From NCBI GenBank assembly GCA_040954595.2, contig CM082579.2, positions 5,204,879 to 5,268,878 on the forward strand: a stretch of 64,000 bases of DNA, written 5' to 3'. The notes beneath the pieces were generated by a model. The model did no database searches. It was not told where the DNA came from and was given only the letters and a program-made list of their open reading frames with translations. Below, one piece after another: positions 1-64,000 of this stretch (its first letter is position 1; each line of letters starts with the position of its first letter). Both the position numbers and the translations under genes were made by a program. The DNA is from Balanoglossus misakiensis (lineage: Eukaryota > Animalia > Hemichordata).

Positions 1-1
1 T

Positions 2-84
2 TTAATCCTTTCACCTCTATAGAGGTCTCACTTTACCATAGAAAACAATGGATTTGGACCAAACCATGGCAGCTAAAAGGTTAA
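2..84. mobile_element. Short TTAA-flanked MITE-like element
   Basis: TTAA-TCCTTT at the left end and AAAGG-TTAA at the right end (imperfect inverted termini). A degenerate similar core (ggatt..accaaac..tgg) occurs at ~6103-6196. Confidence 0.45.
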
Positions 85-143
85 CCTTTCACAATGTACC
101 AGGATGATGTTGTGGCTCCCAGCAATAAAAAAATAGTACTAAC

Positions 144-3100
144 CTCTTCATCTGTTGTGGCTTGGACCAACTCTGTTTTAACATCTCCGGGTTGAATGTT
201 GGTCACCTTGACGCCTGTTCCAACCAACTCCTGCCTCAGTGCACACGACATGCCTTCCACAAAGAACTTAGTCCCCGAGTACACAGCCAGTCCTGGGAAG
301 CCCTGTACATTTAAAGTCAACATGTTGGGATTAATGTCCAATATGAGCACACATTGCCGGAAGTCATGAATCTTTGCATATAGTGTGCATCCAAAGTCAC
401 AAAAAATTCTGGACGATATACTTTCTTTTCATTTTGTAACTGTAAATACTTGCCCTCCTGCCTGCATCCGATGATATGTTGACAATGTGTCCCTTGCCCC
501 TTGAGATCATACCGTCCAATACAGCACCAATACTGTTCAATACACCCTAGAAGAGGAGAACCAATCAAAGGACAGAATTCACCATTGTGTAATCAGAACA
601 ATCAAAAGAATCTAAAATAACCAAATGTCAAAAGTTAAGAGACTTTGTCCCTTTAATCTGTGGACAAAAGTGACTTCATCTGCTCCTGACCTTGCAGTTG
701 ACATCCACTGTCCTCTCCCACTCATCTTCGTGTAAATTCTTCATCATGGTGTAATACATGATGCCGGCATTGTTGACGATGATGTCCACCGGTCCGAGAG
801 TTGATTCTGTGTGTCTGACCAGCTCCTTCACCTGCAAGATTTCATGAATACCATATGTATTCTGGGGGTTTAATGATTTTTTGTCAACGCATAAACAGAC
901 TTGGTACAGTAACACACAAATTGGAATGGCGTTTCATTCTGCTAGGAGGGCCCATATTGCATACTGTGTGATTATTTATACTATAAATAAGAATTATCTC
1001 TCGCCTAACACCAGCTCCTACTTACTTCACTGCGGTTACAGACGTCTGTTTTGACCGCGATGGCCACTCCTCCATTCTTCTCAATAGTCTCCCGCACCTC
1101 GCTCAGTCTGTCTTCCCGTCTTGCTGCCATGGCAACCATAGCCCCAGCCTCAGCCAGTTGGGTAGCAACAGCCTTGCCAATCCCACTGGATGCGCCGGTC
1201 ACTATGGCTACACGGTCTTTCAATAGTTTTTGATCTGAAACAATATGGAATATATAAACTGCATGATTCTGCACAGAACTGAATGCTGCACCCCCAGGAG
1301 ATAAGTGGCATCTAAACAAACTAAAAGGGACTCGATGGGAATATCAAACACAGTGATAAATCTGCTGTACTATTCACCTGAACTAAGAGCTGCCATGATG
1401 GTCTGTGTATAATAGGGGGAGTACATGCACCAGGTTCACAAGAGGCCAGAGGTTATGAACTCCCTGCTGAATACCCATAAAGAAACATTGAAGTCTGCGA
1501 CCTGGGTGTTTGTCGCCCTCTAGTGATCACTTTTGCAGTAGCCCCCACACACTGTTTTAACGAAATTATATACAGAACTTGAGAAAAATAAATTTAATTT
1601 GATTGTGAAAAGACAACAGAGAGCAGGTACACTTGATGAATACACTTACCGTGAATATATCGTTTTGGTTGAGCGATGACATTCCTCTGTGCCAGATTCT
1701 TGAAGTAAACGGAAAGCAAGTCACTATTGAGGGACGGATAGGACATGCCAAACTCGGACAAAACGGCCTGCAAGTTGGTCAAACTGAACTTACTCAGTTC
1801 TGTAAATACTGATGAATTCCTAGACACAAAATCGAAACATGTATTGTCATAAAAAATCATGCTAGAGACTTGGAATAACACAGCACTGTGTGGGGAAATT
1901 AAAGTTTTGGGGCTGAAGTTGTACTAAGATAATGTACTATAGATGGATTTGTCTTGTACACAGTTCCACTATTCATATCTGAATGATTTTGTCTTGAACT
2001 CCGGAATACTTACGAAGCAATATTGTCCAACATTCCCCCAAGCTGCTGGTCTTCGTCGGTGTGATTGGAATTCTTTAAATCTTCAATTTTTCTGCGCCAT
2101 TCTTCAAAAGGTAACAGCTGTATCGGGTAACCATGGGCCTTCATCCACTCAAACAACCACCTGCAATTTTGATGAAAAATGAAAATTTTCAACGCTAGTT
2201 TTCTAACTTTACACAAAATGTGTTTTAAATAGAATTGATTGGGTATTACAGAACCACTGAAACAACCCTGAAATGACTGAGTGACTGATTGAGGCATAGA
2301 ACAGATTACATAATATGAAATACAATTTATGCAACACAGCAGCGTGTCTGTCAATGTCATGTACAGATGGACTAATTCCATTGTACTATCAGACATTAAC
2401 ATGAAAAAAAAAGATACTTTGCCCTGCAAATACAATAGATTATTTTAACTTTATCACTTGCACAGCCTTTGGTACGGATCAAAGGCTTATTAAACACTAT
2501 GTCTCGGTTAAACATTAAATAAAAAGGTCATTTTCTGTACAATTATAATGAATGTCACCAATTGACATTTAACTGGAATAACAAGGCAAAACAGTATCAT
2601 CATTAATGCAGTCTTTTTTGAGAGATTTACAGTCAGCAGAATACGAGATCCCTTGTGTTCGACTGCTGGGAGCAATTCATAATGGGGGAATACTATTCTT
2701 AGAAAACAGGATGACATGCTGGCATACCGTAAAATATTAATAGCACTCTTTTCAAACAGAAATATAAATTGGAGTGAAAATTTAACAGGACAATCAGTGT
2801 ATACATTGAAAATATACAAAATATGTCATGAATTTAGACTACAAGCATATATCCTTGAACCTGAATGGGCTTTAGACAGGAAAAGTAATATTTGTCACAG
2901 AGATAAAAATTGTGCAATTTGGTAGGATTTTCTTTGAAGAAATATATCAGAATACTCATATCTCTGTCAGTTCGAATTATGTAGTCTGAATTTAAAAAAG
3001 ACTGCCTTACCGCGATGCAAGAGGCCTAGGATTGACCATGTGAAAGACTTTGCCCATAGCCAGCATGATGTTCTGTGTGAGCTGCACTATAACACTGCTG

Positions 3101-6100
3101 ACAAAGTCTACGGGCGTCATCTCGATGCTCCAACCAACGTCCGGGGCACTCATTGTTCTGACACACCCCCTGATCAATAAAAGATTGGAGTCCATTGGAT
3201 TCCAGGCGGCCTGGGTACTGTCTCCTGATAAGTTGCCTGTGACGAGATACAAATGATTAGGTAACATTTTAAGCTGCCTCAGGGGGAGCTAAGACAATTG
3301 GCCTGCTCGGCAGGCAATGAGAACAAAAGGATTTGCAGTTGTTTTAAAAAAATCACTAATTAGCATACGCTGGAAACCTGTTGCAGGTATAGATAAGGTG
3401 AAAATCAAGACTCGGTCAAAATGTGACGCAAAATTTTCACCCATTTTCTAAAACACATTGCTCTAAATTTTACACACCTGGTCTATAGACTGCAATGGGT
3501 AGTCCCCTTTCTCTGGCATTCAACACAAGCTGTTCAGCCACCCATTTAGTCTGGCTGTACCCGTCATGAATTTTGTCTGCGTATTCGGTCATTTCAGCAT
3601 CTTCCATGGCGTTTTCCGATCCACTCGGGAATACACTGTTTGTGCTGAGGAAGGGAAAAGATTGGGTTCAATTTTGTCAGAACTTTGTGTAATTCCTTCA
3701 TGATGTGTCTAGAGAACTGACGGCAAAACACAGCAACATGCGAGGATCTACTTTCCAGTTTCGGAATGACTGAACTTCATTTCTACTAACCTGATGTAGT
3801 GAAGAGGTTTGATTTTATTGCTGCACGCAAACAGCAGGATGTTCTGCGTGCCCAGAACGTTGACCCCATGCAGAGCTTTGTACGGGTAAACCAGATTGAC
3901 GTAGGCTGCTGCATGAATTATGAAATCAACCTGTAAAAATATTGAATGAAAACTTATCATTTTTATGTAGGCTGCATTTACTTGATTAACGGAAACAATG
4001 TGAAAGGTCGCTTGTCACCTATGCAATTTAACTACAGATCTCTTGATAAAAGCACAGAAATTCTAAAATGAAGTTCTTCACCTCATATGTCAAATGTGTG
4101 TAATCTTCAACGTTCATTCCCAGGTTAAGTAGAGACACGTCACCTGAATAAAGACATAAGAAGTTATCAATGAGCATTCCTTTATATGAAAATAAATTTG
4201 TCAATTTTATGTCAAAAATACAAAAAAAAAATATGAGTTTTTATATAGGCAAACAGTAGAACTTTAATTCCGTATTCATGAAAAAATTCAAATCAGCTGA
4301 AATGTGAAAAACTATCATTAACATTTCTGTTTGCTTCAATCACATGGAATGTCTGGTCAGTACAGCACCTGGTTTTGAAGGACTGGTAGTAAAAAACCTG
4401 TCTCCTACCTTTCATGGGTGCAACCCTGTTCTCAAATTCTTCCAAGATCATCTTCTGTTCCGCCGTTCCGTTTCCGCCATCCGGCAGTATTCCGTATTCT
4501 CTGAGAACTCCCAGCAGACGTTCCCTACAGTTGGACTCCGGTGGTTCCCGCACCAGGCAGTAGATGTACAGCTGAAGAGAGAGAGAGAGAGACCAGCAAA
4601 ACTATTATCACACAAAAAAGTTCTCAGTGAGAACAATTTCTGCTTTCATGACATATCAAGAATATTACAAATGCGACATCTATACGATGAGTAATTACCT
4701 TAGTGTCTCTGAGCAGATCTCTCAACAGGAACGCCCCCAGGAATCCAGTGGCACCCGTCAGTAAGACACGCCCTCTTTTCCATCGATTGCCATACTGTAT
4801 AGACCGCCAGAACGCCCTCAACTGCATGTCTATACTGACAACACCTTGGCTGTGCTTGCTTACTTCGGCCAACAGATCCAGCTTAGACTCTTCCTGCGTA
4901 AAGCTACAGACATGATAAGCAGATCAGAAAAAGCACTGATGGTTCCATGTGTTGGGGATATTTGCATTGATGTCGCAATGAAATGAAACGTGGAAGAGAT
5001 GAAGATGATAAATTACTAATAATCAATGTAACAATGCAATCTTACGTTTGTCCACTTTCTTTATGTTGCAGTTTTGAATCTATCAGCTTGGCCATCGCGG
5101 CAACCGTGGAATGCTGGAAGAGGTCCTTGACAGTGACGTCGACCTTGAACTTGTCTGTGATCAGCGAGAGCAGCCTGGCCGCCAACAAGGAATGTCTGTG
5201 AGTAAAGAGAGACAAGATACTGGGTGATGAATAACTATTCTGTGGATGAGTTAGGTGGCCACATACAGTGGTTTCAGATGCAGGAGTGCAAGTGATGTTT
5301 GTCCTTGTGTTTTTCAGCGGCATTTATGCATATGAGCAGACTACAAGTTGTAACCACTACTGTAACCAGGTAACATGTGAAAACAAATGCCCGAAAGAGT
5401 TTCACCTCTAGAGGGCTTTCTGCTCACAGTGGTGATAACAAGTGAGAGGTACTTCTCATTCTTTTCACTGTCACACGACAGGTTCAGCGAACTAAAAGCA
5501 ACAACCGGAGACTCACTTTGACTTCAGCCATCATGACAAAAATAAGAAATCTATGGAGAGTAAACGATTTACGTACCCGCCTAAATCAAAGAAATTCTCC
5601 TGTATGTCCAGAGATTTGACCCGCAGGATATCCGACCAGAGCAGCGCCAGCGTTTTCTCGGTCTCTGTTGACGGGGAGGTCATCTCATCTCGGTCCCTTT
5701 CACTGCCCTGATCTAACGGAGGCAGAGCTTTCTTGTCGAGCTTGCCAGACGCGGCAAGTATCGGAATGCTGTGTGTGAGAAAGAGCAGGAACACACATTG
5801 GCTTACATCAACCTCCACCCCACATTACGGCCCTAAAAGCACAGATAGTCGCAACATGAAAATTTTACCTGGACAAGAAAACCATGTATGACGGGATCAT
5901 GTGAAAGGGTAGTCTCTTCTTCAGCTCTGCGCGGATTTCCTTCTTGGTGGCGTCGTTGTTGGGCACGATGTAGGCCACCAGGAATTTATCGGTGCCCTCT
6001 TCACCCTTGACAAGCACCACGCACGCATTTACCATAGGGATCTCGAGCAGAGCTGATTCCACGGCCTGCAGGGGAGACAATGTAAGACATAGGAAGCTGT

Positions 6101-9100
6101 TGTTTAACTCTATCAGTCACCCCCGTTTCTCTGCATATACATTCAACCAGTGGTCACAAAAGAACGGATTCAACCAAACTGTGGTGGTGACAGGATGATT
6201 TTTCATGGACTTCATCTGGATTCTACATCACAATGTTGCACATTGCCAAAAGAAATGAAATTTGGTGGTCAACTAAAATAACATCTGTTAATTCTGACAC
6301 CCCTCTCCCATTTATTGGCTCATAGACATGACACACATGTATAATTATTTGAAGAAGATGGAAGACATGTTTGTGTAACACACCCCATGCACACACTCAC
6401 AAAAAACCTTGATTCATAACATTTTGTAATAATCAGACTCCTTGCTGCATGAAGCAGGACTGCATGAGTAAGAACTTGAGTCCCCCCGTGGCCCCTCCCC
6501 CAATTTATGTGATATGAGCATGACAAGTTGACACTGACCTGAACCTCAATGCTGTATCCTCGTATTTTCACCATGGAGTCACATCGGCCGCAGATCTCCA
6601 GCTCTCCGCCGTAGAGTATGTATCCCCAGTCACCGGTCTTGTACAATCTGTCACCAACCTGTTCCGGCACCGCTGGTGGCCTCTGGATGAACCGCTCGGC
6701 GTTCAGCTGTGGTCGATTCAAGTAACCCCTTGCCAAGGTAGGACCACCAACATAAATCTAGACAAACCGTGTTGCAGGTTTGAATTTGATACATAAAATA
6801 TCCACAGAATGACCTCAAGATCACAACTTGCACAAAAAAACCTGCTATTTCAATTGTCACACTTTATACACACACTTATTTCTTTCAATCAAAACAGTAT
6901 CATCCGATTGCACATATGAAGATTGATTTCACCTGTTGTAAAATATTTGAAAGTTTAGCACCATTGATCACAACTATCTCATGGTAATATGCTACAATAT
7001 AAGACTTTAATTCCAGCACAGCATAACACAAGACAAATATCTAAAGGCAACACTACGCCAACTTTGGTATGGGTCTGTTTCAACCAATATATGTATATTT
7101 GATTTACCTCTCCTGGTACCCCTACAGGTAATGGCTGTAACTTGTCATCCATGATGACAATCTGCACTCCGGGTAGGAGCTTTCCCACTGGACAGAATTT
7201 TCTTGGCTTCTCACCATCACCCATCTTGTTGGAGAAAAGTAAGAACAACAACCAAAACATGTATGTTAAAGATGTCGTCATATGTGGTTGGTCGTACACA
7301 CCACAGAATAGGCCTACAGTACTCAGGAATAAGATGTGACACATCAACTACTGCAGTGTTCTTTGGAAAATAGACGCAGATGCAAGATTTGTCACATTAT
7401 AGTGGTACAAATAGAAATACTGTTAGAGCATGTTTGTAGGAACACATATTTCCATCGCAGTCATATTTGCATGTACTGTGCTGTCCGAATTCCGAGTTTC
7501 ACCTCCTGCCAGACTTACCCCGCCATTGTACGTTCCATGCGAGAGATCGGCTGTAGCTACGTCATGGCATTCTGAGATGCTGTAGAGATTCAGTAGCTGT
7601 ACCCAGGGCAGAGTCTTGGCCACCCTGTCGCGCAGCGCAGTGGTGACCACTTCACCACAAAACCAAATGATCCTGCATTATAACACAAGAACATATCATG
7701 GCGAAGTTCCTAAGATTTCTGAAAAGGACGCAAGATCAATAGATAAACTAAAAAATTTTGGTGTTTGACATTTCAGCAGTCAAAGTGACGACTGATCAAG
7801 CCGACACTTCCACATGTGATGTGCATGTCTGGACGGTCTCCACTGACCTGAGAGACTTGAGGGCACCTGCGATGTCCAAATTCTCGGTGTTTATGACTGC
7901 CTCCAACAATGACGGTGTGAAGAGAATCCGGGTGATTTTGTGACGTTTTAAGAACTCCACCAGCAATGGAGGATCATAAATGACATTATCTGGGATGATG
8001 TACAGTGGGATTCCTGAAAAAAAATAGAGCGGGTAGGTGTTTTTTTTTTGTTTTCTTCTGATTAACAGAGTTCACATGTGACAGTTGAGTTTGCCTCAAC
8101 TGTCTTATAATTCCACACAGACATGCCTCTAAAGGAAAAAAAATGTCCACAATGCTAAAAAAATGATGCAAATTTACAAGTGATGTCAAAAGTCCTGGAG
8201 CCTACTCGGGAGTCTCAAAGTGGTGTCAAAGGTCACTGTGGTGTCGTCATAACAACTGCGCCATAAACTGCAAAGTGTATCTGTCGTCGGAGTTGTCAGG
8301 GGGGAAAAAATGGCAGAAGTTTAACCTACCCTTCAAGAGGGAACGAAGCATTTCCCACACAAAGAACACATTGCATGCCACTCGCTCCTCGGGCTTGAAC
8401 GGGTAGTTAACGTGTCTCCAGTGATAGGAAAACACGGCGCCGCGATGGGGGCACATGATGCCTGAGAATAAAAGACAGAAATTACTTTGCAGTTGTTTGG
8501 TGTGAAAACAATTATTTGACCAAGAAATTTGTGACAAACCTCACAAACTTGGCAAGGCTGATTTTATTTAATTTCTCTCATATAGATTTGGCCAGTCAGT
8601 ATAAATAACGCACACAATTTTTTCCACAAAGCGGGGTTTTGTGAAAATTATTTTCCCAACTGAACCTAAAGGAGACACACAAAATAAGCCTTGCCCAACT
8701 TTCCCTTCAATACAATACAATGTGAATGCTGAACAATAAAAAAATTACCATTTTATTTACTATAATTGTCAATTGCTATTCTGTATTGTTTGGTACGTGT
8801 GAACATCTGTGCAGTTTTATCATGATTTATAACTTAGTTGAACCTTATACATATAAAATGACCTTTTACCCCTTTCGGATTTGCATGATTTTACCCTTAT
8901 ATGGCAAATTTGATGACGTATTGACAGCGTCCGTAAATAGAACAGTACGTTGCTTGGTTGCAATATGGTACATGTAGGTCCCTGGTAATAGAACTTGGCT
9001 GGAGGACTTTCGCTCTTATGCATGATACATGCTGAACAGTCAAAGTTTATAAGAACTCGACCGATCAACTGAACTGGACTGGGGTCACGTACGAATAAGT

Positions 9101-12100
9101 GAGTGCTACTATCGTTGGTAATAATTAATTTGGATTTTGACTGTGCTGATCCAAAATATTTGGGCTAACACCTCTACTGAGCTCTCTTGGGCAACATTAG
9201 CTTGCTAGGTTCATGTTTTGCAAATTTTTTGGCCAAAGAATATTTTTACACCAAAGACCTAATATATGATCAATGGAAAGCACTTTTATTTCTGTGTCAC
9301 CAAAAATTGTAGAACAGGAAGTGTGTTTTTTTTTATTCCAATGAGTTGTTTACAAAATCTCCAGCGTCATGTAGTGTATGTACGGTAGTATGCGAACTGG
9401 GTTTCCTGTTTTCATGGTTTGATTTTATACAATGCATGGATATACTCTTAGTCCCTCAATAACTGAGACAAGCAGGATTCACTGTGTTATCTGCACTGGT
9501 CAGATATATTATTAAGTTCTTAAATTGGGGATCAGTAATTTCTTTCTGCTCAATTGCAGTTAAACACCAACATCTCTACCCACAATGGAAGGAATTTTTG
9601 GAAACCGTGATAATGTGGCGTTTGGAGTAAAGAAGGAAGACCCATGTCGAGGGTACATGCCAACACCTCCACCTGAGATGGCAGGAATAAGGGGAAACAG
9701 TGAACATGGTGATCCTCTCTGTCAAAAGGAAGACAGAGGTAGTGAAAGACTCAATCCCCAGGATTTTGAAGCATATAGGTTGTATCTGTCTAAGCACATC
9801 AAGGCTACCATACAGCAGATTGAAGAAAACACCGGGATGACCATTGATGAGTTTACGATTGGAAAATCGACCGCAAAATACTTGGCTGGGGGTGAGCTGG
9901 ATTACAGCAACCCCAGAAATCGATGGAACACATATTACAAATCAAAGTTGAGGTATGATGGTTTCACTATCATCGCAGAAGTTACAGAAGACATGGTACC
10001 ACGTAAGACGAGGGATAAATTCAGTCACATTGACCCGCAACAATACGCACTTGCTCTGGAACAGAGTCTGATTCATTACTTCATCTTTACGGATCCTGAT
10101 CAACGCTTGGCAAACCACTCTTTTCATCCCGGCAACTTGGCAGAGACCCTGCCAGTGGGAATTGTGTACTTTGCATATAAGTTTGATTCGAAGAAGAAAA
10201 TCCCCGAATATGACGCCGTTTGCCAGGGAGGAAAGGGATACGCTTTTAAGTTAGAAGATGCAAGCGAAACCATCAGTTCAGCAGCAGATGAGGCTGAATC
10301 ACTCGAGAAGAGAATTGCATCGGTCCTGAGAAATGTCGAAGATAAAAGTGGAAAAGAAATTGAGGAATTCACCATCGGTCAATCCCATACAAATCACAAT
10401 AAAGTAAAGTGTGAGACATGTTTCAGATTCGAACCCATGAATCCAGAGACTTGGCATCTTGCGGATGGAATTGACGACCTTTGGAAGGAGAAGTTCCTTC
10501 CGGATGGTTACCATGGACTTATAGTTGTTGCAGCAATAACCAATGACATGGTGCAAGGTGCAGCCAGAGGAAAGTACCAGTGCAGACACCAATATCAATG
10601 TGCCAAAGCTATCATGGGGAACCTGAACTGGCGGTTTAAAGCGAAGACCAGAAGCATTAACCAACAGCCAATGTACCTCAAATATAATCCACTGGGTGAG
10701 AAGGAAAGGGTATGGAAAAAGGACGTCGCCAATGCATCTGTTTTGTATGTAGCGTACAAACTGGAACCTAGCAGAGAACATGTCGAGCAAGGAGGCCTCA
10801 GTTTCAACGAGACTGACATTGAAGGTAAAACTTTCGCAAAAGCTGCAATGCAGTTGAAAGAGAAGATTAGCACAGTACTCCAAGAAATTGAAAAGGGAAA
10901 TCAAAGGAGGATTAAGGTGTTCGAAGTTGGCAAAACCTGCGCACAACGAATTAGAGAAGTAGGCAGCTACTTGAAGTTCAAGGTTAAGGAGCACACAACT
11001 TGGAATACGACAGAGCTGACAAAACTGTGGGACGGAAGCCGAAGCAAATTTGACGGAATGGTGGCAGTGGGTGCAGTTACTCGTGACATGGCCATATGCA
11101 AGGTTAAGAAAGATGAAGGTGACAAGCACAACATCCAACTTCAGTACACCAGGAAGCTGCAGGATGCAGTAACTGCATATTTTGAAGAGGATCCCAACTG
11201 GCACGAGAAATGTCAACGGTCTGCATACCCTTTCCCTTACGAAAGCTGCTGGGCTGGAATTTTATTTGTAGCATACAAATTTGGGGAAGATGAGGGTCAT
11301 TTCAAAGTTGAGAGCAGAGATGGAGAAGAAGAAGAAGAAAGAGACGATGATGATGATGATTATCAAGAGGAAGAAGAGAATTGGCAGCAGCAGTGGCAGA
11401 AGATACCCTGCGACCACCAGACAAAAAAGATGGTTTAAAAAAACAACAACAATAGAAATCCTACCTTTAGGCTTTCCAGTGGTGCCAGATGAGTAGACAG
11501 TATAGGCCAGGTTGTCCAAGGTCATCTGAGGTGGACTGTCAAATGGAGGATGCCTGCTGTTTTCTGTACGCAGTCTCTCTGGCCAGTTCTCGTCCAGGAT
11601 CACCACACTCTTTGCACCTGAGAATCACCGAGATGAAATTTAATATTCATAATTTGCAAAAAGCATTTGCGGCATGCTTAATGAGGGTGTTTATTTTCCA
11701 AGGGGGTGGATTTGTTTCCATAAAGGTATAATCAAGTTTTTCCTGGAAAGATTGCTGTCTACTTTCTTGTGAATTTTTGTAAAAATAAATGTTGCACATT
11801 TAATAATGTGTGGTGATGTTAAGTATCGGTACTGTACAGGAGAACATGAGATGAAAGGGGTGGGGGAATCTTTGTCATAATTGCTCCCTTGCCCCCATGA
11901 AGACTGTGATGCTATTCAGCCATTGGATGACCTCTCACCTTTGACATTCTCTGCTATACTCTCATTGGTGACAACAGCAATTGGCTGGGAGTCTTCCAGA
12001 ACTGATGACAGCAAGGGTGGAGGATAGGAGATGTCTATGGGTAGGTATGCACCGCCTGTTGATGGAAAATATAACAAGGGAGGTCACATAATAAAATAAT

Positions 12101-12612
12101 ACCAAAGTGAGTGACTTTGAATTTAAGGGGACTTCTACAGAGTAGGTGAAACCCCAGAATTCAAAAGGTCTGCTGTACAAGCACGATTTATGGGAATATG
12201 TGCTTATTGCTGTCATTGTATTTGCTCATGCCGCTATCACATGACTTCAACTACATGTACATTTTCCCTGTAGACTAGACACTGCACATTTGGTCTGTTT
12301 GCGACATTTTGAGGGGGAGCACTGTTTTAGTTATAGGCCTGCATCATGTTCGTGGGAGATGAACTCACCTGCTTTTAGGATTGCTATGTAAGCCACCGTG
12401 TATTCCACGCACTTTTCCATGTAGATGCCGACTATGGAGTCTGGCACCACTCCGAGGATGCGCAGATAGGTGGCCAGGCAGTCGGTCTGCGCGTCCAGTT
12501 CACCGAAGGTGAGCTTTCTGCCATCGTCGGATACGACCGCCACATCGCCAGGCGTCAGTTTGGCCTGGCGAATGAACATCTCATGGAGGAGGCCTTGTGA
12601 TTCATAATCCAT
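144..12612 (-). CDS. NRPS-like A-T-R-R enzyme (adenylation, PCP, thioester reductase, YdfG-type SDR); ATRR / glycine betaine reductase-like; about 23 coding exons; 3' end runs off the window
   Basis: Spliced minus-strand exons give ordered motifs. Start [13 protein letters not shown] (ATG 12612). A domain: A3 [15 protein letters not shown] (exon 11617-11465), CNVFFVWEM (8461-8330), A5-like NLYSISECH (~7590), A7 YKTGDWG and A8 [15 protein letters not shown] (~6640-6545), A10 [10 protein letters not shown] (~5760). PCP: ENFFDLGG|HSLLAA (~5580/5190). R1: [11 protein letters not shown] (~4750), [19 protein letters not shown] (~3550). R2/SDR: TGASSGIG (~1190), NNAG (~770), YSGTK (~275). Splice phases that were checked are consistent. 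Confidence 0.9.
303..453 (-). other. GC-AG intron in the SDR domain of the A-T-R-R gene
   Basis: Donor AGG|GCAAGT joins SSDAGRR to [12 protein letters not shown] in phase 0. The nearby GT donor would shift the frame. Confidence 0.75.
9585..11438 (+). CDS. Nested antisense gene with intronless 617-aa CDS: three tandem diverged ~190-aa modules plus an acidic tail; uncharacterised
   Basis: 1854-nt uninterrupted ORF entirely inside host intron 8462-11464. The repeated pattern (L.K.I...L..IE..G..I.EF.IG[KQ][ST] ... W ... [YF][DH]G......[VI]T.DM ... [YF][FV]AYK[FL]) occurs three times. An acceptor (ttgcag, 9559) lies 25 nt before the ATG, with a candidate upstream donor GTGAGT at 9099. Confidence 0.85.
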   Translation: MEGIFGNRDNVAFGVKKEDPCRGYMPTPPPEMAGIRGNSEHGDPLCQKEDRGSERLNPQDFEAYRLYLSKHIKATIQQIEENTGMTIDEFTIGKSTAKYLAGGELDYSNPRNRWNTYYKSKLRYDGFTIIAEVTEDMVPRKTRDKFSHIDPQQYALALEQSLIHYFIFTDPDQRLANHSFHPGNLAETLPVGIVYFAYKFDSKKKIPEYDAVCQGGKGYAFKLEDASETISSAADEAESLEKRIASVLRNVEDKSGKEIEEFTIGQSHTNHNKVKCETCFRFEPMNPETWHLADGIDDLWKEKFLPDGYHGLIVVAAITNDMVQGAARGKYQCRHQYQCAKAIMGNLNWRFKAKTRSINQQPMYLKYNPLGEKERVWKKDVANASVLYVAYKLEPSREHVEQGGLSFNETDIEGKTFAKAAMQLKEKISTVLQEIEKGNQRRIKVFEVGKTCAQRIREVGSYLKFKVKEHTTWNTTELTKLWDGSRSKFDGMVAVGAVTRDMAICKVKKDEGDKHNIQLQYTRKLQDAVTAYFEEDPNWHEKCQRSAYPFPYESCWAGILFVAYKFGEDEGHFKVESRDGEEEEERDDDDDDYQEEEENWQQQWQKIPCDHQTKKMV

Positions 12613-14402
12613 TGCACGTCTGTAGATTCAATAGCAGAAATCTTCAACTGATAAAAAAATAGTTCCTCAAATATGATAACTCTCAAATACATGAAGTACT
12701 GTTGATTCTGACGTGACTGTATTCATATTTGGACCTGATCACCCAGTTTTATGAATGAGGGAACACAGTGCAATGTAGTAGGCCAAACCTGGAATGCTAT
12801 AAACATATTAGCCGCATGGTTGAAGGTTAATAGCTCTGAACAGCATGAACGACCCGAAATCTGTCATGTTTCTCAGTATTCTGATAGCAGAATTGTATTA
12901 ATTTCTAGCATGAAGCAAAACAAAATTTAGAGATAAAAGTGTCATCTTAAACTGTGGGTGTTAAAAACAGTCCCATCTGCCACTGTTGGTGGGCCTAGGG
13001 TCCCATACGACACAGTAGCTGGCAAGTCAAAATAGGTCACATTCCAGCTCCAAATTCCACCATATGCCGTGCAGAACCCACTGTCTATAATTTTCCAGTG
13101 TGCAAAAATTCCTCAGTTCCTAACTTACCCTCCTTTATACATGTACAGATATCGTGCCATGGAATACATGATGCTGAGCTGCCGAAGCTTTCACTATTAA
13201 AGCATGTACAGTAATGGTCTGCACTGCAGTCTATGGCTGGATTCCCCAGGAAGGACAAGGCAATGAAACACTTTTATGTAAACCTTGGTAGCTCTATTTA
13301 CATGACAATACCAAAGAAGAGGCACAGTATTTAACCGGATTGATCTATTGTGAAATTCATTCAGACAGAGTCCTTACAACGCAGTTGGCCAGTGCATTGA
13401 TTATTGTGTTTTTTCATGCTTGGTGATCTCTGCTGGCACAGACAATGAGGGGGAGATTAGGGTTGTTCATAGAAAAGGTGCATCAGGAATTATTATTGCT
13501 GTTTATGTGGTTGCTGTTGTTATTATTAGCATTTGGCATGTGACTAAATATTATAAATAGTAGTACTGCTGGACACGTGACTATAACTATTTCAAAATAT
13601 GTCCTGTGCTGTGAATGACCGGGTGAGGGCTGATCAGATTGTATAGGACACACAGCGATACCACAGGAATATAATATGACCACAGTTTCAGTTTATGTTC
13701 AGAACAGCATAATCAGAATTTATTTTTACAACTCTGGAAATGCTCATTGCTGGTACAACAGATGACTGGAGCTGGTTATCAGTAAATTGATTTGAGTGTT
13801 TGTTAATATCAATTTGTTTGGTTGGTTTACTTTGTTGTATCCTTGTAATTTATATGATAAATAATTAACCCCCCCCCCCCCTCTCGGGTCAATGAACTGC
13901 TGAGCTAGTACACTAACGCACATCCCTATTTATAAATGTACTAAAATCAAAGCAGAAAATTCTGGGTGAGCCCTGGCTATATAACTGCCAGTTATATATA
14001 CTTTACAGTAGAGCTGAACCAGCACAGCACTTTAAACAAGGCGTACTATGGCCAGAAAGAAGATAGCATGCTGGCCATTATAAGTTTACTTACAAAGCCT
14101 TAAAGCAACACGAGGGCACCAGTGAAGGGTGGTTTGTGACAGCAATGATACCTTGCCGTTTAACAATTGTGTCCATGTATAAATCAATGGTCAACTCACA
14201 ATCTCATGTTTTTTTTCATAAAAAGAAATAAAGAAAAGTGATATATGACACAAGATTTGTTACTAGTCCACTTCGTCAGACACCATTGATTGGGAGTTCC
14301 ACACTCCGTGCACACAATGCAAGTTTCAAGTAAAAACAGCTAAAAACGTAATTTAAAACAAAATGATGTTAAATCATGTGTAGAGTCTGTTAAAGATCTC
14401 AC

Positions 14403-14460
14403 CTTTGAAAAGGAGATGGCGTTACGGTACCAGCTGATGACCCAGAATGGGAACAGGCGC
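14403..14460 (-). other. Probable non-coding first exon of the A-T-R-R gene
   Basis: Strong minus-strand donor AAAG|GTGAGA at 14403/14402. The ATG exon has its own acceptor (ctacag) 7 nt before the ATG at 12619, so an upstream UTR exon is needed. The 5' end is not defined. Confidence 0.5.
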
Positions 14461-14787
14461 AGGCTTCCAAAGGACTATGGACTTTGATCAAAGATCATTT
14501 CTTATCAATTATCATTATGTAAACCAGTGCTTGACCCTGATGTTTGTCATTTCAACATGCCTACAACTTCTCGCCCTTGGATCGAGCTACAGTATAGCCT
14601 AGCTATAGAAAAATAGACCAACATATAAGGATATTAAAAGACTTCTTACCGTTCGGTGGTAAGTACCAAGTAGAGGGAAAATTTCAGAAAATAATGATCA
14701 GAAAAAAAGTCAAGTGAAATAGTCTATAAATGATATTCATTTTATAAAATAATATGCAGAGAACTTATAAGTTTGACCAGAAAAAGT

Positions 14788-14800
14788 ATGGTGATGATGA

Positions 14801-14834
<34 letters not shown>

Positions 14835-15004
14835 GGTGGACACGATGATGATGATGATGGCGACGATGATGATGATGATGATGATGATAATGATGATGAA
14901 AATCCTCTCTAGATAATGATGATGATGATGATGATGAAAATCCTCTGAAGATAATGACGACGACGAAGGTGGTGGTGGTGGCGGTGATGATGATGATGAT
15001 GATG
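14788..15004. repeat. Compound (GAT)n/(GGT)n microsatellite
   Basis: Long GAT and GGT runs with GAC interruptions and a duplicated gatgatgaaaatcctct unit. Confidence 0.95.
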
Positions 15005-15357
15005 CTAGCAGCTACAACTCACCCACTTGCCATTTAGCACCTTGAGTTCAAACTTCCCGCACGGATCCCCACAGCCTCGTTTTCGCATATATTATTGGCT
15101 AGCTATGATTGAGATATATATTTTTTAGTTTTACAATATATTGGATCTCATTTGGTATACGGAAAAACGCATTGTTATTTGCGTGTCTTGTTAAAAGCAA
15201 TGATTTGATTTTGACGAACGTGAGACTGAAAATTATGTGCTACTTTAACATTTGACCTATGACCCTGCATATGGCGTCTGGTTTGTTTTGTAAATCGTAG
15301 GTGCTGATCGACCAAACGTAACTGCATCATCAGAGAGATTTATCCGAGTTAAGCACC

Positions 15358-17408
15358 ATGTCTGCGTATTCAATGGTTAAAGGAGGAAAGTTAAAACTTA
15401 AGGGAAGTTCAGCTGGGAGTGGAAGGTAGGCCCCTTTCTGTGTTATAGTCGATCGCCGTGTAAACAACAAACAATTTCGCATAGGCATATACGGCTACTG
15501 TTTTCACGTCTGGTTTACAATTTCTTAGGTACCCCAGATTTTGCTAAAATGGGACAAATGAATGTAAATGGAATATATTTTTGTTCTGCTAATGAAAGCT
15601 TCCACTCTTTCAAAGACTTTGGTGTTCACTATTGTCAAAATTCTGTTGACAGTTCAAAGAAACACAAGAAGAAGAGGAAACGAGAGAAAGAAGACAAGGA
15701 TGTCAAAGATGAAGATGCTGCAACACATGGTATGAAATGTACTTATTCAGATGAAACTTTTTTTACACGCAAGCTTAGACTCACTCACAAGGCTGCTTTG
15801 ACATGTTAGCCTTATATAATAATTTACCATATTTGACAGGTGGATGGTGGACAGTTGACAAAATAGATGAAATACTTGGAACAGTTGCAATAGAGATGAC
15901 TCCAAATGCCTTTGTCTATGCTCTGGACAATGGACTTTTTACAATAGGAGCTCCACATACAGACAGTAAGTAATGAAGTATAAGTGCAGAAATGGCATCA
16001 CACATTCTGGTTTGTGGTGGATTAATCATACATGTCCATATCATATATACTGCAGATATGTGATTACAATGTATAGGTACTATACATTATAATCACAATA
16101 CAACACAAAAATAGTTACAGCTGATGAATGCACCCTTTTCATAGGCACAGAAGGGCCTGAGCCACCGGAACAGCTAACGGCAGTCCGTGTTTCCGAAAAC
16201 CAAATAGCGCTGAAATCAGGGTATGGCAAGTATCTCACAGTGGACTCTGACGGTTTAGTCACCGGGAGATCTGATGCCATCGGACCAAGAGAGCAGTGGG
16301 AGCCGGTCTTTGAAGAGGTACGGCGGAGATTTTGATGATGGTGTTTGTCATCACCCACATTCAACTTCTGCCTTCGGAACGGCATCTCTGCTGAGCATTG
16401 AGCAGCCTGCAAATAACGCCATCATGAGTCTAATTATAGGGAATCCTTTGTTTATGACAACATTCCCATTGAACAGTTTGGGGGATAACAGGGGGTGGGT
16501 GGTCGGGGGAGTGTACTAGAAACAGTTTCCAATCTCCAAAACTAAAAGAAAAGCAGTGAATTTAGAACCTCACAGAAAGTCCCCTCAAAGCACCTTTTTA
16601 TTTTATTTCATTCAGGGAAAGATGGCACTCAGTTGTCACAATGGATGCTTCATGTCCTATAATGATGAAACTGATATTGTTGCCAAGAGCCAAGCAGCAC
16701 GTGAAAATGAATTTATTAAGGTAAGAAGATTCGTTTGTTTAGAAATGTACAATGTCAACTGCAGTTGTTGTGTGAGCAAAAGTTGTCTAACTCTTGGCAG
16801 AGAAAGCCTCCAATACATTGAGTACTTAAGTACCCGTTTTTCTCCTAATTTTTTCACCAGATTCGGTCCAGTGCACCCAGGGTGAAGAAACAGAAAGATG
16901 ATTTCGTTCCGGATGAAGATAAAGGGAATATAGGAACCTGTGAAGTTAGTTATGTGTAAGTATAGAGTCAACCTGTATTTGCATGTTTCTGTTTGTCTAT
17001 GTCTGAACATGTCAGGCAGTAACTGAACCCCCTGCCATTTCTTGGACTCCAGAAATGTGTTGCATCTTTTTTTGCATTTTGCACTGCAATTCTGATCCTT
17101 TTGTTTGCTACTCTTTTACAGGAAAAAGTTTCAGAGTTTTCAAGACAGAAAACTGAAAATAAACCCTGGTGATAAAGCTGAATTACAAAAAGCTAGAACG
17201 ACAGGAAAATTGCATGAAAAGCTCCTTGATAGGTAAGAGAAAAAACAGCTTTACCAGTGGGTACAAAGATATTAGCCATTTTCATGCTGTCTTCATGACA
17301 CATACACATACATTGGGCGGTCAGCAAAGAATTAACGATACATCCTCTCTTTTTTTCTTCTCAAAACACAGACGGGAGAAGATGAAAGCTGACCGTTACT
17401 GTAAATAG
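15358..17408 (+). CDS. FRG1: Protein FRG1 (FSHD region gene 1 homolog), 8 exons
   Basis: [16 protein letters not shown]; basic [12 protein letters not shown]; GGWW; [14 protein letters not shown]; [11 protein letters not shown]; [18 protein letters not shown]; [10 protein letters not shown]; C-terminal [11 protein letters not shown]. Exons ~15358-15425, 15653-15729, 15840-15966, 16145-16317, 16616-16720, 16861-16955, 17122-17232, 17371-17408. Confidence 0.96.
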
Positions 17409-19403
17409 GCGATAGATTTTTTCTGTTCATATTCTTCAGAATGCAAATGGAACTTTTCAACTGAGACTGGGAGACAACATGGAAGGCAGTTTACTTCAAA
17501 GCTCATATGATACTTCTTACTTTTTGAATCATATTTATGTCAATGATATAGTTTTTATCACATGCACGTCTTTTGACAATGACTCTGTAAAACTGCTGGT
17601 AAAACATGTATTTTGCTCAGGGATACCAAAAACCGTTTTCTCAGTTTCAAGATTTTCAGATTTGCAATACTGGGGGTATCATGGGGTATGACGACTAATT
17701 CTCAGTTTGTCAATATTTGAAATTAATGGCTACCTTTGTTACAAATCTGTGATATGCCTCCAGATAGCAAAACACTGCATTTTGAAAAATGGAAATACAG
17801 TTGGCACTATCAGCTATATATATCCGTCAGCTGTGTATTTTTAACTGATGTTTTATCAGACTGCTTTGTCGTGTTCATGTCCTGTTTGCCCTGAAACAGT
17901 TTTGTATTTAATGAAAACATTTAGCAGTGGAAACAAGAACCCGGTAAACAAGTTGATATTGCGTGAAGACCACACCAATGAGAGCTAGTAATTCCATTAC
18001 ATTGTACTTCATTCACAGATGGTGTGTCTGTTTTCACAATCAGTGTTTTCATGGCTTGTGAAAATAATAGATAATCCATGAGTATTTTATAGTCACTCTT
18101 CACCTATCATAGACATAATAATGGAGGACAGATTAGCAGTGCTGTCTTAAACATCAATTTAGCGGAAATAAAGTTTCATGTAGAAGATCATAACAGTGAT
18201 TGTGTGTGCATGTATTTTCTCAAAGGTTCCCTGCATTGCATTGAAAAAGGCATTACATGACATGACAAAACACCACACTGCCGTGTGGTTCCCACTATCC
18301 CCTGCATTTCAATATGCAACCTTATGAAAATTCAAGTCACAAATATTAATTAATGTACTGGTAGGCAAGTCCATTTCAATGACTAAAATTTTAATTTGAT
18401 CTAAAAAAAAAAACACCTTGCGGATTGATATGTGGTATGCGAGTTACATACAAATTATTCTGCACACATTGAAAGTTCAAGTTTCATCACAGTGACTGGT
18501 GTTAACCTTACAGGGGACATCTGACATTGTGTTATAAAATATGAATAGGGTGAATATACAAAGTCGCCTTGTATCATAAAATGTCAGTTGATAAAACTGA
18601 GCTACAATAATATTTCTGACAGTCGGTAAATAAGTTTCATGATCATCTACGTGAAGGCTTTTCAAAACCATACACTTCATAAATGGATTAATAATTGTGT
18701 TGGTAGCAGAATTGGTATATAAAAAAGATAATCTGTTGGGAAAGGTACAAGTCGCATCTGTGATACACCAAACGACTGTGAACTATGTTTTTAAAAGTGC
18801 TGGTGTCTATTTTCCTTTGGTGAAAAAAGGATCAGTATTTCTTGAAGAAACTTGCTGACTTACACAAAATATAGATTAATATTGCAAGACAAAAAACAAC
18901 AACTGGGCATGGCAACACGACACACATTTACTGGTAGCTTTACATAATTCATGATTGGAATTTAAATGGTGATTCAGTGTATTACAACATGGCAACTGCG
19001 AATGGTAGGTCTAGGCTAGACTCCTATTAATGTAGGATTGCATGTTGATGTAGGTGGCATTCTGAAAAAAACAAATAAAAAAAACAGTTTAAAAAAAAAT
19101 GATAATACTATAGGTATGACTAATGCTACTTTCAAATATATATTGATGCAACTTTCATATTCCACGTAAGGTACTCAAGCATTTCAAGCTTCAAATTTAC
19201 AAACCTAAATGATTAATTTTCACCTTGAATTATAATTATGTAATCAATTACAAGTACCCACAAGTTTAGTGAAAAGGGAAGCTTATTATATTGCAAAAAA
19301 CTATACCAGCAGGTATGAGTGAGCTACATGTATTATGCGTTTTACTGTTGTGTTACAAATTTGGAGTTTTATGAATAAATTAACCAAATGACAGTACCTT
19401 CGA

Positions 19404-20295
19404 TCACTGTTTCTCTCCGATGTAAGAGGTGGTTTTGCCAGTTTTTTTGATGGTTGCAAGCAGTTCATCCCCGGACAAGGTAGACTTCACATACACCTTC
19501 TGTGCGGCCATGTCGATCTGAATGTCACTCACACCTAAAATGCGAATGATTCATTTTCTAGCTCAGAATGATGGAGGGGCTGTGATGTATGCTTGTTCAC
19601 AATTTTAATACTACGGACTTTGATCATGGAGCTAACGTGGTAGCTCCATGATCTCACCAACGGCAAGTTACTAGCAATTTGTGCGTTTTGTGGAGTGCTG
19701 CAAGGGACCTTCATCATTACCATGGACTTTCAGCTAGAACATTAGCATCCATTGCCATTGGCACGAAAACGAGATAGAGATTGTATGGCCCGTATGCTGG
19801 TAAGGTTACAAGGATATACAACAATGCCGACGTGGCACTCAGCTCAGGTCATAAGGGTACCATCAGCTTCATATTCCACGCGAACGGGGCACGACAGAAA
19901 TCTCAGATTTTCAAACGACAAAAAAATCCATCTGCTCACCATCTAATTTCTGCAACACACGAGTCACAGCACCGGAACAACCTTCACAGGTCATTTCAAC
20001 TTGAAACTCGTGAGTCTGTTGGTGAAAGAAACACTGGAATTCAGAGAGTTTTCAGCCACGCCCGTTAAAAACCGTGGCAATTTCGACAATCCTCTCGAAA
20101 ATCTATTTATACGACAGAGAATATCTGAAACATACTGAATGCTGTACAAGTAGTATCGAACTCCTCAACAAATGGAATAAATCCAATATCGATCAAAAAA
20201 GTTTAGAACATATTTGTATTTTTGGTGGGCGATTGCCGGGTTACGGGCGATCACCGTACAAAAGAAAGCAGTTTGTACCGTACCTTGGAGGCCAT
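19404..20295 (-). CDS. ATOX1: Copper chaperone ATOX1 (72 aa), 3 coding exons plus a 3' non-coding exon
   Basis: Exons 20295-20284 (MASK), 20015-19940 (THEFQVEMTCEGCSGAVTRVLQKLD) and 19534-19404 (GVSDIQIDMAAQKVYVKSTLSGDELLATIKKTGKTTSYIGEKQ*). Has the MxCxxC metal-binding motif and KTGK. Total 219 nt, in frame. Confidence 0.95.
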
Positions 20296-20595
20296 ATTTC
20301 TGCTGGTGCTTACAACTGTAGACTGGGGATGGAAAGAATGTGTGGTGTGGTTGGTTTGAAAGCAGAATCTGATTAGTGGTTGTTCGGTTGCGCACTGTAC
20401 CTTGAACAGTTATCACGTGACATGTCACATGAACAATCAGCTGAGTAAAATTTGCATGTAACCAAGTGTAAACGAACTAGGTTATTTACATATAGTCAGG
20501 TGGTTAGCAATCTTTCTTAAAAGTCAGGTGACCCAAAACTCGTGACCGAAACAGTCCTGGTACGATCGCGATCCTCACAAGTCACATCCGCAAAC
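20296..20595. promoter_or_regulatory. Bidirectional ATOX1/ASAH1 promoter with CLEAR/E-box elements
   Basis: 300 bp separate the divergent ATGs. Contains TCACGTGAC (20413-20421), GTCACATGA (20424-20432) and GTCAGGTGAC (20523-20532). Confidence 0.65.
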
Positions 20596-23500
20596 ATGAA
20601 GGTGTTGTGGTTGTCGCTGGCGATTGTGGTGATCCAAGTTGTATATTCACAAAAACCGCCGGTAAGTTGTAACTAGAGTGCGCAAAGTGACCAAGTTTCA
20701 CAAAATACTGAATGTGTACTGGCATTTAGAGAAGAGTGCCTGGATGTTGTTGTCATGAACTGATCAATGATTATGAGCATAGGTTGAAATTGAAAACTAG
20801 GTCAGGTAGTGAACAACACCATTGTTATTTAAACTATGGAATGCTGAAAAAAAGTGACACATTGGCCCATTTTAGACATTAATTGGCCTATTTTGGCCAT
20901 ATATAATGTCCATATTTGCTATCCACAGTTCACAGAACCCTGTCGAAATGACATGTACCCACCAAAGCCGGAGACCAAGGTTCCTACCTATGTAGTCAAC
21001 CTTGATGCTGATCCCAAAGACAGATGGAAGGAGGTTGTCACGGATAAAACCGAGGAGGTACGTATCAAGTATTGGCAAAAGTACATAAAAAGTAATCTTT
21101 GAACTTTTTCCGCCACTATCACTTTTTACAAAAATAGCTGCCATTCAGGGTTAAATGATAAATTTCTATTTTACGCCATGATTTTATCTGACATCTTTTT
21201 GCATGTGCAACTCCATTCTTATCAGTTTTGCACCTCTTCATCTTAGAAAGGTGACAATGATAAAACATGCAACATTACTATTTTTTGTACAGTTCAAGTA
21301 CATGTTAACAGTCATCAAGAATCTGACTTCATCATTTTTCCAAGGATCACTCATGGACTTCATCGACAAACACTTTGTAAGTAGAAAACATACAATTCTA
21401 TGGCACTGATACTTGCTGCTTGTAGCAGAAATCGCAGGCATAATTGTTTTTCACTATAAATGCATCTTGGGATGAAATAATCACTTTGTAAAAAATTATG
21501 TCATATTTGCCACTTGAGGTCGCTGTTCCCACCAAGAAGTTAAAAAATGCACACTCACTCAAGCCAAAGTTCAAAAGTCTGTGTTCTTTTTGTCCAATTG
21601 ATCAAATACTGTAATTTGTCATTTTTTTCAGGGTACCATAGCCTCCGGTTTGCCAGCCCCATATGGTGATGAGATAATAGGCATAGCTGCTGCTACAGGC
21701 ATACCACTAGGTAAGTTTCACACTTTCCTTGATTGCAGTTCCTGATTTCAGTCCTAGAGACAATTTCTGTGTTTACTCAGACATAAAAGTTCTAATCTGT
21801 TCCCTGAACCTTTGCAGGGATGCCAGAAAAATTAGTGTCCATGTGTAAATTAGAGAAAACTGTTTCCTTTGAATTATGAATTTTCTCTGTTGTGTTTTGC
21901 AGGAGAGGTGGTGTTATATAATGTGTTCTATGAGTTATTTACACTGTGTACCTCCATTGTGGCTGAGGATCCTAGTGGTAAGAGAACTCAAGAAATTCTC
22001 CAGTAAATGCCCAAAAAGGCTGCAGCAAAAAAACAAACCAAACAAAGAATGTGGTTGTCACATTCATAACATCAAATCAGGCACATGATGCAATGTTTGA
22101 TTTTTTTACCGCAAGGGCAGTTAAGTACCTCCAATCAGAAAATAATCATACAAGTTGTTAAGAGTGTATGTTTTCCAACTACATAAGTTTGTTGATATCT
22201 TTCTTTACAAATTTATTTTTTGTCCTGCACAGGCAAGTTGTACCATGCAAGGAACCTGGATTTTGGCCTCTTCCTTGGGTGAGTGTACCAGCTATAACCA
22301 GTTTTCAATAAAAGTCCATGCTGTATCTTACCAATAGGCACTGTGAAATATCTGTCCCACAATATATTTTAGGTCTAAATAAACTCTATACTTGGTTTTA
22401 GCATTTATTTCAGAGGTATGATACAGTGTCATGCAATGTCTTGCATGCTAGCAGCTTAATTTTGGATAAAGCACTTAGCAGATGACTAAGGTCTCAGTGG
22501 ATGCAAAAATATCAGCTTGTCAATTTTGTTTCATTGCAGATGGGATACTCATAACGACACTTGGTGGCTGTCCGAAGCACTGCGTCCTCTCATTATCAAT
22601 ATTGACTACCAGCGTGGTGGGAAAACGGCCTACCAGGCTGTTCACTTCGCTGGTTATGTGGGAATCCTGACCGGCATCAAACCAGTAAGTTGGACATTCC
22701 CTTGCAAGGATGCTGTTATAGATACGTTCTGCATAATGCTTTGCCAAACGAAGAAAAAAATCATTGCTCTGCTTTTCAGTTATATTTCTTTTCTCCGATC
22801 ACAGAAAGTCTTTACGGTAAGCATGGACGAGCGATTCAATGCTGATGGAGGTTTCATCGGTTTTATCGAATGGGTGCTCGGTCAACGAGATGCCAAATGG
22901 GTGGGGTTCATCACCAGAGATGCTATGGAAACCTGCAACAGGTATGAACCTAACAAAAAAAGACAAATTTCACGGTTTAAAATGTATGACTTATTGGACT
23001 TATTAGGAGTGTCTGAAATCTTGGCAAATATCACTCACAAAAGTATTCTGCTATGCTTTCTCGTTTGCATACCGTAGTTACGACGAAGCGCTAGACTTGT
23101 TGGCCAATCACAAGGTACTGGCACCTGCCTACTTCATCCTGGGTGGAAATCAGTCTGGAGAGGGCGCTGTCATCACCAGGGACAGGGAGAAGGCTGTGGA
23201 TGTTTGGCAGTAAGTGTGCAGTGTGGTCACGCACTTCTAAAGTAGGATTGCTAGAGGTTATAAACAGCAAGTTAGGGTATTTTACTTGTGGTTTAATAGG
23301 ACCTTTTGGGGGAAATTAGCATACATGGCAGAAAATAACCACTTGACGAAGTGAAGTGACTATCTCTCCCCAAATACTAAAATGTTTTGCACGTATACAC
23401 ATTTCCCTTCAGTATGAATGAGACTGGGCATCCGTGGTTTATTCTGGAGACAAACTATGACCACTGGAAAGCCCCTCTGTTCTTGGACGACCGACGCACC

Positions 23501-24261
23501 CCGGCCACAGAATGCATGAACAAGATGACACAAGAGGTATCGTTGATGCGTTCTAAATGTCAAACTTTGTACTCTTCTGCTAGACTACAAAAAGTTTGAG
23601 ATATCCCACAGCTAGGCCTACAGATTTTCTGTGTAGTCCCTGCGAGATAAACCTCAAATGTAGAGAGACTAACATTGTTCATTCGTCACATGACTCTCTC
23701 CTCGATTGTTGACAGGTATTTTCACTGAGATCGAGTTGATAAAGTTTGAACAGCTGTGACAAGGAGACCCTGACATGCCATGACCTTGTGGCATTCAGCT
23801 GTCAAGAGAACTCTACTTTCACGCTCAAATCTATTTGGTCAAGTCACAGTCCCTCTAGTACACACCCACATTCCCAATCATGTGTCAGGTAGTACAAGTA
23901 TAATTCTTCGCCATAAAATTGTGTATTTCGTTTCTTTCAGAATGTTGGCATTCCAGGAATATTCAACGTGTTGAACACCAAGCCAATGTTGAACAAGGTG
24001 AAAAATCACAACTTAAATTACTTTTATCTCTGACTAAGCCAGGATACGATGTGGAAAGACATAGAGTGTGTGAAAGTTGGAAAGTCTTACTTAGTTGTCT
24101 GTACACTTATACAAAAACTTTTTTTTATAATTACTGAAAATATATCTTTTTGTGTGCTGTTCCTTTTGCAGTTGACTACCTACACCGCTGTGATGCAAGT
24201 CAATGCAGGTCACCTGGAAACCTACATCCGCCACTGTCCGACACCGTGCGCGCCATTTTAA
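20596..24261 (+). CDS. ASAH1: Acid ceramidase (N-acylsphingosine amidohydrolase, Ntn hydrolase), about 12 exons
   Basis: Signal peptide [18 protein letters not shown]; [16 protein letters not shown]; autocleavage nucleophile YELFTL|CTSIVAED; [15 protein letters not shown]; [13 protein letters not shown]; APAYFILGG; [10 protein letters not shown]; [22 protein letters not shown]; KPMLNKLTTYT; ends CPTPCAPF*. Confidence 0.95.
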
Positions 24262-25533
24262 TCACTGGAAGATGCAAACCCTAATTACCTATGCAAACAA
24301 TGCAAACCCAGTGAGCCTCAGGAATATTTTTAAAAAATGAAGGAGAGAGTCAAAGAGGAAAATTAGCCAGTGTTGAGCAGCTGAAAATTATCAGTATTTT
24401 AATCCTTTCATCCCTTTTTGATGTACAATTATTTTTGGAGGGGCTGTCTGCTGGAAAATGTGTTTTTTAACATCCTACTTGGTAGGTAGATACCAAGCAT
24501 GGATCTAAATCAAAGACAACTGAGTGTGTACAATGTACATGATCATATTTTATGGATTCAATGTGGCACTGACTGTATATTTTGCGATGTGATTTTCGAA
24601 ATTTTATAATTGACTCATGACTGTCTTTCCCTCCTGTCTTCTTGATGTTTCAGATAAATTTGCAATAAAATCTTTCTCAATCTGATAGTTCTCTTATTTT
24701 TGTCTGCAAGTGCAGTCGGCACAGTAATGCACATCTTCTTCTTGTCATTTACACAACTGCTCTGTTATAAATTACTACTGCACATTTCCTCAGAATGAAA
24801 CACACATAAACATGATGATAAAATTATATAAGAGACATCATCAAAGCATTTGTCTTTGTCAATTTAAATCAGGTTTAGTACTTATGTAATGATTTCTGGA
24901 GTCTAAACAGAGGGGTGAGATTGTTATGTTTTTCTGAATGTGATTTTAAATGAGCCCAGTGAAGAATAGTTTCATTTATTGGACACATGATAAGGTTTGT
25001 TAATGTTATACACCGAAGGCAAGTTTCAACGGGGAGTACTTGGATAACAAAGTCCTTCAGTGTTTGGTACCCTGTACTTTTAACAGATTACGAATTTGCG
25101 ACCTTCAGACCGAATAATACCCTGCAAACTCGTACAGGCCTGGCAGAGTTCGTTAACCCATAGTCATCTCATGACAGTCACATGGTCTTGGGTGTTCCCA
25201 AAATGAGCAAGATGGACAGAATGTCATTGAAAATAAAAAAATACCTGAATGGGATTCCAGATATTTCTATGGGCTGTTTTTCGATCAACTGAACCACCAT
25301 AAAACTACATATTCAATGTTTGTTCCTTGCGTGTAAGGTTTTCTTTCTTCAGAATGCATAAAATGGAACACAAGAGAACACTTTTGTGTGTGTAATGCGA
25401 GTGTTTTGGAGGAAATATACATTTTCGTTAGCTATTTGCTAAACTGCTTGACAACTTGACATGTACCTACGAGAACTCCCCTCGATGCTCTTTTGTTTGT
25501 GGAGCTGTGCAAAGCATGATGGGAAACACCAAC

Positions 25534-27312
25534 ATGGCTATCACCAAGGGAAGCATGCTTGTCCTGACGGCTCTCGCTTTCGTCGCTTGTTTTAGTTTCC
25601 AGCGTGTCGCTGCTCATCCAGTCGACGAGACGCTTCAGTATAAGCTGCTGATGGACCTGCTGAGTATTCCACAGAAGCCTCACAGTTCGAACACTACAAG
25701 GGTAAGTCCTGTTTACTCGGCAAGGGTTCGATCGTCTCAGTGTGCCCGGCGTTCAGTGCTGGCCGGCCGGTTGCGTGTACTTTACTCACATGATCCCTCG
25801 TACCACGCAGTCACGTGTATACACATGCATTGATCATTTCGCGAGCTTGTGGTATTGTTTTCCACAAGAAATTTAAAATACATAAAATGACGGCGGCAAT
25901 GGGAATACAAGCAATGAAGTGGGAAGGGGGGCGTCACCTTTTGATCTGGTCAAATCGGCCTTCTAATAAATGAACCTTGGAGTTTATCCTCCAAATCAAA
26001 ACTGATTAAACGCCTCCTGTTTTCTCAAACTATCAAAGTTTTAAGCTTTGGACGGAAAAAGAATATCTCTATTTAAAACTTGCTTGCTCAAATAGTAGTG
26101 AGTACTTGTATGTGTTTTTGTCAAAAATCAGTTGAGGTCAAAGGTTAGTACTTTACTAGTAGTTACCATAGTAACACTGTCTATGGCTCTGTTATGCCAT
26201 CAGCAGCTGATAATCATGTGATGATGCGATACGTCATCTGATGGCCAACCTTTGATTCTTTCAATGTACACAATTACCATTTTGAATAAAAGATAATTGG
26301 AGTTTTGAGCATAAATACAACTATACTGCAGAAGCATCTGTGATATTGCTTATTTGCACCCCTGGAATTCATAAGTGGGTGCATATTCATTTAATTGTGC
26401 ATGTTCATTGTATTTCAGCTTGGCATGACCTGGAAAAATTGTGGTTCTGCATCGGATCCCGTACACGCCAGTGTTGTGATCACACCAGAAACGATCCCAA
26501 TCCCGGGCAACGTACAACTCTCATTCAATGCCACCTTTGACATTACATTCGGTGCTCCCTTAAAGGTGGACCTTAAACTTAAAAAGAAGGTAAAGGATCT
26601 AGTAAGGATTTGTACTGTCACATGGCCATGTAATCTGCCAGCTATTATTTACTTGCTATATTTATCAAAATGTCACAAGTTTTGTTCACATTGTCAGAAA
26701 TTGAATGCGCCCGTCTCATAAGACTTTGCATTCATATAATTAATATCTCATCCATACCTGTAGATCGTAGGCGTATTTGTGGAAATTCCATGTGTTGACA
26801 ACATCGGATCGTGTACCTATGATGATGTGTGTTCAATGATTCCATTTCCACCATCTGATCCGTGTCCTGAACCTCTCAGTACTTACAAGATACCCTGCCA
26901 GTGCCCATTTCCAAAGGTAGGTCACAATCACTATTAACGTTTAGTACTTCAATATCTTTGTAAACTTAGCATAATTACATAGTAGATTCCTCCAAAAAGA
27001 AATGTATCCTATCCCATAGATCAAGTATCAAAAGTTTGTCTGTTTTCTATAGATACTTATTAAACTTGCTTCAAATAATTTGGCCAATTATACAACAACA
27101 GTCATTTGAATATGGTGGCATAAATAACACCGGACAATTTTTCACATTTTCAGGGCATGTACAGTCTTCCACCAAGTTCCATAGACATTCCGACCATACC
27201 AGATGTACCTACTTGGTTAACAGACGGAGATTACCAAGTTACTGCTCACCTCAGCATGAGTGGTCAAGCTCTTGCTTGCTATGAGGCTGATGTTTCCCTG
27301 AAGGCTGACTGA
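25534..27312 (+). CDS. GM2A: Ganglioside GM2 activator-like (ML domain), copy 1, 4 exons
   Basis: Exons 25534-25701 (signal peptide), 26419-26589 (WKNCG..PETIPIPGNV), 26764-26916 (EIPCVDNIGSCTYDDVC..IPCQCPFPK) and 27154-27312 (GMYSLP..PTWLTDGDY..LACY). The start may be 25516 or 25519; 25534 was chosen by alignment with copy 2. Confidence 0.9.
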
Positions 27313-27347
27313 GCTGAGCGCCCTCAACGTCAATTATTACGCAGACT

Positions 27348-27421
27348 AGTCGCTTAGCAACAAACGTGCCTATGCACGGTTTTTATCCAGGTCTCACAGT
27401 CGCTTAGCAACAAACGTGCCT
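27348..27421 (+). repeat. 24-bp perfect direct repeat (2 copies, 50-bp period) in the GM2A copy 1 3' UTR
   Basis: agtcgcttagcaacaaacgtgcct at 27348-27371 and 27398-27421. Confidence 0.9.
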
Positions 27422-27643
27422 TTCATTTGCAAATATGTAGTATCAATGCAGTTTGTATTTAATACAAAAATTAATGATAAATCAGTAGATCAAACTTTTT
27501 ATGATTAGAGAGATTTTTATACAAAGAATAATTATTTAACTTAAATACGTATGTAGGCAAAAATTCCTGCTGTTGCAAATAACTGTATATTTCGGTAGGT
27601 AATCTCTCTTCGCTTACAATTATTTAAGCAGATCAGCTTTCTA

Positions 27644-27685
27644 TAAGAATTTTTGCTCATGCACTAAGAATTTTTCCTCATGCAC
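27644..27685. repeat. 21-bp tandem duplication
   Basis: taagaattttt[g/c]ctcatgcac x2. Confidence 0.85.
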
Positions 27686-28552
27686 TTTGTAACATGTTTA
27701 ATGCAATGAAAAAATTCATCTCATTGGTGCCGAGTTATTCCTTGGCAAAAGTCTTGTTTTGGTATAAAATCTCAAGTGTAATACCCATAGTGGGGACAGC
27801 TAAAAAAAACTCTTTATTACACTCTCTCACTGTGTCAAACTTATTATCCAATCATGGTGCTTCTTTTAATGGATTCAAGTATCTTATTCTATGTCATGTT
27901 CAGCTTTGGTGACTTATGAAAAATCAGAGTATTGATTATTACTGAAATAATTTCCATTTGACTATTCAGGGCTATTTGACAAGTTGTCTATTTACAGTGT
28001 CACTTATTTCATACAAAAGTGATGAAATCACAAACTTTTACATTATGGGAAATACCTTCAACTTTGTACTCTTCCACTGTTAAATCTTCCATATTACTCG
28101 AGACAATTCGAGAATGAATTTTATTGAAATAAACCATGTTATCAGTGATGTAGCAACTTATCAGGAAAATGATTAAAATTGGAGATGGGATGAAATAAAA
28201 ATGCACTGGTGAATGTGCTTAAATACGAACTGTCTTGATCATGTTGATTACAATGAAAGAAACTTGGTATTCCTAATGTTCACACCTATAGCCAAGGATC
28301 CTTGTAAAATGAAATCAACATACTGGTTTATAAAGTGTGATGTTCCACATAAATATTAAGTTTTTGGTCAGTACCAAAATTATATGGTAGAAGTATTCTC
28401 ATTTTATACCCATGTACAGGGTCTGAGTTAAGATATAACAACTTGTCGTTTGTACATTAAGTACATGTAAGTCAGAAAAAAACGTACTGTATAGCACGTA
28501 TTTACGACGTGCACTTCAATAGACGAGGTCAACGAATTGTGCAAATACCAAC

Positions 28553-30243
28553 ATGTCTATCAAGACAGGAAGCATGCGTGTCCTTGTGGGTCTTACTTTT
28601 GTGGTCTGCTTTAGTTTCATTTATGTCGCAGCTCGACCAGTCGGCGACTCACTTCACTATAACATTCCGGTGGACTCACTGAAGTTGCTTTACGTCCCAC
28701 AGAAACCTCACGGATCGAACATTACAAGGGTAAGTCTCATAACCCGGTTTCACTGCATGCTTGGCTGACCTAGTCTAGAACCAGGCTGACCGACTGGCTG
28801 CAACGTGCTCAAGAAAGTCGACCACGCGGTCCCAGTATGTGGGTTCACAGATAAAAGGTATAGGCAAGCGTTTGCATCTCTGACATCAACAGGAATGCAC
28901 TGAATGCCCATTCAACCTCGAGAAGCAGTGTATGTTATTCGTCCCATAGACATTTCACCAATACATGGTGTCCAATGAAGACACCATGGCGATCATTGCG
29001 TGATTCAAGGATAGGGCGGTGTCCCACTCCATACACTGAGACAATTAAGACGTACAACTCCGGCAACTTCACATATCTCTCAGTGAGACCCATTTTTGAC
29101 ATATGACCTACTTACGTTACGTTAAGTATGGAAATAGGTTATAAACGGTATGCTCCCTGACTCTCGGTATTTGTTAGACAAAATAATATAGTAGGTGTTA
29201 CTATGACCACAAGTATCTTTGAAGTTTGATCAAATCCAGAGCACTCTGTAGTAACCCGTTTTTTCGACAATATCTTTCGAATTTGATAGTTGGTCGAGCC
29301 TTGGTCCACTGGGCTATTCAAGCGTCTTATCCTTCAAGACCCTGATTTTTGTTTGTTCACACGCATTTTTACAACAGCTTGGCATGACGTGGACGGATTG
29401 CGGTCCTCCAACGAATCCCGTTCATGCCAATATCGCAATCACACCTGAAGTCATCCCCATCCCGGGTGACATTCAGGTAACATTCGACTCGACCCTTGAC
29501 ATCACAGTGGACGCTCCCCTGAAATTGCAACTGGAACTGGAAAAGGAGGTAAGATATTGAAGCGTGTGACATCGTATTATTTGTGCAATGGACTACAATG
29601 AGCTTATTTCCAGCGCATGTTTCACAAGAGGTGTTTGCGTTGTTATTGGTAACATACATTCTTTCAAACCGTAATTTTAACAAGCTAATGGCTTAAAGAG
29701 TACACTAATTGCAAGTGACACGAACTAAGTTCACTGAACCAAAAATAAAGTTGTTACTCCCTTTTTAAAATAGAAAACTTGATGGTAATTCTTTCGACAG
29801 GTCTTTGGTTTTTATCTACCAATCCCTTGTGTTGACAACTTAGGGTCGTGTACATATGATGATGTGTGTTCAATGATTCCCTTTCCACCATCTGATCCGT
29901 GTCCAGAACCTCTCAGCACTTACAAGATACCCTGCCGATGTCCCTTTCCAAAGGTAAAATTCTGACATTGCTCGGTTTCTGACTACTTTTGATTTACATA
30001 TGTTCCATACATGTGTGTCGTAGAAAAAAATCAATCACATCGATGCAAATTCACGACTTGATTTACAATGAACTTGATTTCCAGGGTGTTTACCGTATCC
30101 CACCAACGAGCATAACCATCCCAAAGATACCACTGCCACCATGGTTCACAAACGGCAATTACCGGGCAAGAATGCACTTCACCATGAGGGACATCGAACT
30201 GGCATGCTACTTTGCAGAGTTCTCTGTCGAAGTTACCAGATAA
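28553..30243 (+). CDS. GM2A: Ganglioside GM2 activator-like (ML domain), copy 2, 4 exons
   Basis: Exons 28553-28729, 29378-29548, 29801-29953 and 30085-30243. Same intron positions and Cys pattern as copy 1 (IPCVDNLGSCTYDDVC, IPCRCPFPK, PPWFTNGNY, LACY). Confidence 0.9.
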
Positions 30244-31245
30244 CGTGCAGAAAATTACATCCGCAATACTTCAAGTCACCAGTGTTTGCACCATAGCAAA
30301 CAATTTATCGTCGCTTTCTTCACATTCAACTCACTGCCATATATCTAGCTCTCTTGTTTCTAGGAGATCGTGACTGATACAAACATCACTAGAAGACTTA
30401 TTTGGCACATGTGCACTGGACAGTACGGCTGTAATGACGTTTTGAATACAAAATAAAAGAAAATATACTTGAACACTGTTTGAGATTTCTAGCTCAAGTA
30501 AGCCACAATTATTGATTGTATCGAACCTCCATGGCGTATGTCTCAGCGACAGTTCGTTTCTCGGGCTTCAAAATGATCAATCTCATGATGTGACGAGACA
30601 AACGTGATGTTTTCGCGCCCCCTATCGAGCAGAGCTGTAGGAAGCCGAAATCGCCAGTAGCTGAAATCGGAACACATTTTGAGGTAATTGAGTCTGAGTC
30701 GCGTATTTTGCTATAATTTAAGTTGACAATTAGAAATGTTTTATACTGACATGCTGGGAGAAACAAGACAAGTAACTGCTGTTAGTTGCGATAATTTTCC
30801 TTAGTCTGTGCCCGAGACTAGCCGTGGAGCAAAACGTTTCTTATTTGGCATGCACATATTATTACAAGTCGATATCGATGTGTGGAATGATGATTAAATC
30901 GAGTTAAGGGTGCCATTTGTCAACCCCTTACACAATCGTCAACCTCTCGGGAAATGGATCGGTCCGCCAACCGTCACTACGTGTGTAGCTCATAGCACAC
31001 ACGGCTAGCACGGTGAGTGGGTTGTTTGGCCAATTGGATACGCGGCCGGCGAACACACGTATATACGTATACGTCGTCATAAAACTATTACCTGAGAACT
31101 CTCTCGCCCACCTCACTAGACTACATGGAGTCACCACCGTAGCCGCCCAGGACTCCGCCAGTGTTGATGCCAGAGCTGAACCGCGAACAGCTGCAGCCGC
31201 CTGCGCGCAAAAAAACTGCGAGGTCCGCATAGACGCCGATGAAAT

Positions 31246-34200
31246 ATGTTATTCGCGATAACTCTGTTTATGGTACTTTCGGGTAAGTTTTTATTTTTGC
31301 GCTAACTTGAGTTCTGTGTTTATACACATGGTACTTAGTTTGTCTCTGTGTTATATATCAACATTGTTCAGGCGCCCGTTGATTCAACGCCCCAAGTTAT
31401 GTCACTATATCTTGCAGTGACTGGGGCTTTCTGACAACTTACGTCTAAGACGTTTTACAGTAATCGTCTGAAAGTGATTTAGGTACGCGTTTAGTTGCTG
31501 AAGTGACCGTCATAATGTGTGTTCAGCTATAGTATATGAGATGATAATCTTTGAAAGTGAAGATGTATACAGGTATGAATGTGTTTTATGACTCGCATTA
31601 TAGATAAAGTATCGTGAGCATGCATTTATCATCTTTATATGAGTAATCGTGTAGCATTTATCATCCGTGTGACCGAACGTTATTTATTACTTTTGCAAGA
31701 ATATTGGACCATTGCACGTGAAACATATTTGTTTCATAAAATCATATTTTGTTGCATTAGTTATTTCTCTCTCTGTAGCGAAATCATGAAGAAACTTGAT
31801 AAATTGGCCTTTCTACCGATATCATTCCTATCCAGCAGCGGGCAGATCAGATTCGTTGGTCAAAACGTGACAGTATTGCGACCGTCTACTCGTACAGCCA
31901 GATAAAAAAAAACTCTTTCGTGGTTGCCATAATTTTATCTCAGTGCAGTTCTTGTTATGAATGTCGTCACTCCAAATTCCCTAGATAACAAAGCTTCAAT
32001 ATCGACTTCAGTTGCGCCGCACATGTCCGGTCTATCGATTAACACGTTTTTAAACGACGAGCTCGAAGATAATCAAGACACAACACCATTTGTCAATGAC
32101 ACATATTGGGGAAAAATCACAAATTATCGGAAATAGAATTTCCATATTTGCATCCACTTAAAAATCATGAAAGATTGGCGACTGAAAAAAAAAATCATTT
32201 GAAAGCCGAACTGTCGCCATGAGTGGACAGGATGAGATTGTACGCAAAATACTACGAGAGACTTTCCTGACAACTTACGCACTTCATTTCACGACAGTGT
32301 CAATATCACCGCATTTATTCTTTCTATTTCGAGTTTTCTTACATATAATCGTTCGTATTGTTTAACACGTAGACAAGTTTACCGTCCTTGATGCCGTTTG
32401 GAGCAACATTTTTCTCACAACAACAACAGTTACGGAGAGAGACATGTCTTATGCTTACTGTTGTCCTTATGCAAGAAAGCCAGCTGTGCGAACAGCTTGT
32501 TCAAAACATTTTTCAACACCGACACTGTTTGAGATTTTGACACGTACTGTTTGATCCCCAGTCGGACATGGCACGCACAGACATTCTTATTTTTGTATAA
32601 ACATTCTCTAAATATAGATTTCGGAATCAATGTGTTCCAAATGATCCGCCACAACACGACGAGAAATGTCATTAAAATCTTGACGGCGTCTGAAATGTCA
32701 CGGCACCCTGCGCACTCTAAGAAAACAAAATTGGTCGCTACTTCTCTTTCAGGCATCAACCAGCGATGATAGAAACGTATACCGACGAGCTGGTATGATG
32801 GTGTTCTAGAAGCTAGCTATCCATCCGTGTTTGGGTTCTCTGCTTACCAGACGAGACTTTATCACCACTTGCATCAAAGGTCTCCAATGATATTGTGTTA
32901 CCTCGCCATTACGGAGCACGCAAAGAAATGTTCCGTACGTTGTCAATTAAAAGTTACAAGGTTGACCAATGTGTTTGTACCAAGTGGGTCTCAGGTGATG
33001 GACACATCACCTTGTGACAGAACAAACGCCGCCAATCCGTCTAGCAACCTGCACCGTATTCAACACTGTATTACAGTATTGCACTACAGACAGTAGCTGC
33101 TGTCTAAGATGCTGTCTGGATGGCAAGATGTTCCGTAATCATGATCATCCCACTCGTAGCAGCTTGCCGATAATTAACGAGCTTTGAAATATCAAAGTAT
33201 TAGCCGGTATGATGATGGTTTGCGTAGAATGTTAATAGGACGTTTCGCCTGAGGTGCTTTTATAATGAAAATTGTAACCTATAATAACTTCTAATGAGCC
33301 TACAGATTTTTTTGTTATTTCGATAATCATAGTAGTGTCCATGAAATGCATATTTTCATATGACGGATTGTTTATCTAAAATGCACCGGTGTTTCAGTAG
33401 GAGTGCCGTTGCATGACGACTAGCCGTCCGAATCTTATGAAACTTGCTCACCCGACCGCCCGTAACTATCACGTACACTCACTTGACTGCGTTTTATAAT
33501 GGGGTTACCCAGGCGCCGTCTTTTGACTATTATAGGCCCTACATTCCCCCCAAAACGTGTAAATTACTGTCAATAGTCACATAATAGTTCCCACACACAT
33601 CACCGAAACATGGTTTGATATCTGGATGGTGTGTGATATTTGCACCGGGAAACACGATGCATACATCGCTTTATATAGTATTGTTTATAATTTCGTGCTA
33701 TTTTCATCCTATTTTGCAAAAACCTTACAAAAATAATCAAAAGTCGTTGCTATGCTGACCGTCTTTTAGGGACACTGATCTACGATATACTCACACGAAG
33801 CCACCGGCATTAGAATCTCAGGAAACCGTGTATTGCGATAAACGGTTCTTCAAAGGCGCACTGATTGTGCCTTCGGGCGACTGTCTGGTATTTTGAAATA
33901 TAGGGCCACGTTATACACGTTGATTTGTTCTTCTACTCGATAAGCTTTCACGTATTGAACGGCGTTGAAATGAACCCAATGATTTGCGATACTAGAGTTT
34001 GCCCATTTCGAAAAATATGTGATTTTCGATTTGATTTTCTAACTTACTATTATTCCTTTTAGCTGTAGGGCTAAGATGTTGCATTCTAAGGCAGGATAAA
34101 CCTGTTGCGCATTTCCTACTGGTTAACGTTGTGCTGTATCTCGAATGTAACTTCCGTATACTATTTACATCAACGCAATAAAATCAACAACGTAGTCTAT

Positions 34201-37200
34201 GCAAACAGACTAACCCCCTGCATAGTATTCATGCCATCATGCCCTCACCATGTTTCGCTTTTATCGGATGGACGTGATCGCATATATCTCTGTTACCAGT
34301 ATTCGACTGTGTGGACCTCTGTATGATATCTACTAATGAGAAATTTCAGTATTAAATTTACGCTTGTTGTATAATAGAGTAGTCTATTGCCCTACGAGCC
34401 ACTTCGTGAGAACACTTTCGTTTTGTAGTGAACGCGGGCGTAACGGATGGTTGCAAGACACGAACAAAACAGCATTATCCATCATGCTTGTTAGCATTAA
34501 TAACATCACATTGAGAAAATGACTTCTACAGAATTCTTGAGTCAGCAACGGAAAATTCATGAGTTAAAAGGCTAACTATCAATCAAGATAAGTTTTTTTT
34601 CCAGTCGGGGAAAATGACGCAGGTTGAAAGATTAACTGTGCACGTGGTGACACTTATATTGCACACGGAAGTCGTCATGATTTGTCATATAGATTCATTA
34701 CAGTCTCACGCGGTCGAGAAGTTGCTGTTAGGAAAAATGGTTTATTCGAAACGAGTGTATATATTTTTCTTCCTCTATCAGCTCGGACAATGCCACAATA
34801 TTAAATGTCATTCATCTACATGTAAAGTAACCATGGAATGTCAACAAATCGCTTTGTTGATCATTTTAAATGTAAACATGGAAGAACGATGCCTACATTT
34901 TATCAACACAAAAACTCTACTCTTGCAATATTATTGATTTCGTTTGGTAAGAAAATCCGCGGAATGTGCTTCGGACAACAGATCAATAAATAATGCCAAA
35001 TATTGGAGACCGTTGTCGGATTGCCTTTTCGCGGAAATTAGTTGGTACTTAATGATTAATTATATCATGAATGACCAACATTGAGCACTGTTGAATGTGA
35101 TTATCAGCAAACTATATCACGGGACGCGCAGCCTCAGATGGGACGACACCCACCCTTTTAATAATTTAACGGTTGCGAAAGTGACAAGTAGACTTCATTG
35201 TTCTTCTGCACCCCATATATTCACCTTCACAATAACAACCAATTTTTTTCCCAAGACAGCCGATCACATAGTTGCTCCAATGAAGATGGATGGAGTCGTG
35301 TTTTGACCCCGTACAACCTGTGCTGATAGATTTTCCGAGGCTGTCTGTGGAAATGAAACGACTTGTATTCTATGTGTATAAATCGAGCAATTTCCCCGAG
35401 TTCTCGACCTTCGCGCTCTGACAACTGTTGCGAATGTGATTAATTCCCTTTCAACTTGTTCGATTCTGTGTTTTCTTGCCTTTGGCGACCATCTTCCCAC
35501 CTATTTGTCTGAATTCAAGGTTATCAGGTGCAACTGTTCAAATATATATAATATGAACATCACCACCTGAAAGCTTACATTTCTACTGTGTGATGTCCTT
35601 AATGATTAAAACATGCACTCGTTGACGAATTATCTACGGCGAGGAGGATAGCTGTAGGGTACTTTTTGCATAGTTCTATCATTCTTTTTTTCAACCCGAA
35701 GTTTTTTTCTGTCAGTAGCAACATAACGGAACATGCCTACCAACCGGCAAATTGAATTTATGCAACAACTAAGCAGGGATGATTAGGCAAATTGGTCGTC
35801 AGAGAGTTTCTCTCACCCTACAATAATCTACACACACGAGATATGCTTTTATGTTATTACAAACGTTGACATATTAGCGAACTTCTTGAATTTATCACAA
35901 CGAAATGCGATATAGCTTCACGGTGGATTTGGACACACTTTCGAACAGACTTCTTCATTCACTTGCATTTGATATTTACAATGTATTATGTAAAAATCCA
36001 GGCATTTGTATTTTGAAGTGCTTCATCATGGCTACCGATTGCCGTGACGTATGCCGACATTTCTGCAAGACTCAAGGCATAAAATGCAAATTTGATGATT
36101 GGTATAGATTTAGCTGCTCAGGCCAGTCTTGCGTCATTAATAGGTTCATATTTCTTTCTAATTCATGGAATATGTTATCAACATTAAAGCATGTAATGTA
36201 TATTTGATAATCGTTCGTGTGATTTGAATAGGCTGGCGGACTTCTGACGTCATATGTACGGCGTTTCGTGCAATTCCAGTTCGATGGCAGATCGTAACGT
36301 GAAACAGCGGTGCATTGATGCCGAAAAGTCAAGAGTGAAATATCACGAACTTTTGACGAAATCGGACATATATACCGTTTGATACCTAAATATTTGATGA
36401 TCAAGAAGGGTTACGCCTGCCACGCTACACGGACTTTTGACTTGAGCTAACAAATAAAAAAATAAGCGAAAAAGAAATACAGCTATATTTTCTTTTCTAA
36501 AGACGAGTGGTTTACATGCGGACCATGGAAAAGGCGGAATTTATACTTGAAATTGCAAGCGATTCTTTCTCTTATGCGACCAAAATCCTCGCATCCATCT
36601 TTAGCCATGGTGATAACGAGCTAACGAACGTTTAAACCACAGTGTTATAGCAACATCTATCCGTTGGCATGGAAACATAAATCATGGTCAGATGAATTTC
36701 GAGTTTCCTATAGAAAAAAATGTTCATGTGATTATATCCGGTTTCGTTCAAATCGCGGCGGCTCAGTTTGAAATCACTCTGATCAAATGTGAAAGACAAA
36801 TCAACAAAAACAAATCAACTCATATAGACAGTAAAGACCACCCGGTTTTACATTTCATGCAGTATTGATACAGTAATTGCCGGCTACGTCAACGTAAGTC
36901 TACACCAATGTCATCATTGCAAGAGGGGCTACTTCTTGAGGTGCTGACACCCACGTAGAGAGAAAAGTGCATTTGCCCAAGAGTCGCTTTCTCCAGTTGC
37001 CTTGCATGTGTTCTGCGATTAAACACGGGTAAGCGGTAGCAAAAGTTAAGATTTACAAACTGACAGTGGGTAATAAAGTTAATGCCAAAACAAGGTATGC
37101 CTGTGGAGACGCACGCAATATATGATTCATGTCGCCACTCAGGGCACGCAACGGTGAATTGGTAATCACCGCTTTGCAATATGATATTGATGAGGAAGTG

Positions 37201-40200
37201 TATGAGTATACGAGCGATTGGAAGCTTGATAGAATGCATTAGACTGATACGCCGAGTGACACACACATTTGTTATGAATTCGTGCCAAAACAGTTCACAC
37301 CGCTATTATTATTTTTGCTTTCTGCACATTTATCCGTTGTAATTATGTTTTTCGTTTCCCAGGGGTGACCTCAAGCGATCAGTTGGAGTCGTTCTCGTGT
37401 CCAGATGGTTATTTCCGGTGCGGAAACGTGACGGAATGCGTACACCAAAAGTTCTTCTGCGACGACAAGGAGGACTGTGTTAACGGTTTTGATGAAACAC
37501 CCACAAAATGCAGTAAGTGTTTCGCTCACTGGAATCTAGCCGAAGATTCACCGCCAATGACAGTACATCAAATACACCATATGGGTGTTTGTGAGAAATT
37601 TCCCTTGCCCATGAATTAACTGACCAGCTACGAAAGAAAATTATTTCAAATACAATTGTTCGCAGTTACAACACCCGGAATCACAATAATACACTCAATA
37701 GACTGCCTGTGCTCCAAACCTAAATGAACGTTAACGAAATAAGGATGACACACAACTGTAAATGTTTCTCATCTCAGGAGACAATTTCGGCTGGGCAGAC
37801 TTGATATCAAGAATAGCGACTCTGACTCGATGGAACAACAACACGCTGCTGTCAACCAGCTTTTTCAATTGCGGTATGTACAGTAATATTTTAGCACACT
37901 GTGCGATTTCCAGCGTTCGGATAAACTTCGCCTGAACAGCTCCAAGACGCCGATAAGCTGAAATTAGTCTCCTGGAAAATTAAACTTCGCTCAAATGACT
38001 AGCACTCATTGATAAAGAGTGTGGTTTATTAGGTTTTACTTCTGGGTGATTATTATGGCAAAACCGCTTACCATTCATAATGAATGTTTTCCTTTTATCT
38101 AGCTTTTCCGTAGTTCGTTGGCTTTTACTAATCTGGCCTTATCGTAATACATGTACCAAGTAAATGAGACTACATATTCCAATGTCAGACTTTTATTTTT
38201 TCATCCATGCAGCCCTCGACGAGTATCCGGAAATATGCGAATGTACCAAAACAAGCGTGTCGTGTACTAACGCCAATCTGACAACCGTTCCAACAAACAT
38301 ATCAAGATCAGTAACAGGCTTGTAAGTAAAGTAACATCTTCACTGTTTCTCCACAGCTGAAAGGAACAAATTCGACGCATTTGATATTATCCATTCGATT
38401 TCAGTCATATAATAATTTATTATATTGCAACAATACGCATGTTTAAATGTGTAATTCATGACACGAGAACGCATTTGTCCTGTTTCACCTGCAGATACCT
38501 ATGGGAAAACAACATCAAACAGCTAACGCCAAGAATGTTTGTGAACTACCCAAATCTGAAAACTTTGTGAGTATGACAAAATTGGAACATGTTATGGACT
38601 TAACTGGTAACATTCCAAAGCTGTCATCCTTTATAGTACAACTAACGTTTTTTCGCGGAAGGGTGATAATGTACATCTCATCACCTTTTTTGCAGGAGTC
38701 TGTTTGGCAATGCTATAGAGAGACTACCAAGGGATACATTTAAGGGGCTTTCAAAGCTGCAGAAATTGTGAGTAAATAATGGAATTGGTCATGATTGCGC
38801 TAGATGAGTAAATGGGATTTTCTTGATGTTGTCGTTGTGACATCGGTCATGTTACCGTAAGATTTAATGACTCTACTTACACGAACAATTACTTGAAACT
38901 CAACTCCGATAATCAAAATTGCTATTTCCCATTCCCCGCTTCGGTTATTATCCCGTACCATGTCCAAGTAGCTCGAATCTCTCTTCAAATTCCAACGAAA
39001 GTCGAGAGAATGGCCCCTTTTGTTTAAATTGAAGTGATTTATCGATTAAAGAGGTCGGTTGATTGCCTGATATTCGGATTAACACGTAGACCATTTGATG
39101 GCCGGTGGAGATGGAAGTCAACTTAAGGAATAACACGCCATCACTTAGGGTAACAGCGATATCGACTGATTTAATGTACACAACATCATCACCGCCGATT
39201 TGGTGCCTTGTCCATTTGAATATCACGCGTCTCTGCAGCTTCCCAAAAAGTCAACCAATTCTGTACAAATTGAATCTCTGGGAAAAGATCTCAAATGATT
39301 GTGTCCGAGAGACTCGCATCCCAAATTTACCTCACGTTATTATTCCTAGCGTATATCATGTCTGCACAGTCTGATTTACTGGGGTCGATACACATCAAAA
39401 GACTCTTACCAAGAAACAGAAATGACGATTCTCCCAACATATACTCTTATTTTTATCTAGATATCTCAACGATAACAGAATCACAGAAATAGAACAGGAG
39501 GCATTCGCATCATTGGATAGTTTAGTGTGGCTGTAAGTATCAATAATTTCATATAGAGACTACCATTGATGGTATCAGCTGTGAATGTGTTGATTAAATG
39601 GCAGAGCTTTCTACAGAAACAGGTCACACGGAATCACACACAGTGAACAGATCAAGGTTGATCATGCTTGGCACAATAAAAAGTTCCTTCTAAATGACAT
39701 TTGATATAATTTTCTTTCCTTCACTCTAGAATGTTGGAGAACAACCACCTGAGTGCACTTGACGCCGGAATGTTTGAAGGGCTTGGAAATGTATATTATT
39801 TGTAAGTGGGCATAAACATCCCCTTTCCAGATTTAGTTTTATTAAAATATGAAAAAAAGTAAAACGTAAATCCATCTTGTAATACACAGCACTTCACTTA
39901 TCGCCTGATGTGTATGAACAGAAATACTCCTTCACTTTCAGAAATTTAGAAGGAAATGACCTCACCGGAAATGAGTTGAAATCGCAAATCTTTGTCAACA
40001 TGCCGTCCCTGGAGTGGCTGTAAGTTCACGTCTTTAACGGTATCCAATGACCATATCTGACAAGTTTCACCTAAAGTGCTTTGTTTATACAACTGACAAT
40101 GGCATGGTAGCCTTCAAATCAACACACCATGATATGCCACGATAAACTGAAATGAATGGTTGGGGTTCAGTATCTGCCGATGCGACTGAAATCTGTCTAT

Positions 40201-43200
40201 AATCGCGCGTTTCGAAAAAGAGTATCTAAACAAGTTGGTTCAGTAACCATGGCGCTCGTGACAATTTCTAATTACCCCATTCTGCCTGAATTTGCACTAA
40301 ACACGCTTCCATGTGTTCTACTTGTTGTACATGCAGGGAACTAGGACACAATCACATACAGTTCTTAGAAGCAGGGATGTTTCCTGACAACTCCGCATTA
40401 AAAGTACTGTGAGTATGAATACAGAAAGGCAGATTTCGAAGGATATGGATATATTTATCCCAAAACACAGATTTAAATGTGCATGGTGATTGATGCAATG
40501 ATGATTTGAATAATTTCTATCGACACATATGCGGTCATGCGTAAGAGATGTAATCGGTTGAATCTATGTACTCTCATACACCGAAAGATGAAACAGCTTA
40601 TACATTGTAAGTCGATAAAGCCAACATTCTAAAATCGGCCATGCATTTTATGACTGACATGTCAAGTGTGGTGCGTTAATCTGCGGAATATACTACAGAA
40701 GCGATGGAATTTCAACAGGAAAAGCCACGAACGCAGCCTTTTCGATCCACCAACGGACGCTGTGTGGCTTAATGTTCAGTAGTTTCCTATGAGCATGCAT
40801 GTCTCGTTCAGTTTTTCATTGCCACCTCATAAGAACCACCAATCTTGGCGTCCTTTTAATCGAGAACCGTAATGCGAATCCAATTTCAGGTTCATGGGAA
40901 ATAATGCGATCGAGAGTGTCCACGAAGACACCTTTGCAAACCTGAGCAGCCTTGAAGACTTGTAAGTGAGATGTTTCTCTCGTTTGTGCGCATTTCTATC
41001 GATATGCCAATTATCGGTGTCGGCGAACAGGTTCAATTTATTGCCGCGAAGAGTCGCATCTGGAATGCTGATCAATGATAGATGTAATACTCACAGCATC
41101 ATCTGTATAACTAACGCAACCTTGAGATTTAAGGGAATCGGGAAATAAGAAGCGCGAGCTAATTCCGACGACGCACAATCTAGCAATGTCTTTTTCCCCC
41201 TTTCCCCACAAGTTTACGTGTCCCTACTACAGGGAGTAATTAAAGTGAATTGTTTGTGTAAACTGAATGGTTTGTGCCACTGTGTATAACTTTTAAAAGC
41301 AAAGTTGATCACCAGCAAAGAATAAAAATAATGTTGGTAATGTGCGATCTTCCGTGAAGGAAGTTTAATAAATCTCACCGTTTACCTTTGCAACAAGCTC
41401 TCGTCCTCTGCGATTAGGAAATTGTGATTTTCTCAACCGTGACCATCTTCAACGTGCTATCATTTATCTCCGCTTTCAGGGATTTAGCAGGGAATCTGAT
41501 TTCGACAATTCCTCCCAAGACATTCCATAACTTGATCAATCTGGCTAAGTTGTAAGTATCGGTATATCCCATCTGTGAAATTAATTTGTGAACGGGTTAT
41601 TCGTGTGCGAAGTGCATGTAATTGATGAAATAAAAAAATAATTACATTCATTTCATAGACAAAAATACAGCAATTAGAAGTTGATTGATGTTTCACAGTT
41701 CATTTCACTGGATGAAAATAATTATCAAATTTCCGAAACGATTACAATTTCCGTTAAATATCTTGACAGGAATTTGAGCAATAACCGAAGGCTTCGCCGG
41801 TTGTCCCTTGACCTCTTTGGCAACCTTCAGAATCTCAGGACACTGTAAGTAGGTTTTCCTAAACACTTCTCCGCTCCCTTGACATTGCATGCTTTTATGT
41901 GTATAGGCCCGAAACTGCGAGAGCTAACTATAATAATACGGGTGGCGAAAGGTTTTGCACACAAAACACTCACGGCAAAAACAATGTCCAGTGTTCCCGA
42001 GCGAATAACGACGAAACGGCAAATTCCTGTGTCTGGAACGCAGCCACTCGCTTGATGGCGACTGTCGTTCGTAGACGGTCGGCGGTGAGTGGACGTCAGC
42101 GTAGGTAGGTAACCGAGGCTCGCAACCGGTGACTGGCAGGTATACAGCAGATGAACGCACGTCCAACCAACACGAACACGAACGGAAACATTGACGCTTT
42201 ACCCCGGAGCAACACGCGGTGACCAGTAGAACGTTGGTGGAGAAATGGAACCCCCAGGACCTGAAGCATCGACTTTTATATGTCCAGTTTCGCATCACGT
42301 CTGTTTCAATCGCGGTCCCATAAGCCGATTGGCGTAATCGATGTCAACCAACAGATGCAGCACTTGCAACATGCAAATATCCCGCTCAGTTACCTACTTG
42401 TAAACACCATGTGCCTGTAACTGCAACATGCAAATTCACTGAAACTGTCGTTAACCCAACAGAATTCAGAATCATTAATCGCTTGATGTTGTGTTTCACC
42501 AGAAACCTGGATGGAGTGAAGATTATGAATATACATATAGACATGTTTAAGGACTTGCAACATTTGGAACATCTGTGAGTAAACAGGGGTTATTCATATT
42601 GGGGGAAATTATAAATATAATGGTACTTACTTGAAGTGGAACGTTTATTCGAATAATCAATGTGATATACTTTTAAGCAACATTTCAGTGGATATCGATC
42701 TGACTGTGGTTGGGTGGACAGTGATGGATATAAGAGAAATACAGGAGGGAGGAAGAGAGGGGAGGGGAGGGAGGGAGGGTCACATACATTGTCACTGTTT
42801 TATAAACAGGCATCTGAGGCGATACAGTCGCCGGGAAGGAGTCGCTTACCGTTCTTTTTTTCTATGGGCCAGGTATTTCGCCAAGTTTTATTACTGCTCA
42901 TACGCCATTCACGTCCGGGACTGTTACCCGAAATCGGACGGCATATCCTCTCTGGAAGACCTGCTGGCAAACAAGGTGCTGCGTTGCTTCATATGGATCG
43001 TCGCTGTCACTACTATCGTTTGCAACTTGGCCGTTATATTGGGGCGCGTGTGCGTCATGAAGGTCGAAAACAAGGTCCACTCGCTTCTGATAAAGAATCT
43101 GTGCGGTAAGGGAAAGGTTTGGAGAAGTTCGAACACAGACAGCGGTTAAATACAATGAAATAGGCCGGTCGTGGTGAAGTTAGCGTTGTGCTAAGGCGAA

Positions 43201-45943
43201 GGGGACAATTTTTCTGCCCGTCATCACCTGAAAAAAATAACCGCCATTATTTTGGTAACTTAATTTAATTTAAAAATAAATAAATGTGTTATTCGTCACT
43301 TTAGACCAGAGGAGACCGACTGTGCGAAAAAAGCACACGTAGAATATTATCTCAGCTTTTTAGTCGAAGTCAGATATGACAGAGGCTTGTCATGGCAACA
43401 AGCTGCGAAGCAGTCTTATGCAAATAATGGGTGATGAGCTTACTGTATGTAGTGTGGCGTGGAATTGAGAAGGATTCAATGTCTTTGAACATAGGCCGGT
43501 TCATTAAAACTTTCAAATGGCCTGTCTTGTGTCTTATGCAAATGTATTACATGTGTATCTTCCGAGTTGTGCGGATTGCCCCGAGGTATTACAGTAAAGT
43601 ACACACTGGAGTTCACAGAATACCTTTGCAAAGACGGAATGTGTATATAATTGTTGTGTAAATCCAGCAACGAAACATTAAAATGTCGTGGTGCATTAAA
43701 CAAACGCACGCCATACGGACTTGCGAAGACAACGAAATGCTTTCTAATGAAGGGTGTGCGTATATATCGCATGATACGCCTGCTGTATAATTCATTGGGT
43801 TTTGTTCAATGTGGATTCTTTCAATGGTGACACAATCTACAGATAAGGTTCTTAAAGATTCCTTGAAATCAATTTCTCTCTTGAAGAGAGTGGATTTCAT
43901 GGGCTGATCTTATATCGCGGAGGTGAGCGCTCCGTTCAGGCGAAAACACAATCAATTCCTTAAGAAAGGTGTCGACGCTGTTATGGTTTCGTGGTTTACT
44001 GAACATGCAGAGAAATTGTGTTTGTACTGAAGTCGTACACACAGTCCTGGCTGCATCCCCGAAGACACGGATGTGCAATTAAACACCTAAATGGGTTTGG
44101 TTCAGATACTGTAACGAGAATACCCACGAGGCTTACCTCAAAACCGCCATAATTGAACAGTTGCTTACATGTATCAATGACAACTCCGGCTTTTGCTCGG
44201 CTAATTGTGACCGGTAGACCCACTCCTCTATATAAAGTTAGTTTTGTTTTTAAAAATCAACACCGTGCTGTCAACGAGAAGAGAAACAGCCAACATTTTA
44301 GCACTTCGGTTTTCATGGGAAATTCTGTCACAAACTTTACTATCACTATGTGTTTTATCACTACCTTCAGGTGCGGATCTACTGATGGGAGTCTATCTGC
44401 TAATTATCGGCTCCCACGACTTGATGTACCGTGACCACTACTACCTATACTCGCACAAGTGGATGACCAGCTGGACCTGCAGCCTCTCCGGGTTTCTGGC
44501 CGTCTTCTCCTCCGAGACGTCGCTGTTGGTTCTGACGGTCATCTCTGTGCAGCGCTTTCTCTGTATCGTGTTCCACACCCGCATGATCCACTTCAAGTAC
44601 AGCTACGGCGTCGTGTCGATCGCCGTCGCCTGGATCACCGCCGCCGCCCTGGCCGCTTTCCCCTTCTCCGTGCCGCCGCTGAAGCACTTCTACGGCAAAA
44701 ATGGCGCCTGTTTCCCGCTCCTCAATCCCAACGAGCCGTTCGAGGCGGGATGGCAGTACTCGGTTGTCATGTTTCTGGGGCTCAACGCGGTTTGTTTTCT
44801 GCTGATATTTGGTTCCTACGTCGGTAAGTTATAAAAAAAACTTCGAATATTTGAACTCAGGCAACTTGCAGTTGAAATGCTACGGCAGTAGGTTAGTTGC
44901 TAATCACAGACTTTTTTTTCAGGCATGTTTTACAGCATACGGGAAACCAGGAATGCCGCCCTGAAGGACGTGAACCTGAGACGCAAAGGGGACATGAATT
45001 TCGCCCGGCGTTTCGTCTTCATAGTGGTCAGCAATGCTCTGTGTCTGGTGCCTATCATGCTAATAACGGTGTTGATCTTCACAGAGGTACACGTTCCGGG
45101 TTAGTAACAGCCAAATTGATTTTTCCCTCTTTATGTTAAAAAAAAATTAAAAGACATCTGAATGTTAACATCAGGTTGTTGGTCGTTTGATGCCCAAGAA
45201 AATCTCAACACTAAAACATCAAAATTTGGGATTTCTACAAAGAAAGGTTCAGAATATATCCCTTGTTTGTTCGACACTGAAAAAAGTTAAAACAGAACTT
45301 TTATTGCTGTGGTTCATTTGTATTTTTACTAGGTCAAGTGTACGCTTGGACGACGGTTTTTGTCGTTCCGATTAACAGTGCCAGCGACCCACTGCTTTAT
45401 ACCTTGACGACGTTGCCATGCAAACAGGGATGCTTGGGAATTGTTAACAGAAGACTGAAGCGCAAGAAAGCGTGTGGTACACGCAAAATGCTCGTCAGTA
45501 AGTTTCCTTATATCGTTTCTGTCATAAGATATCTCCCATTGAAATACCTAATCCTATTCGTTACACAGCGCAGTCAGTGGCAGAATTGGGCCAGGGAACC
45601 ATGCCCTGTTTATGATCTTTTTCTGTTATCAAGTGGGGTAGGGCGGACACTGGCACGTGTGTTAGAAATGGTTAACTATTTATCGTATTCATAAGGCCAA
45701 GCAGTGTGTTTCACCGTAGCTGTCTCGGGAATTCAGTCCTATTGTATGCCGGTGTCATAATCACGTTGAATCTCGTTCTCCACACACACAGGCAGTCTCA
45801 CGACCTCTCGTGGTTCGCGGGATTCGTCGACGGCAACGCGCATGACCAGCTCAGGGTCCATCGCCAGCCCATCACAGGAGACCAGGCCCGACATTGACAT
45901 GGACACTGTCCAACCCCTAACACCAATTACGACAGACGTTTAA
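31246..45943 (+). CDS. Relaxin-family receptor (RXFP1/2-like, LGR type C: LDLa + LRR + 7TM)
   Basis: Exon 1 MLFAITLFMVLSG (31246-31282) splices in phase 1 to the LDLa exon at 37363 (CPDGYFRCGNVTECVHQKFFCDDKEDCVNGFDE). Linker exon RDNFGW (37778), then a series of ~72-nt LRR exons (38495-42574), hinge YCSYAIHVRDCYPKSDGISSLEDLL, ADLLMGVYLLIIG, FYGKNGACFPL, FARRFVFIVVSNALC and VVPINSASDPLLYT. Stop at 45943. Confidence 0.92.
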
Positions 45944-48900
45944 TACATATCAGACGAATTGCCAGATGGGAATAAGATTTTCAGGATACCAAATCATTTT
46001 TATCTTTTATCGAGTCACTTATTACCACATACAGAAACGGGTACGTGTCCACGAGTGGACTAAAAAGTTTGTTACAATAAATTAGACAAAATTTGTATAT
46101 TCAGTCAGAGGAAAAAAAACTCAATTTTTTATACTCGCTGAAGCATTGCATACCATATGTAAAGATACAGTTTTATGGATACAAGGTATTAGTCGTCTGT
46201 ATCCAGAATTTCGATTTTGTCAATGAACTGTTTTAATATTGTCATTAGAAAGATTTTGAACGATGTTTCTATGCTATTATATTTTGATTCGAAAAACACG
46301 TTTCGTTGCCACTTATCAGATATCACACTTTTATGTACAGTTGATAAGTATTCATTTATTTACTTGTTTGTGTAAGGCGAGACGTTGTAACCACTGTGTA
46401 GCTTATGGGATAAATTTAAATGTACATTTACACCATATTAAGGCTTTGCAATACATATTCATGCTGCCCACCAAGTTAAATTTATGGCCGAGAAAAGAAT
46501 TGAAGACACTGACAGGATCGCGCTACCCTCACGAAAGTTAAAACTTTGCCTATTGTGGCTAAGTTAGAGGCAGTGACAGTATGGTTTTGTGTAATGTAAT
46601 GGGCAATAACGACCTTTTTTCAATGGGTCCAGAGATTGTGCCATTTGGGCGACTATTGAAGACCAATAAAGTAGTAAACATGCAGCTTACCAATGATTGC
46701 TTCTTTGATTTAAAAAAAACAAACAATAATATTTCCACAAAGTGGTTTAATTTGGATCGTATGGTTCAGTGTCACTGTTCTAGGAAAGCCAGGGAACTCT
46801 GCTGCATGAATTATTTACAGTGCGAGAGGGTGGACTAACAAATTTACAAATCAGTTGGTGCAAGACCCCCATCAAATTATCAATTCTTCATTTGAATGGG
46901 GTTGTTTCATATCACGGACGGAAGAAAGACTTATCATCTGCGAGTCAGTTTAAAAATTACTATAGACATTTCACTTTCTCTTTATACAGAAATAGTAGTC
47001 GGTTATGATTTGTACATTAAATATTTTGCTAGACAAAATGGACGGAAATGTTGACAATAATCGTGGTAATTACATTATCATGAGGAGAAAACCTCAGTGT
47101 ATATTGTGTTCACAGGGTATGTGCTACGTGCACTGCACTAGATATATGTGTGTTCTAAGCCAACTGACAATATATAATCAATCAGACATGAAGTAAATGT
47201 GTTTTGGAAAAAAAATATTTTGTAAAACTCTAATCAGGTCCGGGCTTCTCAAAATTAACAACTGTCCACTAAACGTGAAAATATGTTTCCCTGTAAATGT
47301 GAAAGTTGGCAATATCGAAAAAACAACAATTGTAGAAGGGAAATTGTGATAATATCGACAGTAGTCACATCCTGGCCTGGCGCTAAGCGCCTTGGTTGTC
47401 GAATATCTTTACACTATAGTTTACAATATATCTTGTTGTAGAGTCACCACTCTTCACATTCAAAGTCGGTACGAATATAATTGATCGAGATTGTGCGAGT
47501 AACCCAGGTATGCTGCTTGCCCAGTTGTCAAGTTCCGCTTCAGCTGAACTTACTATAGATCACTCCTGCCTGGACTGTTAGACGGTGAAGATTTTCATTG
47601 TGTTCCAAAATATATATTTCTTGACTGTGTACAATATGTATGGACACAGCGACCGAATTGTGCAGTTGAAAGAAGTAACTAGATTTGGTGACGTTCGAGA
47701 AACTGTGCTTGCCACTACAGCGCAGGCTCGGACGACCCACGTGACACCAAAGACCCTTATTAGGGCACCGTCGTTTCAAAGAATGCATCACCACGGTTCA
47801 TCGCATGGACGGTTGAGTGTCAGCTGGTCCTTAGACGACCCATGCGTCGTATATTCCGGTTTTCTTTTTTTCATACCCACTGAAGGCTGTATTAGAAGAA
47901 AAACGTGCGATTTATAAATACCATACCACAACTGGGTGAGATGAAACAGAAATATTTTGATGCTCAGTGTTTCGCTGTGCGTATAAGAAAGCATATGCTC
48001 TGAAGCCGAGGGACTACTCGAAATGAAAAATGTTGTCATTTCCCACATGTTACATTTATCGTACATCGATTAATTAAAAAAATAGGTAGAAAATAAGACG
48101 TTCCCTCCCTACCTTTTTCTATAATATGGTAATACGACATAAAGAGAATTTATTGCGCGCTCGAAACTTCGGATTATTCTATCAAAGTGCATGGAACTTT
48201 CGTTTCGACGTTTTTAAACTAATTTACAACGTATTATACGCCAACGGCACCTTTTAATCTACATGATGTCGTTGGTATAACTGCTGATATTACCGTCGAT
48301 GGAGTTTTTATCTCTGTCATTACGTGTATGCGAAATCTCGATAACATTTCGTATAAGCTCATTATTCAATAAGATAATACTTAACGACTCATTTCGGGTG
48401 CAGTGCGGTTCCATTTTTGTATAGCATTACATGAGACTCTCTTTTTTAATGTCACAGATAATAATATCCTCCAATACATCTGTCGTATGCACGAATGCTT
48501 ATAGGCTCAATTTTTCTTCGACATTTCCGTGAGGCTTGTGAAAGATCTCTAATTGCGTATATAGTTAATTGTACAGTATAGTTAGGCAGTCAATTTTTCT
48601 ATCCGGTATCACTTAGGATCACCAATCGGAGACACGCTGTGATAATAGGGATACTAATTCGAAGAGCGTTTGTGGGCATCTTGCTTCAGATTTAATGTTC
48701 ATTACGGAAGTACTCTAACTGTGGGCCTGCGGCCTTTCTGTCAAAATTTCTCATCACCTGAAAACGCGTTTGGTTCAACTCCAGTTTCTGGATGTGTTGA
48801 AAAACCAAATGATGCATGGACAGTTCTTTACGTTTTACACCGTAAAACAAGAAACCAGGGTTGAAACGACCAAAAACGAAAGCACCGAGTACTGTAGCTA

Positions 48901-49755
48901 CCGACCCAGTAAACATCAAACTGACAGACTGACGCGGTTCCGTTCTTCTTGACCCGGTGACATGTCTTTTATCAGTACGCTGGATAAGTGCATTTTTTTG
49001 CTGACGTGGGAAACCCGCAACAATGATGTCAGAAACGGTTTTACTCCAAACCCCTTATATACACGCCAGATCCATATTGTAATATTCCTTCAGGAGCTCT
49101 TGAAGTTGACATGTCTTTCAACCACGTGTACTGGTGGTGGTTGTTCCAGAACACAAATCACCAAAGGAGAGCACTTCATCTGATAATGCTACGAGAACGG
49201 CGGTAGCATCATTATATGCTTCCTTTCTCAAAAGAAATGTTTTAAGTATACCAGAATGCTTTTAAGTAGATGACTCGGAGATCAGCGAGTCACCCCGCGC
49301 CATTAATCTTTCCCACTTCTAAATTTTCCGCTGACTCCACGATTGGTATATCGTACCTCCCCTGTGTGCATTAGGCATCCAGTACACCATTGCTAACAGA
49401 GTGTTAAATGTGTGCTGTCGAATCGGTTAGTTATTTTTTCACGATTATATGCCACAACTGAGCCTAAATACCGCTTACATCATGCGTACACAATCAATGC
49501 AATGGCGGACAGGGTACTGAAAAGAAATGCGTTTTCTATCCCACCGCAATGACATATTAGACTTGAAGAGTTTCTAGTATGGACAGAAATAACCGGGGTG
49601 CTATTTTTCACGCAAGGTGAGGTGATTGTCACCGTTTTCGTGCAATAGCTTGTAGGAGGGTCACAGTATATTTGGTAGATCCAGATTCTGAAAAACGCCA
49701 GCCCTCTCCCTCAGTTAATTCTGTCCAGACCCTGGGGTTAGCTTTGTATCTGGCC

Positions 49756-52700
49756 CTACAAAAGCGTGGAAACTTTAGAATTCTTATGTGTACCTATTAC
49801 CTCGCTTGGGTACACAGTGAGTGATTTCCTCGGCAGAGTGTCGGTAGCCGGGTGGCTGACAGTCGCCACCTTCTTGGGTTGGTCCACTTCCTCCGCGTCC
49901 AGCATCTTCACGTCGTTGATGACGTCTTCAAGTTGAAGCGTCTGCTCCGAAGACATTCTGGTCACACGCGTCGATTTTGTGGTAAAACTGCGGGCGTAGC
50001 GGGAACCATTCTGACAAAGGGTGGAAAAGTTAGCAAAGATTAAGTCTGGAAATCTCAGAAGTCGAAAGAAGAAACAAAATGCGAGAATAACATTTTCTCT
50101 TTCTCAATTAGTAATTATTCGATTTTCATACACACAACTCAAGTGGTGCACCGTGTACGGGGACAGCTGACAAGCCAAGGAAGCGATACGAAGACCATGG
50201 CATCGCGACAGCCACAAGTGATGGATTTCTTGTAACTAGGTGTGCGCTATGAGATGAACCAAGGGGGCAAAAATTAACCTACTCCGTCGGACCTTCTACA
50301 TTGTGCAATACCCACGGCACGTCTTCAACCGGAACACCTGCGGTTTCCTCGCAAGAGAATCGGGGTCAACGGAACTTCCGTATCCCCAAACGATGATTCA
50401 ATTAATTGAATGTCTAGCCAAGTGAAACTAAATGATCGTTTGGGGGTTTAAAACGAAACAAAAGGTCTAATTTTTTACCTTGCTCACCGTTGCTAGAGTG
50501 GAATGAACGAATTGTCCTCTTTCAGCTTCGAACTTCTCCTTTTTCCGCCGCAACGCTGCCCGAACCTAGTTGCAAACGTTAGAGAAAGTTAACGACGCCT
50601 AACAACAAATGTCTTCCTCTTTATATAAATATTCCCCACATCGTTTTTTATTCATCTTTCACTTGGGACTCTCTCTCAAAAAATTATATTCATTACTTGT
50701 TTCTCGGAAAGAGTTGACGTACCTCTGAATTATACACAACGTGGAACAGGAATATAAACAGCCCCTGAAAAATGAGATAACAAATTGATTAGAGTGAGAA
50801 ATTAACCATTTATATTAAAATTAATTTATTCATTTAGCTGTGGGCAGCGAAATCCGCTTTAACTGGTATATCGCGGACAATATCATTTTGTTGACATGGA
50901 ATATATCTTAAATCTGAGATTTTTTTGACATTTGGACTGCTGGCTACATTAAAATTGGACAAGCGGAAATATCATTGCCACTCATCACAAAGGCGCCAAT
51001 TTCCTTAGATTGTGTGCTAAAAACGTTTAACAGCTGGCCGCCTCAATTAGCGCTCCAGTACGCTACTTGTACGTTACGTCACAGCGGTTTAGTTACCAGG
51101 GCAACTTCCCCGCTACCGCCCCTTTAATTGAAAAGCCATTAAATCGGAAGAGAACGTGGGAGTATACGGCAAACCTGGAGGGAGTTGAGAACAGCGAAGA
51201 TGTACAGGAACACGATGGTTTCATCGCCGGTGGCAAACAAGCCGAAACACCAGGTGATGCCCAGCAGAGGGAGCAGTAATAGGGAACTCTTGACACCGGC
51301 CCTATTAATGGGAAATAAAGAGATATAGATTGGACGGGGTTGTCATGTCGACAGTTTCACATGTCAGTTCGCTTGTTACACAGTACCCAGACCGACGAAC
51401 CTGCGAGTGAACACACACTCTGTACTTCATTCAATAGCACAATTTGGCAAAGCGTATACATGTTGATCAGAATCTCAAAATCTTTCCGACTTTTGTCAGA
51501 TATTCAAGTTTTGCTCTCATCATTAGAACGAGCTGACTGTTTCCATTGTAATTTCTGCCGTACGTATATACAAGAACGACAAGAAATTACATCTGCATTT
51601 TTACTTACTTGACATGATCGTTTTGTTTATGGCCGCTATTCTGCGAGGCGGACACCACAACTCTGACAACCAATATGAGCACCAACAAATTTGCCTGTCG
51701 GACAAAAGGGGTATTACATCATTGTATCGATTGGTCCTATATTCTTGATTTACTCCATACAATGGTATTGCCTGCCATCCGTTCATCCGTCTGTCTGTCT
51801 CTGCTATAGCTGTCTATCTTTCTGCCCGTTAAGGTTGTTAACATAACCTTTTCCAAACACACAGCGCATTCAGTTACAACAAGCAACATGATTACCCGCA
51901 AATTGCCCTCGCTCACAGCAAGCTTGCATGCATGCACGACGCAAATATGCTTCCTTTGTCTTGAATGAACCAGGTGACATTTTCAGATTTGATTCTTACT
52001 GCGTCAAGACATGTAGCAGATGTTACTACTTTGCATATACTTCTTGGGGTTATTCAGACGTAATTATCCTGTCATTGATAAACGTGTCTGGTTCGTTTGA
52101 TAAGTGAGTAACTGGTCGACATGGCGTCCATACTTCCCGAGGTCACGGAAACAACATCATTAAATTTTAAATAGCACTTTTATGTACCAGAACTCTGTGC
52201 CATATTACCCTTTTTGAAGGAAAATCAATGTTGTTTGAATTGAAACATTTGGGTTGTTCCTTCGCATAATAATTTTTTGGGGGAAGGGTGCAAAAACTCA
52301 CCGCCATTATCAGGATTGCTGGCCCGACAAATGCCCAAATGACGCCATCTTCCACAGACAACCAGCAGCTGTGGGATCAGAGAGATAAACATGTCATTTC
52401 ATTTTCTGCATCAGGCAATCTTATCTGTGACGAAACTTTATTGCAAGACGTGTACAGGGAAAAATTGACGACTCTCTCAATAGATATAACTACAGCTTCT
52501 CGTTTGAATGTGCTGGGCGTTTAAAGGGTGAGTGTCGTCCCTTCTGCGCCTGCGGGTATGGGTCTCATATACGACAAAGTTGCCACAGGTTAACATAGGC
52601 ACAAAGTGTAATTGTTACAATGTACATCACTGATAACAATATGGATGCTACTTTGTATTACACTCTACATCATGATAATTGGCAAACAATATGTCGACGT

Positions 52701-55700
52701 GGAGCAATGTCAGGAATTATGGCTACTGTTCAACAACATGTAATCATCCATACTCACTGGTTGTTTGATCCATAGTCATCGATTCTCATGCCGGCTGTTA
52801 TGGCAACGATCAAAAAAGGGAGACCTACGAAGCCAATCAAACGATTTCATTTTGAAGTTTCTTTTTCTTTTTTGAAGCACTAGAAGGGTAGGGGGTTATA
52901 ATGGGATAAAGCCGTTTTCAACAAAGAGGGGGATGGGCCTATACATACGCATGTGATTATACGTGGTCGAGTACGGTATGTGTACTTTGGAGAAGTCATC
53001 ACAGAATGGCACCTCGAGTTGACTACTTTGATAGTTTCTCTGGACTGTATGTGCCAGTACTGAAGTCATAGAGAAACGTTACACATTTGCGAGGAACATC
53101 GGTAATGAGACCAACGTAGGTCGCACAGCGTAATATTTACCCCACGCCATGGCGTAGTAGTAATTCATCCAGCTCCGCTCACTGCCGTACACGGCTACTA
53201 TTTGACGGTACAGATGAATCCCCTCGGCCAACATCCACATAAACATGGCCGTGCAGGCATAGTGAAGAATAACGGCAAACACTTTACACGAAATCTGTTG
53301 ACGAATAAAAAGTTTTTATTCTACCAGTTTTTATTCTACCAAGTCGACATTTATATGGTGGGAGTATTGTGTTATATCTGCATAATTCAAGAGATTTTCA
53401 AGTCGCCCTGCCCAACCCATGGTTTTCCACGAGCGAGGGCGTAGTATGCATCTCATGCACAGGCATCAATCTGCTATTCAACTTCCGTTAAAAAATAGTT
53501 GTTTGTATAGCAAAGCGTGTTTAAAGTAAATTTTGCTAACCACAAATATACCGAGATGAACAAAGCACATCTTTAAATTTACCGTGACCCCTTTATCAAT
53601 GTTTGATTGTGTTTGCTTGAGTATCTATTCGTTATAAACCTTTTACATGTCAAGAGACCTTTAATAACACGGGTGACAGGGTAAGCAGCCCCCTTTAAGA
53701 GATAATTTGAACATCTGGCACCCCGGGGTCGACTATGCCCGATGATTGACAGACTGAACACTAACCCGATGCTGCGCAGCAGACTCCGTTGCCATGGATA
53801 TCGTCTGAGAAATCATGATAGCCACGATGAGGTTCTTGTGGATACTGATCCGCTCTGCGGGTAGTAAAGACCTGTTAACAAAGAAGATGGTGCAAATGGG
53901 GTAAATTGTTACGTGCTAGGCGTCAAACCATTGGAAAGTACGATCTATATTTGGGGGGGGGGGGGTTCGTCAGATCACCAAATAATCAATAAAGGGGCAA
54001 AATAGGTTACGCTAATTGAAGGCGTTCCGGCACGGGTTGCTTGCCATACGCCACCAACGTTTAATAAGAACTATCTTTCTGTGTGTTTCCTGGACACTGG
54101 GGTATAACTAGGATCCTCCTCAAAATAATTGAATTTTGCTTATTTTCACCATCTTAGTGATTTACAAATTCTCCAAGACAACGGTTGCTTGGCAACTCGA
54201 ATCCTTCGTCGGATACAAAAACGGGCATATTTTGGTGACTACTTCTATTCCAGTCACATTATCGAAAGCGTAAATTTAAGAGAAATACAACTTACTTCAG
54301 GTAGGAGTAGAGCGTCAATGTCCCAATCATGGCAACTATTGATACACTGCAACCCGTGTACGTTATGTACCGTAATATCTGACTGTGGGTGTCGGACAGC
54401 TGCAAGAGAAAGTGATATCGTACTGTTATTAAAAACGTCATTACTATCGGAGTCCATTTAGTAGTTTTATGACTGACACACCGGATAATACGTTTTTTGA
54501 ATGTATTTTTCTGATGTTTCTCTACAAAATGAAAAAAAAAACTATGACTCTGATGAGCACTGTCTTATAGTCTTATTGAAGGACCGTGACGGAAAACTCG
54601 ACAGAATGTGCAGAATCAATCGTGTGGCATATGACTGGGGTTTCCACAGAACGAGGTAATCGCTGATAAATTCTGGAAATCGAAAAGTGGTATTACCTCG
54701 AAGGGGATGACTGTCATGAGGACCGCGAAGTTTGTGGTGTGGTTGCAGTGGCATTGAATGTTGATATTGCTGGAACGTCTAACTTCACATCCCTTCGACG
54801 ACCATCGCGTCCCGGAGTAATCAGGAAGCGACCTGGAATGGGGGGGGGGGGAGCGAAAGCCAATTATTGCAAGGTATATACAATGTACTGTATGCAAACT
54901 TCTTACTTATTTACAATCACGTCGAATAGGTTTTTGTCTGAAATGGGACTTTCGTAGTTTCAAAAAGCACTTACGAGTCAGCAAATTCCAAGAACGTACA
55001 GGCAGAGACCACTTCATTGTTGTTGTTGTTGCTTACTACTTGACTGTCCTACAGAAACAGAATATTCGATAAAACAATCATAAACACAAGTAATAGCCAC
55101 GAGGAAGGTTGATGTCCGCTGACCATGCTGCCTATAAAAGGATGGCGCCCCCAACGATTTTTTGCAACTTTGTCGTTTCCTGGAACATTCTGCATGAAGG
55201 TTTCATTATGATTTACATAGAACAAAACGTAGAAATAAATCATCAAAAGTCATGGCAACTTCACCATACATTTCAGTCCTGAGCAAACATCATCTGGCTC
55301 AAAAAAAAAAAAAAAAAAAAAAACTTTTCATACCTGAACACGAAGCGGCAACTCGTACGTAACTGGTACACTGACTTCGTGGCCCTGTATCCGCCATGAC
55401 GTAGATATCACATTTTCCCCCAAAATGACGTTAGCGGAATCAGTGTACACGTCACCGCCACTGACGTCATATTTCAAGAGTTCCGTAAGGTTGCTGTACA
55501 ACAGACTGATCATTGAAATCTGGGTATCCTCTGTGAAGTAACAAAATAGGCAAAAAGTACTTTACAAACGGCGCTTTTGAGATAAAAGTGTCATCCGTGT
55601 TTTATATTGGTCAAGAACTGTGCACTGTTGATATGAAGAGAGCGCCTCCTATGGCAGCATACAGCAATTTCGTTAGCTGTAACATGTGCGTACTTTCGGT

Positions 55701-58700
55701 TCAGAATAGACTCACACGGTGTACACACAATCACCCAGAGATCCCCATCGACTGTCCTTCAAACTGCGAAAAGAGACAAGGGACGCCACACAAACTGTTT
55801 CTTTCTCACACAGCTGAATCATATCGAATTAACCGGAAAGGACCTGCTATAGCTCTCACGGGAAAAATAATGCGTGTCACACCTATCGAGAATTGAATGA
55901 GTGGCATTCGAATTTCTTTAGAATTCCCCAAATGGACTCCAAACAATTTAAAGGGTACGATGATTCACACGAGATTCCCTCTGGAGTAAAGGCCTTGGGC
56001 AGACCCGCCATGCAAACGCAGCAGCATACAAAGTATTACAAGTTTTACAATTGATCACGTGATCATTATTCATGCCCCCTCCCCTTCCTAATAACTGGAT
56101 AAATTTCACGTGAAGAGGGACAAAGTACGCGTGAATTGCTTCCCGCGAAAATGTACCGAGTGACGCTGAAAATGAAATTAGCTGGTTGTAGTAGCAGTTA
56201 GATTGTACCAACACGTCGACGGATTGCTGTGCCCTCAGCAAAAAACCGTAATGGAACAAATGTATAGCCGGAGAAAAATGTGCCAAGCTTCCCAATATAT
56301 TTGTATTGCCACCTTTAAATTATACCTCTTTCATCGCTAGCATTAGAAGCGTACTGTCCGTGCCGTCACAGGGGCACCTACGTTCGCATATATCATATCT
56401 CACAGGAAATAAACCCAACCAATATCCGGATTTCGCTGCACGTGAAGCCTTAAGGTTTAAATATATTGTGCATCTGTACTTCATTAGAAAGTACATTGTT
56501 GGTGTCAAACGAGGTAATAAGAGTTAATACTGTGTGTCTTGTTAACCTAGTTTGATGTATAGAGTATTAAGGCATTTCTAAAACTCCTTGTCTGACAATC
56601 TATGTCTTTGGAAATTCACAACAGCTGGGTATTAAGACTGACGAGACTGGGGTCAGACGTATTCCAGCTTGTCGGGTAAAATATACTAGAATCTTGCGTA
56701 CTGTGGTCTCCCGTGGCGATTAGCTATTCCAAGTGTACACTGCCATCACTTAACTTTAACAGTGCCTGAATGCTGCAGTTGTCAGCGTGCGACATTCCCC
56801 CCTGAGATTGCTTGTCTTTATTTAGAAGCACAACTTACCGGCATAATATTTGGAAATTTCTTGCAAGCTTTCAGCAGACGCGCTTATCCATCCACCACCT
56901 TGTTCGCCCACATCACGTACGCTGTCTCTCGCTGGGAATCTCATGCCATTCTCACTGGCCTCCTTCAGAGTCATTGATTGGACGGACATGCCTTTATATA
57001 ACAAACAAATCAGCCAATCAATTACTTAGCCAATCGATGTATATACTGATGCATTCAGAGAAGCAGTTCACTCAGCGTTGATTAATCGCTCTATCAAGCC
57101 AACAAGTCCATCTCACCGTCCGTATATCAATCAACTCATCCAAGCCATCTTCACCATACTGGGTGACGTGTGTCATTCAAATTTACATAAACATTTCGAT
57201 TATTACGAAGCGGGTATTACTTAAATGCATGGCAAAATAAACCTAGAATTCAACTAGTTGTTATTAATCACTCTCTTGCTTGCCAAAGCCCGAACCTGTC
57301 GAGTGGCGAAGCTGGCCGCCACAGCGAGCAACCGCCGCCGGCGAGGTCTTGCTGGTACCGTGTCCAAAGTGACAAGTGAACGAAAATGATTATAGTTCAA
57401 ACAGAGTGACCCCCGTAGCAATTCTACATGTGTTCTATACGAATGTTTCGAAGTTCGCACAGAAAAGTCTGTCCGTCTGTTTGTTTGTTTGTCTGCCTGC
57501 CTGTCTGTTACTCTTAGGTACTTAAAATTGCTTACGTATGTTATCTGTCTGCGCATCAACACTTGTATTAGCCGCCATGGCATCGGCAACATTATTGGCA
57601 AATTCACCGATGGTTTCTAATACAACACTTGATCCCATAACCTGAACAAAATAGAAAAAAAGGGTTTCAGCATACAATCTTTATCAGCCATTTGTAAAAC
57701 ATTTTCTTCCTTGATATTCCTATGTGAATGAAGAAAAAATATAAGTCGTCGGGTTAAAGTGTTCCCGGCTCTGACATGAATATTAGAAGTCACTTGCCCA
57801 TGTAATAGGTAGTATCGTCGCTCCTGGCAGTTTAAATTGATTTGATATGATTAATGTACAGAGCCGACGCTGCTTTTCAACTTGTCCACATTAATTTATA
57901 ATTAAGAGTCACTTGGTACAAGTAAATATCATTATCAAAGGAGGTCGGCGGTCGTTCGGCTATACTTAGAAAAATCATTTGTCTGGATGTGTGATATCAA
58001 CCGATTGAAATGCAACACGGCGGCATTTGATGGTTTGGATGAGTCTCCAGACGACAGAACAATGAATATAAACAACGTCGATTACTGTGACTGCGAAACT
58101 GCGGCTGGGCGAACCTCATTTGTAGCTTGGGGACGTATTTTCTTTGTGGGTGTTGCCACGTAGCAGTATAATTCAGTTCTATCCTTAAATCGCCTTCGTT
58201 AATGACCTTATCAATGAGGATTAGTCAAAGCACCATCATGAGTGCGTTTCATGTGTAAACGAGTGTGCGACATTGTGACCTTGACAAGGTCTTTCCCTGT
58301 CACGCGCTCTTCTGTTCAAAGTTCAAAGGTCAGGAATAACTTAGATTAATCTAATATACTATTTTCGACGCAGCAAAAGTCCGAAATTTTGGCAACGGTA
58401 ATTTCCAGTAATAACATACTAGTAGCTCAATTGCCGGAGCATGCATGCATGCATGAAAACAAACAAACGAACGAACGAATAAACAAATGATTGCGTTTAC
58501 CTCTTTACCCCTTTGCCATTCCTTAACGTTGTCCACGTTCAATAAGCGACCAGATGTCTGAATGAAATTCTGGAAAGAAACATATTAAAATGTAGATCAG
58601 TCATTCTGAAGACAAACTAGATTTGATTTCCCCATCAAGTCCACAGCATTTGCTTCTTTCGTTACTGCAATTCCAAATCTTAGAAATCCGCTACCTTGAA

Positions 58701-61700
58701 ATTGTAATTGACTACACGAAATTTTGAGCATCTTATATAGATATATCCTATATCTATTGGAGGGATTGAAAACTGTAACAAAGGTTACGGGCACTGTGAT
58801 TGAAAGATATCGCTTTCTATCAGTTACGCTTGCACCATCTACAATTAGGTCAGTTGCAATGCGATTGTGGTGTTATTATACCAAGAACATTGAGCGTGCA
58901 AATCGTGACATCGAGCCTGCTCTGGTAATGTTGTCGCTTGCTTCATCAGAAGCATCACAAGCACTATCGAATGAAACATCATTTTCTGTTGGCTTTCCGC
59001 CCATCATTACCTTTGTTAGCGGTTCCAATACGTTGCTCGCATTTGTCAAGTTGGTTTTCGAGATGGTCCTGAGTACCTTGTGCACTAAGACTAAATCGCC
59101 AATCGCCATGTACAGGCAATCTTCGGACGTGTAGGTGGTCATTATCGTCAGCGCCTTCCACGCAGTCTCCCATGACAACGCGACATCTTCCGGTCGCACA
59201 AGTGCCATGGAGAGAAACGTCTCCTAATGAAGCGAAAGAATATATTTGAAAGTTCTCTTGTATCGGAGAAATTGTATAAGGAGTCTTACAGACTTTACAG
59301 AATCAAGGAGAAATTTGTCTGTACGAATTCAGTACTTTGAAAATGCGACAGTTCTGTAGTTTTATAATATGTCGATAGAAGTACTCATCATCAGATAATT
59401 CACGTCAGCTCCTGCAAAAAAAGATGCACTAAGCCCGAATCGTAAATGTTTACCCTCGGGAAGTGGGAAGCATGAATAGTATAGGTCCCAATGTTGACGA
59501 GAGATATAAACCGTGCATCTTCGTCTCGCGGGGAAATATATCTGGAAAATTATCAACTAATGCGCCACTGACAATTGCCATTACTTGCTCCTTTTGAATC
59601 TTAGTCGTGTTCATACCATTGCCTGTTTTACTGCCCGATTTTAAAGAGGTTGAGGGTCCTTAAATTGATGTAGTTATCGTCTCCTATTTTGCGGAGGAAA
59701 CGGCGCTTGAGTCTAATTTTCCCCTGGCCTTCTGGGGATTTTATTCATTAAGGCTTTTCGCGCGTGTTTTAAATCAGCGTTAAGCTCCACAAATATATCG
59801 GGTGGACACGACGCGGACATCGAATTGCAAGAATTTCAATAGCGCAAATTTATGCGATTCTTTGCAAAAACAATTATTTCCAATTAGCCATCTTACCTTG
59901 TCGTTGGAAACTGTCTTCCAATGGTCGAATCGATCACCTTCGTCGCACTGAGATTCCGGCACTAAAAGTAATAGGAAGGAATATCAATGAAGCTTTAAAT
60001 GGTCAGTTTATGGTATTGCACGTCCTTTGCTGTTTCTAGACTATAGTCACAGACGACGAAAAGAGACAAAAATAGCAGCAAATCAACCATTTTAAATGAT
60101 CAAAACGAAGCCATGTTTATGATTTCTGTCTGTCTGCTTCCGTACCATCCTCTCTCCCTCTCGTCACCCCTCCCTAACCACCTGCTCGTCCTATCAACCC
60201 CGTCCGTTCGCCACACCCCGGACCAGCGATTGCCCGAACCATGCAGTGTTCATGGCATGCCTGGAAAAGCCACAGTCTATCCCCCATTCCCATGAACAAA
60301 AAATAACTTGGACTCACGCTCCCGGTATTCTTTTATCCAGTACCAGATGATTCCAGGAACGGGCATCTCCACTTTCATCCACGGCGTCGGATCAATAGGA
60401 TCGGGATACCCCGGCTTGGGATAGCACATCACACAGGCGAGCGAACCCCAGTAGTTGCCACTGGCTATGTCGCCGTTGGTGGTGAAGAATTGCTCCGATC
60501 CGTCATCATAAATCCAGGGCACTACGTCCTGCACAGAGTCGACGCTGGGCGTCCATTCGTCGAACTTCTGCACCAGGGACGACGGTTGGTCCGGCGCGGT
60601 CGACACAAAGGTGTAGTTGATTGGTATTTCCCATATGCCGCCGTAACGACCGGATTCATACGTTTCGATGCGGTACTGAAAGTCAATATTAACATTTCGT
60701 TTACATTTATACTTTAGGACTGGTCTTGGACCCTTTAAAACGTTCATAATTGTGTATAACCAATGACACAATCAGTTCCCTATACGACATGCAATTGAAA
60801 CATCACGCCTGTCGTCGGCGAATAATTTACGCCTTTGGGACGCCCCGTCTTGAATGCACTGCTTGATGGCTGCATTATATTGTGCGTGAAAGCAATCTGT
60901 CCTTTATTGCCGCGTGCCAATTCCTCTGTTGTAAATTATCGCGAAATGAAGAGCGATTCGTGGGTTTGCTTTCATTAAGCTTATAACGGCAAAACTTTGC
61001 ACGTTCTTGTTATGATTAGAATGTGATCCTTTTGTCATTGAGATACTTATAAAAAACTACTCAGTCCTTTTGTGTATTTGGTACTCGATCGTGCACATTC
61101 AATTTGTTTGTTGCTGTCACTAGTAGCTAAACGGCGCTGAATTCTGTGCACGTTCGGGCAACTATATCTATACGAATCTCAGCAAACGTAATTCCAGAAG
61201 ATCTGGGACCGTAAAACAAGGCAGCCTACAGACCGTTTAGTGCCAATCAGGAAATGGGGACTGTCACTCGTCAACTACCTCGTCCATCTCATTTGGCGAG
61301 TCGCATTGCAGCTGTAATAGCTCTTGGGAAAGTTGTAAAACATTAGGTAATCGACAACTATACGCATCTTGCGTCACCAGCCTACGCAAGCAAGCAAGCA
61401 CAACTTTGCGCAGGTGTGACCATAGGCAGTTCTAGGGTATGACTAAACAATGCTAATTGAGGATGTACGCGCTATGAAAACGTCGAAGTTTTCTCTTACC
61501 AAAGAATTGTGGTCGCTGTAAAAGTCACTTTTATAATCATTTTAATGAAATTTAGGAGAAATCAAAGGAGAATCTAAAATCGGCAGTTCAAAGAAATAAC
61601 ATAATTTTCAATCGTATACATCCGTAACACGTCATTCTTTAATCTATGAATGATGCAACGCTGTAACAGCGAGATGTCGATGCGTTCATTTCTATGAAAT

Positions 61701-63644
61701 GCGTTTCATAACATTCGTCACAGGTATCAATGATATTTCGACGAGAATAAAACGTGTTTAAGTGTCAAAAGCGGCGGCTCCATTTCCTGTAAGCCCCGAA
61801 CGTCCCTTCTGGTACATTTTGACGTAATAGACAAGTTAAAAAGATATTACATCGATTGCTGTTAAATGAGGCTATTGCTACTGGTAACGCGGGGAGATGT
61901 GCGTCACAGTCCAATCTGGAAGATATTGCGCACAAAGGACCCAAAACTGCCATTCCGAACGTGATGAAATTTTTCGTAATAATTACGTTTTTATAGTGTG
62001 TCAAATTCCGCAGAGACGATAACATTTTATCCGATCACATGGAAGTTGTACAAAGGTATGCGCCGTGTGGGAAATGCATGCGTGTTCCAGTCATATCCCC
62101 GGGGGGTTGGCGCTTGGAGAGTTGAACATTCAACAGCGATGTTTTCGCGCTACCGTTTTTTTTCGGTAATACCGTTTACCGATATGCGTCTCGCCATCAA
62201 AAGTATCTGGTTTGAGTCACAAGATTTGTTTGTCAGTCAGTTTTCAATAAATTCAGCTACGGGAGTCTGTATAATACTTGTACTCTTTCTTCGACTTTTC
62301 TCGTGAGCCAGATGTCTCTTTTCTTTGACTTAAATCATTTTCTGATCGATATATTCGATTTTTTTTATACATATTTATAACGATAAATAACATTATCCCT
62401 ATAGGCAAGCTTCGGATTTCTGTCATGATGAAGCGGACAAATTACGTTCACAAATCAGGCGGGAGACACAGAGACTGATTTGGGTGATATGCACGTTAAG
62501 ATTTTCTGCATTGAACCACAGTGCTCCTTCCCGTTCACGACGCTTGGCCGCATCAGAATAATATATTGTAAGACGGACATAGAAATCTTCAAAAACATTT
62601 TGCATTCTTGATGACGGACGGGCTTCATGAGCTCAGCGAGCAGACAGTGGTTTGTGCTTTAAGCGCCATAAACTTCGAGACCGTTCAAAATGGCGACAGA
62701 GAGCACATTTGCGACGATTCTCCGGATTAGTGTTTCGAGGCACTGGATAGGGATAGTTTTTATTGATGACGTACTTAATTTAATGCCGTCGCTTATTTCT
62801 AATTGGCGACCGCCACGCGCGCACGAGTTGTGAGGTAATTGTCTGTTATATAATTTTCCACGAGCGAAGGCATCTATGCACCTTCTTATATAGTCGAACA
62901 GGATCGATTCCAGTGGTGATTTGGCGTAAGAGACGGCGGAATCTGATTCGGCTCTGCGTAATAGCACCGTAATTGCGTCCGTCGATAGAGATGTGAACTG
63001 ATCGTAAAACGTGATAATCGCGCTCATGGGAGCCGTCTTGTTTATTAACCTTGTCGGTGCCCAGTATGCTTTGCGACGTTTCAGGCACAGAATATGGCAA
63101 TAATTTGACACATCAAAGTGATATGATGCGAATAAAAAAAAATATCTGGGACATGGGAATTGCATCCAATAATTTTTATAGACTCATAAAATTTCGTTGC
63201 ATAAACGGGTTATGATTTTGAGAATGATCACGCACTGATAAGGCGCTCTATGAACGTGAAATATGTCTGACGCGTACAACTTGCTTAAAATGACCCATTT
63301 AACAGGTGGTATGTACGTACGTATGCTAATTGGAAAATATCATTTACTTACCATCATCTTATCGCTAATGGCGCCGTTTTTGAAGTTATCAGCTTTACTC
63401 AGAATCGAGTATTGATTACTGAGGGACGGGGACACGGAATTCCCTTCATACAGAAGGGCCAGAGAGGCGAAAGCACCGGAACTGGGCGAGGTTAGAACCA
63501 GTGTCCAGCCGCCGCCGTGTCGAGACATGTCACAGTAAACGCTCATTGCGGCCCCCTCAAAGTTGACCGTGTAGATGCCATCGGCTGGCGTTGTGCCTGT
63601 TGCCATGGAGCGGACGTAGTAGTCGTTGCAGGTGAGCGGGTAGC
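49756..63644 (-). CDS. Adhesion GPCR, ADGRD1/GPR133-like GAIN-7TM with an N-terminal fibrinogen-like domain; 5' end beyond the window
   Basis: GPS exon ~54831-54698 WSSKGC..CHCNH-T|TNFAVLMTVIPFE. 7TM exons: ITYTGCSVS, IHKNL, LHY..FMWMLAEGIHLY, CWLSVEDGVIWAFVGPA, KSSLLLLPLLGITWCFG, FAVLNSLQ|GLFIFLFH. Upstream exons 63644-63352, 60675-60318, 59961-59897 and 59223-~59011 join in phase. The last exon is uncertain because of a possible extra donor near 49800. Confidence 0.88.
53311..53340. repeat. 15-bp perfect tandem duplication
   Basis: agtttttattctacc x2, close to the acceptor of the adhesion-GPCR TM3 exon. Confidence 0.85.
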
Positions 63645-64000
63645 CTGGAAGGAGTGGGTAGAAATTCTAGAATGCCACTCGGACAACCGAAGAAGTCATG
63701 GACTTCAGTTGGTGTATTGGCGATAACACCTACATGTAACGCAGTCAGCACTCGACTCGCATGAGGCAGGTCACTTGTGTGACCCCTGAGTGACCTGACA
63801 TCCAGGTGTTTTGTTGGTATGACATCATTCATCATTCAACGTTACATACAACATTCACCCTTTTGTATTTTGTAACAGACAATATTTAAACTTTTTTTTG
63901 TTCTAGGATGAGTTAGACTGCACAGATTCAATAGTATGGTCGACTTTTCCAGAGTTTGAACTCAAAATGGTCAACTCATACCGACCGCAGCGGAAGAAGC

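What the first reader, a model, noticed from the sequence alone, without database searches (positions are those of the whole stretch)
9585..11438. Antisense nested gene made of three copies of an unrecognised module, inside an NRPS adenylation-domain intron
Seen: a 1.85-kb stop-free ORF fills most of a 3003-bp intron (8462-11464), far longer than the host's other coding-region introns. Every neighbouring gene is split into many small exons. The protein has three modules (~9786-10187, ~10221-10766, ~10782-11285). They share [81 protein letters not shown] and VYFAYKF/LYVAYKL/LFVAYKF. Modules 2 and 3 begin with QGG, and an Asp/Glu-rich tail ends the protein. Protein-level conservation with heavy DNA divergence implies long purifying selection. 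A splice acceptor 25 nt before the ATG and a donor at 9099 suggest its own non-coding first exon. Inference: a domesticated mobile- or HGT-derived gene, or a lineage-specific enzyme or effector family. I cannot assign it to any named family.
Basis: partly seen in the sequence, partly recalled or inferred. Interest (0 to 1): 0.85.

Follow-up and report, generated by a model that had tools for sequence, protein, structure and literature searches.

The report
Permuted GIY-YIG nuclease hidden in intron
An intact gene on the opposite strand of an intron in a metabolic gene carries three copies of an unnamed domain shared by hundreds of proteins, the named ones all from marine invertebrates; the domain is predicted to be a DNA-cutting GIY-YIG enzyme with its first strand moved to the end, only the first copy keeps the predicted cutting residues, and the family likely acts against foreign DNA.

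Summary
Observation confirmed: a 617-codon ORF (9585-11438, +) lies antisense in the 3003-bp intron of an A-T-R-R (ATRR-like) gene and encodes three homologous modules. The module belongs to a Pfam-less family: 295 relatives at E<=0.001; the 9 with names are from an acorn worm, a brittle star and bivalves. Its conserved residues are those of GIY-YIG nucleases (YxG, Arg, Tyr/His at Arg+4, Glu, Asn), but the GIY tyrosine strand comes last, not first. In native order the model found no GIY-YIG structure. A natural tandem relative cut so that this strand comes first matched I-TevI over 72 of 92 residues (Z 3.9, rmsd 2.8) and three more GIY-YIG domains. Scores are low, STING ranks higher by Z, and sequence tests did not beat block shuffles. 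Module 1 keeps the site (G93, R113, Y117, E159, N177, Y195) but lacks a family-wide Trp loop. Modules 2-3 keep the loop but lost Arg and Glu. Best reading: a circularly permuted GIY-YIG DNA endonuclease (fold about 85%) with one cutter and two dead helper modules, likely defensive. Activity, expression and role are untested.

The parts
9585..11438 (+). Nested single-exon ORF, 617 aa, three modules plus acidic tail
9711..10193 (+). Module 1 (aa 43-203): predicted circularly permuted GIY-YIG domain with intact predicted site T91-I92-G93-K94, R113, Y117, E159, N177, Y195; lacks 8 columns of the family's conserved Trp loop
10194..10775 (+). Module 2 (aa 204-397): same family; Arg->Leu299, Glu->Met344, Lys->Gln266; keeps the Trp loop; predicted inactive
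10776..11294 (+). Module 3 (aa 398-570): same family; Arg->Leu481, Glu->Gln526, GIY Tyr->Phe561; keeps the Trp loop; predicted inactive
11295..11435 (+). Acidic tail (aa 571-617), 18 D/E in 47 residues, pI 4.2
9539..9559 (+). Polypyrimidine tract and acceptor AG, 25 nt before the ATG (candidate 5' UTR intron end)
   Evidence: like-placed acceptors in L043 and L044
9099..9104 (+). Candidate splice donor of a non-coding first exon (untested)
   Evidence: only GT[AG]AG[TA] match in 8462-9585
8491..9260 (.). Stretch bounded by imperfect inverted arms (about 8491-8531 and 9221-9260, 80% over 41 nt) that encloses the candidate first exon; possibly a decayed small DNA transposon; the ORF lies outside it
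   Evidence: 0 of 100 simulated stretches reach the score
11784..11789 (+). First AATAAA after the stop; lies beyond the next host exon
8462..11464 (-). 3003-bp GT-AG intron of the host gene that holds the nested gene
84..12627 (-). Host gene (approximate span): adenylation, carrier, thioester-reductase and short-chain reductase domains, the A-T-R1-R2 layout of ATRR glycine betaine reductase
   Evidence: PF00501, PF07993, PF00106; the carrier-domain frame had no Pfam hit and is read by eye; layout as in 10.1101/559534 (one passage)

Best explanation
The gene encodes three copies of a domain predicted to be a circularly permuted GIY-YIG endonuclease, of which only the first keeps the predicted cutting site, so the protein likely nicks DNA with one active module and two dead helper modules, likely as a defence against foreign DNA. 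Steps: (1) Shown: ORF, three modules, family, residue census. (2) Predicted, about 85%: each module has the YIG strand, arginine helix, linker strand, glutamate helix and Asn loop, and the GIY strand is supplied last, from the C-terminus, as the middle strand of the sheet. (3) Inferred from the Hpy188I mechanism (PMC3045582): E159 would hold one Mg2+, Y195 would activate water with Y117 as proton shuttle, R113 would hold the scissile phosphate, and K94 may stand in for the missing YIG tyrosine. One site cuts one strand at a time. (4) Inferred: module 1 has lost the Trp loop and is slightly acidic, while modules 2-3 keep the loop, so they likely supply DNA binding or act as decoys. (5) Least sure: fast-diverging, intron-poor paralogue clusters with a preserved active site suggest a role against viral or transposon DNA. 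The seat in the ATRR intron is likely incidental.
For: Among 241 full domains: G 239, K 232, R 214, H/Y at Arg+4 220, E 219, N 224, last-strand Y 238. This is the Y, YxG, R, E, N set listed for URI/GIY-YIG nucleases (PMC3482391 passage) with the spacing of I-TevI R27/H31. The module-1 model (pLDDT 90) puts each residue on the expected element. The model with the last strand first (pLDDT 86) matches I-TevI 1ln0 (Z 3.9, rmsd 2.8, 72 of 92 residues), CMoRE 9u75 (Z 3.9, rmsd 2.8, 73), 2lwf (3.5) and HIGLE 7wme (3.0), all in the top 22 of 48,161 chains; none of these is in the top 50 for native order. If the alignment ends are gap-free, the family Tyr falls on I-TevI Y6 and CMoRE Y19, and the family Asn on I-TevI N90. 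BFVD ranks 2, 6 and 7 are named GIY-YIG and rank 10 group I intron endonuclease; Atlas rows carry GIY-YIG 11%, T5orf172 14-22% and MUG113 14%. Top couplings join R113, E159, N177, T91, Y117, K94 and Y195, and pair the last strand with the linker strand. Family domains are basic: median pI 9.2, 81% of 255 above 8. The site is kept in 195 of 222 single-domain proteins but in only 9 of 19 domains of multi-domain proteins.
Against: Structural scores are in the range the tool calls unspecific (Z under 8). Bacterial STING ranks first for both models (Z 5.0-5.1, rmsd 4.2-4.6), and Foldseek on PDB found nothing. The two models are of different proteins (window module 1; P0093), so strand order is not the only difference. 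Best BFVD E-values are 0.006-0.02. Profile comparison with I-TevI relatives aligns only 8-18 columns. The 84-column in-register alignment with the Eco29kI family (score 27) needs the permutation but is beaten by block shuffles (up to 36). Module 1 lacks the YIG tyrosine (T91) and a Trp found in 230 of 241 domains, and has pI 6.0. The couplings may reflect joint loss in dead copies. Nothing here tests the defence role directly.
Confidence: 0.45

Rival explanations
1. Same permuted GIY-YIG nuclease, but with a housekeeping job on the host's own DNA, cutting branched or damaged DNA as SLX1, ANKLE1 or UvrC do.
For: The known animal GIY-YIG proteins SLX1 and ANKLE1 do this (PMC1564403 parts 1-3; search listing). 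Some relatives carry PHD, C2H2 or OTU domains, suggesting a chromatin setting.
Against: Copy number is unstable: 16, 12 and 11 proteins share three longest-contig lengths, at 30-95% identity. Fusion partners vary and many multi-domain copies are dead. No vertebrate, insect or nematode name is among the 9 named relatives.
Confidence: 0.17
2. A selfish gene: a free-standing homing-type endonuclease or a transposon-borne nuclease that landed in the ATRR intron.
For: GIY-YIG domains drive homing introns and Penelope elements (PMC1564403). The gene sits in an intron of a conserved gene, has no coding introns, and an inverted-repeat relic lies just upstream.
Against: No terminal or target-site repeats flank the ORF, and there is no second copy in the window. 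No transposase or reverse transcriptase domain was found in 150 + 19 relatives scanned at E<=0.01. Relatives are diverged paralogues, not near-identical copies, and two show their own 5' UTR acceptor.
Confidence: 0.12
3. The fold is GIY-YIG but this three-module protein does not cut: it binds nucleic acid, or is a decoy or regulator of active paralogues.
For: Modules 2 and 3 lack Arg and Glu. Module 1 lacks the YIG Tyr and the Trp loop and is acidic, and an acidic tail could mimic DNA.
Against: Module 1 alone has kept all of G, K, R, Y, E, N and Y while its sisters lost them. The non-Tyr plus Tyr(Arg+4) form occurs in 85 of 241 domains, and Hpy188I is active without the YIG Tyr (PMC3045582 passages).
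Confidence: 0.12
4. Not a GIY-YIG at all: a STING-like nucleotide-binding domain or an unrelated alpha/beta fold whose conserved polar residues line another pocket.
For: STING domains take ranks 1, 2, 4, 5 and 9 for the native model and 1, 3, 6, 7 and 9 for the reordered one. No profile library names the domain.
Against: The STING fits are loose (rmsd 4.2-5.5, 6-13% identity) against 2.8 for I-TevI over most of its domain. The conserved residues follow GIY-YIG order and spacing, and the GIY-YIG hits appear only when the last strand is put first.
Confidence: 0.12

Closest known systems
I-TevI GIY-YIG homing endonuclease catalytic domain (PDB 1ln0, 1mk0)
   Same: [quoted passage not shown]
   Different: GIY strand at the C-terminus; an added long N-terminal helix; about 20-30 residues inserted between YxG and Arg; no separate DNA-binding domain; nuclear animal gene in a spliceosomal intron, antisense.
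Eco29kI-type and Hpy188I GIY-YIG restriction endonucleases
   Same: Long insertion between YxGK and the arginine helix and motifs in register with Eco29kI after permutation (not above block shuffles); YIG Tyr dispensable and Tyr at Arg+4 as in Hpy188I (PMC3045582 passages).
   Different: No methyltransferase partner, permuted order, animal host; oligomer state unknown.
CMoRE / PD-T4-3 anti-phage GIY-YIG nuclease (PDB 9u75; PMC12923530, passages and section 8)
   Same: Single-gene GIY-YIG nuclease; structural match Z 3.9, rmsd 2.8, 19% identity; offers a precedent for defence.
   Different: CMoRE is unpermuted and has a modified-cytosine sensor domain; nothing like it was seen here.
Animal GIY-YIG proteins SLX1, ANKLE1/LEM-3 and Penelope endonuclease
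   Same: Same predicted catalytic chemistry in an animal nucleus (PMC1564403 parts 1-3).
   Different: Those are unpermuted and fused to RING, ankyrin/LEM or reverse transcriptase domains; this family has none of these and no Pfam match.
ATRR glycine betaine reductase (host gene only)
   Same: A-T-R1-R2 domain order (10.1101/559534 passage).
   Different: Substrate pocket not checked; no functional link to the nested gene was found.

Membership tests
GIY-YIG (URI) nuclease superfamily | Conserved GIY tyrosine on a beta strand | tested here: met
   Y in 238 of 241 domains on the last strand (Y195 in module 1); maps to I-TevI Y6 and CMoRE Y19 if the alignment ends are gap-free
GIY-YIG (URI) nuclease superfamily | GIY and YIG motifs as an N-terminal hairpin, GIY first | tested here: not met
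   The GIY-like strand is about 100 residues after YIG, at the C-terminus. This is the permutation claim; it bars filing in any canonical subfamily.
GIY-YIG (URI) nuclease superfamily | YIG motif: Gly strongly conserved, Tyr almost universal | tested here: met
   G 239 of 241; Tyr 141 of 241, Thr in window module 1; a natural loss of this Tyr is known in Hpy188I
GIY-YIG (URI) nuclease superfamily | Arginine helix with Arg and His/Tyr four residues on, then a linker strand | tested here: met
   R 214 and H/Y 220 of 241; R113 and Y117 on helix 108-119, strand 126-133 follows; not met in modules 2 and 3
GIY-YIG (URI) nuclease superfamily | Glutamate helix and downstream Asn | tested here: met
   E 219 and N 224 of 241; E159 on helix 151-169, N177; not met in modules 2 and 3
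GIY-YIG (URI) nuclease superfamily | Structural superposition on solved members | tested here: inconclusive
   Four GIY-YIG chains in the top 22 after reordering, Z 3.0-3.9 (GIY-YIG identity of 2lwf and 7wme is recalled); none for native order; Z is below the tool's mark of trust
GIY-YIG (URI) nuclease superfamily | Detectable sequence or profile homology (PF01541 and kin) | tested here: inconclusive
   No Pfam, NCBIfam, PHROG or PADLOC family shared; hhalign not above block shuffles for Eco29kI and a 9-18 column match for I-TevI; Atlas leads only
GIY-YIG (URI) nuclease superfamily | One-metal DNA phosphodiester hydrolysis | not testable with these tools
   Needs an assay
Transposon or homing element ORF | Terminal repeats, target-site duplication, or transposase/RT partner | tested here: not met
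   None around the ORF; none in the relatives scanned. Free-standing homing genes need none, so that form is not excluded.
STING cyclic-dinucleotide-binding domain | Superposable fold and a two-fold ligand pocket | tested here: inconclusive
   Z 5.0-5.1 but rmsd 4.2-4.6; pocket residues not compared

The most novel reading that the evidence does not exclude
Marine invertebrates carry an unrecognised family of restriction-like immune nucleases built on a circularly permuted GIY-YIG fold, which standard profile and fold searches miss because of the permutation. The family expands in clusters and repeatedly fuses in tandem, and in this acorn-worm-like gene the fusion has split the labour: one module cuts, two dead modules grip the target DNA.
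Probability: 0.3. Interest if true: 0.88.

Novelty: new variant of a known kind. Interest (0 to 1): 0.72.

Why it matters
Animals are known to have few GIY-YIG nucleases (SLX1, ANKLE1, Penelope). This would add a large family missed by Pfam and Foldseek, and a natural circular permutation of the fold, which my searches did not find in print ('permut' occurs 0 times in the 2006 superfamily survey; subscription journals are not searched). The single-domain members of about 190 aa can be expressed and assayed with named mutants. If they cut foreign DNA, they would be an animal counterpart of bacterial restriction-type defence and a new compact nuclease scaffold. The tandem forms show how one site is kept while sister modules decay.

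Tried and rejected
No whole genome is held, so copy number, orthologous introns and dN/dS were not tested. No RNA holder was listed; this says nothing on expression. Profile libraries named nothing for the domain. PDB sequence searches gave nothing below E 0.1. Foldseek on PDB and the VIA second look found no GIY-YIG. The Atlas gave no hit for module 1 itself. hhalign against 25 I-TevI-like and 25 Eco29kI-like proteins: the whole family gave probabilities under 4%; the Tyr-His subgroup (chosen by its Tyr, so biased) gave 49% and 22%. For I-TevI the score did not depend on the cut point, and for Eco29kI it did not beat block shuffles. No relative was found in viral contigs, GTDB genomes by pattern, phages or plasmids. 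Three genome samples of 401 each gave 0 matches (the first two list the same handles, so about 800 distinct; no positive control). A homodimer prediction for P0003 gave no answer. The tree is poorly resolved: the three modules as one clade are not rejected (p-AU 0.64, 38 of 142 rows), so no donor or date is claimed. The Tyr+His versus non-Tyr+Tyr split (131 and 85 of 241) follows one main branch and is not counted as co-evolution. An exact host exon map was not computed; intron sizes are read by eye. Earlier-finding look-ups by sequence, words and place gave nothing on this family. No supplementary files were read; alignments in the supplement of PMC3482391 could hold related URI families.

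Full report
Observation. The ORF is real: 9585-11438 (+), 617 aa, the longest of 31 frames of at least 120 aa in the window, the next being 207; chance about 1e-19. It lies antisense in a GT-AG intron, 8462-11464, of a minus-strand gene. That gene's frames hit AMP-binding, NAD_binding_4 and adh_short (6 of 9 host frames scanned): the A-T-R1-R2 layout of ATRR, reported in fungi, protists and invertebrates (10.1101/559534, one passage). Three modules align at 24-28% identity. Acceptor, donor and acidic tail are as described. Two relatives, L043 and L044, are single-exon ORFs of about 600 and 800 aa with an acceptor-like AG one base before the ATG, which fits a non-coding first exon as a family trait. 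Expression is untested.

Family. A full HMMER scan gave 295 relatives at E<=0.001 among 1.84 billion representatives; the best 150 were listed. Profile searches added more, 266 proteins with the domain in all, the window's included. No Pfam family covers the domain. Names exist for 7 of 30 proteins looked up plus two more: Saccoglossus, Amphiura twice, two Mytilus species, Pinctada twice, Mactra and Mercenaria. The rest are unnamed. The top hit is the Saccoglossus protein, in line with earlier unchecked notes that this genome is an acorn worm's. I infer gene clusters but could not see the contigs. Twelve of 250 proteins had more than one domain hit (one looks like a single split domain). C-terminal extras are sporadic: C2H2, PHD, OTU, BTB, TAFH; some may be gene-model fusions.

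What the domain is. Of 291 domain hits, 241 were full and 50 partial ones were dropped. The full ones conserve (Y/T/V)-I-G-K-(T/S) with G 239 and K 232, then R 214, H or Y four residues on 220, E 219, N 224, and a Tyr 238 on the last strand. GIY-YIG nucleases are defined by a GIY Tyr, a YIG motif with a fixed Gly, an arginine helix, a linker strand and a glutamate helix (PMC3045582, passages), or in short Y, YxG, R, E, N (PMC3482391, passages). I-TevI has Y6, Y17, G19, R27, H31, E75 and N90; its PDB entries are the R27A and E75A mutants. Everything matches in order except the GIY Tyr, which here comes last. The module-1 model (pLDDT 90) puts T91-G93 on a strand, R113 and Y117 on a helix, then a strand, E159 on a helix, and Y195 on a final strand.

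Test of the permutation. In native order no GIY-YIG chain was among the top 50 of 48,161 and Foldseek on PDB found nothing. BFVD listed proteins named GIY-YIG at ranks 2, 6 and 7 and a group I intron endonuclease at rank 10 (best E 0.018). Tandem relatives hold the restored order naturally: the last strand of one module followed by the next module. I folded such a stretch of P0093 (alignment A2; pLDDT 86). VIA then returned I-TevI (rank 4, Z 3.9, rmsd 2.8, 72 of 92 residues, chain 2-93), CMoRE/PD-T4-3 (rank 5, Z 3.9, rmsd 2.8; GIY-YIG per PMC12923530, passages and section 8), a plant glutaredoxin N-terminal domain (rank 8) and HIGLE (rank 22); that the last two are GIY-YIG is recalled. The range ends, if gap-free, put the family Tyr on I-TevI Y6 and CMoRE Y19 and the family Asn on I-TevI N90. 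The Atlas gave P0003 neighbours at 0.90-0.92 that carry GIY-YIG, T5orf172 or MUG113 on 11-22% of members. A coupling analysis joined R113, E159, N177, T91, Y117, K94 and Y195, and paired the last strand with the linker strand.

Against. Z 3-4 is in the range the tool calls unspecific. Bacterial STING ranks first for both models (Z 5.0-5.1, rmsd 4.2-4.6) and a designed protein second for the reordered one. Foldseek still found nothing. The two models are different proteins. Profile comparison gave no significant support: only 8-18 columns with I-TevI relatives, and an 84-column in-register match to the Eco29kI family that needs the permutation but scores 27 against up to 36 for block shuffles. 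I put the fold at about 85%.

The three modules. Module 1 keeps G93, K94, R113, Y117, E159, N177 and Y195. Module 2 has L299 and M344 in place of Arg and Glu; module 3 has L481, Q526 and F561. The reverse holds for a loop with a Trp found in 230 of 241 domains: module 1 lacks 8 columns of it, modules 2 and 3 keep it. Family domains are basic (median pI 9.2), module 1 is 6.0, and modules 2 and 3 are 8.2 and 7.1. Sites are intact in 195 of 222 single-domain proteins and in 9 of 19 domains of multi-domain proteins. The YIG position is Thr, as in a subgroup of 85 domains that pair a non-Tyr there with Tyr at Arg+4; Hpy188I is active without that Tyr (PMC2630997 abstract). An internal triplication is not rejected.

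How it likely works. By analogy with Hpy188I (inferred): E159 binds one divalent metal, Y195 activates water with Y117 as shuttle, R113 and perhaps K94 hold the phosphate, and one strand is cut. Modules 2 and 3 likely bind or position the DNA, or act as decoys; the acidic tail could damp the site, as an acidic loop does in CMoRE. The role is the weakest step. Clustered, fast-diverging, intron-poor paralogues that keep an active site, with recurrent dead copies, fit a conflict gene better than a repair gene, and CMoRE is a precedent for a single-gene defensive GIY-YIG. Odds: fold 0.85, module 1 active given the fold about 0.8, defence given both about 0.65; about 0.45 together. Rivals: housekeeping nuclease 0.17, selfish element 0.12, non-cutting protein 0.12, other fold 0.12.

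Origin. No terminal repeats flank the ORF and there is no second copy in the window. An inverted-repeat relic at about 8491-9260 exceeds chance (0 of 100 simulations) and encloses the candidate first exon but not the ORF. No relative was found in the viral, phage, plasmid or prokaryotic samples searched; these searches are insensitive or partial, and bacterial Atlas neighbours remain leads.

Novelty. Four literature searches for a permuted GIY-YIG or this family (listings only, with passages read in PMC10853773 and PMC11377751) found no description. The 2006 survey (PMC1564403, parts 1-3 of 9 read; 'permut' 0 hits) lists no such family. Subscription journals are not covered. It works like a GIY-YIG nuclease but fails the canonical order, so I file it as a new variant of a known kind, interest 0.72.

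Noticed in passing
window 8491-9260: Imperfect inverted arms (80% over 41 nt, more alignable to about 65 nt) enclose the candidate first exon and donor; possibly a decayed small DNA transposon that supplied a promoter.
   Followed up: partly
window 11438-11789: The stop is 26 nt from the intron's end and the first AATAAA lies beyond host exon about 11465-11617, so the nested 3' UTR would overlap a host exon antisense.
   Followed up: partly
window 84-12627 (-): ATRR-like A-T-R1-R2 gene in a likely acorn worm; substrate pocket not checked.
   Followed up: partly
window about 15779-16900 (+) and 20848-23600 (+): FRG1 (Pfam hit) and an acid-ceramidase-like gene (read by eye; no Pfam hit for the one frame scanned).
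   Followed up: partly
window about 14740-15020: Long trinucleotide simple-repeat tract.
   Followed up: no
window about 25432-26718 (+), 37278-45691 (+), 60280-63666 (-): Frames that look by eye like a GM2-activator-type protein, an LDLa/LRR G-protein-coupled receptor, and a fibrinogen-domain lectin; labels recalled, not scanned.
   Followed up: no
P0002, P0017, P0049, P0263, P0004, P0011: Relatives fused to PHD (Pinctada and unnamed), OTU-like protease (Mytilus) or C2H2 fingers (Amphiura and kin).
   Followed up: partly
BFVD A0A1V0SLJ9 (Klosneuvirus) and A0A5K0U8Q9 (Yasminevirus): Best structural neighbours of module 1 among viral proteins (E 0.006 and 0.018, TM about 0.4); candidates for unpermuted sisters.
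   Followed up: no
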